Source of the DNA: Scenedesmus sp. PABB004
Taxonomy: Eukaryota
Reading direction: 5' to 3'
DNA: 64,000 nucleotides
Assembly (NCBI GenBank): GCA_014905635.1
Contig: CM026548.1
Location: 372,001-436,000 of the forward strand
Numbering within the stretch: position 1 is the stretch's first letter; every line of letters starts with the position of its first letter. Positions 1 through 64,000 of this stretch are shown here, piece after piece. The notes beneath the pieces are model-generated. The model searched no databases and had not been told where the DNA came from. It worked only from the letters and a program-made list of their open reading frames with translations. The position numbers were made by a program, and so were the translations under genes.

Positions 1-2022
1 GCGGAGCGCGGGTCGTTAGGCGGCGGCGCGGGCGCGCGCTTGGCGGGGAGTGGCGCTGCAAGCAGGGAGGGCGCGGGGAGCGCGGCACGGCAACCCGAGC
101 GCACCTTGGAGATGAAGACGTTGGGCTGCATGATCGTCGCCTTGTTGCCGTTGGCGTCGGTCACGTACGCCACGCCGACGGCCATGCCGCTGCGCGCGTT
201 CTTCTCGCCGCTGCGCGCGCGGGCGGGCGCGGAAGGGCGGCGGCGCGTGAGCGCGGGCGCGGGGCGCGTCGGGAGCGCGGCTGGGCGGTGGCGGCGGCGC
301 CGCGCGGGCGCGGGCGGCGGCGCGCGCGCGCAGGCGCGGCGGCGCGGGCACGCAATCAGCGGCGGCGTGCGGGCGCGGACCTGGTGGCGAGGGTGATGGT
401 GATGTCCTGGCCCTGCAGGGTCTTCAGCTTCTCGCCGGACGTCACGCCGCCGGGGATGATGCGCGCGCCGCGCACGACGTGGTACTTGAGCACATCTGCG
501 GGGAGGGCGCAGAGGGCGGCGGGCACGGCGCGTGTTCGTCGGAGAGAGGGGGAGCCAGCGGCCGCGGCGCGCGCGGGCAGGGGCGAGGGCGGGGCGGCGG
601 CGGCGGCGGCGGCGCGGCGCGGCGCGCACCGGCGATGTCGGCGGCGGGCGCATCGAGGGATATGCCGCTCGCCTTGAACGCGGCGTTGGTGGGCAGGAAC
701 ACGGTGTCGGCGAAGCCCTTGGCGGTGATCGTGGCGGCCACGCCGGCCTTCTCGGTCGCCTTGAGCGCGGTGGAGAAGTAGCCGGGCAGGATCTTGGCCA
801 TGGTCTTAAAGTTTGCCCAGTACGCGCCTGGCGCGTCCAGGGCAGGGGGAGGAGGCAGGGGCGAGCGGTTAGTGGAGGGTGGCGGGAGAGGAGTGAGGCC
901 GGGCGGCGGCGGCGGCGGCGGCCGCGCGCGCGCGCCCTGGTGGGTGGGCGGGGCAGCACGCGCACGGCGCAGCACACGCAGCGCGGCCCGGCGTGGCCCG
1001 CGCACCCGACATGAGCACGCGGTCGATGACGTGCACGTTGTGGGAGCCGACCTTGGCGAGGTTGGCCTTGACCACGGTCGCGGTGTTCTTCTGGAAGTCC
1101 TCGACCATCACCTTGCCGTCGGGGCCCTCGGACAGGATAAGGTCCCACGGCGCGACCGCGGTCTTGGCGATGACGCGCTTGCTCTGCGCGCGTGCGTGTT
1201 GGCGGGTGCCGGCGGGTGAGCGAGGGAGCCGTGCTGCGGCGGCGCGGCGGCGCGAGGGCGGTGCGGGCGCGGGGCCCGGGCGCGCGAAGAGGGGGCGGGA
1301 GGCCGCGCGCCGGAGAACCCCAAAACGCTCGCCGCCCCGCGCGGTGCGGGGCCGCTCGGCGGCCGCCCCGCGCGGCGCGCGCCTTTGCGAACATCGCCTC
1401 CTTGGTGAGCGAGTCGCCGACGATGAGGTGGTAGCCCAGCACGGCCTTGCAGAGCGCCTCGTTGGCCTTGAGCTCGTCAATGGTGAGGCCCATCTCCTTC
1501 AGGAACGCGTCCATGGCCTGCGGCGCGGCGGGGACGCGAGCGCGGCGGCGGGGTGTGGCGCGCAGCCCTGCGGCGCAGTGCGTGGCGGCGCCGCCGCCCG
1601 CGCCCGCGCCGCTCACCGCGTTGGTGGGCGCCAGCACGGTCACGACCGCGTCGTCGGCGGCGAGGGCCTTTTCGGCGCCTGCGAACTCGGCGAGGTGCTT
1701 GAAGAGCGAGAGCTGGGCCTTGGTGATGTCGTCCATCGCGTTCTTGCCGTCCTGGGCCCTGGCCTGCGCAGAGGGACGACGTCGCGCGGCGTGGGCGCGG
1801 GCACGACCGGCGGAACGGCCGCGGCGAGGCGAGAGTGGCGTGGGAGCCGCGGCGAGCGGCGTGCATGGGCGGCAGCAGCGAGCGCCGGGTGCGAGCGCTG
1901 GATCACCGCGCGCGCGCAACGCAAAGAGCCGATCGCGTGGCAGGAAATGCATTGCAGCAGTGCAGGGCCCCCACCGTCGCGGCCAGGGCGAGCAGCCCGA
2001 GCAGGATGGATGTGCGGAGCAT
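1..2022 (-). CDS. Secreted protein with two fasciclin (FAS1) domains; 3' end runs off the window
   Basis: ATG at 2022 gives signal peptide MLRTSILLGLLALAAT. Spliced exons give VTVLAPTNA..LGYHLI..VHVIDRVL and a second TVFLPTNAAF..LKYHVV (FAS1 H1/YH/H2 motifs). Seven introns are visible; the last is cut by the window edge, with a CTAAC branch point near 16-20. Confidence 0.85.
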
Positions 2023-2446
2023 GGTGGCTGCGGACGCGGGGGCGTAGCCGATGAAATGATGCGCGTGAAGGATTAAAGACAGCGGGGCGCTTGCAGGGAA
2101 TGGTGGCGTGCCGCGGGCGTTCCAGGGACTTTAAATGTGGCGGCGAGAGGTGCCGTTCGATGCGGACAGCTGCCGCCGCTCACAGCTTCGGGTGACTGCG
2201 CGGAGTGACTGCGAGCGGTGAGTGCTAGGGTCGTGAGTGACCTCACAGTGACCTAGCCGCGGCACCGCGCGCGCTGCAGGCGGGCCGGGGACTCACGCCC
2301 GGCTCGCGCAGCGCTGGTGACGCCGACGTCGAGCGGGGACCTTGCCCGCTGGGGTGCGCCGGCTCACCGCCGCGCTGCCAGCCGGTGCCGTGAGCGTGCA
2401 TCACGGTGCTCACAGCACCGCCGCGCCGCACGCGCCCGTCGCCTCG

Positions 2447-4095
2447 CTACGGCCGCGCGCTGCCAGCAACCGCTGCGCCCCGCCCGCCGCCGCCACGGCC
2501 GCGCGCGCCGCCCGGGCCGCTTCCCCGGCCGCGCCCGCGCCCGCCGCCACCGCGGCCCTTGCGCTCGGCCAGCGGCGGCAGCACCTCGTCCGGCCCTGCG
2601 GCGCGCGCGGCGGCGCGGCGGGCGGCCCCGTCGCCGCTGCTCGCGGGGACGCCCACCGCCCGCGGGCAACGCATGGGCGCGCCCGCGCGGCCGCGCAGCC
2701 GCGCGGCCGCACCCGTCGGCAGCGCCACGCCCGTCTCCGCCTCTATGTGCTCCTTGAGCTCTCGCAGCACGCGGATCTGCGCCAGCTTCTGCGGCGACAG
2801 CCGGTGCCACAGCACGCCGCCGGGCTTGCGCATGCCGGTCTTGCTCGTGCGGATGACCTGCGGGCGGGTGGGCGGCCGCGCCGTCGGCCGGCGTGCGCGC
2901 TCGTGGCGGGCCAGGCGCGCGGCACGTGGGGACGCCCTGCGGCCGGTGCGTGCCTGCGTGGGTGTGACGATGATGTCGACGGGCACGTCGTGCTCGAGCA
3001 TGAGCGCCGGGTCGATCTCCTCGTCCAGCACCTGCGGCGCGCGCCGACAGGGGGGGGGGGGGAGAAGGACTCGTTTCCTCTGCGTGCCCGCACGCGGCGG
3101 CGGCCCCCCGCGGCGCTTGTCGCGGCGCCGCCGCGGCGCGCGCCTGGCAGTCGTGGCAGGTCGTCACGACCGGCGTGTGCTCGTCGATCGCTCCGGCCCA
3201 GCGCAGGATGCCATACTCCAACTCTGCAAAGCCCTGCCGACAGCAAACGCGTCAGCGGTCGCGGGCCAAGCCGGCCGCAGCCGCGGCGCCGCGCGCCGCA
3301 CCTCGCCCTTGCCGAGGCGCGCGCCGTTGCGGCTGACCGCGGTGCTGCCCACCACGATCATGTCGACGCGCAGCCCCGCCGCGTCGAGGCCGACCGGCGT
3401 GCCGTACTTGGCCACGCCTGCACGGCGGCAGCGGCGGCGGCGGCGGCGGCAGCCGGGCAAGGCCCTGCTCGGCTGGCGCGCGGGCGGCGCGCTGCGGCCT
3501 ACGCGCAGCCGGCGGGCCGAGCGGCGCGGCGGCGCAGGCGGCGCAATCGCTCACCGGCAGAGGTGCATGCCTCCATGATCGCGCCCGGCTCAAACGCGTC
3601 CGCCGCGAGCGAGCTGAAAAACCCGGTGCGCAGGCGCGGCTGCGGCGTGAGCAGCGTCTTGCCCGCGCGGAGGACCTCAAACCGCACCATCTTCTGCGGC
3701 GTGTCGGGATTGGCCTTGACGACGGCGGCTGCCCGGAACTCGGGGAGCTCCGCGAGCCGCGCCGCCGCCCGTTCGGCGTCGACAAAGTTTGGGATGCGGT
3801 GGTGCACGGGGCGGGGGAAGCGCGCGATGTCGTCGGCCTCCATCCTGTCCCAGATGCGCTGCCGAATCGGCCACTTCCACGCGCCCTCCGCGCGCCCGGG
3901 CGCCGCCGCCTCGGCCGCCGCGGCCGCGGCCGCGGCGCCGGCCATCGCGGCGCGCGCGCCCGCGTCGGCGGCGAGGCGCGCCGCGTCGAAGGCGGCCGAG
4001 TCAAACGCGCCGGCGCGGGCTGCCGCGGCGCGGGGGCGGCGCGGCTGCGTGCCGCTGGCACCTGGGTGCCGCCGCTGCTGCTGGAGCGCCCGCAT
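2447..4095 (-). CDS. 5-formyltetrahydrofolate cyclo-ligase-like protein (COG0212/MTHFSD family), probably organelle-targeted
   Basis: Exons encode [86 protein letters not shown]. Five introns, two with GC donors. Start codon is a best guess. Confidence 0.9.
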
Positions 4096-4492
4096 GAGTG
4101 CACAGTGCTGTGCAGCGTGGCGGCACCGCGCCGCCGCTGCTGCTGCTGTGGCCGCCTCCGCTGACGCTGCTGCTGGCGCGAAGGGGTCTGGCGTGAGTCC
4201 CAGCAAGACGTCAGTCCAGGCGGGAGGGACACAGTGGCGGCGGGGGCGGCCCGCGGCGGCCGAGCAGCGCGCCAACCACACACCGCACGACCGAACCGCG
4301 GCGCTACAGAAACGCGCGGGCTCACGCCGCGGCCCCGCTTGTTCGCCCGAGCGTCGCGCCTTCGACGCGCCGCTCAGCGACCTCGCACGTAGCACCAGCA
4401 GCTCGCCGCCGCCGCGGGAGCGAGGGAGCAGCAGACGCGCCGCCGTTCGCGCACCGAGGGCGTCCGCCCGGCGTCTGGGCAGCTTGAACATC

Positions 4493-7400
4493 ATGTCAGT
4501 GCTGTGTCAGGCCCAGAGGTGAGCCACGCGCGCTGCTCCTGGCGCGGCAGCGGCGGCGGCCAGCCTGCCCGCGCCTCACGCTGCCGCCGCCGCCCGGCGC
4601 AGGCGGTGCGGCGCCGACGCGGGTGCCACCGGGCGCTGCCAGCCGGTGCGGCTGGGCCTGCACGCTTGTCTGGCCGCCAGGGGCGCACGCGGCAGCTCTT
4701 TCGCAGCGGCGCCGACGCGGGCGCGCCGCAGCTGGGCGCCGCGCGCGGCGGCGGCGGACGACGGCCCTGCAGGCGACGGCCGGCCCAAGGTGGTCGTCGT
4801 CGGGGGCGGCTGGGCGGGCTTCGGCGCGGCCAAGCACCTCGCGGAGCAGGGGTGCGCGCGCGGGGCGCGGCCGGCAGCTCGTCCGCGCGGCGGGGCCCCC
4901 GCGCGTGCGCGCCGCAGCGCCTGCGCTCGAGCGCCGCCGCCGCCGCCGCCGCGGCGCCCGCAGCTACGCGGTCACGCTGGTCGACGCGGCCAAGAACCCC
5001 GGGGGCCTGTCGACCGGCTTCCGCAACTCCAAGGGCCAGGCGCTCGAGGCGGGCATGAAGGCGCGCGCAGCCGGCGGCGGCCGGCGCCGGCGCCGGCGCC
5101 CCCGCTCGACCCGGCCGCCCGCTCGCCTGCGCGCCCAACCCTAGGGCATGTGGTACACTTATTCGAACATCTTCGCGTTGCTTCGCGACCTCGGAGCCTC
5201 CTCGGGGGCCCCCTGGCCGCTGACCGACTTCACGACCAGCGGCTTCTGGAGCCCCGCCGGCCTCACGACCGAGGCGCCCGTGTTCAGCCGGCTCCCGCGC
5301 CTCCCGACGCCGCTCGGGCAGTTCGTGCACACCGCGCCGCTCTTCTGGTCGTTGCCGCTCTCGGTGCGCCGCGCCGCGCCGCGCGCCGGCGCCGGCGCTG
5401 CTCAGCGCGGCCGGACGCCTGGCAGACGCGCCTCACCACGCGCGTGCGCCGCCCCACGTGGACGCGCGGCAGGAGCGGCTGACGATGCTGCCCTTCCTCC
5501 TGCGCTTCGTTGACTTTGACGCCAGCCCAGAGGTCTACGAGCGGTGAGGCGCCCGCCCGCCGCGCCGCGCCCCGCACGCCGCGCCGCACGCCGCGCGGCC
5601 GGCCGGCCGCCGCCACCGCCGCGCTCCCCTGCGCCGACTGCGCGCTGCGCCGCCCGCCCGCGCCCTGCGCGCCGCGCCAGCTACGACAAGATGAGCGCGC
5701 GGGAGCTCTTCCGGCAGTGCGGCGTGTCGCAGCGCATGTACGAGGAGTTCCTGCGGTGAGCCGGCGCCCATTGAACGAGCCGCGCCGCGCCGCGAGGCCC
5801 GGGAGCCAGGCGTGCGCGCGCGGCGCGGGGCAGGGGCGGGCCGCGAGGCCGCGCGCCGCGCGCCGCGCGCGCGCCGCAGGCCGACGCTGCTGGTCGGGCT
5901 GTTTGCGCCGCCCGAGGACGTGAGCGCGGCGGTGATGCTCGAGTGTCTCTACTTCTACGGTGACCGCGCCGCCTCCCGCGCGCGCGGCACGCTGCGCGGC
6001 GCGCCGCGCCCCCCGCGTGGACACACGGGCGGGCGGCGCCGCGCGCCTGCTCACGCCTCGTCGCGCCCGCTCGCGCCGCTCCGCCGCGCCGCGCCGCGCC
6101 GCCGCGCCGCAGCGCTCGCGCACCAGAACGACTTTGACGTCTGCTGGCCGCGCGGCTCCGTGGCGGAGACCATCTTCACGCCCATGGTGCAGCGCATCAC
6201 CGCCGCGGGCAGCCAGGCGCGTCGCCGCGGCGGCGCGCGCGCGCGCCCCACCACCGCGCGTGCTGGCAGCCTGCGCAGCCGGCGGCGCCGGCGCGCCCAC
6301 ACGGCCCACGGCCGCCGCGCCCCCTCCCCCCGTCAATCCCGCAGGTGCTGGGCGGGCAGCTGGTGGTCGACGTGCTGCCCGGCCCCGACGGCGCGAGCGC
6401 GCGCGGCGTCGTGACGCGCGACGTCTCGACCGGCGCGACGGCGACGCACGCCGCCGACGCGGTCGTGTTTGCGGTCGGCGTGACGGGCATGCAGAAGCTC
6501 GTGTCGTCGGTGCCGCTGCTCGGCGCGCGGGCCGAGTTCCGGCGCACCATGAGCCTGCGCGCGCTCGACGTCGTCGCGACGCGCCTCTTCCTGGACCGGC
6601 GCGTGCCCACGCGCTACCCGGCCAACGTGCTCAGCGGCTTTGAGCGCTCCGCGGGGGCGACCTACTTCAACCTCAACGACCTGCAGGTCGGCGGCGGCGG
6701 GGTTTTGCGGGGCCCCGCGCGGCAGGGTTTTGCGGGGCCGCCCGGGCGGGCGGCGGTTTGCGCGCCGCCCGGCGCCGCGCGCGGTCGGCGAGTTCGAAGG
6801 CGAGTGCGTCGGCCGTCTGTCCGTGCAGGACGAGTACCGCGACGCGCCGGGCAGCGTCATCGCCAGCGACTTTTACAACGCCAGCGAGCTGCTGCCGCTC
6901 AGCGACGACGAGGTGCCCGCGGCGCGGCGCGGGGCGGGGGCCGCACGACGCGGGGCGCGCGCGCGCGGCAGCCCCCGCCCCGCGCAAGCCCGCGCGCGCC
7001 GCGCTCCGCCCCCTATGCGCGCTCAGATCGTCGCGCGCGTCAAGTCGCACCTCGAGGCCTGCGAGCCGGCGTTCAGGGACGCGGCGGTCGTGGACAGCGC
7101 GGTGCTGCGCTTCCCCAAGGCAGTCACGCACTTCTCGCCGGGCAGCTACGTCGCCAGGCGCGACCCTGCGCCGCGCCGCGCCCCTGCGCCGCACAGCCGC
7201 CGAGGCCCCGCCCCACCGCGTCGGCCCCGCGCGCGCGCGCGCGCAGGCCGTACCAGGTCACCAGCCTGCGCAATGTCTTCATCGCGGGGGACTGGGTCAA
7301 GGGCGTGCCGCACGGCGCCAACGGGCTCAGCCAGGAGCGGGCGCTCGTGACGGGGTTGATCGCGGCCAACCTGGTCATCGACGCGTGCGGCGGCCGCGGC

Positions 7401-7520
7401 GCCAAGGCTGTGGTGCTGGACGTGGAACCAGATGAGCCCCACGTCGCGGCGGCAAAGGCCGCCAACCAGGCCGTGCGCGGCGTGCTGGACGGCCTGGGGC
7501 TGCGCAGCCCGCTGCTGTGA
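4493..7520 (+). CDS. FAD-dependent oxidoreductase, amine oxidase / carotene desaturase-like family, with putative plastid transit peptide
   Basis: Rossmann motif [17 protein letters not shown], followed by [16 protein letters not shown] and C-terminal [23 protein letters not shown]. Eleven introns, three with GC donors (5061, 6217, 7158). Confidence 0.85.
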
Positions 7521-7646
7521 CGAGTGTGCCGGGGCTGCCGGCCGCTCGCGCCGCCGTGCCGTGCTGCCAGGGGCGGCGCTGGGCGTGGCTGACCCCGCGA
7601 CGCTGGCGGGCGGGGCGGCGCGGCGCTCGCTAGGCACCTGCAGGCG

Positions 7647-7651
7647 TGTAA
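7647..7651 (+). promoter_or_regulatory. Putative TGTAA polyadenylation signal
   Basis: TGTAA lies about 130 nt after the oxidoreductase stop. TGTAA is the established chlorophyte poly(A) signal. Confidence 0.55.
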
Positions 7652-7725
7652 CTCAACCAGCGCACGCAGGCGCACCGACCAAAACAACCCTGCGCGCGTG
7701 ACTGCTGCCCGTCACCAGCGACGCA

Positions 7726-10671
7726 TCACGCGTGGATCAGCTGCACCGCCTCCTCGGCCTCCGCCGCGCACAGCAGGCAGCGCACGCCGCACCAGTCCCA
7801 ATCGGCACAGCACGCCGCGCACAGGCACAGGCACGCGCCGTCAGGGTGCAGCAGCGCGTGCGTGCGGGGCGCGCTGCGGCAGAGCAGGCACGTGTCCGCG
7901 TCCCCTGGACCAGCTGGCAGCTCCACCGCAACAGACGCACACGCCGGCGCTGGAGGCGTGCACGCTGGCGCGCCGGCCTCGGGGGCAGCACTCGCGTGCC
8001 GCCCGCACCTCAGCGGCGGAGAGTAGCGCCGCGCCAGCTCGGGCTCAGGCTGCACTGCAGCTGGCGCTGCAGCCGCCTGCAGAGGGGGTGCCGCCAGCGG
8101 CACAGGCGTCGCCAGCGGCACCACCAGGCGGGCGCCGGCTCCACTTGCCGACGCAAGCAACTCAGGCCGCGCCGCCCACGCGGCTGCAGGCAGGGGCACC
8201 GGCACCGCCACGGGCAGCTGCGGCGGCTGCGGCGGCCGCGCTGCTGCCGGCGCCGGCTCTACCGACGCGCACATGGAGGGCGCACGCCCTCCAGCTGCCG
8301 CTGCTGCGGGCGGCTCAGGCGCCGCCCGCGCGCCCGTGTGCAGCGCGACGCCGGCAGCCGCCGCGCGGCGTGCCCACACGTTGCTGGCCGATTGGGGCGC
8401 TGCCGCGCCGCCACCGGCGCCGGCAGCCGCCGTGCGGCGCGCCCACACGTTGCTGACCTGTTGAGGCGCTGCTGCGCCGCCGCTGGCACTGGATGGGCTC
8501 GCCGCTGCGGCCTGGCGCGCCACGCGGGGCCCGACGCTGGTGCCCGACTTGCTGGCGCCTGCAGGCGCCTGCAGGGCAGCTGCCCTGCTGGCGGCTGCCG
8601 TCGCCGGCGGCGGAGCCGCGGGGCGTGCTGCCGACACAACTTCGCCAGAAGGTGTGGCCGGCCACGTTAACGCAGCCAGCGAAAACTTTGCTGGCTGCAG
8701 AGGCTGGAGCGGCCGCGCGCGCGCCGCGTCGTCCTGCGCCCCGCCGCTCCTGCTGCGCGTGGCGCCTGGCCGCGCTGCCGCGCGAGCCTCGCCGGCGCAG
8801 CGGCCACGACCGGCGTCCCTCGGCCCACGCCCTGGCTGTGCCACCGCACCTGCTGCAGCCGTGGCGGCCGCCTGGCGCGCCGGTGCTGACGAGGGACCGG
8901 CCGGCTGCGCTGCTGGTCCAGCATGGGGCACCGGCGCGCGCGCCGCTTCGGGCACGCATGGCGCAGCGCTGCTGCGCCGAGCTGCAGCGCCAGGGCTGCG
9001 GCTGTCGTTGCGGCTGCTGCTGCAGCTGCCAGCATCTTGGCCGTCAGCCTGCAGTGCCGCGCTGTCGCCGCGTCTGCTGCTGCCTCCACTGCCGCCGCCG
9101 CTGCCGCTGCCGCTGCTGCCGCTGCCGCCGCTGCCGCCGCTGCCGCCGCTGCCGCCGCTGCCGCCGCTGCCGCCGCTGCCGCCGCTGCCGCCGCTGCCGC
9201 CGCTGCCGCCGCTGCCGCCGCTGCCGCCGCTGCCGCCGCTGCCGCCGCTGCCGCCGCTGCCGCCGCTGCCGCCGCTGCCCCTGGCGCCGCTGCCGCTGCT
9301 GGCCCTGGTGCGCCGGCCGGCACTGCGGCCGCTGCTCGCGGCTGCGCCGCCGCCGGCGCTGGCCTCGGCTGATGCGGTCATCTGATGTCGCTGCGCGCGG
9401 CGTGCGCGCGCAGCGAGTGCCGCCAGCGCCTGCCAGCACCACCGCGCCGCGGCTGCGGCGGCGACCTCGGCCGCGCCCACCGCCTCAAAGCCGAGCACGA
9501 TGCCACACCAGGCGAGCACAATGCCACGCCAGGCCGCCTGTGCGGTATGCCATAGCCGTATCAACGGCGGCACGGCCCGCCAGGCGAGCGCTGCGAGTGA
9601 GGCAATGGCAGCAGACGTCACCAGGTGCTGCAGCATCCTCGGCTTTCGCTGCCGAGCGTGCGGCATGCGATCCACATACAGAGCCCACCACACCAGCACC
9701 GCCAGCGCGCGCGAGAGCGCCGTCGCAGGCGGCGGCAGCACGAGCGCCAGCAGCGGGCCCAGGACCGGCCCGCCCAGGCCGGGGGCGGCCGCCATGGCGG
9801 CGGCCGGCACCGCCAGGCCTGCCGCCGCGCCGCACACGAGTGCGGCGTGGAGGCCGCCGAGCCCGGAAACTGCAGGCGCTGGCCTCCTCGAACGCCCGTC
9901 CTGCTCCAACACGCGCGCGACTTCAGTGACGGCGAAGCAGGCTGCGGCCAGCGCGGCAAGGCCGGCGAAGCCCGTGGCAAAGCGCTGTGCGACCAGCACC
10001 AACGCCTCAAAGGCGGCAAAGAAAAGCAGCCCCGGACGCAGCACCGGGGCCGCGTCGCGCCACGTGCGCGCCGACGGCGCCGCGTGCCGCCAGAGGCGCG
10101 CGGCCAGCATCGTCAGTGGCTCTGGCAACGTGCGCCCCGACTTGTGCCGACCTCGCGCCTTGAGTTTGGCGAGCTCCGCCCTCCGCGCGGCCTGGCAGCG
10201 CCGCGCCGCGGCAGGCAGGCGCGCGAGCGCCAGCGCCGTCCACGACGCCAGCGCGAGCGCCGGCAGCACGAGGGGGGCGCTCTCCAACAGCACCGCCTGC
10301 ACGATCATGCTGGTCCAGACGTAGAGCGCGGCATAGCCGCCGGCGCCCGCCGGCTGCGCGCGCTGCTGCGCGCCCCACGCTCGTGCAGCCGTAGAGCGCG
10401 CCGCCGGGCGCATAGCCGGCGCCCGGCGGCTCGTGCTGTTGCTGCAAGCCCATCGAACAGCCGTAGAGCGCCTCATAGCCGGCGCCCGGCGGCGGCGGCG
10501 CGCGCTGCTGCTGCGCCGGCGCGCGCCGGTCAGCCACGACCGGCAGCCCGGCGCCGGCGGATCGTGCGAGGACAGGGAGAGCGCCAAACAGGAGGGCGCG
10601 CGCGGCGGCGCGCTCGGCGCCAACGGCAGAGCCGCGGCCGCCAGCACCGCCACGAGCAGCGCGGGCCCCAT
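7726..10671 (-). CDS. Intronless multi-pass membrane protein with (GGS)n linker and C-terminal MDM2-like RING finger (putative E3 ligase)
   Basis: 981-aa ORF with a hydrophobic N-terminal signal, several Leu/Ala-rich hydrophobic segments, and C-terminal CLLC..HALLHPDGACLCLCAAC..CLLC. Confidence 0.65.
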   Translation of the reverse strand: MGPALLVAVLAAAALPLAPSAPPRAPSCLALSLSSHDPPAPGCRSWLTGARRRSSSARRRRRAPAMRRSTAVRWACSNSTSRRAPAMRPAARSTAARAWGAQQRAQPAGAGGYAALYVWTSMIVQAVLLESAPLVLPALALASWTALALARLPAAARRCQAARRAELAKLKARGRHKSGRTLPEPLTMLAARLWRHAAPSARTWRDAAPVLRPGLLFFAAFEALVLVAQRFATGFAGLAALAAACFAVTEVARVLEQDGRSRRPAPAVSGLGGLHAALVCGAAAGLAVPAAAMAAAPGLGGPVLGPLLALVLPPPATALSRALAVLVWWALYVDRMPHARQRKPRMLQHLVTSAAIASLAALAWRAVPPLIRLWHTAQAAWRGIVLAWCGIVLGFEAVGAAEVAAAAAARWCWQALAALAARARRAQRHQMTASAEASAGGGAAASSGRSAGRRTRASSGSGARGSGGSGGSGGSGGSGGSGGSGGSGGSGGSGGSGGSGGSGGSGGSGGSGGSGGSGSSGSGSGGGSGGSSRRGDSAALQADGQDAGSCSSSRNDSRSPGAAARRSSAAPCVPEAARAPVPHAGPAAQPAGPSSAPARQAAATAAAGAVAQPGRGPRDAGRGRCAGEARAAARPGATRSRSGGAQDDAARARPLQPLQPAKFSLAALTWPATPSGEVVSAARPAAPPPATAAASRAAALQAPAGASKSGTSVGPRVARQAAAASPSSASGGAAAPQQVSNVWARRTAAAGAGGGAAAPQSASNVWARRAAAAGVALHTGARAAPEPPAAAAAGGRAPSMCASVEPAPAAARPPQPPQLPVAVPVPLPAAAWAARPELLASASGAGARLVVPLATPVPLAAPPLQAAAAPAAVQPEPELARRYSPPLRCGRHASAAPEAGAPACTPPAPACASVAVELPAGPGDADTCLLCRSAPRTHALLHPDGACLCLCAACCADWDWCGVRCLLCAAEAEEAVQLIHA
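9121..9279. repeat. 9-bp tandem repeat (GCTGCCGCC), about 17 copies, encoding (GGS)n on the minus strand
   Basis: Perfect periodic array visible directly in the sequence. Confidence 0.95.
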
Positions 10672-10951
10672 GGCCCCAGCTGGAGGCGCGGCGTGTCAGG
10701 CGCGAGAGTTTGAGCCGCGCCGCGGGGGCGGGGAGGCCGCGGCCTGGGCGCCGTTTGGCGTCAAAAGCGGTCCAACTTGTGGCGCGCCGCCACTCGTTGC
10801 ACGCCCGCGCGGCGCTGCCTGGAAGCAGCGCCACGACGGGCGACATACGCCCTTCGACATCGGGCCGACCGCGCGCGCCGCGCGCCCAGCTGCGCTCGGA
10901 CACAGCACGCGTGCGCCGCGCCGCGCCGCGCTCGCGCACGCGCCGCGCTCG

Positions 10952-12171
10952 CTACTCAGGCTGGGCCAGAATCTTGCCCGAGCCGGTGAAGTTGCGCTGC
11001 GACGCGCCCTCCTTGCTGCGCGCGTTGGCCTCCAGCGCCGCCTGATACGGCGCCGCGTCAAACCCCCGCTTGCAGCCGACCTGCGGCGGGCGCGCGGCGC
11101 GCTCGGCTGACGCGCGGCGCGAACGCCACGCCGCCGCCGCCCCGCCGCGGGCGGCCGCCCCGCCGCAGCGCGGCGTGCTCACCTTGTCCGCCATGCCCTT
11201 GCTGGCGGCCTTGGCGTGGAAGTCGGGCCGCGCCCAGGCCTCCCTGAACTCGGCGCAGTCGCTCGTCGCAAACGGGCACACCGGGCCGAGCGCGCCGCCG
11301 CCGCCGCCGCGGTTGCGCAGCCGCGCGGCCGCGAGCTGCTGCTGGTGCTCCTCCAGCGCCGCGCGGTAGAGCTCCGGCTCAAAGCTCGCCGCCGCGCCGA
11401 TCTGCGGCCCGGGCGCGCACGCGCGGTCAGGCCGGCGCCCGGCGGGCGTTGGCGGGCCCGGCGGGCGCGGCGCGGCGCGCGCCTTGTCCGGCAGCGGCTT
11501 GCTCGTCTCCTGCAGGTGGAAGGAGCGGTCGCCGGCGTACGCGGCCGCGCGGTCGACGTCCTGCGTGGCGTAGGGCGTGCCGGCGCCGGCGTAGTTGCGG
11601 CTCCGCGTCTCCGCCATGTTGCGCTCGTTGTCCTGGCGGTTGGTCAGGTAGACCGCCGCCTCGAAGCCCTCCACGCCGGCCTGCGCGGGTCGAGGCGCCG
11701 TGAGCTGCGGCGCCGCCGACAGCGGCGCCGCCGGCTGCGCAGCGCCGCCTGCTCAGCGGCGGCGCGCGAGGCTCCGCCGCCGCCCCGGCTCCTCGCCTTG
11801 CCGGTGATGGAGCGGCTCTTCGTGTTCAGGTGGAAGTCCTCGGGGCGCCCGTACACGCTCTCGTCGCTGCCGGTCGCGTGCGCGTAGGGCACGCCCGCGA
11901 CCTCCGGCGGCGCCGCGCCTGCGCGGCGCGCGGCGGGCGGGCGGCGGCCGGCACGGTCCGGCATGACCGCAGGAGCAGCCGGGGGCGGCCGCGGGCGCTG
12001 CGGTCGACCTCACCCCTCGCGCGGCCGCGCGGCGGAGTCGCGGCGCCGCCCTGCTCCTGCGTGATGAGCCCGCGCGCGCCGCCGACCCTGCGCGACGCGG
12101 AGGACGTCAGCGGCCTCGTCTGCGCGCGCGGGGCGGGCCGGCGGGCGTCCTACGCGCCTGGGCGGGTCCAT
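10952..12171 (-). CDS. Hypothetical protein made of three ~70-aa tandem repeats
   Basis: Spliced product has three units of the form P(Y/F)A..FH..S(K/R)....K|.G...F....Y...RN. Introns at 11081-11182, 11402-11482, 11681-11796 plus one further upstream. The first ~50 nt need a very short intron or an indel. Confidence 0.7.
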
Positions 12172-12361
12172 GGCCGCGGAAATAGCTTGACGTCGAGTTG
12201 GTTGGCGCGCGGATTCGGCGGCGTGAGACTCGCGGTCGCTGTGCGGTCGCGTGCGGGGGTGTGGATGCGCGCGCCAGCGGCGGTGGGGCGGGGGGAGGCG
12301 GCGCACATTTTTGACCGCGCGGACCGCGCCCGCCCGGCTGCCGCCGCCCTGAACTTTGCGA

Positions 12362-13339
12362 TCAGTCCCGCAGCGCGCCGGCGTTGAGGCCGCCCATGAA
12401 GCTGTGCGCCTCCGGGACGGCGCCGTTGAAGGAGGCCTGGGAGAAGTCGAAGCCCGGGTTCTGCGCAGCAGCACGCGCCGCGGCGCGCGCTCGGCCGCGG
12501 CGCGCGCTCGGCCGGGGCGACGGCGGGCAGCGGCGGCAGCGGGCGGCGGCGGCGGCGGCAGCGGGCGGCGCGCGCTCGGCGCCGGCGGCGCGCGCCTCTC
12601 GCTGGAAGCGCTCGAGCAGCAGCCGCTGGCTGTCGGCCTCCTGGCCCGCCGGGTTGAGCTCGTGCCCCGCGATGACCCCCGCCCAGGGCTCGCCCTGCGC
12701 GGCACGCGGGCGCGGCGTGAGCGGCAGCCGCCGGCCGCCGGGCTCCCCGCCTGCCCCCTCGGCTCGCGTGCGGCGGTGCGCGGCGCGCACCGGCTTGAGC
12801 TTGGTGAGGCTGATGTGCAGCACGCCGTCCTCTGCGGCGCCGCCGGCAGCAGCGATCGCGGCGCAGACCGCGCGGCGCAGCGGGCCGGCGCGGCGTCGGG
12901 CGGCCGCGCGGCGCGCGGCGCGGCCTGCTGCGTGCGCGCTGCTCGCCGGGTGGCGGCGCGCACCGAGCGTCCAGATGCAGTCCGAGACCTTGACCGGCTT
13001 GTGCAGGTCCAGCTGCATGCGGCGCGGCGGCCGCGGTCGGCGCGGGCGCGCTCGCGCGGCCCACACGCTGCACGTGCCGCCGCGCGCCGCCGCCGCGCCG
13101 CTACCGCGGCGGTGTCGGCGGCGCCGGAAAAACAGTCTCACGTCGAGGAAGGGCGGGTTGCCCTTGCGCCCGAAGCGCAGGTGCTGCTGCTCGACGTCGC
13201 AGAAGATCTCCCGCGCCCGCACGTCGGGCGGCACGGGCACGTACACCGCCACCTCGGCGAGGCTCTGCTCCCACTCGTACACCGTGCGCCCCTGCGCGAC
13301 GACGGCGTGCCGCCGCGCCGCCGCCAGGCGCTCCGCCAT
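12362..13339 (-). CDS. NUDCD2: NudC domain-containing protein 2-like (CS/p23 co-chaperone)
   Basis: Exons give YEWEQSLAEVAVYV..CIWTLEDGVLHISLTK..QRLLLERFQRENPGFDFSQASFNG. Four introns. Confidence 0.88.
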   Translation of the reverse strand: MAERLAAARRHAVVAQGRTVYEWEQSLAEVAVYVPVPPDVRAREIFCDVEQQHLRFGRKGNPPFLDVRLFFRRRRHRRGSGAAAARGGTCSVWAARARPRRPRPPRRMQLDLHKPVKVSDCIWTLGARRHPASSAHAAGRAARRAAARRRAGPLRRAVCAAIAAAGGAAEDGVLHISLTKLKPVRAAHRRTRAEGAGGEPGGRRLPLTPRPRAAQGEPWAGVIAGHELNPAGQEADSQRLLLERFQREARAAGAERAPPAAAAAAARCRRCPPSPRPSARRGRARAAARAAAQNPGFDFSQASFNGAVPEAHSFMGGLNAGALRD

Positions 13340-13825
13340 GCGCGGCGGCGGCGGCTGGCGCGGCGGCGGGCCGCGCCGGGGCGAGAGCGCTTGCCGCCGC
13401 CCGGGCTGCGGCGGCGCCCGTGGCGCTGCGGCGCTGCTGCTGCTGTGGGCGGCTCGCGCGGGCGCGGCAAGGGGTGCGCGGAGGCGGCTCGCGCCTGCGA
13501 CTGCTCAGCACGGGCGGCGGCGGGACTGCGGCGGCGCAGGGCGGCGCCCGAGCTGGGCGCAGCTGCGGCGGCGTTCCGGGTTCAGCGCGGTTCAACTGGT
13601 CGTCGAGCGCGGCCGCGTGCAGCCCCCGCGCTGTCTGTGCGCTCCGAACCACACTCCCCCGCGCTGCCGGCGACTGTCCGCCCCCCCGTGGCCCGCCTCG
13701 GCATCAGCAGCAGTAGCCAGGGCCCCCCTCCCGCCCCGCCGCGCGGAGCTCACGCCCCGCGCGCCCCACCGGAGCGAGCGCCGGTCGCCGCCCCACCGTC
13801 CAGAGGAGCAGCAGCAGCAGCGGCC

Positions 13826-14504
13826 ATGCCGCCGCGCGCGGCGCCGCGCCCGCCGCAGCGGCTCACGCGCGCGCACCTCACCTACTTCAGCCTGGGCCTG
13901 CCGCTCGGCCTCATCGCCGTCAGCGTCGGCATCGCCGGCATGCTGGTTGTCATGGGTGCGCGCGCGCGCACGCCCGCCGCCGACGCCGCACGCGCCGCCG
14001 CCGCCGACGCCGCACGCCCCACGCCGCGCCGCGCAGACACGGAGCGCGCGTCGGCGCTGTCGCAGACGCAGTTTGCGGCGCTCTGGCGCCGCGCGGTGGA
14101 GCACAACCCGTTTGTGCAGGCGTTCACGCTCAACTTCGGGGCCATCGGTGCGGCGCGAGCACTTGCGCACGCGCCCGCGCGCCGCCGCGCGGGCAGCGAC
14201 GGTGCAGCCGCGCCGCAGGCACGCCGCCCGACGCCGCCCTGTTTGCCGCGCGCCGCGCGCCGCGCGCCAGGCCTGGGGTTCAGCGTCGTAAAGCTGCTGG
14301 AGCACCGCCGCGCGGTGCAGGTGCGGCGCGTGCTGGCGCGGCGGCGGCGCGCCGACGCGCCCGGCGCGCACCCCACGCGCCCGCCCCGCGCCCCGCGCGC
14401 CGCCGCCTCGCCACTGCCGCCTCACGACCGCCGCCTCGCCACCGCCGCATCCGCAGCTCGAGGCGGCGCCGCAGCGCGGGGCAGACAGCCGCAAGGACCG
14501 GTGA
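13826..14504 (+). CDS. Small hypothetical membrane protein with about two hydrophobic segments
   Basis: Four exons with GT-AG joins: MPPRAAP..FSLGLPLGLIAVSVGIAGMLVVM|DTER..FTLNFGAI|GLGFSVVKLLEHRRAVQ|LEAAPQ..DR*. Confidence 0.65.
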
Positions 14505-14713
14505 CGCTCGCACGGCCGGCGCCCAAGCGCCGCCGGCGGTTTTGCGATGCGACGCACGACGCGCGTGGCACGTGTGTGATTAGTGCTGAGGTGCAACAAC
14601 GCAGCCGCTGCCGATCACCCGCGGCACGGCACGCTCACACACCGCGGCAGCGCGCCGCGCCGATCGCCGCCGCCCTGCCGCTGCCGCCGATCGCGCGCGT
14701 ACCAGCGTTCGCC

Positions 14714-16100
14714 ATGGCCGACGGTGCCAGCGACGCCTCTCCCGCTGGAGGACGCGGCTCCGACGTCGGGGCCGCGCGCGCGGCGGCAGCAGGCGTGGAG
14801 AAGCAGTCGAGCATCACCCGCGCGCCCAGCCTCGACGCCGCCGCCCCCCGGGCGCCCTCGCGGCGCTGGTCGTTCGGGCGCAACTCCACCGACGCCTCGC
14901 CGCTGGGCAGCCGCGACCAGGGCGACGCGGCGGCGGACGCAGCGGCAGCGGCAGCAGCGGCGCACGCCGCCGCGGCCGCGCTGGACGCAGTTGCAGCCGA
15001 GGTGGCGGCCACCGGCACAGAAGCAGATGGGCCGGACGTGGCCGTGGAGCCTCTGGCGGGCGCGGAAGCGGCACCGCCCGCAAACGCGACCGTCGCCGAG
15101 CCGGCGCCGCCGCCGCTGCAGCGCCCCCCGAGCCGGGGCTGGTCGTTCGGTCGCTCGAACAGCGGCAGCGCCTCTGCCAGGCGGCAGGAGTCGCTGCGGC
15201 GGCAGGACAGCAGCAGCAGCAGCGCCAGCAGCAAGGCAGGCGCGGCAGCGGACGCAGGCGCGGGGGAGCGCGAGGCCGCAGCCGCTGCTGCAGAGGCGCT
15301 CGCCGCCGCGCCGGCGGAGCAGGCCGACGCCCTCGTGGCGGCGGCGGCGGACGTGGCGGCGGCGGCGGTGGTGGCGGCCGCCGACGCCACGCCGCTCACG
15401 CCCGGGCCGGTGCTGCTCGAGCCGGCGGGCGCGGCGCCGCCCGCGCCGGCGCCTGCGGCAGCGGCGCCGCCGACGCCCGAGCGCGCCGCCGACGCTCAGC
15501 ACAAGGACGGCGGCGGCGACGGCGGTGGGCCGCCGCTGCTGGCGCTCGGCGGCGCCGCCGCGGGCGTCGCCGCCGCGGCGGCCGCGCTCGCGTGGTGGCT
15601 GCGGCGCGCCCGCGGCGCGGCGCGCCCGGCCGCCCCGCCGCCGGGCGGCGCGCCGCCCGGCGACGAGTTTGACCGCGAGCTGCGGGCGATGGAGGCGGAG
15701 GAGGCGGCGATGGAGGCCGAGGCGGCGGCGGGCGGCGGCGGCGGCGACCTGTCGGCGGAGGAGGCCGAGCTCGCCGCGCGCGGGGCCGAGGCCGCGCGCA
15801 AGGAGCGCATCATCGCGGCCGCGCTGGCCGAGGGCGACGCCGAGATGGCCAAAATCGATGGTGCGCCGCGCCGCGCCGCGCGCCGACGGGGCGCGGCGCC
15901 GCGCGCCGCACGGCCTGCCGCCCCCAGTTGCGCGCCGGGGCCGCCGCCCCGCGCCGACCGTCGCCGCCCCGCGCCGACCGTCGCCGCCCGCCGCCGTCGC
16001 GCGCCGCGCCGCAGCGATGGGCGAGGAAGAGCTGGGCGACCTCAGCCCAGAGGAGCTGGCGGCGCTCGAGGCGGAGCTGGCGGAGCTTGAGGCCGCGTGA
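14714..16100 (+). CDS. Hypothetical low-complexity single-pass membrane protein with acidic helical C-terminus
   Basis: ATG at 14714. Ala/Pro/Ser-rich, with two WSFGR motifs and a hydrophobic segment LLALGGAAAGVAAAAAALAWWL. One intron near 15861-16014; tail ELGDLSPEELAALEAELAELEAA*. Confidence 0.6.
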
Positions 16101-16641
16101 CGCGGCGGCGCGCGCGAGGGGCTCGAGGGCGGCGTCGCGGGGGGGGGGGGGGGGGCTGAGCGCGCGCGCGCGCACCAATGCACGAGGCGTCCCTGCTGCT
16201 GCGGCCTGTAGGTTGTGAAGAAATCTGGTCAGCACTGTGCTGCTTTCGCCACAGCGCCTTGCTGTGTTTTTGAGCGAGGGATCGACCCATGAACTGCTGC
16301 TGCCGTATCTGCATCCCAGTCGCGGGGGTGGGCCGGGGCGCTGCTGCGCACGGGGGGAGCACTCGGACGCGCCGCAGCGGCGCAGCGGCCCGGCGTTACA
16401 CGACCACGGCGGCGCCGGTAACGTCGCGCAACTGCAGCAGCCTCCAGCAGCACACGGCGGCGCGCCGCCCGCCACGCCGGCCCGCGCAGCACCTCCTCCC
16501 TACGCGGCCGCGCCGCGGGGCGCGCGCCGCCGCCGCCGGGGCGCCGCGGCCGCGCCTGCGGCCGCGGCCCAGCCCGGCGCCCTCCCCCGCCGCCTCCGGC
16601 GCGGCGCGCCAGCTCCGCCAGCTCGCTGTCTGGCAGCAGCC

Positions 16642-17869
16642 TTACGCGGCCGGCTTGTTGGCGGGCTTGTTGTCCTCGCGGGGGCGGAAGCGCTTGGGCG
16701 GCTCGCGGTTGCGGCGGTCCTTGCGGCTGCGCACGCGCACCACCTTGCTGTGGATGGCCGCGCTCACGCAGTAGTAGACCTTGCGGTAGATCTTGGGCAG
16801 CACGTAGCCTGCGGCGCGGCAGACGCAGAGGGCAGACGGGCAGACGGGCGGGCGGCGTGAGGCGTGAGGCGTGTGGGCGCGGGCGGCGGCCGACGGACGG
16901 GCGGGCGGGAGATGGGGGAGCGGCGCAGCGCGCACGGCTTGCCCCCCTCTGCGGGTGCCCCCCGCTGCGCGCGCTGCTGCCGGCGGCAGGGCCGCTGCTG
17001 CCGCTGCTGCCGGCGGCGGGGCCGCTGCTGCTGCCGGCGGCGGAGCAGCGGCGCCAGCGGCGGCTCCGCCGCTGCCGCCACTGCTGCCGGGGGCGCAGAG
17101 CGGCTGCTGCCGCCGCTGTGCCGCCGACGCTGGTGCTGCCACTCGCTGCTCTGGCGCTCCTCGATCGCTCGCCGCGGCGACGCGCGCGGTCCTCGCTGCG
17201 ACCCCGCGGCGCCGGCCACCACACGCCGCCACGGGCGCTGCCGCCGCCGCCGCCTGCTCCGCCGCTGCCGTGCGCTGCCGCCGCTCGCTCGCATGGGCGC
17301 GCGCGGCGCGCCGGGCTGATGCAGCCGCCCCCGGCGTCCGCGTGGGGCCGCGCCGGCGCGCGCGCGCCGCGCCGCGCCGCTCGCCGCCGCGGCGGCTCGC
17401 CCGCCGCTGCTCCGCGCCGGCCCGGCGCCGTGCTGCGCCGGCGCCGCGCGGCGGGCCGCCCCGGCGCGCGCCGGCCTCTGGGGCGCCCTCCCCGCGCGCC
17501 CACGCGCGCGCGCCGGGGCCCCAGCGGGCGCTGCGGCGCACCATCAAACACGCTCGAGTCCTGGATGTCGCGGATGGCGGAGGCGTCCACGATGTTCCTG
17601 ACGATGAAGCGCTTGATGGCCTTGTCCTTGGGGACCATCACGCCCGAGGCCTCGCAGCGCACGCGCCGCACCTGCGATGCGGGCCGCCGGCGCCCCTCAG
17701 CCGCCGCGCACGGCCCCCGCCCGCGGGGACCGCGCGTCCTGCCGCCCCGCCCCCAGGCGCGCCGCCGCGCCCGGCCGGCGCGCGGTGCGGCCGCGCCGAT
17801 CCCCGCCGCCCTCCGCACCAGGCCGCGGCCATGCTTGTTGCGCCCTCCGTTCCTGCGCTTCTTCGTCAT
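16642..17869 (-). CDS. RPS26: 40S ribosomal protein eS26
   Basis: [60 protein letters not shown]. Two introns, the second about 730 nt. Minus-strand TGTAA at 16396-16400. Confidence 0.97.
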
Positions 17870-18169
17870 CGTGACAGGCGGCTCGGCAGAGGGCGAGCGC
17901 CGGGCGCGAGGCTCCTCTTAGCGAGCAGCAGCCGAGGGTTCTGCGAGCTTGGCGCTCGACCGACGGCCAGGGCCGTTCGACTAGGGCCGCTCGACCACCG
18001 CCAGTGGCGAGCGCCGCGACCCGCCCGCTCGGCTGGGGAGGCGCTGCTGCTGAGGCGCGGCGCGCGGCAGCGGCGGCGCCGGCGGCCGGCGGTGACGGCC
18101 CGTCTCGCAGGGCGTGCTTTACCCCTCGCGCGCTTTACCCTCCACCCAGACACACAGCACCACCACGCG

Positions 18170-19295
18170 TCACACGTCGAGCAGCACCGCGCCGGCCGGC
18201 GGCGCGCGCCGGCGGCTGGCGTGGCGCGCGTGCTGCCGCGCGAGCAGCGGCGACACGAGCCGCGGCGGCCGGCGCAGCCCCGCCGCCGCGACGGCGTCGG
18301 CGTCGCCCGGCGCGAGCGCGCGCACGCGCACGTTGAGGTGGCTCAGCCGGCTCTCCTTGATGCCCGCGTTGCCGCGGCCCATGATCGCGACGCGCTTGAC
18401 GCCGAGCTTGCCCTTTGTCGCAAACGCCTCGGCCACGATCAGCGCCGCCGCGTCGGGCGCGCCGGCGCAGAGCGCGTTGTTGCGCGCGTTGGCGACCGCG
18501 TGCAGCACGTACGTCGCCGCCTTCTTGGGGTTGGCCGACAGCTGCGCGAGCGCGTCGTCCACGTAGCTGCGCCGCACCTGCGCGGCCGCGGCCGCGGGCG
18601 CGGCGGGGCGCGGCAGGCGGGGTCGGCGGCGCGGCGGCGGCGGGCGGCGGCGGGGTCGGCGAGCACGCGCGGCCGCGGCCGGCGCCGGCGCGGCGCGGCG
18701 CGCCGCGTGCCACTGCCCCGCCGCCCACGGCGGCCGCACCATGCGCAGCACAAAGTCGAGCTTCTTCCAGCCCAGCTTGATGTTGCGCCGCCGGCACACG
18801 CCCTCGATCGGGCCGTCGCGCTGCGCTGCCGCGCGCTGCTGCTGCGGCTGCGGCTCCGGCTGCTGCTGCGGCTCGAGCGGCTGCTCCGGCGACTGCTGCG
18901 GCGCCGCCGCCGGCGCGCTCAGCGGGCTTGGCTGCGCGAGCGGCCCCGCGCCGCCGCCGTCGCTGCTGAGCGCCCGCGTGCTGCCGTTCCATGGGCCGCT
19001 GGCAAAGCCGCCGCCGCCGCCGCGCTGCCGCCACGGGCTGCTGGCCGCGGCCGCTGCTGCTGCCGCGCGGGCCGGCTGCGGCGCGGGCGGCGGGGCGGTG
19101 GTGGTGAGGCAGCGCGCCCGCCGGCCGCCCCCAGGCGGCGCTGCGCCCCGGCGCGCCGCGCACCTGCTGCGCCGCCGCGGCGGCGGCCGCCCACGCGTGC
19201 GCCGCCGCTGCCGCGGCCGCCGGCGCCGGCGCGACCAGCGCGCCGCCCCGCTGCGCGGCCAGCAGCGCCGCCGCAGCGCGCCCGAGGCGCTGCAT
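18170..19295 (-). CDS. Ribosomal protein uL22, probably mitochondrial
   Basis: Presequence-like N-terminus, then NIKLGWKKLDFVLRM|VRRSYVDDALAQL..KKAA..NARNNA..GRGNAG..SHLNVRV. Confidence 0.85.
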
Positions 19296-19746
19296 TGGCG
19301 CGGCCGCGCGCGCTCGAGGGGGAGGAGGGGGCTAGGAGCGGCGGCGGCAGCAGCGGCAGCGCGTGCGCCTGTCTGCGGCGCTGTGGTTTCCTCCGCGTCT
19401 GCGTGCGCGCGACGTTGCTGCGGTGGTCTGGCACCGACCGCGGAGGCGGGCGAGGAGCGGCCCGGCCTGTCCGCGGCGAGCAGCGGCCGTGAATCGCGCC
19501 TGGCTGCCTCCCCACGCGCAGACGACGGGGGAGCGCCGCCCTTTCCCGCCCCGCAGACCCAGGGCGCCCGGCGCCACACGCGGGCCGCCAGATCAGGTCC
19601 CCGCGCGACCACCACAGGCGGGGGCGCCAACCGCCGCTGCTGCTGCGCCGCGCCGCGGCCGCGCAGCGGTACGCACGGGACGGGCTGGCCGGCCCGCCGG
19701 CCCGGTCGGCGTGGACGTCCCTCACGCCTGAGCGCGCGTCGCCGCG

Positions 19747-22700
19747 ATGCCGGGCGCGGCGCCCGACGCGGCGGCGCCGGGCGGCGCCGCCGACGACGCG
19801 TTGCAGCTCGAGGCGGCGGGCCACGTGGACTGCGCCACCCTGCTGCCGGTGCGCGGCGGCGGGGGCGCCCGCCGCGGCGCGCGCGCCTCGCGATCGCGCG
19901 GCGCCGATCGGCGGCGGAGGCCGAGCCCGGCGCCGCTCCGCGACGCCGCCGCAGGTGGAGGTGTCCAGCCTGCCGCGCGGCCTGCACCCCCGCTGCATCG
20001 CGTTCCACCCCACGCGCCCGCTGCTCGCGGTGGTGCGTGCGCCGCGGCACCGGCGCGCCCGCACCAGCGCGCGCAGCGTGGCGGCCGCGCACGCACGCAC
20101 GCGCGCGCGCGCGCCCCGTTCCGCCCTGCGCGCGCCGCTCTGCAGGGCGTGCAGACGTGCGTGGGCGGATACGACCTCACGACCGGCGTGCGCCTGGGCC
20201 GCGTCGACATCCGCGCGCCCGCGGTGGCGCTGATGTTCAGCCGCGACGGCTCGCTGCTCGTCGTCGCGACGCAGGCGCGCCCGCCGCCCGCCGCCGCCGC
20301 CGCTGCGCCCCGCCACCGCGCCGCCCGTCCCATGCGGCCTCCCCTGCCCCGCGCGCCGCGCAGGAGTGGAGCGTGATCGGCATCAACACCGCCACCTGGC
20401 GCTCGCGCGTGCTCGCGCCCTTCACCGAGCCCCGCAGCGCGCCGCTCGACCACATACTCATGGCCATCACGGGGGTGCGGCGGCGCCGCCGCCGCCTGGC
20501 AGTGCGCGCGCCCGGCCGCGCGCGACGTGCAGCCGCGCCCCGCCTCGGCCGAGCCCCGCCGGCCGCCGGCGCGGGCGCAGGGGTCGCGCCCCGTCGTGTT
20601 TTTCACGCGCGTCGGCAAGAACTCGGTCCGCATGGCCGTCGGCGGCGGCGCCGGCCCCGGCGGCGCGCGGCGCGCCGCGGCGGAGCGCAAGCTCAAGTGG
20701 GGCGTGAAGCTCCGCCTCGACACCAGCCGCGCGGTCGTCGGCCTCGCCGCGCACCCGAGCGCGCAGCAGCTGCTCGTCGCGTACGACGACGGCAGCCTGC
20801 GCTGCTACGCGATGACCAGCACGGGCCTCGCGAGCGCCTGGCCCGCGGCGTACACGCTGCCGGGTGCGCACCCCCCCCCCCCCCCCCCCCGCGGCGCGCG
20901 GCGCGGCGCGGCGCGGCGCGGCGCGGCGCGGCGCGGCAGAGTGCGCACGCGGTCGGCCGCGGCGCCGCGCGCACCCACGCCCGCCCCGCCCGCCCGCCGC
21001 CGCGCAGGCGACGCCGCCGCGCTCGCGCGCGCGTCGGTGGGCCAGCCCGCGCTGCAGGCGCTGCGTCACCCGCTGATTGAGGGCGCGGCGCTGCTCGCCG
21101 TCGCGACGGGCGCGGGCAGCGTGCTGCTGCTGGAGCTGGTGGGCAAGGCGGAGCCGCGCGTGCTGCTCAAGACGCTCACGCCCGGCGGCGCGCCCGTCGT
21201 GGGGCTGGGCATGCTCCTCGCGGAGCGCCTCCTGCTGGCCTTCACCCCCGGCGCCGGCGGGCGGCTCGGCGTGCTCGCGTGGCAGCTCGCGGAGCGCGGC
21301 GCCGCGGCCAAGGGCCCAGGGGGGCAGGCGCCGGGGCTCGCGCTCGAGCCCGTCCCCATTGACGTCGACGGCCTCGACGCGCCGCCGCCCGCCGCGGCGG
21401 CGCCCGCCGGCGCCGGCGCCGGCGCCGGCGCCGCGGCGCGCGCGCGAAGGCGACGGCCGCCGGCGCGGCTGCGCCGAGCTGGCAGGCGCTGTGGGGCAGC
21501 GACGCGGCGGGCGCGGGCATCGACGCCGCGGCGACCGGCAGCTTCCTGCTGGGTGCGTGCGCTGCGCGCGCGCGCCTGCGGCCACGCCGGCGCTCTTGTC
21601 GGCCGCGCCGCCGCGCCGCCGCGCACGCTGACACGCCCGCGCACACGCACCCCCACCTGGACGCAGACAAGCTGCTCGCGCCCGTGGTGCAGGGCGCGGT
21701 GCTGCACCCGACGCTCGGCTGCGTCGCGGTGCAGCGCGCACCGCCGCTGGCGCTCCGGCAGGCGGCCAACATCATGCAGCAGCACCTGGGGCTCATCAGC
21801 GCCCCCGAGGCGGCGATCAGCCGCCGCACCGCGGCGGTGCCGCTGCTGCGCCTGCTGTCGCGCGGCGACCCGTGCGCGCGCTGGCCGGGCAGCGCAGTCG
21901 CACCGATGCACACTGGCCTCACGTTCTGGCAGACCGCCGCCGGGTGCGCCGGCGGCAGAGGGAGGGCTGCGCGCGCGGGCTGCAGCAGCAGCGGCTGCCG
22001 CTGCCGCTGCCCGGCCGCCCACCTCGCTCCCACTCCCGCCCCCCGCCCTTCGCCCTTCGCCCTCGTCCGCCGCCGCCGCCGCGCCGCGCAGCATGGGCCC
22101 CGCGACGCTGCAGTTCCCCTGCCACCTCTATTTCCTCAGCGGCGGCGGACTCTCCAAGTACAGCCTGGCGTCCAAGCAGGCGGGGCGCTTCGTGGCGCTG
22201 CCGCCGGCCGACGGCGCGGGGCGGGCCCACGCGCCGCGCCGGCTCGTGCACAGCGCGCGGCAGCACGCCTGGCTCGCGTTCTTCGAAGACGCGTCGCCGC
22301 GCACCGCCGGCGCCGCGGGCGCGTGGCGCTTCACGCTCGTGCAGGACGCGGCGGCGGCGGGGCAGGCCTCCTGGTTCCTCCCGGGTGCGCGGCACGCGCC
22401 CGCTGCGCGCCGCGCTGCGCACCGCGCCGCGCCGCGCGCCCGCTGCGCGCCTGCCGCGCGCCGCGCCACGCCGCGCCGCGCCACGCCGCTTGCCGCGCGC
22501 AGCGCGCGGCGCCGACGCCGACGCCGCCGGGCCGCCCGCCCGCGCCGCGGCGGCCGCGCAGGCCAGTCGGGCGCGTTCCTGGGGCCGCAGGACCTCACCT
22601 TTGCCGTGCTGCAGCCCGGGTCCAGCTCGCTGAGCGTCTACCGCACGCCGGGTGCGCGCACGCGCCTGCGCCCGCGCACGCCCTCTGCCCCGCTGCGCCG

Positions 22701-23864
22701 GCCCTCGGCCCTCTCGGCCCGAGGGCAGGGTCCCGCGCGCCGCGCCGGCGGCGCCGGCGAACGTCGCGTCACAGCCGTGCATGCCGCGCGCGCGCGCAGG
22801 GTTCAAGGGCAAGGGCCTGCCGCTATACACCATCAGCCTCGCCCGGCCCTCCAGCCTCGGCGCGGGGCTCTTCCCCGGCCCGCCGGGCCTCGCGGCGCCG
22901 CGCGTCGGCGCCGAGGCCGCGGCCAAGGCGGCCAAGGAGGCGGCGGAGGCGGCCGACCGCGCGGCGGCCGAGGCGGCCGAGGCGGGCGGTGCGGGCGCTG
23001 CTGACGGCGCCGACGCGGCCGCGCCCGCAGACGACGCCGCCGCGCCGGTGCCGGCGCCGGCGCCGGTGCCGAGCGCGACCGGGCACCGCATCCGGCGGCC
23101 GGGCGAGACGTGGCGGCCGACCGACGACGGCGAGAGCGACGCGGGGGACATGATGGTGCCGGTCCTCGGCATCGGGCCGGCCTTCCAGCACGCGGGCCAG
23201 GGCGGCCGCGGCGCGAGCGCCTGGTGCGCGCCGCCGCGCAGAGCGCGCCCCGCGGCGCGCGCGCGCGTGCGGTTGCGCAGCGCCCGACGCCCGCGCGCCG
23301 CGCCCGCCGCCGCAGGCGCCCCGGCGCCGTCGACACCGACGCGCACGACGGCCCTGGCGAGGCGGGCGAGTTGCACAGCGGCGGCGGCGTCGTGCTGTGG
23401 CAGCAGGGTGCGGCGCGCGTGGCGCGGCACGCCCCAGCTCGGCTCCGCACCGCGCTGACGCCCGCGCCGCCCTGACCCGCCCCGGCCCCCCTCGCGCCGC
23501 CGCCGCCGCGCGCAGCCGGCGGGCGGCTCGTGATGGGTGCGCTGCCTGCGCCGGGCGTTCAGTACGCGGCGGGTGAGGACAGCGACGATCCGGACGCGGC
23601 CGAGACCTCGGGCGCGCGCGCGCCGGACATGGGCCAGGTGTGGCAAGCGCGGCAGGCGCGGGACGCCGGCCCGCGCGCGGGGCGCGGCGCGCTCACGCGC
23701 GGCGGCGGCGGCCGCCGCCGCACCCGCCGCGCAGGCCGCGGGCGAGCACAGCCTGCAGCTGCAGCCCGGCGAGCGCGTGGTGTCGGTGAGCTGGCAGGCC
23801 ACCACGCCGAGCGCGCCGCTCGAGCCGCACCAGTGCGCGGCGGCCATCCTCACCACGCAGGTGT

Positions 23865-23907
<43 letters not shown>

Positions 23908-25644
23908 TGGCGCGCGCGCCCCCCGCCGTCTGCGCCCCGCCTGAACCCCGCGGCCGCTCTCTCGCCGCCGCCGCCCCCCGCAGCGCCTGCTGCTGGTGTC
24001 GGGCGACCTCACGCTCCTCGCCGGCATCGACGCGTCCTGCGGCAGCCTCGGCCTGTCCAGCGCCATCACCAGCGTGCTCTGGGTCGGCCCCGCGCTGCTC
24101 TACATGACCGCCGGCGGCCAGGCGCGCGGGGGCGCGCTGCGCGCGCGGGCGCGGCGCACCGCGCGGCGGGCCGCCGCAAGCGCGCGGTGGCGCGGCGCAG
24201 ACCGTGTGGAGCTCGGCAGACCGCGCCGCCGCCGCCGCCGCCGCCGCGCAGGTGATGCAGCTCACATGGACGGGGCAGACGCAGCACATGGCCAGCGTCG
24301 CCGCGTCGCCGCCGCCGCTGCTCGCGGGCGCGCTCGCGGACAGCCTGCTGCTGCTGCGTCGCAACCCCGTGACCGGGGAGCAGGAGGTGCGCACCCCGCA
24401 GCGGGCGGGCGCGGGCGCGTCACGCGGCCCGCGGCGGCGCCGACACAGCGTGTGCGCCGGCCGCACCCCGCAGGTCACGAGCCGCGCCGTGGGCGTGCTG
24501 CAGCCGCTCGTGCTGGGCTGGACGAGCCTCGCGAGCTGCGGGCTGCTGCCGCGCGGGCTCAACACCGCACGCGCGGCGCTGCAGGCGCGCGCGCGCGCGC
24601 ACGGGCGCCCCGGCCGCCGCGCGCTGCCGGGCGCGCCGCGCCGCGCCGCCGCCCCGCGCTGAGCGCGCCGCCCGCCGGGCGCTGCCGCGCCGGCGCAGGC
24701 GCTGCTGGAGGCGTTTGATGCGACGCACGTGACCTCGGGCATGCTGTGGGCGCTCATCGCGGGCTGGTGCGGCGACGTCGCGGCCGCGCTCGCCGCGCAC
24801 GCGGCCGACGTCGAGCCGTCGGTGCTCCTCGCCGCCAACGCGTCCGCGGGGCGCTGGCCCGCGGTGGTAAGCGGCGCCGCGGCGCGCGCGGCGCGCGCGC
24901 GCCCCGCCCTTGCGCACGGACGGCTCACCACGCCGCCGCCGCTCACGGGGTTGCGTGCCGCCGACCGTGCCGCGCGGCTGCAGGTGTCAGCGCTCGTGGG
25001 CGAGCACGAGCGCGCGGTGCACTACCCCCGCCCCGCGCCGCCGGGCGGGCAGCTGCACCACAAGCTGCTCGCCGCCGCGGCGGGGGCGATCATGCACGGC
25101 CAGTTCACCGAGGCCGCGCAGTGCCTCGAGGCCGCGGGCGAGTGGGAGAGCGCGATGGCGCTCGCCGTGTGCGCCGGCGACTTTGCCGCGCTGCGCGGCC
25201 TCGCCGCTGGGCTGCAGGTGCGCGCGAGCGCAGGGCGCGGCGGCGCGGTGGCAGCGTGGGGCCCGCGGGTGCGTGCGTGTGCGCGCGTGCGCGTGCGAAC
25301 GCCGAGCGCCGCGCCCCGCCCCGTCTCGCCGCGCCCAGGCCGGCACCGCCATGCCCGCCGGCGGCGAGGCCGAGGCCGGGGACATCGCCCGCCTCGCGCG
25401 CGGCCTCGTCGCCGCGTACGAGCGCGGCGGCCGCGCGCTGCCGCTCGGCGGCGCCGGCGCGCGCGACTGGAAGCTCCGCCCCGCGATGGCGGACGCCAGC
25501 TTCTTCTCAAACGCCGCCGACTGGAGCTTTGGCGGCCCGGGTGCGCCGACGCGCCGCGCGCGCGCGCACGCGCGGGCCTGGCTGCGCTGCGGCAGCACTG
25601 CCGCGCGAGGGGCGCGCGCCGAGCCGAGCCGAGCCGAGCCCGCC

Positions 25645-25675
<31 letters not shown>

Positions 25676-28552
25676 CACGCCAGGCAAGCTGCCGGCGATG
25701 GAGACGAGCGCCTTCAACGCGCCAGTGGCCTTCATCCAGGCGCGCGCACCGCCGCCCGGGCCGCCGGCAGGCCGCCGCCCGCCCCCTGCTGCGCTCGCCG
25801 CGCCCGCCTGTGCCTTCAACCCTAAACCCTAAGCCCCCGCCGCACCGCCCCGCGGCGGCCGCGCGCAGGAGGGCGAGGTCGGCCCCGTGCGCCGCGCCGA
25901 CGCGACCACGCTGGGCGCCTACCTGGGCAACGCCGACCTGGCGGCCACGGACGAGGCCGCGGCCGAGGTCCCTGGTGAGCGAGAGCCTACCAGCGGGCGC
26001 GGCGCTCGGGGGCGCGCCAGCGCGCGAGCCGCGCGCGCGTGCTGACTCGGCGGCCCCGCGGCCGCGGCCGCCGGCGCCGTGCGCAGCCGGGCGGCGCAGC
26101 ACGTCGCCGGAGACGGACTTTCTGGCAAACCTGGACCAGCTGGTGGCGATGTCGGCGCAGCGCGGCGGTGAGGGCTCGCGCGACGCGGCGCGGCGCGAGG
26201 GCCGCCGGCACGAGCTGCGGCCGCCCCGCCCACCGCCCCTCTGGGCCGCCCGCCGCGCAGGCGAGCCAGGGCGCGGCATGTCGCGCGCCAGCAGCGCCAG
26301 CAGCGACGGCGGCATGGCGGCGGCCGCCGCCGCCGCGGCCGCGGCCGGAGGCGCGCCGAGCAGCACGGGCGGCCAGGTGCGCGCGCCGCGCGTGCGCGTG
26401 CGCCGCCGCGCGCGCCGTGCCGCCGACGCACCGCGCTGTGCTGTGTGCCGCGTGCTGTGTGCTGTGCCGCCGCCGCCAGGCGCGCGACCTGTTTGCGTTC
26501 AGCGACGACGAGGACGACGACGGCGACGGCGCCGCCGGCTACAAGCTGCGCATTCACATCAAGGCCCCCGACGCGGCGCACCCCGCCGCCGCGGGCGCGA
26601 CGGGTGCGCGGCGCCCGCGCGCGCTGCCGGGCGCCGGCCGCGCCGCGCGCCCGCCGCCGGGCGCGCCGCCGGCCCGCGCGCCGCGCCGCGCCGACGCGGC
26701 GCCGCCGCCGCGGCCGCCGCCGCGGCCGCCGCAGGCGCGTCGACGCCCGACCTGCGCAGCGCGGCTCAGAAGCTCAAGCTCGGCCCGCCCGGCGCGGCGC
26801 CGAGCTTCAGGGAGGCGTTTGCGACAAAGGGCAAGGACGGCCGGCGGCCGGCCGAGAGCCCCGCGCGGTGGGTTGCCCCGCGCGGCCGCAAGCCGGCCGG
26901 CTGGGCCGGGCGCGGCAGCGGCAGCCGACCCGGCGCCGCGCTCGGCCGCGCGCCCACGCCCTCTCACTGCCGCCGGCGCTGCCGCCACAGGACGTCCGTG
27001 TCGTCGTCGCTCGACGACGGCGGCCCGGCGCCCAGCGGCGGCAGCACGGCCGCCGACTCGCTGTATGATCTCTCGTTCCTCACCGCCCCCGCGCCCAGCA
27101 GCGGCGGCGCGGGCGCCAGCAGCAGCGCCGGCGGCGCGACGGGCGGCGGCGCCGGCGCGGCGCCGGCCACCCTCGGGCTGCCGCCCAAGGCGCCCGCCGC
27201 GGCGGGCGGCGCGGGCGGCAGCTTCGGCAGCCTCTCGGCGCTCACGGGGCTGCCCAGCAGCACACCGGGGCTGGGCGGGCCGGCGATGCGGCCCAAGCCC
27301 TCGCCGGCGCAGCAGGCAGCGCTGCAGATCAGTGACGACGATTTCTTCAGTGCGCTGGCGCCCGCCATCCCCGAGGCGGCCAAGGGCAAGCTGCTCTCGC
27401 CGCCGCCGCCGCCGCCGCAGCAGCAGCAGCAGCAGCAGCCGCAGCAGGCGCTGCCGCCGCCGCTGCCGCCGGCGCCGACGGGCGGCGCCAGGCCCGGCGC
27501 GCTGCCGCCGCCGCCGGGCCCGCCGGCGGCGGGGCCCACCGGCGGCGGCGACCCCACGCAGCTTTACCTTAAGGGTGGGTGGGCCTCCCTCCGCGCGCCG
27601 CGGCGCGGGCCCCGCGCCCCGCGCCGCCGCCGCCGCGCCGGCCGACCCCGCGCCGCGCCGACCCCGCGCCGGCCGCCCCCGCGCACGCGCAGGCGTCAGC
27701 GAGATGGAGGGCGCGGCGTGGGACGCCGCGGTGGAGACGTTTTCGGCCACGCTGCTCGCGCTCGAGGGCGAGGCGAGCGGGCAGAGCCGCGCGCAGCGCA
27801 CCGCGTTTGCCGCGTCGTACCTCGCGGCGGTGATGCTGCTGCGCGCGGCGGGCGCGGGCGCGGGGCCGCGCGAGGCGCGGCTCTACCGGTGCGGCGCCCC
27901 GCGGCGGACGCTCGCGCTGCCGCGGCGGGCGGGCTGCCGCGGGCGGGCTGCGCGCACGGCGGCGGGCGTGCGCGGGCCGCGCCGGCGTGATCACGCGCGC
28001 CGGCGCCCCGCCCCGCGCTCGCGCCGCGTGGCGGCAGGTACGCGTGCGCGCTGCGCCTGGACGACCGGCACACGCTGGCGCTGGTGAAGGAGGCGGTCGT
28101 GCGCAACAAGCACGCGGGCAACTACAGGCGGGGCGCGGCGCGGGCGGGGGGTTGGCGCGCCGGGCCGCGCCGGGCTGCGTGTGGCGCCCGCGCCCGCGCC
28201 GCTCTGGCGGCCCACTCCCCGCCGCGCCCGCGCCCGCGCGCGCGCGCGCCCGCGCCGCTCTGGCGGCCCACGCCGCGCCCGCGCCCGTGCGCGCGCCCTC
28301 GCCCGCGCGCCGCGCGCCAGGTATGCGGCGGACCAGCTGACGTGGCTCGTCACGCGCAGCCTCGGCGCGGCGCCGATGGCGGCGCTCGCGCGGCTTCAGG
28401 AGGATATCGAGGAGTGCGACCGCCGCGGCGGGTCCAACGCGGCGCTGCCGGCCGACGAGCGCGTCGACGACTGGGCCGGCCTGGTGGGCGGCTGCGCGAC
28501 CCGGGCCGAGGTGGAGGCGGTCGTCGGCCCGCTGCTTGCGGCGAGGGACTGA
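19747..28552 (+). CDS. TWD40-1: TSET/TPLATE complex scaffold subunit TWD40-1 (TTRAY1)-like: WD40 propellers, solenoid and alpha-COP-like C-terminus
   Basis: N-terminal LHPRCIAFHPTRPLLAV, RVDIRAPAVALMFS, RPVVFF, VGLAAHP..LLVAYDDGSLRCY and C-terminal EAVVRNKHAGNYRYAADQL..ECDRRGGSN match my recollection of plant TWD40-1. More than 20 introns, many GC-AG. One apparent frameshift near 21440. Confidence 0.8.
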
Positions 28553-28820
28553 CTCGGCTGTGCTCAGCCGTGGCCTCGCGTGTGACGGCGCCTCCCCGAA
28601 CGCCGCCGCCGCCGCCGCCGCCACAGCACTTACACACAGCTGCAGCTGCCCGCTGCTGCGGCGGTCAATGGGCGCGCGTGCGCCCCATTTCATTGTTGTT
28701 CCGCGCGGCCCGATGAGTGCAGCCCGATGTCGATGCGCCCCGCGTCCGGTGTCCCGCAGCCCCGCCGCCCCCGCCGCCCCAGCCCCAGCCCCGCGGCCGC
28801 CGCGGCCGCCGCGCGTGGCG

Positions 28821-30332
28821 TCACTCCGCCTCCTGCGTGCGCATGACCGCCGCGAGCGTGGGCCCCGGGTCCCGCCACTCCCAATAGTTGGTCAGCTCGC
28901 CGTTGGGCCGCGGCTCGCGCGTGCTGAACGCCGCCGCCGGCAGGCAGGGCAGCTGCGCGCTGACCTTGTGGCAGGTGTACTGCGCGGCGACGCGACGGCG
29001 CGGCACGGCGGCGAGGGCCCGCGTGGGCTCGCGCCGCCTGGCTGGCCCGGCCGGCGGCGCCCGTGAGCGCGGCTACCGAGCTGCGCGGCGCGGCGCGGCG
29101 GTGCGCGCGCCTGCGTGAGCAGGCCCGGGTAGGAGGTCGACTCCTGCATCTCCACCAGCTGGTGGTAGCTGCCCTCGTCGATGACCAGCTGGCGGCGGCG
29201 CAGCAGCGGCGGCGGGCGGGCCGTCGCGGCAGGCCCCAGAGCGGCGCGCAGCAGCACCGCGCCCGCGGCGCCCGGCGCGCCCGCTGCGGCGCGGCCGCTG
29301 CGCCCACCTGCGCGCGCCAGTTGTGCGGCAGCGCCGTCGCGAGCTCCTCGCCGACCGCGCGCACCGCGGCGGCCTGCCAGCCCTCGTGGCCGATCATCTT
29401 CTCCGACAGCGGCAGCCCCCGCTGCCGCAGCCTGCCGTCCGGCAGGCGCTGCCCAGCCTCGATCAGCACCTGCACGCGGCGCGGCGCGGCGCCGGCGGCG
29501 CGGCGCGCTCGGGGCGCGCTCGGGGCGCCGGGGCGGCGCCCACCGCCGCTGGGCCCTCTACTCCTGGGCATGGGTCGGTGGTCTGTCTGCCCCCTCTCGC
29601 CCCGCACCTGGCCCTGCCCGTTCTGGATGTACAGGTTCAGGACCGACACCAGCCGCAGCGCGCGCCCGCGCCCGCCGTTGCTGGCGTGCACGGTCAGCAC
29701 GCTCTCCGCGTTGGCCACCTGCGCGCGCGCGGAGAGAGAAAGAGAGACAGAGAATGTGTGGGTGGCGCCGTGGCGGCGGCCGCGGCGCCCCCGCGCTGCG
29801 CCCCGCCGGCGCGCCGCACCTCGTCGAACAGCTCCTGCGTCGTCCGCGCGCTGCCCTGGCCGTAGCGCGCGACCTGCACGCCGTGCCGCTCCTGCGCGGA
29901 GAGAGAGAGAGCGCGTGCACGGGGTCGCGGTCGGCAGCGTGCGCGGCTGCGGCGGCGAGCGCGTGCGCCCCCCGCGGGCGCTCGCGCAGCGGCGCCCCGC
30001 CGTGACGCCGCCCACCAGCCAGTGCTCTAGCTCGGCAGCGCTGCCGCCCGAGAAGGTGCCGCCGCCGCGGCCGTTGCCGCCGCCGGACGGCGGCGGCGCG
30101 GCGCGCCCGTTGCCGCCGCCGGCCGCGCCGGCCGCGCGCGCCGCCATGCCCCGGGCGCCATGCCCTACCAGCCGCCCTGCGGCTGCTGCGGGGGGCGGGG
30201 TGGGCGAGGACGCGAGCGGGGGCGCGAGTGCGCGGCGGCGCGCGCCGGCGGCGGCGCAGCAGCGGCGGCACCTGCATGGCGGCCCCAGGCCGGCCTGCTG
30301 CTCGCGAGGGCGCGGCTGCGATGGAGCAGCAT
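28821..30332 (-). CDS. Nudix-like hypothetical protein with putative transit peptide
   Basis: Exons give LEHWL|ERHGVQVARYGQGSARTTQELFDE|VANAES..VLIEAGQRLPDGRLRQRGLPLSEKM..AAVRAVGEEL..ESTSYPGL..YWEWR. Minus-strand TGTAA at 28630-28634. Confidence 0.75.
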
Positions 30333-30876
30333 GCCCTCGCGACTACCGGCGGAGCAGCATGCTGCAGCGCCGGCGGGCGAGGGTAGGCGCTGGCGGTGGC
30401 AGCGGGGGGCCCCGCGGTGACTGTGTTCAGTACCGGTGCTAAGGCGCTGCGTGCGGGTCGAGCGCGTGCGGAGTGTGCTGGGCCCGCTCGCAGACCGAGT
30501 GCCGCGCGCCGGGGAGAGGAGCAGTCGAGGGCGCAGCTCAAGCACTCGAGCGCGCGTGCTGCCGCGCCCCCACACCCCTCGGCCGGCCCAATCCCCGCGT
30601 CCCGGGCACGAGCGGCGCGCCCCACGCCTCCGCCCTCGCCGCTGCCCGGCGCCGCCACTGCGCGCGCGCCGCACCAGGCAGCGGGCGCTCCGCCGGGCCC
30701 GCGGGCCGCGGGGAAACCCGGTGCTGCTCCCAGGGTCGCGGCGCGACCAGCGGCCCAGCGCGGCGCACGGCGATCGCGCCGCGCGGCCGCACCAGGCAAC
30801 GTGCGGCGCCGCTGCCGCTTGTGGCCGACCCTGCCCGCGCGCGCGCCCGCGCCGGCGCGGCGCAGCCGCCGCCGCC

Positions 30877-31812
30877 ATGCCGAGCCTTCAGTCGGAGGTG
30901 TGACGCGCGGGATCGCGCCGCAGCCGCGCCGCGCGCCGCGCCAGGCATGCGCGCCGCAGCAGCCCGCCGGCGGCGGCGGACGTGGGCGCGCGGGCGTGTG
31001 GGCGTCACGCCGCGTGGCGCCCCGGCCCCTTCTCGCCCACGCCTGGCAGATCGCGATCATGATATCAATCCTCGTGGGCGCCTGGGCGATCAAAGTCGTG
31101 GTCGTGGCGGCGTACATGTTTTGGCAGAAGCGGTGCGCCGCACCCCGCCGCGCCAGCCGGCGCGCGCGCGGGCCTGGCGCGGCGCCCGGCGCTGCCCGGC
31201 GCCGACCGCCGCCGCCGAGCGCCGGACGCCGACCGACGCCGCCGCCGCCGCCGCGGCCGCGGCCGGCGGGCTGCCGCAGGCGCCTCGAGCGGCTGCAGGC
31301 GGCGACGACGGCGCTGGCCCCGCCGCCGTTGCTGCCGTTTGCGGCGAAGCCCACGCCCGCCGCGGTGATCGCGGCGCTGCCAGTGCTGCCGTACGCCGAG
31401 GCGGCCAAGCAGCTTGCCGCGACGGCGGCGGCGGCGGCGGCCCAGACGGCCAGCCCACGTGGTGGCGGCGCGCCGAGCGCCGCCGTCGCGGCGGCGCAGC
31501 CGGCGGCGCCTGGCGCGGGCACGGGCGCGGGCGCAGGCGCGCCGCCGCCTGCGGAGCGCGGGGCAGCGGCGGCGGCGGCTCCGCCGCGCGGCGACGCCTG
31601 CGGCAGCTGCGCGGCGTCTGTGGCGGGGTCGTCGGTGTGCTCTGAGGGCGCGTGCTGCCCCATCTGCTTCACCGAGTATGAAGCCGCCACGCCCGTGAAG
31701 CAGCTGCCCGCCTGCTCCCACTTCTTCCACCCCGACTGCATCGAGCCGTGGCTGCGCCGCGACACGACCTGCCCGCTGTGCAAGGCGCTGGTTCACCGGT
31801 GGCCCAGCGACG

Positions 31813-31844
<32 letters not shown>

Positions 31845-31967
31845 CGCGCCTCGCACGACGCGCGCGCGCTGGAGCTGGTCGACGCGCTGCGCTCGCAGCA
31901 GCGCATCGCGATCCGGGTCGGGCCGCAGCTGCTGCAGGTCGTGGTGCTCGGGCCGCCGCGCTTCTAG
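30877..31967 (+). CDS. ATL-type membrane-anchored RING-H2 E3 ubiquitin ligase
   Basis: N-terminal hydrophobic segment IAIMISILVGAWAIKVVVVAAYMFW and RING-H2 CPICFTEY..LPACSHFFHPDCIEPWL..CPLCK. Two introns. Confidence 0.9.
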
Positions 31968-32471
31968 CGGTGCTGTGTGTTTTATTGCCGCGCTGGCCGC
32001 CGCGCGCGTGGTGTGCGGCAGCGTGCGTTGTACAGTGACTGCCTGCATCTCTGCTCAGCGAGCACTGACCACCCATTGACTCTTGTTGTACAGTGACGCG
32101 ACCAGCGTCCGCTTGGCGCAACGCGGGGGTCGAGCCGTCGTGCTGCGGCCGCGTTGACCGCCGCTGCTGCACCTGCTGAGCGACTGGGACTAGATTCGAG
32201 CTGGGGGGGAGGGCCCGCGGCACTGCCGCGCGCGCCGCGCGGCAGTCCGTCGCTGTCAGGCAGCGGAGCGCACGACGCTCGCGGCGGCGCCGCAACATTC
32301 TCGCGGGCAGCGCTTGGCCACGTCGCAGCCTCAGACCCGCCTCCGCTCCGCGCATCACACGACGCCCGCACGAACAGGCGCCCCCACGCGCAACAGCAGA
32401 CGCCGGCGCTCGCACGCGTGCTCGCGATCAGGTGCTCGCGTGGTCACCGGCATCTGCCTGACACAGTGCCG

Positions 32472-33482
32472 ATGGCGGAGGAGGAGCAGCAGTTCGAGGA
32501 GGCGTATGAGGAGGGCGACGGCATGGACACCGGCGATGCGGGCGCAGAGGGCGAGGACAACACAGACGTGAGGCGGGGGGCAGCCCCGGGCACGAGACCG
32601 GGGGCATCCGGCCGGCGCTGCGGCAGCCGCAGCCGCAGCCGCAGCCGCAGCCGCCGGACGCGCGGCAGCGCCGCCGCCGCCGCCGCCGCTGCTGCTGCTG
32701 CTCGCGCCGCGCGGCCCCGGCGCACGGCTGCAGCCGCCTCAGCCGTGCCTGGCGCGCCCCGCGCAGGAGCTGGAGGCGATGAAGCAAAAGCTCAAAGAGC
32801 TGGAGGAGGAGGCGGCCAAGCTGCGCAGCACGCAGGTGCGCGGCCGGGTCGCAACTCGGCGCCGGCTGCAGCGGCGGCCGCGGCGGCCGCGGCGGCAGAG
32901 AGCGCGGCGGCGGCGGCGGCGGCGGCAGCGAGCGCGCAGCCCAGCGGCGCGCCCGCCCCGCGCCCGCCCGCCGCAGGCCGGCGGCGCCGAGGCGGAGGCG
33001 GAGGAGGAGGCCGCGCCCGAGGCGGGCAGCAAGGAGGAGGCCGACTCGCGCAGCGTGTTCGTAAACAACGTGGACTGGGGCGCGACGCCGGAGGAGCTGC
33101 AGCAGCACTTTGCGAGCTGCGGCACCGTCAACCGCGTGACGATCCTCACCGACAAGTTCGGCAACCCCAAGGCGCGCCGCCGGCGCGGGCCAGCCCGCCC
33201 CCGACCCGCGCGCGCCGCCGCCGCCGCGCGCGGCGCCCTCACGGCGGGTTGCCGCCGCGCCGCGGCTGCCGCGCTTCAGGGCTTTGCGTACGTGGAGTTC
33301 CTGGAGGCGGACGCGGTGGACAATGCGATCATGCAGGACAACAGCGAGCTGCGGGGCCGCCAGATCAGGGCGAGCGCCGCGGCGCTCGGGGCTGGGCTGG
33401 GCGCCGCGGGGCTGTGACGGGCGGGGCGCTGGGCGCTGGGCGCTGGGCGCTGGGCGTGCACGCGGCGCGCCGACGTCGCCGC

Positions 33483-33540
<58 letters not shown>

Positions 33541-34027
33541 GCGCAGGTGGCGCGCAAGCGCACCAACGTGCCGGGCCTGAAGCGCGGGCGCGGGCGCGGG
33601 CGGGGCCGCGGCTTCTACGGCGCGCCGCGCGGGCGCGGCGGGTACGGCTATGGCGGATACGGCGGCTATGGCGGATACGGGTAGGCGCACAGCCCTGCTG
33701 TGCCCAGCGCCAGCGCCAGCGGCAGCGCCGGCAGCAGCGCCAGCGCCAGCGGCGGCAGCAGCGGCAGCGCCAGCGGCGGCAGCGGCGCCAGCAGCGGCAG
33801 CGCCAGCGGCGGCAGCGGCGCCAGCAGCGGCAGCGGCGGCAGCGGCAGCGGCAGCAGCAGCGGCAGCAGCAGCAGCAGCGGCGGCCGTGGCGGCGGCTGG
33901 CAGCGCGCCGCTGATCGGGGCCTGCAGACGCACCGCGGGCTCGCGCGCCCACCCGCCGCCTCCCGCCGCCGCACGCAGGTATGCGCCGCGCGGGCGCGGG
34001 CGCGGTCGCGGCTACGCGCCGTACTGA
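32472..34027 (+). CDS. PABN: Nuclear poly(A)-binding protein (PABPN1/PABN/Pab2)
   Basis: [20 protein letters not shown] coiled coil; RRM with [30 protein letters not shown]-rich tail ending YAPY. Five introns, two with GC donors. Confidence 0.95.
33704..33885. repeat. Degenerate GGCAGC/GCCAGC microsatellite in the last PABN intron
   Basis: Imperfect 3/6-bp periodic array visible directly. Confidence 0.8.
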
Positions 34028-34367
34028 GCCGGCAGCGGCGGCGCTGCTGGGACAGGCAGCGGCGCGGCGGGCGGCGGCGCGGCGGCAGCGGCGGGGCTGG
34101 CGAACCCGGGACCCGGCGTGTGAAGCGCGGCGCCCCGCGATCGGCCGGCCGCCGCTCCTGTGCCCGCCCCGCGCCCTCCCCCGCCCGCACGTTCCCTGAC
34201 GAGCCGACGCCGGGACGAACGCAGCGCGGGGCAGTCCCGAAAGCAGCAGCCGCGCGCGCCTGCCAGCACCCGCTCGCAGCGCGCTCGCGGCGCGCCCGCG
34301 TCGGTCTTCCGTCATGCGCCGCGACGCTATGAAGGCCCTGGCATGAGCCGGGTGCCCCACGGCGGCC

Positions 34368-37300
34368 ATGCGCGGCACCGCGCCGGCCATCGCAGCCGTC
34401 GCGTATCTGCTGCTCCTCTCGGCCGCGCCGGCGGTCGCGGGCGCGGCCTGCGATGCCGGGTGCCGATCTGAGCAGCGTGATGCGCTGCTGGCGCTCTATG
34501 ACGCCACGGGCGGGCCGTGGTGGGCGCGGCAGGCGGGCTGGGCGCCCCCCGGGCCCGACCACTGCGCCTGGGAGGGCGTGGCCTGCTGCAACGCCTCCGG
34601 CACGGCCTGCCCGCTGCCTGGCGGCGTGGCGGCGCTCGCGCTGGCGGCGAACAACCTGACCGGCGCGTGGCCGGCGGCGCAGCTCGGCCGCCTCCGCGCC
34701 GGCCTCGCGGCGGTGGAGCTGGGCGGCAACCGCCTCGCCGGGCGCTGGGACTCGCGGCTGGGGTCGCTCACCCGCCTGCGCGCGCTGGGCGCGGAGGGCA
34801 ACGCGCTGTCGGGGCCGCTGCCGCCCGAGCTCGGCGCGCTGTCGGAGCTGGCGGCCCTGCGCGGCGGCGGCAACCGCTTCGCCGGCCCGCTGCCCGCGGC
34901 CCTGGGCGGCCTGAGAGCGCTGCGCGTGCTCGCGCTGGACGGCAACGCCCTCACCGGGGGCGTGCCGCCGGCGCTGTGGGCGCTGCCGGCGCTGAGCAGC
35001 GTGGCGCTGCAGGGCAACCGCCTCTCCGGCGAGCTCGCGCCGCCGCCCGGGGCGGCCGGCGGGCCGGCGGCGGCGGTGCGGACGCGCTGGGCGCGCTGGC
35101 AGGTGCGCGCGCGGGGTTGCTGGCGCGGCGCGGGGCGGCCGCCGCAGCGGCGGCAGCGGCGGCGCCGCGCGCGCGCCGCCAGCATCACCGCGCCGCGCCC
35201 GGCCGACGCGCGGCGCCCCGCAGAGCCGGCGCCGGCGATGGAGGAGGTGCTGCTGGCCCGCAACCGCCTCACCGGGAGCCTGCCGGCCTGGCTGGCCGCG
35301 CTGCCGGTGCGGACGCTGGACGCGAGCAGCAACGCGCTCAGCGGCAGCCTGCCGCCCGAGCTCGGCCGCAACACCGCGCTGCGGCAGCTGCTGCTCAGCA
35401 ACAACAGCCTCACCGGCACCCTGGCGGCCGACATGCTCAGGTGGGCGGCAGGCAGGGCGGCAGGCGGAGCTGTGGCGGCGAAGCACGGGCGGCGCGGCGG
35501 CGCCCGCCCGCCGCCGCCCGCCGACCGTCCGCGCCCGCCGCCGCGCCCGCAGCCCCAACCTGCGCGTGCTGGACCTCTCGCGCAACCGGCTGACCGGCTC
35601 GCTGCCGCCGGGGACTGGTGGACTGGCCAGCCTGCGGCTGCTGGACGCACGCGACAACGGCCTGGAGCTGGCGGGCGGGCTGCCGGCGTTCCTGGCGGTT
35701 GACAGGTGCGGCCGCTCGCCGCGCCGCCGCCGCCGGCGCGGCCGCGCAGGCAGCGGCGCCGCCGCGTGCCGGCCGCCGACGCGGCGCCGGCCGCCGCCGC
35801 CGCCCGCTGCGCGTCGCAGCTCGGCGGCCGCGGAGCCGGCAGACCCCGTGGGCGAGCCCGGGCTCATGTGCCACCCGCTCAGCCTGGTCGGCAGCCCTGG
35901 CTCGGCAGTGCTGCTCGACCCCAGCAGCTACGGCGGCGCCGGCTGCTTCTGCGCCGCGCCGTTTGCACCCGCGGGCGGCGGCGGCGGGCCGGCGTGCGCG
36001 CTGCCGGGCGCGGCGCGCGGGCCGCGCCTCGCGGCCATTGTCGCCCCGCTCGCAGTGGCGCTGGGCCTCGCGCTCGCCGCGCTCGCGTGCGTCGTGACGG
36101 CGTGGCGCTGCGGGCTGACGGGGCTGGTGCAGCGCATCACGGTTGAGAGTGAGAAGAAGGCGCCGCCCGGCGGCGCGGCCAAGGACGTGACGCTCGTGCT
36201 CACAGACGTCCAGGCGCGCGGCGCGCGCGGCGCGGGCGGTGGAGGGAGGGGCAGCGACGCTTGCAGCCTCACGCGCCGCCGCCGCCGGGCGCCGCGCGCG
36301 CGCGCAGGGCTCAACCGAGCTGTGGGAGTGGGACTCGGCGCTCGCGAGCGACGCGTTCAAGCTGCACGACCGCATCCTGCGGCACTACATGACCCTCTTC
36401 TTTGGCTACGAGGCGCGTGCGGCGCAGGGGCTCAGACGGGGTTCAGTCGGGGTTCAGGAGGGGCTCAGCGGGGGTTAAGGAGGGGTTCAGCGGCGCTCAA
36501 GGGTTTGGGGATCTCCGGCGACCCGGGGAGGGAGGCTCACGGGGGTGGAGGCAGGGCGTGTGTGCGGCGCGCGGGGCGCCGCCCACGCGCGGCCGCGCGG
36601 TGTGCGCTGCGCAGGTCTCCACCGAGGGCGACGCGTTCCTGGTGGCCTTCCACGAGCCCTTTGACGCTGTCGCGTGGTGCCTCTGCGTCCAGCTCGCGCT
36701 GCACCGTGAGCGGCGGCGGGGGGGAGAGGGCAGGGAGCGTCTGCGCGGCGCCGGAGGCCTGGCGCCGGCGCGGCGCGGCGCGCCGACGGGGGCCGGCCGC
36801 CCCGCCGCGCCGCGCCGCGCCGCGCAGACGCGGACTGGCCGGAGCCGCTGCTGCTGCACAAGACGACGTGCACCGACACGGCGGAGAGCCTGGAGGCCAA
36901 GCGCCGGCACCGCCAGGACCGCTGGCAGAGCCGCATGAGCGGCAACGACGGCGGCGCCGGCAGCCGCCGCATGTCGCGGGCGAGCCAGAGTGCATTCGCC
37001 AGCGGCGGCGGCACGCAGAGCGGCGCCGGGGGCGGCGGCGACGGCGAGCCGCCCGCCGGCGGCTGGGGCGCGGCCGGCGGGGACGCGCTGCCACCGGCGC
37101 CGCTCGTGGCGGCCGACCACGACGGCAGCGTGTTTGGCGGCGACGCCGGCGACGGCAGCAGCGACGGCGACATGGAGGCGCGCATGGCGGCGGCCTACGC
37201 GACAGCGAGCAACAGCAACAACAGCAACCAGGCGCGCGCGCGCGCGCGCGCGCTACGGGTGGTCCCCGGCGCTCGGCGTCGCCGCGCGCTGGCCCACGCG

Positions 37301-38088
37301 CTCGGCCGCACCGCGCGCCGGCCCACATGCTCCGCGCGCCGCGCCCGCGCCGCGCAGGGCGTCGACCGCGCCGTGCTGTTCCGCGGCCTGCGCGTGCGCA
37401 TGTCCATCGCGACCGGCGGCGTCGACAGCGTGCGCCTGCACAGCATCACGCAGCGCGCGGAGTACGTCGGCGAGGTGCTGCGCAAGGTGCAGGCCGTCGG
37501 CGAGACGCCGCAGGGCGGCCAGGTGCGCGGCGCTGCGGGGGGAGGCCGGCGCCGGGCCGGCGGCGCGGCGCGCCGCGGCCTCAGCCGTCCGGCCCCGGGA
37601 GGGCTGCTGATTCAAGTTTGAATGAACAAGTCGAACCGCGCGGCGCCCCGCCAGGTCGTCATGGACAGTGACACCTTTCGCGGCATCAACGCGCGCCTGC
37701 CCGAGCTCGGCGGCGTGGTGCTGGAGGCGACGCAGAAGCTGCTGCGCCGCCTCGGCGGCGCCGCGGCGGCCGACCTCGCGGCGATGCTCGGCCAGCCGCT
37801 CCCGGCCGAGGCGCCCCCTGTGACCAACGAGGGTGCGGCGCGCGCCGCTGCTGCTGCGCGGCGGCGGCGGCGGGGCCGGGCGACGGGCGCGCCGCGCCAT
37901 GCCACGCCGCGCTGAGGCGCCTGCGCTGCCTGCGTGCGCCGCAGCCTGGCTGCGGCGCAGCCTGCAGCTCGACCGCCAGAGCTTCCTGGGCCAGCAAGAG
38001 CAGCAGCGGCCGGCGCAGCAGCAGCCGGTGCAGCAGCAGCATCAGCAGCAGCAGGCGCAGGCACTGCCTGTGCAGCCGCTGGCGTCGC

Positions 38089-38152
<64 letters not shown>

Positions 38153-41100
38153 GCGCCAGCCCCGCCAGCCCCGCCAGCCCCGCCAGCCCCGCCAGCCCGG
38201 CAGCAGCGGCGGCGGCGCCGTCGGCGTCAACCCGGACGCGCTCACAGCAGCAATGACCGCGCACGGCCTGGTGCGGTGGGACGGCACCGTCGCGGGCGGG
38301 CGCAGCGCAGGGGGCAACGTCCCCGCCGGCGGCGGCGCCGCCGCGGGGAGCGCCGAGCCGGGCGGCGGCGCCGCGGCGCCGGACGAGGGCGCCGCAGGCA
38401 GCAGCCTGCTCAACCCCTACGGCGGCGGCGACATCGAGCAGGGGCGCCGCTCGCTGGGGCCCTCGCCCGCGCCGCCGCCGCCGCCGCCTCCGCCAGCGAC
38501 GGCTTCGCTGCAGCGGCGCAGGTGGGCCGCGTGGCGCGCCCCCGCGCTGCGCCGCTGCGTTGCGCGCCTGCGCGCGCGTCGCGGTGCCGCCGTTCGCGCA
38601 CCGGCGGGCCAGCTCACGCCGCCGCCCGTCCCCGCGCTGCACAGCCTGCTGGGCAAGGCCGTGGAGGTGCTCGGCCTGCGCCGGCCGGCCGGCGACGACA
38701 GCGTGAGCGCCAGCCACGACAGCGTCACCGCCGACCCCGACGCCGGCGACGCCCCGGGCGCAGGCGACGGCAGCACCGCGGCGCTCGCGGCCTTTGCCCG
38801 GTCCGGCGGCGCGCCGCTGCTGCCCTGGCCGCCGCTGCCGCGCCGCCCGGCGGCGGCGCGGCGCGGCGCCGCGCGCCGCCCCGGCGGCGTCGCCAGCTCG
38901 GCGCGGCGGCGCAGCAGCCTGTCGTACGGCGCGATGGTCATTGACATGGGCGTGCACCAGCTGACCGGCCTGCCGCAGAAGGTCAACCTCGTGCAGGTGC
39001 GCCAGCGCCGCGCCAGCGCCGCCCGGCGCCAGCGCTGCGCGGCGGCGCCGGCAGGGCGTGGCGGCCGGGCTTGCCGCGCGACCGCCGCCGCGCCGCCGCC
39101 GCCGTGCCGCGCGCGCGCCGCGCGCCGCGCGCGCGCAGGTGATGCCGTGCGGGCTGGAGGACCGCGCGCGCTTCTTCGCGCGCCTCGACTCGCTCCGCCA
39201 GGAGACGCCCGGCTACTTTGACGCGCCCGCGGCCGGCCTCGTCCCGCTCGCGCCCGGCGGCGGCGGCGCGGGCCCGCCCGGCGGCATGCCCGGCGTGTCG
39301 ATCGTGTTTTGCACCATCGACAAGTGCGCCGCGTCGCGCGCCGCGCCGGCGCGGCCCCCGCGCCCAGCTGCCAGCTGCTGCGGCACACAGCTGCGGCGCG
39401 GCCGCGCCGACCCGCCGCTGGCCCGCCGCCGACCCGCCGCCGCGCCCGTGCACTCCAGGTACCCGGAGCTGCTCGAGGCCAACCGCCCCGCCGCGGAGCT
39501 CGCGCTCGAGCTGTACAGCGACGCGGTGCGCTGGCTGCTGCTCGTGGGCGGCGGCTACGAGTGCCAGGAGGCGGAGGGGACGTTCATGGTCGCGTTCTCC
39601 TCGCCAGACGTGGGCATCGAGTGGTGCCTCATGGTGCAGCAGGTGCTGCGAGACATGTCCTGGCCGCCGAGGTGACGGCGCGCGCGCCGCGACGCCGGCG
39701 GCGGCGCTGGTGGGAGCGCGCGCCGGGAGCGCGCGCCGCACGCACGCTCACGCCGCGCCCCGCCCCGCGCTCGTGCCGCGCTCGTGCCGCACCCGGCCCG
39801 CGCAGCGTGCTGGAGCTGCCGACGTGCGAGGAGGAGCGGGACATGCACGGCGCGGTGATGTTCCGGGGGCCGCGCGTGAAGATGGGCGTGTATGCGGGCA
39901 CGCCCACGCGCGTCGTGCCGCACACCACCACCGGCCGCGCCGACTACTTCGGCCCGCTGGTGCGCCGCGCGCGGCGCAGCTCGCCGCGGCCGCGGCCGCC
40001 GCCCCGCCCGCGCGCGCGCGGCGGCCGCCGCCGCCGCCGCCGCCCTGACAAGGCCGCGCCCGCCCCGCACACCCGCGCGCGCGCGCAGGTCAACCGCGCG
40101 GCGCGCTACTGCCACGCCGCGGCGCGCGGCGGGCAGGTGCTCGTGCCCAAGGAGCTCATGTGCGAGGTGATCAGCAAGTGGGTGATGATCGACCCCGTGG
40201 AGCTGGCGCAGAGCGACCGCCTGCTCGAGCTTGCCGCCTTCTTTGACGAGGAGCGCCGCCTCTGGCCGTGGATGTTCAAGCGGCGCAGCCACTGGGACGT
40301 GCCGCTGCCGCGGCACCTCTACGCGCCGCCGCCGCCGCCGCCCGCGCCGGCCGACGGCGGCGGCGCTGGCAGCGGCGGGCCGGCCAGCGCGGCGGCGGTG
40401 GCGGCGGCGACGCCGCGCCGCTCGTCGGGGTTGAGGTGGCAGGGCAGCGACGACTCGGCGGCGGCGCCGCCGGACGCGGCGCCCGGGGCCGCCGCCTCGC
40501 GCAGCGGCAGCGGCAGCCTGCGGCGCGCGCTCGCGGGGCTCGGCCTCGCCACCCCGGCGCCCGGCCCTCACAGCAGCGGCACGAGCTCGGCCGCGCCGGC
40601 CGCTGCGGGCGGCGACGGCGAGGCGTGGCCGCCCGGCGAGCCGGGCGGCGAGGGCTCGCACCACCCGAGCCTGCCGGAGCGCGGCTCGGGGCGGCTCGCG
40701 CCGCTGCACGAGACGGCCGAGACGGGCAGCAGCAAGTGCCCGAGCGAGCTGGGGACGACCGAGTCCAACGCCCTGCACCGCGAGGCCGGTGGCGGCCAGG
40801 CCGGTCCGGGCGCCGGCGTGGGCGGCGGTGCCGGCGCCGGCGGGGCGCAGGCGCCGCCGCTGCTCGCGCCGGCGGCGGTGCTGCACGCGTTTGCGACCGC
40901 ACAGGCGCGGCGCCACTCAGACCTCGCGCAGGCCTACAGCCGCATGGGCCCCGCGGCGCTGCACGCGCTGCAGCTGCAGTACGCGGCGGCGATGGCCGGC
41001 GGCGGCGCGCTGCCCGCGGCCGGCGCGCTCGCGGGCCTCGGCGGCGGCGGCGGTGGCCTCGGCCTCGGCGCCGCGCAGCCGCTCGGCGGCGGCACGCCCA

Positions 41101-44100
41101 TCCCAGCGTCGCTCTACTTCCAGCCGCCGCCGATGCTCGCGCGCGCCGGCAGCGGCAGCGGCAGCGGCACGGGCGGGCCGGCGGGCGCCGACGGCGGCGG
41201 GCTCGCGGCCGCGTGGCCGGGGCCGCGCTACCGGCGGCCCAGCTACGTGTCGGACGTCTCGGCGCGCTACCGGCGGTCGAGCAACATCAGCGACAGCGCC
41301 GGCACCGGCGCCGACCTCACGAGCGCCGGCAGCCGCCGCCCCTCGGCGCTCTCGGACTTCTTCCCCGTCGGCGGCAGCCTCAGCGGCGGCGGCGGCGGCA
41401 GCCGGCGGCCGTCCAACCTTTCGCAATACCTCCTGCTGGACGAGGGCCAGCCCGGCTGGCCGGCGCTGGTGCCCGACTCGCCCGGCCTCGCGGCGGGCGG
41501 CGGCGGCGCCGGCGGCGCGCTCGCGGGCGGCGCGCGCGGCGGTGAGGCGGCGCGCGGGCCGGCGGGCCCGCCGCACGCGCCGGCGGCGGCGCTCCAGCTG
41601 CAGCGCCCCGCGTCGGTCGCGAGCGACGCCTCGGCCGGCGCCTGGCACCTGGGGCCGGGTCGGGGCGGCTACGCGGCGCCCCCGCCCCGGGCGGCGACGG
41701 CAGCCGGCGCAGGGGCCAGGCGGCCGCACGGTACGCGGCGGCGCAGCAGGGGCACCCGCGGCCGGGCGACGCGGGCGCGGCGGCGGCCGCGGACGCGGCG
41801 GCCGCAGCGGCTGCCGCCGCGGCCGGCTCCGGCCCGGGCAGCGGCGGGCACCCGTCGTCCACGCTGCAGAGCAGCAGCACCGGCGGCAGCCGCAGCAGCG
41901 CCGGCCGCGGCGGCGCCGGCGGCGCGCCGGCCGCTCCGCCCGCGGCGCAGCTCATGCAGGGCCTGGAGAGCCAGGTCGTGCCCGGCATGCTGCACAGCAG
42001 CAACCGGCTGCGCCTCGTGAGCAAGCGGCGGCGGCAGATGAGCTACTGCTACTTCCAGGAGTCTAGCCAGCCGGGCATCCCCGCCGACGGCGCCGACCCG
42101 CGGCGCCTGCTGCCGCCGGGGTTCTCGCACTCGAGCGCCGGCACGCCCGGCGGCCTGCCGCCGCTGGCGAGCCACTACGCGGGCAGCGACGCCGGCGCGA
42201 GCACGGCCGCGGGGCCGGGCAGCGTGGCGGGCTCGCTCGCGCCGGCCGGCGCCGGGCGCGGGGCGGGCGGGGGGCCGCCCAGCGCAGACAGCGCCGCGCT
42301 GGGCAGCGGCGGCGCCAGCGCCGCCGGCACCAGCGCCGGCGAGTCGGTCGACTCGGGGGTCGCGCTGCAGGCGGGCCTCGCGGCCGCGGCCGGCGCCGGC
42401 GCCGACGGAGCCGCGCTGCCCCTGCCGCCGCCGGCAGTGGCAACCCCGCGGGCAGCGGCGGCGGCGCGGCCGCGCCCGGCGGCGCGGCCGAGCCACAGCT
42501 GAGCCACGGCAGCTGGCAGCCGGGCGGCAGCGCCAGCACCGGCGCCGGCGCCGGCGCCGCCGCGGCGGCAGGCGCGCGCGGCGGCGGCGCGCTGGTGGAC
42601 GACTACTGCGGCCTTCCTGAGATCGACCCGCTGCCTGACGTGGATGTGCTGGAGAGCCTGCGGCTCGCCGTGCCGCAGCCGCGCTGGCACCGCCCGAGCA
42701 ACGTGTCCAGCCTCGCGACCGGCACGGGCGAGAGCGTGGCGGGCTTTGAGGGCGCGAGCATCGGCAACATGTGCGCCGACATCATGCGCGGGCGCTGGCT
42801 GTGGATCGGGGAGCTGCTGGTGCACGACCTCGGCCAGTTCAGGTGCGGTGCACGCGCACGCGCGGCGCGCGCCGCCGGCTGCGCGCCCGGCCGCCTGTGA
42901 CGCGCGGGCGCCGCGGGCCCCCACGCGCGCCCCGCCCCGCCCCGCCCCGCCGCCGCCGCGCGCAGGTTCAAGGGCGTCGCCGGCGTGCACTCGATCGTGA
43001 GCGTTACGAGCGAGGAGCTCGGCGGCCGCACCTTCCCGACCACGATCCGGCGCGGCAAGGGCGAGCAGGTCCGGCTCGGCCGCGGCCTGCTGGCGCTGGT
43101 GCAGATGCTGGCGCGGCCGCGGCCGTCGAGCTGGGGCGGGCCGTACCTGGGGCAGCAGCTGCTGCAGAGCCCCGCGCCCACGCCGGGGCCGGAGGGCGTG
43201 TCGTTCCTGCCGCAGCCGCTGCCCGGCAGCGCGGTGTGCGCGGCGTGCGGCAGCGGCGGCTCGGGCCCGGCCAGCGACGAGCTCGCGCAGCCGGCGGGCG
43301 ACGCCGGCGCCGGCCTCGCCGACCCGCGGCAGCAGGCCGCGCTGCTGCACGGCGCGGCGCCGCTCGCGGGCTGGCCGGCGGCGCGGCGGGGCCGCCGCAC
43401 GGCGGCGCCTGGCCCGCCGGCGCGCGCTGGCAGTCGCGGCCGGCGTCGGTGGAGCAGCAGCGCCACGTCGTGCGCGTCAGCTCGCTCGGCGACCTCGGCG
43501 ACGTGCGCTTGGGCGCGCTGCCCGAGCTCGCCGCGCTGCTGCCGGCGCACGGCGGGCTGCACGGCCTCACGCACCACAGGTCCGCGCCGGAGGCTGACGT
43601 CGCCCACGCGGCGGCGGCCGCGGGCGGCGCGCGCGGGTCGCTGCTGCTGCCGCCCCACCTCACCTGGCAGCAGCAGCTCGCGGCGGGCACGTGGGCGGCG
43701 CAGCAGGCGGCGCAGGCGCAGCGCCGCCGCCGCCGGCACAGCGTGTGCGTGGGCAGCGTGAGCCACCGCCTGTGGTCGCGGCCGTACGGCGTGATGGACG
43801 AGCTTCAGCCTTTTGAGGAGAGCGATGAGTGGCTCTTCCAGGCCGCGCAGGCCTCGCAGCGCGCCGAAAGCTCGCGCGCGTCGTCCGCGCTCGACCACGC
43901 GCAGCCCTGCGCCGGCGCGGGCGCGGGCGGCGCGCCCGCCGCCGCGCCCGCGGCGCGGGCGGCGCCACGGTCGCCGCTGGCGGGCGCGGCGGCGCCCAGC
44001 GGCAGCGCCGGCGACGCGGCGGGCGGCGGCGCGGCGGACGACGTGGCGCGCGCCCCCGACCTGGAAGGCTCGGAGGCCTGCTCGGAGCCTGCCGCTCACG

Positions 44101-44174
44101 CCGGCGGCAGCTGCAGCAGCGCCGGGGGCGGCAGCGGCAAGGGCCGGGCGCTGAGCGACAGCGCTGCGGCGTGA
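34368..44174 (+). CDS. LRR receptor-type protein with two class III nucleotide cyclase domains; three apparent frameshifts in the 3' part
   Basis: Signal peptide, LRRNT (ALLALYDATGG..W..HCAWEGVAC) and plant-type LRRs (NxLSGxLPxELG). TM at ~36030-36105. Cyclase 1: VTLVLTDVQGSTELWE..VSTEGDAFLVAF..FRGLRVRM. Cyclase 2: GYECQEAEGTFMVAF..FRGPRVKMG..DYFGPLVNRAAR..GGQVL..DLGQFRFKG. Confidence 0.88.
38091..38196 (+). repeat. (CAG)20 polyglutamine tract followed by about five 9-bp PRQ repeats, inside the cyclase gene
   Basis: Visible directly in the sequence. Confidence 0.95.
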
Positions 44175-44219
44175 CGACGCGTCGCCGGGGGGTCGCCCGG
44201 ACCGGGGTGGCGCGGCGTT

Positions 44220-44220
<1 letters not shown>

Positions 44221-44306
<86 letters not shown>
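44221..44306. repeat. (GT)43 microsatellite
   Basis: Perfect dinucleotide run starting 46 nt after the cyclase gene stop. Confidence 0.98.
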
Positions 44307-44309
<3 letters not shown>

Positions 44310-45039
44310 CGTGTGGGCTCCTGGCCCGCCTGGCCCTCGGCTGCCGCGACGACCTTGGCCCCGGGGGCGCGTGATTGGGTGCGCGCCCTCGCGGCCGCAG
44401 GCGGTCGGTTTTCAGTGAAGCTGTGCGGCGAATTGTTCCGTTTCGTGAGAACTGCGTTCGGTGGTTGGCGTTTTGATTTGGCCGGGGGCTCGCGCGGCGC
44501 GCGCGCGGCGTCGCGCCCCGCCGCACTGCCTCGCTAATGCTTGGTCGGAGACGCAAGCACGTCGCGTGGGGCGGATTACCGGTGCACACACACACGCTTT
44601 TCTACACCTGTTTCTTCGTGCAGGACGCTGGAGATTGGATTGGGGCTCTCGCAGCGCGCGCGCGTGGCGGCGCCGGCAGGCGCCCGCGTTGCCTCCACGC
44701 TTTGCGACGCGCGGTCGCGGGCTTTTCGACCGCTTTGGAGGGCAACGTGCACGCCCGCATGCACTGGCGCGCGCGTGCAGCGCCAGTAAAAGCAGGCACC
44801 CGTGCGCGGCGCGCGCCGCAGCGCGGCAGCCGACCAATCGCGCCGGCCGTCGCGCAGCGCGGCCGCCAGGGCTTACGCCGCCGCCCACGCCCTGTGCCGC
44901 CGAGGAGAGACCGCTCGTCGCAGAGAGCTCCCCGCCGACCTGCAGCGCCGAACCCGCCGCTGCTCGCGCGCGCAGCGCCGCCGGGCATGCGCGCCGCCAC
45001 GGCGCGCAGCTGAGTCGCCGGGCTCGGGCACAGCTGACC

Positions 45040-48000
45040 ATGGACGCCACGGCGCCGGCCAAGCTGGGGCTGGAGGGCGCGGAGGGCCGGGACCTGGATG
45101 CCGTCGAGGGCGACTTCCAGCAGGCGCGTCGCGGCGCGCTCGCGCACCACTCACGCCAGTCCTAGACCCGCCCCTGATCTCCCGGCGCGCGGCGGCGGTC
45201 CCGCGTGGCCGCGCCAGCAGCCGCGGCGGCGCGCGCGCAGCGCGGCGCGGCGCCCTCTCCCGCGACGGCCGCCGCGCGCCCCGGCCTGCGTGCCGCCCCA
45301 CAGGTGGTGGCGGAGCTTGCGGGCGACAAGGGGCTGGAGCGCTTCCGCATTGAGTACGAGAAGCTCTTCCGCGCCCTCAAAAAGAGCCACGGTGCGCGGC
45401 ACGCGCGCGCGCCGCCGCGTGCCGCGCCGCCGCGCCCTGGCGCGCCCGCGGCGCCGCCTGCCGTCCGGCTGGCCGCGAGCCCCGGCGCGCTCCTGCGCCG
45501 CCGCGGCAGACAATGAGAAGCGCCTGGTGCGCAAGTGCCGGGAGCTCAACTCGGAGATCGTCGGCAACGCGGCCAAGGTGGCGACGGCGCTCAAGCTGAG
45601 CGAGGAGGACCAGCAGACGATCCTGGCGCTCAAGCGGGAGATCGAGAAGGCCTGGAAGTCGGTCGACGCCAGCCACGACAAGGCGCGGCGCTGCCGTGCG
45701 CTGGTCGCTGCGCGCTGCGCCCTGCGCGCTGGTCGCTGCATGCCGCGCCGCCGCCCGGCGCGCCGCGACGCCGCCGCGACGCCGCTGCGACGCCGCCGCG
45801 ACGCCGCCGCGACGCCGCCACGCGCGCGCGCCGCCGCGCGTGCGCAGGAGGCCCAGGCCAAGGAGGCGATCGGGCAGCTCAAGGCTGAGATCGCCAACCT
45901 CACGCACCTCGCCGAGGCCGGCAGCGCGCTGAGCTCGGGCGAGGAGGCGACGCTCGCGGAGCTGATGCGGCAGAAGGAGGAGCTCACCCACGAGCGCGAC
46001 GCGCAGGCGCGTGGGGGAGGGGAGGAGATGGGGGCGGCGGCGGCTGCGCGGCAAGCCGGGGCGCGCCTGCGCGGGGCCGGCGCGCGGCGGCGACCGCGCA
46101 CCGCCCCGCCGCGCGCGCCGCAGGTGGGGCAGATCCTGGCGCTGCGGTCGGACCTAATGGAGGCGGCGGAGAAGGCGCGGCGCGTAGAGGCGGACAAGCT
46201 GCAGCTGGAGGCTGACATCGGGGGCCTGAAGCAGCAGGCGCGCCGCGCAGCGCGGCGCAGCCCGCTTGCTGGCGGCTGCGTCGCACCTCGCCTCGCCTCG
46301 CCTCGCCTCGCCTCGCCTCGGCTGGCTAGCTGGCTGGCTGGCCCGGGCTGCTGCTGCGGCGGTGCCCGGCGCACCGCCCGCTACCGCGCTCACGCTCGCG
46401 CCGCCCGCGCAGGTCGCGGAGAAGCGGTCCGAGGCGGAGCGCGAGGCGCGGCGGCGCGAGCGTCTGGACAAGGAGGCGCGCGACCTGCGGGCGCAGGTGG
46501 AGGCCGTGAACACCGAGGTGCGGCGAGGGGCGGCGGACAGCCCCGGCCGCGGCGGCCGCGCCGCGCCGAGGCGCGCGCGCACCCTGCGGCGGCGGACGCG
46601 CGCGCCGCCCGCTGCGCCGCGCAGGCCCGCAGCAAGCAGCTGGACATCGCCGGCGCGGAGGAGCAGGTCGCGCGGCTGGAGGGTCAGCTCAAGGAGGCGC
46701 GCAGCGCGACCGAGCGCGTGCAGAAGGACTGCAACGGCCTCAGCGAGAAGGTGCGCGGGCAGTGGCGCGGCGGCGCGGTGTGCATTCATGGCTCGGGGCC
46801 GCGCGCGCGCGCGGCGTGCGCTGCGGCCGACGGCGCCAGGGCCTGGCGTTGCTGGAGCGGGCGGCGCGGACACGCGCTGGCGTTCACCTGCGCGGCCCGG
46901 CCCGTGGCGCGGCAGGTGACCAAGCTGCACCGCGACCTGGAAGACGCGGTCCACGCCAACGCGCAGCTGCTCGCTGAGAGCGGCGCGCGGCAGGTGGAGC
47001 TGCGCGGCAAGGAGGAGGAGGGCGCCGCGCTGCGCCTGGAGATGGCCAAGGTCGTCAAGGTGCGGCGAGGGGGGCTCGCGGGGCCAGGCACGCGCCGCCC
47101 GCTGCACGCGCCGCGTCCGCCCGCTGCACGCGCCGCGTGCCGCCGGCGGCACGCGCGCGCGCTGCGGGCGCTGCCCGCCCGGGTGTGCTGCGCGGCGACG
47201 GTGCCCGCCTCGCCCGGTGCGACGGCGCCAGGTCAAGGACGCGACGGTGAAGCGCATGCGGGGCCTGGAGGAGGCCAAGGCGGCCGTGGAGGCGGAGCGC
47301 GATGCGCTCAAGGCGGCGGTGTCGGCGCTCGAGCGCGACGTCGCCGACGCGCGGCGCGGCGCCGACTCGGAGCGGCGCCAGCTGGAGGAGCTCGCGCACG
47401 AGCGCGACGTGCTCAACCGGCTGCGCACGCAGGTGGGGCGGGGCGCCCGCGCGGCGGGAACGCGCTGCGCGGCGGGGTCGCGCGGGCGGCCGGGCGCGGC
47501 GGCCCTCGCGCAGGGGCGGCTGCGCAGGCAGGCGCGCGTCCGCGCCGACCGCTGGCGGCGCTGCCGCTGCCGCGCCTGCTGCCGCGCAGGCCGACTCTGC
47601 GACGCAGAAGCAGGCCGACCTGGTGCGGATGACCGAGAGCACCAAGCGCACGCTGGAGCAGGAGGTCGCGGCGTACAGGTGCGCCCGGCGCGGCGGCGAG
47701 GGCGGGGCCGCGGCCCGCGGCGGCGGCGCTCCGCGCTGCGTGTGGCGCGGGTGGCGAGCGCGCGCCGAGCGCCGAGCGCGGCGGGGCGTCGCGCGCGCGG
47801 CGCAGGGCCGAGGCGCAGCGCTCGGCGAAGCAGCTGGTGTCGCTGGAGAAGGAGCGGGAGAGGTACATCGCCGAAGCGAACGAGGCGACGGCGCGGCACA
47901 CGCAGGTACGGCGCGGCGCGCTGGTGTGCGTGCGGGGAAGGAGGGTGCGCGGCGCCCGCCGCCTTGGCGCTCGCGCCGGCGCCGCTGTGCGCGACAAGCC

Positions 48001-50145
48001 GCGCCGCTGACCCCCGGCGCCAGGCGCTGGACGAGGTCCGCGTGCGCGAGGCGGCGCTGGTGGAGCTGCAGCGCCGCATCGGCGACGGCGAGGGGCGGCT
48101 GAAGGCGCAGCAGGCGCTGTACGAGGCGGTGCGGGCGGACCGCAACATGTACAGCAAGTCCCTCATCGAGGCACAGGTGCGTGGGTGGGTGTGTGGCTGT
48201 GTGGCTGTGGGTGTGGGTGTGTTTGTGTGTGTTGGGTGTGTTTGTGTGGTGGCTGCGGGGGCGCCTGCTGCGCGTCCAAGCTGCCGCCGCAGCCCTGAGT
48301 CCGCGCGCGTGCGGCGTGCGCGCGCCGGACCCCTGACCCGCGCCCGCCCGACTCCGCGCCGCGCCGCCTCAATTTAAATGCTGCTGCGCGCGCCTGACGG
48401 CATCACTCAGGACGAGATCGGCGAGATGAAGCGCAAGTTCAAGATCCTGGGCCACCAGGTGGAGCAGCTCAAGGAGGAGATCAGCGCCAAGGACCTCGCG
48501 CTCGTCAAGGAGCACTTTGACCACATGAAGGCGCGGCGCCCGGCGCTGGCTTGCGGCTCACAGTGTCACGGCCCTGAGCCAGGGCTCAGGGCCGTGTCAG
48601 CGCAGGGCTGCGTCGGGCGGCAGCAGGGCGGCGCGCGTATCACCGCCGCCGCCGCGCGCCGCCGCGCCGCGCCAGGTCGAGAAGGAGAAGGAGGCGCTGC
48701 GCGCGGAGCTGACCAAGGCGCGGGGGAGCATCGGCGAGGCCGAGGCCGCCATCGGGGGGCAGAAGGCGCAGCTGGAGAAGCTAAACCACGTGGTGACAGA
48801 GGCGGACGCGGGTGCGCGCGGCGCGGCGCCGCCGCCGGGGCGGCGCGCAGGGGCGCGGCGCGCGCATTGCCCCCCGGGCCTGGGCCTGAGCCTGGGCGCC
48901 ACACCACCGCCGCGCGCGGTGCGTCCACTGCGCCCGCAACGCGCCCGCGCCCGCGCCGTGCAGAGCGGCTGCGCCAGAAGAAGGAGCTGGAGCTGGTGCT
49001 GGGCGAGCGCGACATCCTGGGCACGCAGCTCGTGCGGCGCAACGACGAGCTCGCGCTGCTGTACGAAAAGGTCAAGATCCAGCAGTCCACGCTCACGCGC
49101 GGGCAGGCGCAGTACCGCGACAGGTGTGCTGACCGCGCGCGCGCGGGAGGGGAGAGGGCTGAGGGTCGTGGGAGCGGCCGGGCGGCGGCGGGCAGGCAGG
49201 GCGGCGCCGGCGCGCGGCGCCGGCTGGCAGCGACCGTCACCGCCGCCGGCCGCCCACCCCGCCGCCGCGCGCCGGTCACTCCGCCCCGCCCGACCCCGCC
49301 CTGCCGCGCCGCCACGCCCCGCCCCACCCCGCTGCCGCGCGCCGTTCACCCCGCCCCGCCCCACCCCACCCCGCCCCGCCCCGCTGCCACGCCCACCCCG
49401 CCCCGCCCCGCCCTGCCCGCCGGTCACTCCGCCCCCGCCGCTGGTGCCAGGCTGGGCGAGATCCGTGTGCTCAAGATCAAGCTGGCTGACTTGCGGCGCG
49501 AGATGCACGTCCTGCGCACCGGCGTGGCCAACGTCGATGTGCTCAAGCGCGAGGCGAGGAGCTCGCGGCGGCGCCCGCGGCGGCAGCGGCGCCGGCACAG
49601 CGGGCGGGGCTGCGCCGGCGGCGCGGCGCGCGGCCCCGCCGACGACGCCCCGCCTCTGCGCGTGCGCGGCGCGCGCCCGCAGGTCGCGAGCCTGGGCCGG
49701 CAGCTGCTGCAGGAGCGCACCAAGGTGCGCGCGCTGAGCGAGGAGCTGGAGACCCCGCTCAACGTCCACCGGTGCGCGCGCGCGCGCCCGCGCTCGCCCG
49801 CCCGCGCGCCCCGCGCCGACGCGGCCGCGCGGCAGTGCCTGCGCCAGGGGTGGCGGCGGCCGGCGGAGCCGCCGCCGCGCGCACACACCGCCTGCCGCCG
49901 CCGCGCGCGCGTCGTGCCGTCGCCGGGCGTGGTTTTGCAGGTGGCGCAAGCTCGAGGGCAGCGACCCGTCGACGTATGAGATGGTGCAGAAGATCCAGAC
50001 GCTGCAGCGCCGCCTCATCGGAAAGACCGAGGAGGCAGTGGAGAAGGACCTGCTCATACAGGCGCGCCACACGGGGAGGAGGAGGGGCCCCGGTGGGGTT
50101 TTGAAGGAGGAGGGGCTTGCAGGACAGGGCGCTGGCAGGACAGGG

Positions 50146-50182
<37 letters not shown>

Positions 50183-50932
50183 TGCCGCGCGGCGCGTGCG
50201 GGCGGGGGCCGGCCCTGCCAGCACCGCGTCCCTGCCCGCGCGCCCGCCGCTGCGCTGAGCAGCACACATGAACATGCCACGCGGTGGGTGCGCCGTGCCG
50301 CGCGCAGGAGAAGGAGAAGCTGTACGTGGAGCTCAAGGGCATCCTCGCGCGCCAGCCGGGGCCCGAGGTCGCGGAGCAGCTCAGCATCTACCAGGCGCGC
50401 CGCGGCGGCTTGCCGCGGCGCGGGGGCCGGCCGCGGCTGCGGCTGCAGTCAGCTGACCGGCGCCGCCGCGCGCCGCCGCCGCCAGGCGAGCCTGCGCGAC
50501 AAGACCAAGCAGCTCAAGGCGATGGCGAGCGAGCTCAACATGTACCAGGCGCAGGTGTGCCGGCGGCCGCGGGGCGGGGGCAGCCACTCGGCGGGCGGCG
50601 CAGGACGGGCGGCCGCGCCATCGGGCGGTCGAGCGCGGCGGGCGTTGACTGCGCCTGCCACGCGGCCTGCGCAGGTCGCCGAGTACAAGTACGAGATAGA
50701 GCGCCTCAGCGGCGAGCTGGCGGGGCTCAAGAAGAAGTACTTTGAGGCCAAAAAGCGCGAGCAGCTGGAGCGCGAGGCCGGGCGGGCCGGCGCGGGCGCG
50801 CTCGCGGCCGGCGCCGGCGCGGCCGCGGGCGGCAAGGCGGCAGCGGCGGCGGCGGCCGCCGCGGCCGCCGCGGCGCAGCAGCGCTTCACGGGCGGCGGCT
50901 TCTCGCTGAGCAGCAGCACGGTGGCGGGGTGA
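45040..50932 (+). CDS. CFAP58: Cilia- and flagella-associated protein 58 (FAP58/FAP189/CCDC147 family)
   Basis: LERFRIEYEKLFRALKKSHDNEKRL..LYEAVRADRNMYSKSLIEAQDEI..ERDILGTQLVRRNDELALLYEK..ELETPLNVHRWRKLEGSDP..RFTGGGF. Twenty introns, eight GC-AG. Confidence 0.95.
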
Positions 50933-51230
50933 GCGAGGCGAGAGCAGGGCGGCGTCGGCGGCGGCGGCGCGCGCAGCGCTCGGGCAGCGCGCTCGTCGCG
51001 CGTGTAGCTCGCCGCGGCCACGCCGCGGTCGCGACGTGGTTACAGAAGCGTCACACAGCCAGGGCCGGGGCGGCGCGCACGGGCGGTGCCGCAGCGGCAC
51101 ATCTGTCACTCGCCGAAAGCGCACGTCTCCGCGCGTCGCCGCTGCGCGCCCCCCGCTGCGCGCGACCGCCTGGTGCGTGCAGAGCGCCCCGCGCTGCCCA
51201 AGGACCGCCCGCCGACCGCCCGCGACGCCC

Positions 51231-52706
51231 ATGGCCGCCACGCTCGCGCCCTGCGCTCCCTGCGCGCCCTGCTCGCGCGCCCGGGCGCCCGCAAGCAGCC
51301 GGCGTGGGCTGCTCGCGGTCGCCTCCGCCGCCCCTGAGGGCCCCAGCTCCAGCGGGCGTCCCGCGGCGGCGTCAGCGGGCGCGGCGGCGCCGCAGGTGCG
51401 CCGCTGCTGCTGCCGCGCCGGCGCGCCGGCGCGCCGGCGCGTGCGCGGCCGTCCGCCGCCTGGCAGCGCCGCGGCCGCGTGCCCTGGGCCGGCGCAGCAG
51501 CGGTGCCGGGCATCTGACCCTCGCCGCCGCCGACCGCCGCGGACCGCGCGACGCAGCAGCAGCAGCAGGCGCGCCCGCGCCCGCCGCCGCGCGGCATGGC
51601 CATGCCACCGATGCCGCTCGGCCCCAACGGCCGCCCCATGGTGATAGGCCCGGACGGCAAGCCCGTGGAGGTGCGTCCGTGCGGCGGCGGCGGCCCAGGC
51701 GCCGCTGCGCACGCTGGCGCGTCTGCGCCCCGCGCCACCGCCGCGCCTGACCCGCCGGGCCGCGCGCCGCCATTTGCAGATGGTTCGCATGGACGAGCGG
51801 CCGGAGGCCTTTGTCGGCATTGCGGCCGTGGACCGCGGCGAGGGCGACGACCCGTCAGACCCCAAGTGCGCCGCGGCGCCGCGGTTGCCGCGCCCCGCTG
51901 CCGCCCGCGAGGCCTTGCGGCACACGCCAGGTCGGGGGGCCGCGCGTGGCCAACCGGACGACCCCGCGCCGCGCGCCCGCGCAGGCGCGTTGCGCTGCTG
52001 GCGGCGGGCGACCTCGCGGTGCTGCTCGCGTTTGCAGCGATCGGGCGCAGCAGCCACGGCGAGCCGGTGACGGTCGCGACGACGCTCACCACGGCGGCGC
52101 CGTTCATCGTCGGTGCGCGCCCGCGTGGCCGCGGCGCAGCGCGTGGTGGCCGCCAGGCAGCGGCGCGCGCGCGCGCCCGCCCGGGAGCGCCGGCGACGAC
52201 GACGCGACCCGCCGCCGCCGCCGCCGACGACGCGCAGGCTGGTTCTCCGCCGGCGCGCTGCTCGGCGGCTTTGGCAAGGCCGCGCAGGGCGGCCGCGCCG
52301 GGCCGGCGGCGGCCGCGGCGGCGCGGACGTGGGCGCTCGGCGTGCCGGCCGGCATCGCGCTGCGCAGCCTCGGCCGCGGCTACGTGCCGGCGGCGAGCTT
52401 CATGGGCATTGCCGTGGGCGTGACCGGCGCGCTCATGATCGGCTGGCGCGTCGCGCTCGCGGCGGCCACGCCAGAGGTGCGCCGCGCTGCGCGGAGGGCG
52501 AGCGCGTCTGCGTGCTGCTGCTGCGCCGAGCCCGCGCCGCGCGGCGGCGCACGCACACGTGCGGCGGCCGCGCCCGCCCGCCCGCCCGCGCGCGGCCGCA
52601 GGCGGAGGCGCTCTCGCCGGCCCAGCAGGCGGCGCGGCGCAAGGACCGCAGCGGCGGCCTGCTGGACGGGCTGCAGATGATCGTCGGCCTCGTCAAGCGG
52701 TGGTGA
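51231..52706 (+). CDS. DUF3054 family membrane protein with putative plastid transit peptide
   Basis: Exons give GDLAVLLAFAAIGRSSH..TAAPFIVGW..TWALGVPAGIALR..LMIGWR..MIVGLVKRW*. Confidence 0.85.
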
Positions 52707-52906
52707 GCCGCTGCTGGGGCGTGAGCGGGAGGCGTCGTAACACAGTCAACGTCGGCAAGCGGCAAAGGCCCCGTGCGCGCGGCACCCCCCCCCTTCTCCC
52801 TGCACGCCGGCGCGAGGCACACCTCCCGCAGCGCCCGCTGCGCCAGCCCGCCAGCGCCGTGCCAGCCAGAGCGGCGCCGGGCCCGCCCTGCGGCGCGACC
52901 GCAGCG

Positions 52907-54843
52907 ATGGCCGCCGTGCGCGCGCTGCTGCTCGCGGTGCTCGTCCAAGCTGCCTGCGCGCAGAGCGGTGAGCTTGACGCAGCGTTGGGGCCGGGCGGGC
53001 AGGCCGCTGGAGGCGGAACGCATTGACCGCGGCCGTTCGTCGCCCGGCGGCCGCGCCAGCACGCGTCCAGCGCAGCGCTCGGTCGTTCAATGAGCAGCAG
53101 CGCGTCGCAGCGCCTGCAGCACGTCGCCCTCGCCGCCGCGCCGCACAGCAGTCGCGCGCCGCGCCGACCCCGCCCGCGCGCGCCGCGCCGCGCCGCAGGC
53201 CCTGCCGGCCAGGCCGACAGCTCCCTTGGGGCCGGGCCACCCGCAGCGCGCGAGCAAGTGCTGGGCGGCGCGCCGGGCGCGGCGGCGCTCGGCGCGCAGC
53301 CCGCCGTCGCCGGCGCGCCGCCGGGCCTCAACGCGCCCATCACCCTGGACGCGTTGGACCGCGCCGGCGCGCCGCGCTGGGAGGATGCCTTTGCGCCGCT
53401 GCCCCCCGGCGTGGACGCCGGCGCTGCGCTGACCAACGACGCCGCGGCGGGCAGCTACGGCGCCTATGCCGCCGCAGCCGCCGGCCCGGGCCGCGCGCTG
53501 CTGGCGGAGCCCGGCGCTGGCGGCGGCTACGGCGGCGCCGAGCGCGCGGCCGGTGACTACGGTGGCGCCGAGCGCGCGGCCGGTGGCTACGGCGGCGCCG
53601 AGCGCGCGGCGCTGACCGACGACGCCGCGGCGGGCAGCTACGGCGCCTATGCCGCCGCAGCCGCCGCCAGCCCGGGCCGCGCGCTGCTGCTCGCGGAGCC
53701 CGGCGCTGGCGGCGGCTACGGCGGCGCCGAGCGCGCGGCGCGGGCTGGCGGCTATGGCGGTGCCGAGCGCGCGGCGCGGGCAGGCGGCTATGGTGGCGCC
53801 GAGCGCGCGGCGCAGGCGGGCGGCTACGGCGGCCGCGACGGCGCGAGCCCGGCGCCCCTGCTCGTCTACGAAAACCCCCCACCGGCGGCCGCCTCCCCGT
53901 CGCCCGAGCCCGTCGCTGCGGCCTCGCCTGAGCCCATCGTGGCTGCGGCCTCGCCCGAGCCCATCGTGACTGCGGCCTCGCCCGAGCCCATGGCTGCGGC
54001 CCCGCCCAGCCCCCCGTCCGAGGCGCCGCCCGTGATCTACGTGTGCGGCGCCGGCCGCGCGGGCCGCATCGCGGACGACGTCTGCGCCGCCCTCGACGCG
54101 CCCGAGTGCCGCCTCGCGGCGCCGGCGGTGCTCGTGCCCGCCGAGTGCAGCCCCGCGGCCGGCCTCGCCACCGCCGCGCCGGCGGGCGGCATCGCCAGCG
54201 TGGAGCTGTTTGCCGACGCCGCCACCAACGTCCTCGCCGGCGTGGCTGTCACCTACGCGGTGGCACCCCTCGCGGGCGGCGCGGCCGAGGCCGGCCCGCG
54301 CCGCGCGGCCGCGCGGCGCCGCGCGCCGGCGCCCCGCGTCGACGTGTTTGGCGCCGCCGCCGAGGGCTCTGCGCGCGTGCTCACGCTGACCTTTACAAAC
54401 ACCAGCGTCGTGACCCGCCTCACCGGCTATGTGTCCGCTGCGGAGCCGGGCCGGCGCGGCGGGCTGGTGGGCCTGACCGTGTCGGTCGCGCCGCGGCCCG
54501 GCGCCCGCGCCGTGGCGCACACCTGGGGCGTCGCCGCGCGCCGCCCGGGCGTCGCGGCGGTGCGCGCCAAGCTGGGCTCCGGCCGCCTCGCTGGCGTGAC
54601 GGCCGTCGGCGGCGCGCAGGGTGAGCGCGCGGGGCGCCGCCCGCCGCGGTCACCCCCGGCGCCCGCGGCTCTGCAGCTCACCGCTGCGCCCCGCCCCCGC
54701 CCCCGCCCGCAGGCGCGCTGCAGGGCCTGGCGTTTTCCTTCCACGCCCAGGCCAAGCCCGCCGCGGCGGTCAACGGCGAGGGGCGCAAGCAGGCACGCCG
54801 CGGCGCGGCCTCGGCCGGCGGCGCCGCGCGCAGGCTGCTGTGA
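52907..54843 (+). CDS. Secreted protein with YGG repeats, SPEP linker and a jacalin-like C-terminal beta domain
   Basis: Signal peptide MAAVRALLLAVLVQAACAQ, GGYGGAERAA repeats, and a domain with IASVEL..LAGVAVTY..VTRLTGY..LVGLTVSV..HTWG..RLAGV..LQGLAFSF. Two introns. Confidence 0.7.
53426..53995 (+). repeat. Nested coding repeats: duplicated ~125-bp block, 30-36-bp YGGAERAA units and four SPEP units
   Basis: Block starting near 53426 recurs near 53608; the shorter units are visible in the translation. Confidence 0.85.
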
Positions 54844-55304
54844 GGCTCCCGGGTCCCGCCGCGCACTTGGTTGAGTGCGCAGGAGGGCGATGCCAGGCAG
54901 ATGCATGCGCCGCGTAGCGCAGCATCAACTCCCGGCAGCGACGGGGGCGCCAGCGCGCACTGGCGGCTGAATAATAGGTTGTCTTGTGCGTGCGTGTGGG
55001 CCGGGGTTGGTGCGCGCGTGGGAAACGCCGGGAGGCGGTGGTGGTGGCGGCTTGCGGGGTGGGGGTGCGGGTGCGGGTGCGGCGCTCAACGCGCGCGGGG
55101 GCCTGCTGCCAGCTGCAGCGGTTGCGTTACACTGAGAGGTGATGATGTTTAATTGGTGTGGTGTGATGACGTTTAATTGACCAGCTGCTGCTGCCCGCAG
55201 CCGACCAGGCTCTCCAGCGCGCCGCGCCAGCGCAAACTCTGCGCCCGCCCCCGGTTGCGCTCTCCCGTGCTCGCTGCCGCTCGCCCAGGCTGCCGCGCGC
55301 CGCC

Positions 55305-57236
55305 TCACGGCACGGCCTTGCTGGGGTCCTTCACCGTGCCCTGCGCGGCGCGGCCGGGACCGGGCGCGGCCGTCAGCGCCGGCCGTGCCGCTGCGCCGCG
55401 CCGCGCGCGCGCAGCGCCGCGCCGTCCTGCCGCCCCGGCCAGCACCATACCGACCTGGAACAGCACGGCGCCGCTGGGCTCGTCGACGAGTACGAAGAGG
55501 AAGGGTCGGTTGAACACCAGCGGCGGCGTGGAGGGCTCGACGAACGACGTCGTCGTCATGACCACGCTCGTCACCGCGGCCGCCTCGGTGCCGCGCTCGT
55601 CGACGAGCACCACCGACTGCGCGCGGCGGCGGCGGCGGAGGCGGCGGCGGCGGCGGCGGTGGCGAGGAGGGTCGGGCCGCGTCGGCGCGGCGCGGCGGGC
55701 GCAGCGCCGGGCGCTGCCGGCCGGGCGCTGCCGGCCGGGCGCGGCCGGCGGGCGCGGCGCACCGACTGCACGACCGAGGTGATGAACAGCGCCTCTGGCG
55801 ACATGCGGCTGAAGTTGGCGGCGTCCGGGTCGAACGCCGCCGTCACGCCGAGCGCGCGCAGCGCCGCGCCGAGCGGGAGCTGCTCCGCGCGGACCTTGAA
55901 GCGCGGCAGCTGCAGCGTGAGCGACCCGAGCGCGGCCACGCTGCGCCAGGCCGAGCCGTTGAGCAGCGGGCCGAGGCCGATGCCCGCCGCGGCCGCGTCG
56001 GCGTTGAGGCCGTACTTTGCCTCGTCGGGCAGCACCGCGATCGCGACCACGCCGGTCCCGCGGTACGGCAGCTTGACGGCGCGGTACTGCCCCGCCGCCT
56101 CGGCGTACGCGACGTTGCCGCCGGCGTTGATGTCGCGCGGCTCAAAGCGGCGGTACATCATGTCCACAGCCACCGTCTGCCGCGCAGGGGGTGCAGGGCG
56201 GAGCGGGCGCGGAGCGGCGGCGCGCGGCGGCGGGGTGGCGAGTGAGCGCGAGCGGGGCGCCGCCCCCGCCGGGCAGGGCCGGGGCCGGGCCTCCCCGCGC
56301 GGCGGCGGCGTGCATGCGCGCGCGCGCACCGCGGCCTTGCCGCCCGGGCCCGCGACGGAGAACGGCCGCTTGCTCGTGGTGTCGGGGTCAAACGCGTAGA
56401 CCCAGGATGACTTGAAGTAGACTGCGCGGCGCCGTTGGGTGGTCGGGTGGGCGGCTTGCGCGAGCCGCGCGGCTTGCTCGAGCCGGCCGGCTGTGCCCGC
56501 GCGAGCCAGCCCGCGCGGCGGGGGCGCCGGGGCCCTGGCGGCGCGCCGGCCCTGCAGGGTTCATGGTTCCCTGCCCCGTCGGTCGCTCACTCACCGGCGT
56601 TGGTGACGATGAGGTTGAACTCGGTGCCGGGGGGCACCGCCTGCGTGATGCGGCCGCCCGTCTTGGCCGCCGCCCAGGCGTTGATCGGCGTCGTGTCGTT
56701 GACCGCCTTGACCGGCGTTTTGAAGGTCGCCCACATGCGCTCGCCAAACGCCTTGTTCACCGCGAGGCGGCGCGTCCAGACGCCGTTGGCGATGCCCAGC
56801 TCGGTGCCGTTTGCGGTTCCAGGGGATTGCAGCAGGCCCGCGACGAGCGCCGCCGCGCGCGCGTTGAGCGACGCCTCCGCCGCCGCCCAGCCGCCCGCCG
56901 TGAGGTTGGCGGGCGGCCCGCCGCCGCTCGGCGGCGCGAGCGCCGCCCACAGCTGCTGCTGCGTGCTGCTGAGCGGGCCTGCGGCGGCGCCGGCGGCGGC
57001 GGGCGCGGTTGGCGGCGGGCGGCGACCGCCAGCTGCCGCCGGCGGGTGACGCCGCCGAGCCGCCAAACTGACCGCCCCGTGACGCCGCTCTCACCGGCTC
57101 CGTTCAGCACGATGACCAGTGCCAACCACACCGAGAGCGGGCTGACGAACGCGCCGGCTGGCAGGCCTGCGAGGGCCCCCGACTTGAGCAGCTCCCGATA
57201 GAGAGCCGCGCCGAACGCCACGGCCGCGTCAGACAT
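55305..57236 (-). CDS. Serpin with inhibitory-type hinge and no signal peptide
   Basis: FVSPLSV, INAWAAAKTGGRI, TNA|VYFKSSW, LPRFKV, VDERGTEAAAVT and FNRPFLFVL motifs. Five introns. Minus-strand TGTAA at 55127-55131. Confidence 0.95.
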
Positions 57237-57513
57237 GGTGCACACACTGGCCTCGACGACGGGCGGAAGCAGCGGCAGGTTCGGAGGCGGACGAAGACAA
57301 GGCGAGCTCGGAGATGGAAGCTGCTGCTGGTCGAGTGAGGAGAAGGCCGCAGCTGCCGACACTGCTCGACACCGAGCGCGTACAGTGAGCTCGCGATCCG
57401 CTGGCGCGGAGCTGCTGAGCGGGCGCCTGGTCAGCCGGGGAGCCGCGTGCCGTCACGACGCCCGACAGCCTGGTCAGCTGCCGCCCCAAACTCACCTCCC
57501 ACAGCGCAGCGCC

Positions 57514-59383
57514 TCACGCGTCTGGAACCTCGCGCAGCGCCTCACACAGCTGCCTGTGCAGCTGCGCCGCGGGCACGTCGGGCGCCAGGCGCTGCAGGAG
57601 GGGCTCGAGCGTCGACGCGACGCGCTGCATGCTGCGCGCCAGCGCGGCACGCTCGCGCGCGCTCGCGGCGTCGCCGCGGCCGGCGGCGCCCTCGCCCCAA
57701 ACCAGGCGCTCGCCCAGCGCGGCCAGCGCACCGACCACGCCGCCGGCGGCGCGTCCGGCGTAGCCCGCCGCCGAGTCGGGCAGCTGGGCGCGCCAGAGGC
57801 AGCCCCCCACCGAGACGAGCTCCCCGCAGGCCGCCGTGGCGGCCGCGACGGCGGCGCTGTGCTGCCGCGCATCCGCCTCGTGCTCGCCGCGCGCCGCGCA
57901 GCGCTGCGGCTCGGCCCGCCACAGGCGCTGCAGCGCGCTGGCGCAGAGGAACCAGCAGGCGTCCAGGCAGTCGAGGCTGTCCGCGGCGCAGTCCTGCGTC
58001 GCCACCGCCACCGCCGCCACGCGCGCGAGCGGGCCGCGGCGCTCGCCCGCGCCGGGCCGTGCGGCGGCGTCCGGCTGCTCGCCGTCCGGCGGGTCCTCCT
58101 GCTGCAGCAGCGGGACGATGGCTGCCCGGAAGAGCACGAGGACCGGCAGCAGCAGCTCCAGCAGGAGCTGCTGCCCCCGCAGCGCGGACAGCAGCTCCAG
58201 CAGCAGCTCCGGCAGCGACGGAGCGCTCGCGGCCAGCAGCGCCGCGTCGTCTGGCTCCGTGCCGAGCTCCTGCAGCAGCCCGAGCAGCGCCTCGAGCACC
58301 GCCGCGTCGCGGTAGAGCTGCCGGTGGTCGGACGGCCCGAGCGCGCCACTCGGCGACGCTGCGCCGCCCGCGCCGTCGGACCCGTCCTCGTCATCGTCGT
58401 CGTCGTCCCAGCCGCCGCCGCCGGCGCCCCGCCGGCTGGGCGCGCCGCTCGTTGCCGGGCCCAGCACGCCCAGCAGCGATTCGGCGAGGCCCAGCGCCAG
58501 CAGCCGCTCCAGCAGCGGCCGCCGCTCCTGCTGCTCCTCCGGCGCCGGCTGCTGCTCCATCCGGGCAGCGCGCTCCGCGTGCAGCAGTGCCGCGACCGCC
58601 TCGAGGCTGCGCTGCAGCAGCAGCGGGTGCAGCGTGTTGTCGATGATGGCCAGCAGGCGCTCCAGCACAAAGTCGCCAAGCAGCACCGGCAGCCACGCCG
58701 TGCGGCCCTGCGGCAGCAGGCACGGCGGGGCAGCGGGGCGGCGGCAACGGCGGTCAGGCCAGCTGCCGCGGCGGCGGCGGCCAAGCCGCAGCGCGGCGGC
58801 GGGGCCCCGCACCTCGGGCGTGCCCAGCACCGCCGCGACGAGGCGGCACAGCTCGGACAGCGCCGGGGGGTCGTCCAGCGACGCCAGCAGCATCGGCACG
58901 GCGGACTGCTGCCTCTGCAGGGAGGGGCCGAGCAGCTGCGCGCGCGCAGGTTGGCCCGCAGCGTAAAAGTTGGCCAGCATGCCCAGCGCCATCTCGGTCA
59001 CGCGCGGGTCCGCCGCCGGGTGCTGGCCAGCCGCGACCGCGAGTGTCAAGCCGAGCGCGGTCGGGAGTTGCTCCGCTGCCAGGAACGCAGCCGCCTGGGG
59101 GGCACCGGCGGCGGCGGCGGTGCGGCGGCCGGCGCTCGGGCGGCGCCGGGCCCGCTGACGGCGTGGCGCTGCGCTGCGCGTCCGCTGTGCGCACCTCCGG
59201 GTCGGCGGTCAGGTCCCAGAGCAGCGTCCCAGCCTCCTCGACGCTGGGCAGGTCGTCGTTCTCGCTGCTGCGATCGAAAGCAGAGAGGAACGCGCGGACG
59301 AGGCGCCGCAGGCTTTCCGGCTCGAACGCGCCGCTGCTGTCGGCGCCGTCGAAGCTGCCCGCCTGTGCTGCCGGAGCCTCCAT
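57514..59383 (-). CDS. SAAL1-like ARM/HEAT-repeat protein
   Basis: LLWDLTADPE|AAAFL..PRVTEMALGMLANF resembles the SAAL1 N-terminal pattern; the rest is Leu-rich and helical. Two introns; 3' end less certain. Confidence 0.65.
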
Positions 59384-59552
59384 GTGCGGTTGAGGCGACC
59401 TGGGTATGGGCAGCACCGGGCGGCGCACAAGCGACAAGCGACGCGTCGAGCAGCGGTCGTCACTCGCAGAGACCTGCGCCGCCGCCGCCACGCGCCCGCC
59501 GCGCCGCCTGTGTCCCCAGTCCTCGGGAGGCGCACGCCCTGCGATTTTGTTG

Positions 59553-60149
59553 ATGGCCGGCCGCGCGGCGGCGGCTGCGCGGTGCGGCGCGGCGGGCGCG
59601 CTGGGAGCAGCGGCAGCGGCGGGCGCGCTGGGAGCAGCGGCAGCGGCGCTCGGCAAGGCCAGCGGGAGATGCAGGTCCGCGGGCTGCCTGGTGCCCCTGG
59701 TGGCCCCTGTGGGGCCCCGCCGCGCGACGGCCGCCGCGCGGCGCCGCCAGAGAGCCGCCCGCCGCCGCCGCCCGCGCAGCGCGTCGTTTGCGTCTGCGGC
59801 TGGCGCGCGCGCCTGCCAGGTTGCGTCGCTGGGCGCCATGCTGGGGGCCAACGCCTGCATGACGGCGCTGTTTGTGGGCGCGCTCGTGCGCCTGCCGTCG
59901 CTGCAGGCCACGGTGCTGGCCAACGCGGCCAACATGCTCGTGACGGGCCTCCTGGGGCGCTGGTTGTTCGGCGAGGCAATTACGATGCGCTGGGCGGCCG
60001 GCATCGCGCTGGTGATCGCTGGCCTGCTGCTCATCTCCCGCGCGGCGGCGCCGCAGGGCGGCCGCGCCAGCAACCCGGCGCCGCCGCCCGACCCGCAGCG
60101 GCGCCGCCGGGAGCAGCCGCCGCGTGGCGCGGCGGCCAAGGCGGAGTGA
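59553..60149 (+). CDS. TMEM42-like small DMT/EamA-type membrane protein
   Basis: GALGAAAAALGKA..NACMTALFVGAL..SLQATVLANAANMLVTGLLGRWLFGEAITMRWAAGIALVIAGLLLI. One 120-nt intron at 59700-59819. Confidence 0.85.
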   Translation: MAGRAAAAARCGAAGALGAAAAAGALGAAAAALGKASGRCRSAGCLVPLVAPVGPRRATAAARRRQRAARRRRPRSASFASAAGARACQVASLGAMLGANACMTALFVGALVRLPSLQATVLANAANMLVTGLLGRWLFGEAITMRWAAGIALVIAGLLLISRAAAPQGGRASNPAPPPDPQRRRREQPPRGAAAKAE

Positions 60150-60207
60150 GCTGGCCGAGCGGCGGCCGCGGCGCGGCGCCAGGCAGGGGCAGCAGCAGCG
60201 GCTGCAG

Positions 60208-61691
60208 CCATCCGTGTAGCAGCAGGCACCAGTCAAGCGCAGCAGCGGCAGGGGCAGCAGCATGGGCAGCATCAGGGGCAGCAGGCGGCGCGCCCGGCGG
60301 CGCGCCTGGCGTCGCGAGCGGCGGGCTCACCGTCGGCCCGCTCAGCGGCGACGACGCGGGCGGCGACGCGGGCTGCGAGTGGGTGCCGCCGGACCCGGAG
60401 CTCGGGCGCGTGAGCTACCGCCTGTTGGTCGCCTACGACGGCACCGCCTACTCGGGCTGGCAGCTCCAGCCGGGCCGCGCGCGGACGATCCAGGTGCGCC
60501 GAGGCGCGGCTGCTCGCGCGCCCCACGCGCCCGCGCCGCGCCGCGGCTGCGCGCTCACTCGCGCGCCGCGCATCGCCGCGCTGCCAGGGCGAGTTTGAGC
60601 GCGTGCTGGGCACGGCGCTACAGGAGGGCCGGCGCACGCTGTGCGTGTGCGCGGCGGGCCGCACCGACGCGGGCGTGCACGCGCGCGGGCAGGTGGTGCA
60701 GTTTTACAGCAACGCGGCGTCCCTCGACCCCGCGTGGCTGCCGGGCAAGCTCAACAGCATGCTGCCGCACGACGTGCGCGTGCTCTGGGCGGCGCGCACG
60801 GCGCCCGACTTCAGCGTCACCGTGTCGGCGCTGCGCAAGGTGCGGGCGGGCCGCTGCTGCGCCGTCGGAGCTCACCGCTCCTGAGAGCGCGGCGCGGCGC
60901 GGCGCGGGGCGGGGCGCGCGCCGGGCAGAGCCCTCAGCGCTGGCAGGGTTTTATGATGACGAGCACCCTCCAAAACCCCGCCGCGCCGCCGGCAGACGTA
61001 CCACTATGCCGTGGACGTCGGCGCCGCGCACGACCCGCTGCGCCACCGCTTTGCCACGCACGCGCGCCGCGCGCTCGACGTGCCCGCGATGCGCGCCGGC
61101 GCGGCGCTGCTGGTCGGCACGCACGACTTCACGCAGTTCAGCAACGCCGCGCCCGAGCGCCTGCGGCGCAACCCGGTGAAGCGGCTCGAGGCGCTGGACG
61201 TGGTCGACGACGGCCCCGCCGGCCTGCGCCTCGAGGCGCGCGCCGTGCGCCGCGGCGCCGCGCGGGGCGCCGTCCGGGCGGGGCCGCGCGCGCCCGCGCC
61301 GCGCGGGGCGCGCCCGCCCTCGGACCCCGCGTTGACGCGCCCGCCGCCGCAGGTCACGGGGAGCGGTTTCCTGTACAAGCAGGTCCGCCACATGGCGGGC
61401 GCGCTGCTCGCGCTCGGCGAGGGCCGGCTGGGCCTCGACGCCATCGCTGCGCGGCTCGCACTCGGCGCCGCGAGCCCGCCGGGCGCGGGCGGGGTGTGGC
61501 GGGGGTACAACGTCGCGCCCGCCAAGGGCCTGTGCCTCGTGCGCGTCGAGTACCCGCCCGCCGTGGACGACCCGGGCGCGCTGCTTTATCCGGAGCGGCC
61601 GCACGACGCGCACGGCCGCCTGCTGCACCGCGCGCGCGCCGGCGCGGGCGGCAGCGCGGGCGGCAGCACCGACGCCGACGACGAGGACTGA
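60208..61691 (+). CDS. truA: tRNA pseudouridine synthase A family protein; start unresolved
   Basis: VAYDGTAYSGWQLQ, AGRTDAGVHARGQV, GTHDFTQF, GSGFLYKQVRHMAG and APAKGLCL motifs. Three internal introns, one GC-AG. No in-frame ATG after the TMEM42-like stop. Confidence 0.92.
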
Positions 61692-61986
61692 TCCCGGCGG
61701 CGGCAGTGTGTGACACACAACCCGCCCGAACACAGCTCGCCCACGATTGCCGCGCGCGCCGCCCGAGTGCCGCCGCTGCCGTCGTCGAAACGCTGGTCAG
61801 GGCTCAGTGCTGGAGCCGCATCAGGCTCGGCGACTGCAGCCCCTTGGCCACTCGCACTGCACAGCATCAGGCCGCAGCCTGCACGCGGCGCGGCGGGAGG
61901 CTCGAGCAGTGATCGAACGCGTGCGTGCTTGAGCGCTGCGAATGGCCCGCCCGCGCCCCTGATCGGCACCTGCGTGATCGCCGGGC

Positions 61987-64000
61987 ATGGAGAACTACCA
62001 GCAGCTCTGGGCGCTGGTCCAGGAGGTGGCGCCGGGCGCGGAGCTCGACCCGGCCGCGCTGCAGGTCGAGCTCGAGGCGTACCGGCCCAAGCTGCTCGCG
62101 CTCTTTCGCAACAAGGTGCGCCCCGGCGGCGCGCAGCAGCGGGAGGCGGCGCAGCGCCCGGCGGCGCGCACGGCGGCCGCGCGCGCGCGCGCCGGCGGCC
62201 GCTGCTGCCGCGCGGCAACCGCCGCAGCCGCCGCGCGCGCCGGGCGCCGCGCCGCGCGCCCCACCGCCGCGCGCTCCGCCGCCGCCGTCCCGGCGCAGGG
62301 CCCGGATGCGGGCCTGCGGGCGCAGGTGCAGCGCGGGCGCGTGGCGACGCCGTCGTTCGGGGAGGTGCCGCTCGATCGCGACCCTGATCAGCACTGGGTG
62401 CGCGCGCGCGCGGCGGCGCCGCGGGGGGCAGCTGCGCGCGGGGGCCGCTGCCGCAGGCCGGCGCCGGCTTCGCGAGCGCGAGCCCACGGCGCCGCCGGCT
62501 CGCACCCCCGCCGCCGCAGGTGGTGGAGCTGTCGGACAAGCTCCGCCTGGATGAGGTGACGTGCGTGGAGCTGCTGGCGTACGCGCAAGAGATGGTGCGG
62601 CGGCGGCGGCCGCCGCCGCCGCGGGCCGCGCCCGCCGGCGCGCGCTCGCGGCCCGCGCGCCGACCGCGCCGCGCACCCCCGCCGCGCAGTGGGGCCTGGG
62701 CGGGCTGGAGGCGGCGTTTGGGACGTACCTGCTGGAGCGTCTTGACGCCGCGCGCGCGCTCAGCCGGCTGCTGGCGCTGCAGCTCTTCCACCAGCTGGAG
62801 GTGGGGCAGGCGGGCGAGGCCGAAGGTGCGCCGGCGCCGTGCGCGCGGGCGGACGGCGCGGCGCTGCATGCGGGCGGCCGCCCCAACCGCGCCGGCGCGC
62901 GCCCCGGCGGCGCCGCAGGCGACGTGTCGGGCGGCGCCGGCGGCGGCGCGTCGGGCGACGGCATCAGCGGCAGCCTCGCGGCGTTGATGGAGTCGCAGCC
63001 GCTGCTGGCCGTGGTGTCGCGCTTCAACGAGGGCCTGCTGCGCGCCGAGGAGGGCGGCAAGAACACGCTGGTCGCCCGGCTCATTGAGGCCGTCCGGGTG
63101 CGGCGCCGGCGGCGGCGGCAGGCGTCACCGCGGCGGCAGCTGCGGCAGCGGCATCACCACCACCAGCGCCAGCAGCGGTGGCGGTGGCGGCCCACCACTC
63201 CGCCCGCCCGCCCGCCTGCCCTGCTGCTTGCAGGACCACACGCTCGACAGCCTGGGCCCCTCCTTTGCCGTCGCGCTGGACCAGTACGGCTGCCAGGCCA
63301 GCCGCACCTGGTACATCCAGCAGGCGCGTGCGGCGGGGGCCGCCGCGTGCGCCCTGCGGCCGGGCCGCTGCGGCGCCGCCCTGGGCCCCCTCCGGGCGCA
63401 GCACCTGCCCCGTCCCGCGCGCCGCCCACGCGCCGCGCCCGCGCGCCGCCGCTGCGGGGCTCGCAGGAGCGCGGCGAGCTGTGCCGCGCGCTGCTGTACG
63501 CTGTCGTGCTGAGCCCCACGCCGCTCACGCCGGCCACGCTGGCGGAGCTGCTGCAGCTGCTGGAGGCGCTGGCGGGCAAGGTCAAGGCGGCAGGTGCGCC
63601 GCCGGGCGCCGCACCTGCGCGCAGGGCGGGGCGGGGCGGGTCTTGCCGCCGCGCGCGGCCGATCACGAGCGGCGCCGCGGCGCTTCGCCCGTGCCGACTG
63701 CCTCGCGCCGCCCGCCGCGCGCAGGCGCGTCTGCGCCGCACGCGCTGCTGCAGCAGGCCACGTCGTGCCTTTTCGCGGTCATCACCGCCGTGAGCCTCGG
63801 CAACGCGGCGGGCGGCGCGCCGCGCGCGCCCGCCACGCTCGCGCAGCTGCTGCGCTCGCCGGACCTCGCGCCCCACCTCCAGCGCGGTGAGCTCGGGCGG
63901 CCGCGCCCGCGTGGCGGCCGCCGCCGCCGCCGCAGCTGCCGTGCCCGCCCGCCCGCCCGCGCTGCTCAGCGCGCCCGCCGCGCCCCGGCGCGCCCCGGCA
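61987..64000 (+). CDS. NUP205: Nucleoporin Nup205/Nup192-like, 5' part
   Basis: LLALFRNK|GPDAGLRAQVQRG..ELSDKLRLDEVTCVELL..YLLER pattern typical of the Nup205 N-terminus. Continues beyond the window. Confidence 0.75.

Follow-up and report, generated by a model that had tools for sequence, protein, structure and literature searches.

Gene organization at the locus

A green-alga-type gene lies on the + strand of the window, the 64,000-nucleotide stretch of Scenedesmus sp. PABB004 that was analyzed. Comparison with homologues places it between an ATG at 34368 and a final conserved block ending at about 43131. From N- to C-terminus, the predicted product has a signal-like leading segment, about 10 LRRs of plant type, a single transmembrane (TM) helix and a pair of class III cyclase homology domains (CHD1 and CHD2). 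All elements named in the original prediction were found in the places given for them, and its interpretation was upheld wherever sequence comparison bears on it.

The proposal that a single nuclear gene encodes the LRR ectodomain, the TM helix and both CHDs is supported by several features of the sequence. A single exon (35820-36213) runs from the last part of the ectodomain across the TM helix into CHD1 strand 1, and that fusion therefore needs no splicing. Once spliced, the end of CHD1, the linker and CHD2 (model residues 1176-1418) form a single HSP to homologues (3e-72, 50% identity), and model residues 23-587 form one HSP with Volvox P0013 (2e-75). In a relative, L001, CHD1, linker and CHD2 lie within one uninterrupted 505-aa ORF. 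The Trebouxia protein P0001 is colinear with the locus from 34470 to 43131 (tblastn against the window; 4e-24 for the LRRs, 5e-20 and 3e-18 for CHD2 exons). Three more homologues match at this locus only and nowhere else in the window, and in more than 15 named species the whole span is covered, in the same order, by single homologous proteins. Splice sites were examined for 12 introns, with the first-intron acceptor taken as 35225; two or three introns require GC donors. The claim that the receptor has no kinase was borne out by Pfam, with no Pkinase match in the 12 + strand ORF pieces or in nine long minus-strand ORFs.

Ectodomain, transmembrane helix and spacer

The start codon opens a signal-peptide-like hydrophobic stretch of about 26 residues (34368-34445), in which 19-residue windows from residues 5-10 reach a maximum KD of 2.02. 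Exons 1-3 (34368-35102, 35226-35440 and 35553-35705) encode the LRR ectodomain, in which an LRRNT Cys motif accompanies about 10 LRRs of the 24-residue plant type; ten N-x-L-x-G cores are spaced about 24 residues apart. The first ORF piece matches LRRNT_2, LRR_1, LRR_8 and LRR_4 in Pfam. Against the PDB, 34368-35075 matches plant LRR-receptor-kinase ectodomains (GSO1 at 5.4e-96), with 134 distinct sequences at E<=1e-3.

Exon 4 (35820-36213), which aligns to P0001 residues 288-495 (tblastn), is one open frame; the ectodomain finishes here in a Cys-rich segment, followed by the TM helix, a spacer and the opening strand of CHD1. The helix lies at about 36025-36105 (maximum KD 2.59). By hydropathy of the model, its residues, about 437-463, are the sole strongly hydrophobic segment besides the N-terminus. 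The spacer between the helix and CHD1 has 13 residues in the window and 12 in most family rows. No helical signaling element such as those of tmAC or receptor guanylyl cyclases (GCs) was found between the TM helix and CHD1, so any mechanism that couples the two is a guess.

The two cyclase homology domains

The first metal Asp of CHD1 is encoded in exon 4 (36205-36207). The N-terminal half of the domain continues in exons 5 and 6 (36308-36412 and 36615-36705), each preceded by an intron with a GC donor, which share 43-71% identity with P0001, P0015, P0023 and P0025 (tblastn). The second metal Asp is codon 36630-36632, and the Lys position is Ser (36618-36620). Exons 7 and 8 (36828-37522 and 37655-37832) encode the middle of the domain, where a low-complexity insert is followed by the block FRGLRVRM...EYVGEVLRKVQAV...GGQ/VVMDSDTF. 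Exon 9 (37945-38996) begins with a long disordered insert, including poly-Gln at 37999-38151, and ends with the last CHD1 strands at about 38925-38996 (VIDMGVHQLTG), which had not been part of the original prediction. The strand-7 Lys position is Thr. The predicted motifs are present in the spliced translation (TLVLTDVQ/GSTELWEW, VSTEGDAF and AEYVGEVLRKVQAV). As had been claimed, both metal Asp are present in CHD1 and the Asn/Arg pair is missing: in the spliced translation and aligned key columns (E, R and A in the window), Arg stands in place of Asn and Ala in place of Arg.

A conserved linker of 51 residues, VMPCGLEDRARFF...PGYFDAP (39139-39288), joins CHD1 to CHD2, its exon junction being set by P0001 residues 871-872. 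The CHD2 core (39289-40190) is spread over exons 39139-39323, 39459-39671, 39806-39959 and 40089 onward, and its spliced translation contains VFCTIDK, GGYECQEAEGTF and ADYFGPL/VNRAAR. An in-frame intron (39324-39458), missing from the original prediction, directly follows CTID. Residues were mapped by ungapped alignment to a solved trypanosome cyclase; P0001 CHD2 matches solved GRESAG4.3 (1fx4) at 1e-7. CHD2 lacks both metal Asp as predicted, with Thr at the first position (39313-39315); the second position is Gly (39577-39579), not the Thr of "EGT" that had been assigned to it. The Asp (39942-39944), Asn (40092-40094) and Arg (40104-40106) are retained. The motif DYFGPLVNRAAR is present as well but is not contiguous, being split by the intron 39960-40088. 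The predicted Gln at the base-specifying Lys position (39565-39567) aligns to the Lys of the solved trypanosome cyclase and is shared by 45 of 47 family rows. Taken separately, the CHD exons of the window are not recognized by Pfam.

CHD2 contains a very long low-complexity insert (40191-42768) that keeps the GC3 periodicity typical of + strand coding. Its coding frame shifts twice, from m0 to m2 to m1, with candidate borders at 41.5-42.6 kb. The interruption of CHD2 by this 2.6-kb stretch is counted against the main reading of the locus. Beyond the insert, the last CHD2 strands (42769-43131; HDLGQF/RFKGVAG at 42800-43000, also absent from the original prediction) include the CHD2 Lys codon (42970-42972). 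Six chlorophycean homologues bridge the intron at 42843-42965, with matches that end at 43092-43131 (tblastn); after splicing, the block is 46-49% identical to P0023 and P0027. Coding-like sequence may extend past 43100, where the predicted gene had ended: GC3 is 1.00 up to about 43330 and the frame is open to a stop at 43761, the putative 3' end. This possible C-terminal tail (43132-43761) is not conserved and had no match from any compared homologue.

Splice sites that score well are lacking where the frame changes (about 41.7, 42.4 and 43.35 kb), as would be expected if two adjacent genes had been read as one, or if a pseudogene carried frameshifts at 41.5-42.6 kb that truncate CHD2. Either of these is very improbable. 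The single exon across the TM helix and the single homologous proteins described above both speak against it. The three frames involved are all open across the junction zones, and frame-consistent GT/GC-AG introns exist in the insert; they score poorly, and one path through them gives 16 exons and one open 2417-aa frame. The GC3 periodicity of + strand coding is unbroken through the stretch, and the C-terminal block of CHD2 is intact (30-33% identity to the six homologues, tblastn across the intron).

Complementary half-sites across the family

The claim that the two domains form complementary half-sites in C1-then-C2 order was examined in an alignment of 46 family rows and the window. These 47 rows had been preselected for the complementary pattern, the LRR paralogues P0012, P0017 and P0019 (CHD2 without Asn/Arg) being excluded. 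On that basis, CHD1 has the first metal Asp in 44/47, the second in 45/47 and a strand-4 Arg in 47/47, with Asn retained in 2/47 and Arg in 0/47. No CHD2 (0/47) has Asp at either metal position; its Gln, Asp, Asn and Arg are each found in 45/47 rows and its Lys in 39/47 (7 gaps). Of the 86 retrieved proteins in which two or more domains are complete, 61 have a "metal-only then Asn/Arg-only" arrangement and four are "metal-only then neither." The claim thus extends beyond the window, and the alignment indicates that the complementary pattern is a family trait. Of the CHD1s, 36/37 belong to one starred set, as do 36/37 CHD2s to another, and a minimum of 2 changes suffices for the D1/D2/other labels (four long rows left out). 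The family is widespread, with relatives in Trebouxiophyceae, Chlorophyceae, Pedinophyceae and Bryopsis that are labeled "hypothetical" or only generically. No published description of an LRR-TM-tandem-CHD receptor family, nor activity data for one, was found in the literature searched.

Either CHD alone is catalytically incomplete, and the position canonically occupied by Lys or Glu is Gln. Both sites could accordingly be inactive, in which case the output of the LRR receptor would be nucleotide binding or scaffolding by the CHD pair. Dead versions do arise, given the loss of Asn/Arg from CHD2 in P0012, P0017 and P0019 and the four proteins of 86 with neither. Such a pseudo-enzyme is improbable: all seven catalytic residues of the composite site are retained in 39-47 of 47 rows, whereas residues of the other site vary (A/T/S/G and others at the first Asp of CHD2, R/Q/E/T and others at the Asn of CHD1). 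Retention of the composite site while the other is free to vary is the mark left by selection for a single working site.

The linker bears on whether that site is built within or between chains. Its occupancy is 0.98 and its top-residue frequency 0.53 across the 47 rows, with a median length of about 50. If CHD1 of one receptor paired with CHD2 of another, ligand-driven dimerization of the LRR ectodomains would be the on-switch. Plant LRR receptors often act as dimers, and the long disordered inserts within both window CHDs would permit domain swapping. PMC6027212 also describes CHD dimerization as activating trypanosome receptor ACs and animal receptor GCs. Pairing between chains is nonetheless rather unlikely, as the linker is short (34-89 residues) and as conserved as the catalytic blocks. 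A tether so constrained in length fits a fixed intramolecular arrangement, and the known tandem forms tmAC and sAC pair within one chain (PMC3475452). CHD1 and CHD2 thus most probably pair within one chain via the conserved 50-residue linker.

Relation to known cyclases and receptors

The predicted protein resembles mammalian tmAC C1/C2 and sAC (ADCY10) in its two class III domains on one chain. These have been described as pseudo-heterodimers of C1 and C2 (PMC3475452), with one active and one non-functional site in tmAC (PMC2576301). The division of labor is also alike, with metal ligands in domain 1 and base, ribose and phosphate contacts in domain 2 (PMC3475452, PMC2576301, PMC6027212). Unlike tmAC and sAC, the protein combines extracellular LRRs with a single TM helix, and it lacks the 2 x 6 TM bundles, the helical stalk and the post-C2 domains of sAC. 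The base pair is Lys-Asp or Lys-Thr in tmAC and sAC and Gln-Asp here, for which no characterized counterpart was found.

The catalytic domains have their nearest sequence matches in trypanosome cyclases rather than in tmAC or sAC. Trypanosome ESAG4/GRESAG4 (PDB 1fx2, 1fx4) are the closest solved domains (P0001 CHD1 at 5.2e-12), and the L001 ORF matches a solved trypanosome cyclase in the middle block of CHD1 (8.6e-6). The trypanosome receptor ACs share the type I topology, in which a single TM helix separates a large ectodomain from the cytosolic CHD (PMC6027212). According to the same paper, they carry a Venus-flytrap ectodomain and one complete CHD that needs homodimerization; the window protein has LRRs and two incomplete CHDs in tandem on one chain.

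Animal receptor GCs (GC-A, GC-C, RetGC) are likewise single-pass receptors with a cytosolic class III cyclase. Their ectodomain is of the ANF-receptor type, and they also carry a kinase-homology domain and a single CHD that acts as a homodimer. This architecture is partly covered in PMC6027212; in contrast, the window protein has no kinase-like region (Pfam). LRRNT and 24-residue plant LRRs are shared with plant LRR receptor kinases (GSO1, FLS2, MIK2, PEPR1, BRI1), from which the protein differs in having no kinase domain. A cNMP-making LRR receptor has already been proposed for AtBRI1, BdPepR2 and PpERL1; the proposed guanylyl cyclase centers of plant LRR receptor kinases lie inside the kinase domains, whereas the cyclase of the window protein has the canonical class III fold rather than being a short kinase-embedded motif.

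In fungal Cyr1-type adenylyl cyclase, too, LRRs occur together with a class III CHD on the same chain. P0052, among the homologue matches, has this architecture (LRR, PP2C and Guanylate_cyc families), with a single complete CHD of DKD/DNR pattern. Cyr1, which lacks both a TM helix and a signal peptide, has its LRRs in the cytosol, with an intervening PP2C domain. The window protein differs in its extracellular LRR domain, TM helix and complementary CHD tandem.

Proposed mechanism

The locus probably encodes a ligand-gated, single-pass LRR receptor with one composite catalytic site, formed within the chain in the manner of tmAC/sAC C1-C2. Such a type I membrane receptor would begin with a signal peptide and display its LRR domain outside the cell; a TM helix and a short spacer of fixed length would lead to the cytosolic CHD tandem. 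CHD1 would contribute both Asp that bind metal, along with the Arg of strand 4. The contribution of CHD2 would be Gln and Asp to contact the base, Asn and Arg for the ribose and transition state, and Lys for the phosphate. Paired head-to-tail as in the mammalian enzymes, the two would form one competent nucleotide-cyclizing site and one degenerate pseudo-site.

The tandem would be catalytically active; the lean is toward ATP as its substrate, with relaxed specificity. Because the Gln-Asp pair is unusual, either cAMP or cGMP may be the product. The enzyme would be gated by ligand: its binding to the LRR domain would be relayed to CHD1 by way of the TM helix and the spacer of 12-13 residues, and would alter CHD1-CHD2 geometry and thereby the output of cAMP or cGMP.

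Gene model and splicing

The G+C content is about 80% across the whole window, and because of this, long open stretches occur in every frame (87 ORFs of at least 80 aa within 33.0-44.5 kb), so that an ORF alone carries no weight here. The gene model was based on the periodicity of G+C by codon position, splice sites read from the DNA, and colinearity with homologous proteins. In the exons, G+C at the three codon positions was mid, low, and very high, as expected of a gene on the + strand. Exon 1 (34368-35102) starts at the ATG at 34368 and is followed on the same strand by exons 2 (35226-35440), 3 (35553-35705), 4 (35820-36213), 5 (36308-36412), 6 (36615-36705), 7 (36828-37522), 8 (37655-37832), 9 (37945-38996), 10 (39139-39323), 11 (39459-39671), and 12 (39806-39959). 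Exon 13 begins at 40089, and the last exon begins at 42966, downstream of an intron at 42843-42965.

The 12 introns examined are 94-202 nt long and share the consensus CAG/GTGCGC ... GCGCAG/G. GC donors were found at 36214 and 36413 (introns 36214-36307, CAG/GCGCGC, and 36413-36614, GAG/GCGCGT), and both introns are anchored on either side by near-invariant family motifs. A possible third GC-AG intron, in-frame and 126 nt long, lies at 37232-37357 within the insert of the first class III cyclase homology domain (CHD1). Introns of the GC-AG type may occur with unusual frequency in a genome this rich in G+C. Within the second such domain (CHD2), removal of an in-frame intron at 39324-39458 (135 nt) gives a spacing of 22 residues, the same as in the Trebouxia homologue P0001. 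A frameshift at 35040-35102, which a match to the LRR consensus in a second frame had suggested, was rejected because frame m0 stays open with the donor at 35103 and the acceptor AG at 35224-35225 and is also the frame preferred by GC3.

Two repeats occupy 37999-38198, in the loop that joins the CHD1 core to its last strands: about 51 copies of (AGC), which encode poly-Gln, and then 5.7 copies of a 9-nt unit, which encode Pro-Arg-Gln. The last two CHD2 strands lie about 2.6 kb (about 750 residues in a 2417-aa model) downstream of the rest of CHD2, and the stretch that separates them from it (40191-42768) is low-complexity, rich in Ala, Gly, Pro, and Ser, and coding-like by GC3. Two changes of coding frame occur within the low-complexity stretch at about 41.5-42.6 kb. 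For the frame changes at 41.7, 42.4, and 43.35 kb, a weight matrix derived from the 12 introns gave no intron with a good score; relaxed splice thresholds gave weak frame-consistent options. One such splice path has 16 exons and yields an open model of 2417 aa with a single terminal stop at 43761, in which exons 13-15 and the 3′ end are guesses. Past the conserved end of the protein, coding-like periodicity in another frame of the + strand was seen at 43380-44174, with no Pfam match and no match to 12 homologues; it could represent further exons for the C-terminus or a separate gene. Just past the locus, at 44221-44315, is a (GT) microsatellite (47.5 copies). Elsewhere in the window, an RRM_1 protein (32572-33417, + strand, Pfam 1.8e-9), a piece of a serpin (55574-56560, - strand, 3.7e-18), and a piece of a tRNA pseudouridine synthase (60960-61688, + strand, 4.1e-15) are encoded, and judged by these matches the neighbours of the LRR-cyclase locus are ordinary nuclear genes.

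One gene for receptor and cyclase

The original prediction described a signal peptide, a plant-type LRR ectodomain, a single transmembrane (TM) helix, and no kinase, and each of these features was recovered. The N-terminus is hydrophobic, and one other internal hydrophobic segment, the TM helix, follows the LRR repeats. Ten regular repeats of 24 residues each are present, and LRRNT_2 (2.3e-4), LRR_1, LRR_8, and LRR_4 were detected by Pfam in the ectodomain. Exon 1 alone matched the ectodomains of plant LRR receptor kinases in the PDB, namely GSO1 (5.4e-96), MIK2 (5.2e-80), and FLS2 (8.6e-79). Among 12 ORF pieces of the + strand (34347-44174), no Pkinase match was obtained at E<=0.1, and Pfam detected no PP2C or other further domain in the + strand ORF pieces of the locus; no kinase family is listed for the homologues.

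The LRR part and both CHDs are predicted to belong to one gene rather than two. Exon 4 (35820-36213) carries in a single frame the Cys-rich end of the ectodomain, the TM helix, a 13-residue spacer, and strand 1 of CHD1 with its first metal Asp. Because both sides of the junction stand in one frame, the fusion of receptor and cyclase is independent of any splice call. Residues 23-587 of the spliced model aligned with the Volvox reticuliferus homologue P0013 in one HSP (2e-75), and residues 1176-1418, comprising the last CHD1 strands, the linker, and CHD2, were likewise covered by one HSP (3e-72, 50% identity). Four homologues from different genera match only this locus within the window, all in the same order, and six chlorophycean homologues span the last intron, with matching that ends at 43092-43131. 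A metagenome scan for close genomic relatives returned one locus, a contig of 1731 nt (L001) in which the middle and end of CHD1, the linker, and the whole of CHD2 lie in one uninterrupted ORF of 505 aa. None of nine long minus-strand ORFs across the locus had a Pfam match. The tandem on L001 (1-1518, + strand) is compact and intron-free, with moderate G+C, short loops, and an ORF that is open at its 5′ end; as a template, it would lend itself well to expression or modelling.

Two complementary cyclase domains

The family PF00211 was detected in colinear homologues (P0001, 2.4e-9; P0003, 3.2e-9; the Tetradesmus protein P0023, 1.8e-11; and two stretches of P0200). The window's own separate CHD exons had no Pfam match, and its PF00211 membership therefore rests on colinearity by tblastn and blastp. 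Detection by Pfam is patchy across the family, reaching only CHD1 in P0001, P0003, and P0023, only CHD2 in P0015, and both in P0200. This may explain why annotation does not reveal the tandem.

Key columns were first read through block profiles derived from P0001 in all fetched proteins and then in an alignment of 46 family members and the window model. Residue identities were anchored on a HMMER alignment of P0001 CHD2 with the solved trypanosome cyclase GRESAG4.3 (1fx4, 1e-7), in which Ala and Gly face the metal Asp pair, Gln faces the Lys, and the Asp, Asn, and Arg are matched. In CHD1, the window has both metal Asp residues (codons 36205-36207 and 36630-36632), which are Asp in 44 and 45 of the 47 rows, respectively, and an Arg in strand 4 that is invariant (47/47). 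The CHD1 Asn position is Arg in the window (Asn in 2/47), the Arg position is Ala (Arg in 0/47), and the strand-7 Lys position is Thr (Lys in 9/47). CHD2 is the converse: its two metal positions are Thr and Gly in the window and Asp in none of the 47 rows, while the Asp, the Asn (codon 40092-40094), and the Arg (codon 40104-40106) are each present in the window and in 45 of 47. The strand-7 Lys of CHD2 (codon 42970-42972) is kept in 39 of 47 rows, with gaps in 7. Two CHDs thus lie on one polypeptide with complementary loss of residues and the metal half first, in agreement with the original prediction that CHD1 keeps the metal Asp pair without the Asn/Arg pair and CHD2 the reverse. Residues of the would-be second site vary freely, except for a Glu (33/47) and an Ala (35/47) in CHD1 and a Gly in CHD2 (45/47).

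The 47-row alignment was preselected for the pattern, and the LRR paralogues P0012, P0017, and P0019, whose CHD2 is without Asn/Arg, were left out of it. In an unselected tally of the proteins that have two or more complete domains (86 in all), 61 were "metal-only then Asn/Arg-only", 7 "neither then Asn/Arg-only", 4 "metal-only then neither", and 14 multi-domain or otherwise mixed.

The pairs that canonically specify the base are Lys-Asp/Thr for ATP and Glu-Cys/Ser for GTP. Neither pair is present in the window CHD2, which has Gln-Asp. The Gln aligns with the Lys of GRESAG4, as had been proposed from the DNA, and is found in 45 of 47 rows. The Gln-Asp pair occurs in 54 of 71 Asn/Arg-only domains, with Lys-Asp or Glu-Ala in its place in a few relatives.

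Proposed mode of working and substrate

Class III cyclases form head-to-tail dimers in which the metal ligands of each site come from one subunit and the contacts to base, ribose, and phosphate from its partner; in the transmembrane (tmAC) and soluble (sAC) adenylyl cyclases, C1 and C2 are on one chain and give one active and one non-functional site, according to the available text of PMC6027212, PMC3475452, and PMC2576301. By the same dimer logic, the complementary residues of CHD1 and CHD2 would allow exactly one competent site. This site would be composed of CHD1 (Asp, Asp, Arg) and CHD2 (Gln, Asp, Asn, Arg, Lys), in the order of C1-C2, and by analogy a single composite catalytic site is probably the mode of working.

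The linker between CHD1 and CHD2 equals the catalytic blocks in conservation (occupancy 0.98, top-residue frequency 0.53). It measures 34-89 residues (51 in the window), and the intradomain loops vary by hundreds of residues. The conservation and constrained length of the linker favour pairing of CHD1 with CHD2 within the chain. The spacer from the TM helix to CHD1 is 12 residues long in most rows and 13 in the window, which points to a tight mechanical coupling and not to a long helical transducer. From the receptor-like topology, we infer that the output would be gated by a ligand.

For a mycobacterial cyclase with a Gln-Asn pair, the primary paper is reportedly that of Castro et al. from 2005. 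This pair has been reported to permit guanylyl side activity, as stated in the accessible part of a preprint (bioRxiv 10.1101/2024.03.06.583649). A more far-reaching reading, to which we give little credence as a whole, would make the LRR-cyclases the chlorophyte counterpart of the land-plant LRR receptor kinases, a large family in which peptide or glycan cues from outside the cell would be turned directly into a cyclic nucleotide. The Gln-Asp pair would then confer a preference unlike that of adenylyl or guanylyl cyclases (for example, dual ATP/GTP or a pyrimidine substrate), and the remnants of the degenerate site (Glu and Ala of CHD1, Gly of CHD2) would make up a pocket through which a small molecule regulates the enzyme allosterically. 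In tmAC and sAC, the forskolin and bicarbonate sites are such sites for allosteric regulators.

Family and evolution

A word-index search returned 642 proteins at E<=1e-5 (7999 scored), and among the best 46 of these, 30 have LRR Pfam families together with or adjoining Guanylate_cyc. The matches listed come from Trebouxia, Myrmecia, Symbiochloris, Apatococcus, Volvox, Gonium, Tetradesmus, Chlamydomonas sp. UWO 241, C. eustigma, Pedinophyceae, and Bryopsis; a second listing adds LRR-bearing rows from Edaphochlamys, Micractinium, Monoraphidium, and Trebouxia sp. A1-2. In databases, the family is named "hypothetical", "guanylate cyclase domain-containing", or "adenylate cyclase". One Volvox africanus protein (P0024) is called "non-specific serine/threonine protein kinase" in UniRef and is listed with LRR and Guanylate_cyc families only; its name has likely been transferred from LRR receptor kinases. 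The identification of the family with the long-sought gamete flagellar adenylyl cyclase of Chlamydomonas was considered and is not supported, with no C. reinhardtii member among the matches listed. The current printed candidate for that enzyme, in the available text of PMC9561859, is CYA18, a K-channel cyclase.

An exhaustive HMMER search with the window CHD2 exon gave 329 representatives (E<=1e-3) in 1.84 billion proteins. LRRs were found in 9 of the 34 long representatives scanned, and in others the same tandem is joined to PDEase (P0036, P0169), p25-alpha (P0172, P0194), or GAF (P0173). It also occurs with a periplasmic-binding domain in a Mesostigma protein (P0043) and with the ammonium transporter family (P0045); the Mesostigma proteins have Glu-Ala at the base positions. 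The tandem of a metal half and a Gln/Asp-Asn-Arg half thus appears to be a portable output module. In the LRR-tandem paralogues P0012, P0017, and P0019 of Myrmecia and Trebouxia, the key CHD2 columns read AAR, MGK, and SSG, and these receptors have probably lost catalysis; the genomes that encode them also contain copies that look active.

A quick-method tree of 109 domains (126 columns) placed 36 of 37 CHD1s in one starred set (99) and 36 of 37 CHD2s in another (97). The window CHD1 and CHD2 both adjoin those of the Tetradesmus P0023 and Volvox proteins. With four long rows left out, the domain labels need two changes, which is the minimum, and CHD1 and CHD2 as one clade are compatible with the data (p-AU 0.77). 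On this evidence, the division between metal half and substrate half is old, and the two halves evolved as one unit. The ESM Atlas gave weak leads to bacterial Guanylate_cyc fragments.

Relation to known systems and outlook

The protein resembles tmAC and sAC in carrying complementary CHDs on one chain, in C1-C2 order with the metal half first. Their context is absent here: tmAC has two bundles of six TM helices, whereas one internal hydrophobic segment and an LRR ectodomain are found in the window protein, and sAC has no TM helix and a long regulatory C-terminus, whereas a TM helix and an LRR ectodomain are present here. The nearest solved CHDs are trypanosomal rather than those of tmAC or sAC. 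With animal receptor guanylyl cyclases and trypanosome adenylyl cyclases, the protein shares a signal peptide, an ectodomain, one TM helix, and a cytosolic CHD; theirs combine a Venus-flytrap/ANF-type ectodomain with one complete homodimerising CHD, in contrast to the LRRs and two incomplete CHDs seen here. Plant LRR receptor-like kinases share the plant-type LRR ectodomain with its LRRNT cap but have a cytoplasmic kinase domain, and none was found here. Fungal Cyr1 has cytosolic LRRs, PP2C, and one complete CHD, whereas here the LRRs stand between the signal-like N-terminus and the TM helix and there is no PP2C match.

Within the openly available full-text literature searched, neither an LRR-TM-cyclase nor a complementary algal tandem is described. 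The word "cyclase" has 0 occurrences in the available text of a 2026 survey of chlorophyte receptor kinases (PMC12757656), and an LRR-TM-cyclase is not described in the available portions of PMC11355073, PMC12223298, and PMC12712428 (0 mentions in the last). Receptor-type cyclases and C1/C2 pseudo-heterodimers are each known already; what would be new is their combination behind a plant-type LRR ectodomain.

The predicted tandem would bring the C1/C2 design of "one working site, one spare site" into a single-pass receptor and would therefore offer a simple model for the control of a pre-assembled catalytic dimer by a TM helix. As a scaffold on a single chain, the LRR-cyclase could also be used to place cNMP production under the control of a ligand, and the near-invariant Gln-Asp pair marks a putative mode of substrate selection. 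Land plants sense their surroundings largely via LRR receptor kinases, and it is debated whether LRR receptors make cNMP at all; to our knowledge, land plants have no accepted canonical class III cyclase. As read from its sequence, the present protein is unambiguously a class III cyclase, and it is joined directly to an LRR ectodomain of plant type. The LRR-cyclase family spans four chlorophyte classes, often with several copies per genome. Taken together, these features suggest that the green lineage coupled the same LRR sensor to two different outputs.

Follow-up and report, generated by a model that had tools for sequence, protein, structure and literature searches.

In plants, ordinary GC-AG introns have been reported at about 1.2% (PMC6310983). 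Far higher shares are given for algae, namely 39.6% for Aureococcus anophagefferens and 22.2% for Micromonas pusilla CCMP1545 (PMC3033335), 14-17% for pelagophytes, A. anophagefferens included (bioRxiv 10.1101/2024.10.30.620910), and, for Emiliania huxleyi, 135 of 241 curated junctions (about 56%), nine GC junctions being confirmed by RT-PCR (PMC4028052). The published values of 39.6%, 22.2% and about 56% also show that a share of about 1%, taken as general in an earlier interpretation of the DNA studied here (referred to below as the sequence-only reading), is wrong as a universal figure. Both PMC3033335 and PMC4028052 tie the abundance of GC-AG introns to high genomic GC content, and the 5' end of U1 is described as canonical in Aureococcus and Micromonas (PMC3033335). 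According to Iwata and Gotoh, however, GC content alone is insufficient, Micromonas RCC299 showing 2.7% at 64% GC. For Chlorophyta, minor introns and minor snRNAs were reported to be absent (PMC11347168). The sphaeroplealean alga Monoraphidium neglectum has a genome of 64.7% GC with about four introns per gene, and of the 67,746 junctions in its annotation, 19 are major non-canonical ones, with low RNA validation (PMC6310983). A non-exhaustive literature search returned annotation counts only, and no RNA-supported GC-AG share, for sphaeroplealean or chlorophycean algae.

The window analyzed in this study is a single 64-kb stretch of DNA with a GC content of 76-82% (0.764-0.823). A tree calculated for CFAP58 placed it in a chlorophycean lineage near Monoraphidium. 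The CFAP58 gene and its GC-AG introns are as follows:

CFAP58 gene, 45040..50932, + strand: 21 exons, 20 introns and 892 codons; 8 GC-AG and 12 GT-AG introns
CFAP58 intron 1, 45124..45303, + strand: GC-AG, 180 nt, phase 0; position common to other organisms
CFAP58 intron 3, 45683..45847, + strand: GC-AG, 165 nt, phase 0; homolog alignment
CFAP58 intron 4, 46007..46123, + strand: GC-AG, 117 nt, phase 0; homolog alignment
CFAP58 intron 5, 46238..46412, + strand: GC-AG, 175 nt, phase 0; frameshift if retained
CFAP58 intron 13, 48531..48675, + strand: GC-AG, 145 nt, phase 0; frameshift if retained; indels at the junction in 0/46 homologs
CFAP58 intron 16, 49554..49682, + strand: GC-AG with donor GCGAG, 129 nt, phase 0; the nearest GT loses five conserved codons
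CFAP58 intron 18, 50062..50307, + strand: GC-AG, 246 nt, phase 0; in-frame stop if retained
CFAP58 intron 19, 50395..50485, + strand: GC-AG, 91 nt, phase 0; frameshift if retained

With these GC donors, the CFAP58 model yields a 2,679-nt frame of 892 codons free of internal stops, and the CFAP58 central coiled coil (Pfam PF21771) is present in its homologs. The homolog set consisted of one transcript-derived partial protein and 45 proteins of 800-935 aa (n = 46), the latter being the first of this size among 120 matches listed; a single 67-aa exon used as the homolog-search query gave no match. All 20 junctions of the model were colinear with the 46 homologs, and within ±8 residues of the GC junctions, insertions were present in only 0-1 of 40-46 homologs. 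Deletions were found in 9/40 homologs at the junction of intron 1, where the N-terminus is variable, in 2/45 at intron 3, in 1/45 each at introns 4 and 5, and in 0/46 at the other four GC junctions. Furthermore, spliced protein-to-DNA alignment found 20/20 model introns with each of three homologs, including an animal protein. All eight GC donors were retained by the aligner, despite a penalty making a GC donor 8 score units dearer than a GT donor, and with GC donors disallowed, the score was 153-164 units lower for all three homologs. The eight GC donors proposed by the sequence-only reading (45124, 45683, 46007, 46238, 48531, 49554, 50062 and 50395) were thus confirmed by the sequence, the gene model and homolog colinearity, and its count of 8 GC-AG introns among 20 was upheld by the spliced alignment and the absence of a canonical alternative.

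Sliding of the intron boundaries at the eight GC-AG introns never gave GT-AG or AT-AC, so that all eight start with GC, end with AG and have no equivalent GT-AG description. With the closest frame-compatible GT donors, the protein would differ by 5 to 24 codons. An artefact of gene modelling, in which the true mRNAs use such nearby GT donors or keep the stretches as coding sequence, might be suspected from the base composition, because frames at about 80% GC stay open across introns: positions 45038-47632 form one frame of 864 codons without a stop, and read-through without stop or frameshift is possible for three of the eight GC introns of CFAP58. However, retention of the other five would shift the frame or introduce a stop, codon periodicity was sought in the eight GC introns and was absent from all of them, and the GT alternatives cost at least five codons of conserved protein. 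Splicing at these exact sites, and removal of the introns from the mRNA, is accordingly probable, as indicated by the colinearity of the conserved protein.

The position of CFAP58 intron 1 allowed a comparison with metagenome relatives of the gene, of which 80 loci were obtained, none of them close (≤68% identity); 37 of the 80 were without an intron call, and the others had few. At the position and phase of intron 1, an intron was present in 7 of the 41 loci examined, with GT in six of them (55-64% GC) and GC in one, a doubtful short call; the aligner's GC penalty slightly favours GT calls in these loci. We infer that GT was probably ancestral at this site, the direction of change resting on one conserved intron position. 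The metagenome scan is informative only for this common position.

GC donors were also detected in other genes of the window:

Amine-oxidase-like oxidoreductase gene, 4670..7517, + strand: 10 homology-supported introns, three of them GC-AG (5061-5144, 6217-6344 and 7158-7246)
PABN (nuclear poly(A)-binding protein) intron 3, 33172..33279, + strand: GC-AG, 108 nt, within the RRM
PABN intron 4, 33370..33546, + strand: GC-AG, exon end GG, donor GCGAG, 177 nt
NudCD2-like gene intron 4, 12461..12595, - strand: GC-AG, 135 nt
COG0212 / 5-formyltetrahydrofolate cyclo-ligase-like gene intron 3, 3032..3143, - strand: GC-AG, reading frame only
COG0212-like gene intron 4, 2858..2953, - strand: GC-AG with donor GCACG, reading frame only
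Fasciclin (FAS1) gene intron 3, 1184..1382, - strand: GC-AG, reading frame only; fasciclin domains found
TruA-like pseudouridine synthase intron, 61236..61352, + strand: donor either GC (61236) or GT (61245), ambiguous

Despite the GC penalty, the three GC introns of the oxidoreductase gene were picked by 12, 10 and 12 of 15 spliced-aligned homologs, respectively, and the score fell by 51-73 units when GC donors were disallowed. In PABN, where two of four introns are GC-AG, intron 3 falls at positions 38|39 of Pfam RRM_1, and the chain 2m70_A is aligned up to residue 115 before the intron and from residue 115/116 after it. PABN intron 4 is followed by a conserved C-terminal continuation on the next exon, and the GT alternatives would add about 14 residues that are missing from the solved-structure homolog. 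When the NudCD2-like gene is aligned to chain 2rh0_A, the chain shows a gap of 45 residues that exactly covers the single GC-AG intron among the gene's four introns. For the COG0212-like gene, Pfam (short exons) and PDB (frame) provided no junction evidence, and no in-frame GT alternative was seen for its intron 3. The GT alternative to the third donor of the TruA-like gene lies 9 nt downstream and in frame, and the spacing in Pfam and in chain 1vs3_A fits both donors. The open frame 20377-23001 (TWD40-1), used as a homolog-search query, gave no match.

In total, 14 of the 44 introns in the homology-anchored set were GC-AG (32%; 95% interval 19-48%, for one 64-kb window). This set comprised six genes, with eight GC donors in CFAP58, three in the oxidoreductase gene, two in PABN and one in the NudCD2-like gene, and none in RPS26 (0/2) or serpin (0/4), which bears out the proposal that GC-AG introns are common across the window. 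The two genes resolved by spliced alignment (CFAP58 and the oxidoreductase gene) had 11 GC-AG introns out of 30, while GC donors, all with AG acceptors, made up 18 of the 58 donors in the nine genes modelled, four of them deduced from the reading frame only and one of these four being ambiguous. Relative to a background of 1.2%, 8/20 introns in CFAP58 (or 14/44 in the window) is far above chance (p about 1e-16). As estimated from the gene models, GC-AG introns would thus represent about 30-37% of the anchorable introns in the window. The shares were uneven between genes. Among the manual counts of the sequence-only reading, 2/5 for the COG0212-like gene was reproduced by reading frame only. 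The three GC donors of the oxidoreductase gene and the two of PABN also stood, whereas the intron totals had to be lowered from 11 to 10 and from five to four, giving 3/10 and 2/4, respectively; for FAS1 (1/7), the GC donor was found again by reading frame only, with a total of 6-7 introns.

An ab initio gene finder based on coding potential was cross-validated and rejected for counting. With CFAP58 as training set, it recovered 3-4 of the 10 introns in the oxidoreductase gene; in the reverse direction, it recovered 12-13 of 20 CFAP58 introns and predicted 9-10 false ones, 7-9 of which were GC, and its misses were mostly GT. Since the finder over-called GC donors, unanchored GC counts are biased upward. 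This over-calling and the truly ambiguous TruA donor speak for a modelling artefact, but homologs without insertion at the junctions of CFAP58, PABN and the NudCD2-like gene, together with the lower scores obtained in 6/6 tests (CFAP58 and the oxidoreductase gene) when GC donors were disallowed, render such an artefact very unlikely.

The GC donors occur in a distinct context. Within AG|GYGCG, 15 of 24 donors were GC, compared to 3 of 34 elsewhere (p = 2e-5). As the sequence-only reading had suggested, an exonic AG goes together with C at +2: the exon ended in AG at 17/18 GC donors vs 16/40 GT donors (p = 1e-4), and in CFAP58 this applied to 8/8 GC donors, seven being GCGCG and one GCGAG. The enrichment of AG could partly be due to ascertainment in the hand-built genes; the trend was kept, however, in the two genes resolved by spliced alignment, which took no account of context (11/11 vs 11/19, p = 0.014). 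The donor was GCGCG in 15/18 GC cases and GTGCG in 23/40 GT cases. Likewise, the acceptor was CAG in 16/17 GC introns and in 37/37 GT introns counted, the next exon began with G after 16/17 GC introns vs 25/37 GT introns, and intron lengths did not differ between both groups. GC and GT introns therefore have a common consensus except at +2. Thanaraj and Clark reportedly found, in 2001, that GC-AG introns have a stronger flanking consensus. The introns of the window otherwise follow the consensus of the GT introns, with strengthened flanks, as is characteristic of U2-type GC-AG introns, and the U12-type donor consensus [AG]TATCCTT was found in 0/58 donors.

Donors as uniform as these might also have been spread recently by a mobile intron family carrying the GC donor. 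In favour of such a family, introner elements are known from two algae rich in GC-AG introns, Micromonas and Aureococcus. Nevertheless, an all-against-all comparison of 54 introns for introner-like similarity revealed low-complexity matches only, with 73-87% identity and without preference for GC-GC pairs; moreover, the position of CFAP58 intron 1 is common to distant organisms, and the GT introns have the same consensus except at +2. A mobile family is thus highly improbable. Systematic base-call or assembly errors turning T into C have nothing specific in their favour, apart from the difficulties that some sequencing chemistries can have with extremely GC-rich DNA. They would need to strike +2 selectively and preferentially behind AG, while the adjacent coding sequence is intact in nine genes, and such an origin is hardly conceivable.

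The base composition of the window makes GC pressure, which the sequence-only reading had also considered, a plausible factor: besides the overall GC content of 76-82%, intron interiors contain 43.5% C and 8.0% T, and third codon positions are 96% GC (GC3 0.96). T nevertheless remains at +2 in 40/58 donors (about 69%), whereas its proportion of C+T in intron interiors is only about 16%. Where the flanks are most favourable, +2 was C in 62% of cases, in comparison to about 84% expected without constraint. The relaxed splice-site recognition proposed by the sequence-only reading is, in view of the retained T, an overstatement, and its interpretation as a whole is partly supported.

Our favoured explanation, which we regard as likely, is that the GC-AG introns are of the ordinary U2-type spliceosomal kind and became numerous because of extreme GC pressure, at sites where flanking pairing compensates. 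The donors, their frequency and their dependence on context were observed directly, and GC pressure is the presumed cause. Under extreme G/C pressure on the DNA, through mutation bias, biased gene conversion, or both, T-to-C changes at +2 would persist where the remaining 5' splice site retains good pairing with U1 and, subsequently, with U6. Such tolerance would be expected behind an exonic AG and with G-Y-G-C-G at the start of the intron, whereas in weaker contexts selection would keep T at +2. The splicing machinery would need no change. The context rule itself, with C at +2 common only behind AG and before GCG, fits compensation by U1 pairing.

Alternatively, an altered machinery (the U1 5' end, the U6 ACAGAGA box or protein factors) might tolerate or prefer C at +2, implying adaptation of recognition, not drift. 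C at +2 is in fact the majority in the strong context (15/24), the common donor GTGCG already differs from the usual GTAAG/GTGAG, and the share exceeds that of most annotated green algae, e.g., 7.7% in Chlorella sp. (PMC3033335). On the other hand, T is kept in most donors against the base composition, the need of GC donors for a stronger flank is standard U1 behaviour, and nothing in the window required such a change. A search of the 64-kb window against Rfam matched no family and no snRNA gene. As algae with comparable or higher shares, Aureococcus and Micromonas, have the canonical U1 5' end reported for them (PMC3033335), a variant U1 or U6 is not required here, and we consider an altered machinery unlikely.

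A further-reaching version of the favoured explanation would leave the choice between C and T at +2 nearly unconstrained where the flanks are most favourable, with U1/U6 or 5' splice-site proofreading factors perhaps co-evolved, a GC-AG share possibly unsurpassed in the green plant lineage if it holds genome-wide, and a genome among the most GC-rich nuclear ones. It is a speculative proposal to which we attach a small probability. To our knowledge, the published extremes of nuclear GC content are in the low 70s percent. If this were true genome-wide, the organism would be naturally suited to testing which features 5' splice-site recognition minimally requires.

For genome annotation, ordinary U2-type GC-AG introns at this frequency have direct consequences. 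A gene finder restricted to GT-AG would break about one intron in three in the window and therefore most multi-exon genes. Open frames running through introns hide such errors, and a finder based on coding potential errs in the opposite way by over-calling GC donors. With errors of both kinds, this genome and its relatives therefore need RNA evidence or homology-anchored alignment that allows GC donors.

Compared to Monoraphidium neglectum, the nearest named relative, which is related and GC-rich, the window differs markedly, since the annotated GC-AG share of that alga is near zero; its low count may stem not from biology but from gene prediction limited to GT donors. Like the GC-AG introns of plants and animals, those described here are U2-type, have an AG acceptor and show a remaining 5' splice site nearer to the consensus than that of GT introns; unlike them, they are about 25-fold more frequent, and the local consensus is GYGCG, not GYAAG. 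In contrast to the precedents among high-GC algae, the share determined here comes from one window, with protein homology as its basis, and the GC content of 76-82%, for the window only, lies far above the 65-70% found genome-wide in Aureococcus, M. pusilla and E. huxleyi. With the window, the known relationship between GC content and the frequency of GC-AG introns gains an example that is much richer in GC and belongs to another algal lineage. The window itself shows both features of the GC-AG enrichment in high-GC algal genomes, a GC content of about 65% or above and GC-AG introns making up at least several percent. As in these algae, very GC-rich DNA, GC donors amounting to tens of percent and an AG acceptor occur together, and GT-AG-only finders mispredict genes; the abundance of GC-AG introns in the window is the pattern already published for other very GC-rich algae.

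The window consists of eukaryotic nuclear DNA, with a GC content ranging between 0.764 and 0.823 (76–82%) across all 4-kb bins of its 64 kb. The third codon position of the two best-modelled genes reached 96% GC, intron interiors (3,506 nt from 30 introns) were composed of 42.3% G, 43.5% C, 8.0% T, and 6.2% A, and the dinucleotide GC was approximately four times commoner than GT. To our knowledge, the GC content of the window lies above that of published green-algal nuclear genomes (low 70s percent), and would be notable in itself if typical for the whole genome. Most Sphaeropleales genomes are described as containing about 56% GC; Monoraphidium and one Scenedesmus exceed 70% (PMC12571836). 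In a quick maximum-likelihood tree of CFAP58, the window protein, two Monoraphidium species, and four further proteins formed a seven-row clade (SH-aLRT 100), the closest relatives among the matches listed being 80–82% identical to the window protein; therefore, the organism is most probably a chlorophycean green alga near Sphaeropleales. A stop-free frame of 864 codons (45038–47632) spanned CFAP58 exons 1–10, including the introns between them. Because stop-free frames cross introns, open frames are a poor guide to gene structure here, and ORF-based gene calling in this DNA would merge exons with introns. Many introns were a multiple of three in length and lacked stops.

Nine gene models, none of them containing internal stops, were considered.

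Genes of the window, proportion of GC donors, and evidence for the junctions
CFAP58, 45040–50932, + strand: 8 of 20; spliced alignment to homologs
Oxidoreductase, 4670–7517, + strand: 3 of 10; spliced alignment to homologs
PABN, 32472–33684, + strand: 2 of 4; PDB chain 2m70_A at both GC junctions
NudCD2-like, 12362–13339, − strand: 1 of 4; PDB chain 2rh0_A at the GC junction
RPS26: 0 of 2; Pfam positions 60 and 62
Serpin, 55470–57236, − strand: 0 of 4; Pfam, partly
COG0212-like: 2 of 5; reading frame only
Fasciclin (FAS1): 1 of 6 complete introns; reading frame only
TruA-like, + strand: 1 of 3, ambiguous; reading frame only

For CFAP58, the sequence-only reading had proposed GC donors at 45124, 45683, 46007, 46238, 48531, 49554, 50062, and 50395, and AG|GC was indeed read at 8/8 of these positions. 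The resulting model comprised 21 exons and 892 codons without internal stop, with 8 GC and 12 GT donors. A homolog search using one open frame holding four exons as the query returned 776 proteins (E ≤ 0.001), and the CFAP58 coiled-coil Pfam family was present in the matches listed (120 of 776). Colinearity was evaluated for 46 of the 120 listed proteins, namely a transcript-derived partial protein and the first 45 of 800–935 aa. Around the GC junctions, insertions were found in 0–1 of 40–46 homologs, and deletions in 9/40 at intron 1 and in 0–2 of 45–46 at the other GC introns. Furthermore, a purpose-written protein-to-DNA spliced aligner, accepting both GT and GC as donor and AG as acceptor, was applied to three homologs (the closest relative, Chlamydomonas incerta, and a crinoid). 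With GC penalised by 8 units relative to GT, exactly the 20 introns of the model were obtained with each homolog; equal costs yielded one to two extra spurious introns, located in low-complexity ends, and disallowing GC donors lowered the score by 153–164 units for all three. Shifting the boundaries of the GC introns in CFAP58 never produced GT-AG, and the use of nearby frame-compatible GT donors altered the protein by 5–24 codons. Retention would cause a frameshift or stop for five of the eight GC introns. Pooled GC of the GC introns by read-through codon position was flat (0.86/0.83/0.85), compared to 0.74/0.39/0.96 in exons. Short tandem or low-complexity tracts were also observed in CFAP58 introns (46286–46345, 48180–48245, and 49240–49420), including a CCTCG-type repeat, a GT-rich tract in surroundings poor in T, and, in the 327-nt intron 15, a long run of the CCCCGCC type.

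For the oxidoreductase, one open frame served as the query of an exhaustive HMMER search, which yielded 478 matches; fifteen longer ones were hand-picked for spliced alignment. Ten introns were recurrent, each in 9–15 of 15 alignments, and the GC-AG introns at 5061, 6217, and 7158 were found in 12/15, 10/15, and 12/15, respectively. The donors of PABN were, in order, GT, GT, GC (33172), and GC (33370); chain 2m70_A aligned to residue 115 upstream of the third intron and was picked up at 115/116 downstream, and beyond the fourth intron the conserved C-terminal segment carried on gap-free. In the NudCD2-like gene (GT, GT, GT, and GC at 12595), the 135-nt GC intron coincided exactly with a 45-residue gap in chain 2rh0_A. 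Only GT donors were present in RPS26, where Pfam positions 60 and 62 flank the second of two introns, and in the serpin gene, with positions 312|313 at the last of four. The COG0212-like gene featured GT, GT, GC, GC, and GT. As the third donor of the TruA-like gene, both GC at 61236 and GT at 61245 (+) qualify. They lie 9 nt apart, in frame, and are both of good consensus, and could therefore form a pair of alternative 5′ splice sites with a three-codon difference.

The second RPS26 intron (16809–17541, − strand) was, at 733 nt, about five times longer than the window median (~140 nt) and rich in GCN-type triplet repeats (GCG/GCA/GCC). Donor style varied among neighbouring genes: serpin exons ended in CG or TCG rather than AG, in contrast to CFAP58, and two serpin donors were AT-richer (GTGAGA and GTGAGT). 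The homolog search for TWD40-1 returned no match. Within the large LRR-containing gene at 35238–43904, previously read as a cyclase, no exon matched a cyclase Pfam family (E ≤ 0.05); this gene harbors a long CAG/glutamine run (37959–38150, +).

In total, GC donors accounted for 11/30 in the two genes analyzed with the spliced aligner, 14/44 (31.8%, 95% interval 18.6–47.6%) in the six genes anchored by homology, and 18/58 in all nine, and the counts proposed earlier were reproduced in every gene checked. When a coding-potential gene finder was trained on a verified gene and then applied to the other, it performed poorly, its errors being skewed to false GC donors; because of this leaning and the excess of GC over GT dinucleotides, frame-only GC counts represent upper estimates. 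Sequence comparison confirmed the observation of abundant GC-AG donors in the window.

GC and GT donors followed one common consensus except at +2. In eight genes, G at +3, C at +4, and G at +5 occurred in 34/37, 24/37, and 35/37 GT donors and in 16/17, 15/17, and 17/17 GC donors, respectively. The acceptor was CAG in 16/17 GC and 37/37 GT introns, and intron lengths did not differ. Exons ended in AG at 17/18 GC vs. 16/40 GT donors (p = 1e-4), the GC share was 15/24 inside AG|GYGCG and 3/34 in other contexts (p = 2e-5), and the downstream exon began with G for 16/17 GC vs. 25/37 GT introns (p = 0.04). GC donors need better flanking sequence than GT donors. U1 base-pairs with donor positions −3 to +6, and C at +2 costs one pair, which pairing at −2/−1 can offset; Thanaraj and Clark reportedly described the same flank compensation for mammalian GC-AG introns in 2001. 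The U1 pair lost at +2 would likewise be compensated here by pairing at −2/−1 of the exon end. Without constraint, composition predicts approximately 84% C at +2, compared to 62% observed in the strong context and 9% in weak contexts; therefore, selection for T appears weak behind a strong flank and strong elsewhere. The explanation offered by the sequence-only reading was supported in part: flank compensation and GC pressure match the data, whereas the changed U1 or U6 snRNA it also invoked is unneeded. The U1 5′ end is reported as canonical in Aureococcus and Micromonas (PMC3033335), and minor introns and minor snRNAs are described as absent from Chlorophyta (PMC11347168).

Regarding the origin of the GC donors, the position of CFAP58 intron 1 was common to 7 of 41 intron-bearing metagenome CFAP58 loci, six of the seven having a GT donor and 55–64% GC, which fits a T-to-C change in the lineage of the window. 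This intron lies after residue 32 of the closest homolog, in phase 0, and recurs there in distant organisms (metagenome loci L001, L013, L043, L056, L075, and L080); only 1 of the 20 CFAP58 intron positions was found again in these loci. Compared pairwise, 54 introns of the window proved not to be copies of one another.

The mean GC-AG share reported for plants is 1.2% (PMC6310983). Iwata and Gotoh (2011) gave shares of 39.6% for Aureococcus, 22.2% for Micromonas pusilla, and 7.7% for a Chlorella, and tied these shares to genomic GC of 66–70% (PMC3033335). A 2024 preprint listed 14–17% for Aureococcus strains and ~14% for Pelagomonas; a relative with low GC had 0.32% (10.1101/2024.10.30.620910). 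In Emiliania huxleyi, 135/241 curated junctions were GC-AG, nine GC junctions being confirmed by RT-PCR, and wrong gene models were attributed to GT-only predictors (Feldmesser et al. 2014, PMC4028052). Major non-canonical junctions number 496 of 8,831 in M. pusilla (PMC6310983 supplement) and, in supplement file 8 of the same paper, 19 of 67,746 in Monoraphidium neglectum, the closest relative with a name. The scarcity of GC-AG in the latter annotation seems to stem from gene prediction confined to GT donors, and could conceal the abundance observed here. GC-AG abundance is a known phenomenon; what is new here is the host, which is also more extreme.

Follow-up and report, generated by a model that had tools for sequence, protein, structure and literature searches.

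We propose that a TMEM42-like membrane protein and a TruA tRNA pseudouridine synthase of the green alga Scenedesmus sp. PABB004 are made from one mRNA, on which ribosomes would leak past a weak TMEM42 start codon to an ATG at 59669, inside the TMEM42 coding sequence, and so produce TruA with a long, probably organelle-targeting N-terminus. We give this reading, which we infer from sequence comparison, slightly better than an even chance. Gene order in related algae indicates that TMEM42 and TruA are a real, conserved gene pair, and the pair is probably a new, overlapping variant of the leaky-scanning bicistrons of green algae. The DNA analysed (the window) is a stretch of 64,000 nt, 79% GC, from an intron-rich genome of 40 Mb. 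As a reference we used a simple gene model trained on 200 kb of flanking DNA, which cannot represent overlapping genes; its 434 introns (median 120 nt) are predictions without an RNA check. The features of the locus, in window positions, are as follows.

59384..59552, no strand: intergenic spacer of 169 nt between the ATG (59383) of a divergent minus-strand gene and the TMEM42 ATG, placed from the sequence and the gene model; presumed to hold a shared promoter and the 5' UTR
59553..59674, plus strand: TMEM42-like exon 1, with its ATG at 59553 in a weak context (T at -3)
59669..59671, plus strand: ATG in the -1 (TruA) frame, putative TruA start, with G at -3; the second ATG counted from the TMEM42 start
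59675..59779, plus strand: GT-AG intron of 105 nt, predicted from splice scores and intron-like composition; both frames are kept across it
59780..60149, plus strand: TMEM42-like exon 2 through the TGA, giving a TMEM42 protein of 163 aa with the C-terminus K-A-E
60146..60151, plus strand: GTGAGC, a donor-like site (9th percentile) and in-frame GTG on top of the TMEM42 stop
60150..60412, plus strand: linker in which the TruA frame is open, with TruA-frame coding signal from about 60290
60262..60264, plus strand: out-of-frame ATG in a strong context (A at -3, G at +4)
60413..60493, plus strand: beginning of the TruA catalytic core
60588..60839, plus strand: TruA exon with the GRTD motif (PF01416, E 6e-6), 5' intron 60494-60587
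60996..61235, plus strand: TruA exon, 5' intron 60840-60995
61353..61691, plus strand: final TruA exon (PF01416, E 6e-10), preceded by a 117-nt GC-AG intron, 61236-61352

The deposited protein truA1 of this strain (KAF8066244.1, P0001 in our set) matches the window exons. It is a fused model, joining TMEM42 exon 2 to TruA across an intron at 60146-60345, and by our gene model it translates the GC-AG intron 61236-61352, giving 39 spurious residues. GC-AG ends occur in 120 of the 434 modelled introns (28%) of the flanking DNA and window, again by the model. Upstream of the pair lies the divergent gene (57514-59383, minus strand, about 540 codons), with its ATG 169 nt from that of TMEM42; downstream, a plus-strand gene with many introns (61987-64000) begins 295 nt past the TruA stop. 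The first exons of both lack a Pfam match; the former may resemble SAAL1 and the latter is presumably a large nucleoporin. A serpin-like gene (55305-57236, minus strand) matches the serpin fused behind TruA in a model from Scenedesmus sp. NREL 46B-D3 (P0002; tblastn E 3e-39), so the neighbourhood is common to both but rearranged. TMEM42 exon 1 also carries a 27-nt exact tandem duplication (59593-59646), which doubles a conserved A-G-x-x-G-A segment and keeps both frames.

The upstream ORF is the only TMEM42 match in the genome. Its match to EamA (E 1e-5) does not reach the Pfam cut-off (TMEM42 belongs to the EamA/DMT clan); against 'Transmembrane 42-like', its Tetradesmus obliquus orthologue (P0125) has a score of 0.96. 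A word-index search with 474 candidates returned no stand-alone TMEM42; a full HMMER search for TMEM42 found 343, and stand-alone TMEM42 ORFs are present in relatives (P0125, P0133 and P0158). From 147 newly listed homologues we kept the 120 of 110-230 aa, dropping 27 by length. Lysine stands at -3 in 77 of these 120, against 3.4% lysine further upstream, and the K-A-E end of the window protein has it too, which indicates that the TMEM42 stop is the family's normal end; a genuine stop in turn argues against a splice fusion that would skip it. Lysine at -3 has a role in ER retrieval. The downstream gene is a TruA tRNA pseudouridine synthase: P0001 scores 88.6 bits against PF01416 (cut-off 23.3), and the sequence has the GRTD motif, which carries the catalytic Asp of TruA. 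There are three further PF01416 loci in the genome, and among the matches listed the nearest non-algal ones are short bacterial-type TruAs. The N-terminus of one relative's TruA (P0026) looks, from its sequence, like a plastid transit peptide.

The proposal starts from what is observed directly, namely the frames and ATGs of the window and the gene order and frame relation in its relatives. As a sequence-only reading of the window had claimed, the TruA frame is open back through the whole TMEM42 coding sequence, with no stop from 59159 to 60575 (position mod 3 = 2), and 59669 is the sole ATG in that frame ahead of the core, among 12 ATGs in 59000-61000. Its frame-preserving TMEM42 intron fared less evenly. 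The frame is kept, as it is by both candidate introns (105 and 120 nt), but the 120-nt placement (59700-59819, donor at the 2.5th percentile of the 434 modelled introns) gives way to the better fit of 59675-59779 (donor 28th, acceptor 42nd percentile). The ATG at 59669 is formed by AGA|TGC, which encodes Arg39-Cys40 of TMEM42; Cys40 is invariant in five of five aligned sequences, and AGA is the rarest arginine codon (0.3%), found at 0 of 211 arginines in predicted first exons. At the TMEM42 ATG +4 is G, and the T at -3 recurs in only three of 75 predicted starts.

Our model is that TMEM42 and TruA would lie on a single spliced mRNA, with one transcript and the predicted splice sites. Initiation at 59553 would yield the 163-aa TMEM42 membrane protein, which terminates at its own stop. 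Ribosomes leaking past the weak 59553 start would meet 59669 as the next ATG, in the -1 frame, which is open into TruA. From there they would translate 124 codons of TMEM42 in the shifted frame (the bases of exon 2 encode residues 3-125 of the proposed TruA) and continue past the stop, for a TruA of 516 aa that includes an extension of 213 residues. This extension is predicted to be or to carry an organellar targeting peptide, with import of the enzyme to follow. Its richness in arginine and glycine is automatic in the -1 frame of alanine and glycine codons and is no evidence of targeting. Given that the layout recurs in Chlamydomonas and Volvox models, one mRNA likely makes both proteins, with about 120 shared codons. 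A programmed -1 frameshift was discarded as a shared mechanism: the TMEM42 of the window lacks a canonical slippery heptamer, and a volvocine-like metagenome contig (L019) has one in its tail. A scan with bacterial promoter patterns, which do not apply to this alga, found nothing.

Gene models in related algae bear out the TMEM42-TruA adjacency that the sequence-only reading had asked to see checked. TMEM42 stands ahead of TruA in the Sphaeropleales, the Volvocales and one trebouxiophyte, so the order is kept into the Trebouxiophyceae. The contigs of P0158 and P0024 have the same length (9673), as do those of P0139 and P0020 (2265), a hint that each pair may lie on a common contig. A TruA protein search gave 527 matches, of which 120 were listed and the best 35 read. 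TMEM42 sequence precedes TruA in 15 of these best 35, fused in the TMEM42 frame in 11 and in another frame in four. The fused models include two from Scenedesmus and others from Raphidocelis, Tetradesmus, Hariotina, Pleodorina, Edaphochlamys, C. incerta, Gonium and C. schloesseri; [Myrmecia] bisecta supplies a twelfth. Their junctions are inconsistent. Three (P0001, P0003 and P0013) share K-A-D, which implies a donor at the Glu-stop, and the other eight join elsewhere, with two of the fused models (P0005 and P0006) lacking the first TruA strand, as predictor artefacts would. The four remaining models start TruA inside TMEM42: Cre13.g591501 of C. reinhardtii (P0019) and three Volvox models (P0025, P0027 and P0028; one from Volvox reticuliferus and two from V. 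africanus). We asked which residues a shifted TMEM42 frame could encode, with shuffled sequences as the control. The N-terminal approximately 100 residues of these four proteins correspond to the -1 frame of TMEM42, with scores of 194-197 against means of 20-22 for shuffled sequences (maximum 35) and 12-21 for the other shift; 86-90 of 94-101 positions are compatible. No such alternative-frame signal was detected in the other 13 of the 17 TruA N-termini tested. Between the start of the overlap and the core, three of five volvocine sequences (P0019, P0130 and L019) have no in-frame Met, and two (P0127 and P0028) have a later one. Models that start TruA in TMEM42 can exist only where the frame is open, so the annotated examples are a biased sample. 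Leaky scanning into an overlapping frame, one of several routes offered by the sequence-only reading, gains real support from these four models and one metagenome contig.

That contig came from a motif scan of metagenomes in which two of 35 loci proved to be this TruA (L019 and L026), the other 33 having no tblastn match. L019 (VFQN01001395.1) is volvocine-like, with TMEM42 in three exons. Its -1 ATG, at GGA|TGC, lies 65 nt past the TMEM42 ATG and opens a frame that is free of stops for 282 codons, across three predicted introns, beyond the TMEM42 stop and into TruA; the product aligns with the C. reinhardtii protein P0019 from residue 1, and its next in-frame Met is residue 225, within the core. 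Under the contig's own codon use, the joint chance of the ATG and the open frame is about 0.04. The contig has another in-frame ATG 43 nt ahead of the TMEM42 start codon, and the order of the two ORFs there hinges on the cap site. L026 (VFQS010096350.1) is closer to the window's species, with 79% identity in the first TruA exon, and has in-frame ATGs of its own just upstream of TruA, which means that the overlap is not universal and that the TruA start differs among species. One of these ATGs lies in a TAATG stop-start and has a Ser/Arg-rich leader, and TMEM42 is not on the contig, where the upstream DNA is too short to show it. In the first 60 bases of its reverse strand, TGTAA (the poly(A) signal of chlorophytes) overlaps with a TAA and with the ATG of TruA, all within 7 nt; in the window's genome, no 5-mers are more enriched past predicted stops than TGTAA and GTAAC.

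The ATG at 59669 is not at the volvocine site. It falls 16 codons further on in the alignment, and at the volvocine position the window has Gly-Ala in place of Gly-Cys, which implies a separate origin or a shifted start and leaves homology of the start sites unsupported. The volvocine ATG requires a Cys following the conserved Gly; this Cys is present in nine of 29 rows in the window's clade (one of them probably misaligned) and in one of 87 outside it, by a quick tree; since the Cys-bearing rows share kinship, this excess is only a lead. With these points in mind, we suggest tentatively, at somewhat short of an even chance, that TMEM42-TruA is an ancient chlorophyte bicistron in which the TruA start moved independently, in volvocines and Sphaeropleales, to a second AUG inside TMEM42, so that 100-180 codons of the -1 frame, interrupted by several introns, would encode an organellar targeting peptide; Cre13.g591501 would then hide a TMEM42 gene.

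Within this genome, the open frame and the donor-like stop carry little information. Stops occur in the -1 frame at 0.006 per codon. Of 20,000 synonymous re-codings, 69% leave this frame open between codon 39 and the TMEM42 stop, and nine of 55 predicted genes have it open across their last 124 codons and 266 nt beyond the stop. Less common is an ATG in the -1 frame together with the open frame, which arises in 11% of re-codings; the AGA codon and the T at -3 noted above are likewise unusual. GTGAG is found at 26 of 80 predicted stops, and at 22 of the 80 the site scores at least as high as the donor here. Openness and donor are thus ordinary in this genome, and we discarded both as evidence. 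Scoring with the gene model shows no TruA-frame coding signal in the region of overlap. The weight of the case comes from the relatives.

Four other explanations were weighed. TruA could start at the out-of-frame ATG 60262 if the frame were restored by a tiny GC-AG intron or if the assembly had an indel near 60265-60290. The locus would then be a tandem pair or bicistron of the ordinary kind, its genes 112 nt apart; we consider this unlikely, if the least so of the four. The strong context of that ATG favours it, as does a TruA-frame coding signal that begins just past it, at about 60290, with a run of G in between. The gene model, to which overlaps are not available, picked a 58-nt intron here (60288-60345). 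An in-frame ATG of L026 has a similar context, and the DNA upstream of it weakly resembles the linker (a score equalled by 2% of 2000 control windows), though the likeness sits in CAG-rich, low-complexity DNA. Introns of 61 nt or less make up only 17 of the 434 modelled, however, the sites of such an intron are poor (donor 2nd-17th, acceptor 4th percentile) and 60290-60345 itself scores as TruA-frame coding. The product would lack a transit-like N-terminus, and the volvocine models and L019 would be left unexplained. Upstream of 60262 there are six ATGs, as there are upstream of 60146, compared with only the ORF1 ATG upstream of 59669; a start beyond the TMEM42 stop is therefore in conflict with the depletion of AUGs before ORF2 reported for algal bicistrons in the part of that work available to us (PMC11892635). 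The same six ATGs weigh on a start at GTG 60146, which overlaps the TMEM42 stop in the TruA frame and had gone unmentioned in the sequence-only reading. Termination-reinitiation or near-cognate initiation there would give TruA a 67-residue leader with no Asp or Glu and 19% Ser, for which the TAATG and Ser/Arg-rich leader of L026 offer a parallel. Overlapping stop and start codons are described in A. protothecoides bicistrons, but the published cases, as far as the source was available, are start codons and not near-cognate ones (PMC11892635). L019 has no such overlapping codon at its stop, and a G precedes TGA or TAG at 49 of 80 predicted stops. We rate this start as less probable than the ATG 60262.

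Less probable again is alternative splicing, in which the donor at 60146 would skip the stop to give a membrane-tethered TMEM42-TruA fusion and intron retention would give TMEM42 alone. The signals named for it earlier are there: the TGA (60147-60149) lies within a donor-like GA|GTGAGC with its GT at 60146, ATG 60262 is out of the TruA frame, and acceptors resuming at 60208, 60220, 60223 or 60226 would each give an in-frame fusion. So would 13 of the 25 AGs in 60150-60399, including that used by the deposited model (60346), which removes 60146-60345, and the 11 fusions among the best 35 models, three with the same junction, point the same way. On inspection the idea weakens. The donor, poor by percentile and matched or bettered at more than a quarter of predicted stops, is a by-product of the Glu-stop; the four acceptors fall in the bottom 1-7%, and no in-frame acceptor for an intron of at least 60 nt scores above the bottom 7%. 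In intron-likeness the linker ranks below 99% of the modelled introns, the reading frame of the C. reinhardtii model continues through the TMEM42 stop region, and the discordant junctions and lost TruA strands described above are what predictor artefacts would give. The TMEM42 C-terminus is a family feature, and the TMEM42 proteins of T. obliquus and Flechtneria, ending in K-A-A, also count against it. Least probable of the four is separate transcription, from a promoter in or after TMEM42, with TruA starting at a near-cognate codon or a Met near the core and lacking a targeting peptide. In its favour are in-frame GTGs at 60383 and 60410 and the Met that several relatives carry at the first core strand, which some models (P0009, P0010 and P0024) take as their start, but the window has Leu there. 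The 112-nt gap to ATG 60262 is shorter than 31 of 32 other same-strand gaps, the sole shorter one being a model artefact. (That 53-nt gap, 12309-12361, had been considered as a second bicistron and was rejected as a wrong start call in the gene model.) TGTAA is absent from the plus strand of the linker, a weak point against this reading, since just 11 of the 59 modelled 3' regions carry one.

We return to our preferred reading, initiation at 59669 by leaky scanning, to ask what is on record. In CC-4532 v6.1, Cre13.g591501 keeps a 1674-nt CDS with two AUGs in a 209-nt 5' UTR, taking the meaning of the column from the head row of a sister sheet (PMC11892635), and the v5.5 product is given the target 'M' in the supplement to an earlier study (PMC7896298). 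A term search of the available supplements of published algal bicistron lists did not find the TMEM42-TruA pair (PMC7896298; PMC11892635), although loci given by identifier only, for example those of C. zofingiensis, could hide it. In the available part of the later study, Cre13.g591501 is among the monocistronic genes only, and no pseudouridine synthase or TMEM42 term appears (PMC11892635). A full-text literature search, with most subscription papers outside its scope, returned no paper on the pair or on g591501.

If our reading is correct, algal bicistrons include long dual-coding overlaps as well as consecutive ORFs, and screens that rely on two separately annotated genes would miss such overlaps. 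It would also offer a simple way for a downstream ORF to escape upstream AUGs and perhaps to gain a targeting peptide. The 'TMEM42-TruA fusion' proteins in at least 11 algal annotations are probable artefacts, and the question of overlap is open to testing now in C. reinhardtii. We know of no functional link between TMEM42 and TruA.

The closest known systems are the leaky-scanning bicistrons of green algae, which the available parts of two studies describe as having a short ORF1 encoding a small protein, a long ORF2, a weak ORF1 context and colinearity across chlorophytes (Gallaher 2021, PMC7896298; Duenas 2025, PMC11892635). The ORFs here are 492 nt (spliced) and about 1550 nt, and the published medians are 357 and 1113 nt (PMC11892635). 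Algal bicistron ORFs are consecutive, with a median gap of 183 nt in C. reinhardtii and 40 nt in A. protothecoides, and the most overlap that we noticed in these sources is a stop on a start (PMC7896298; PMC11892635). By contrast, ORF2 here would begin in the first quarter of ORF1, with 124 codons common to both and across an intron. We class the locus as a variant of the algal bicistron because the assembled sequence has no in-frame ATG between the TMEM42 stop and the TruA core. Human MOCS2 (MOCS2A/MOCS2B) is likewise one mRNA with two overlapping frames and a second start reached by leaky scanning, according to the part of the source available; the overlap there is 77 nt, compared with about 370 nt here, and MOCS2A and MOCS2B are subunits of one enzyme (PMC9607355). 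Human MOCS1 (MOCS1A/MOCS1AB), in which splicing chooses between ORF1 alone and a fusion, is the pattern for the splicing alternative (same source, PMC9607355); unlike MOCS1, the locus described here has weak splice signals and discordant fused models. Lastly, the dual-coding genes altFUS and moss YAN/AltYAN also have a second frame nested in a coding sequence, and whereas theirs encodes a separate small protein, the second frame proposed here would lengthen the N-terminus of a conserved enzyme encoded downstream.
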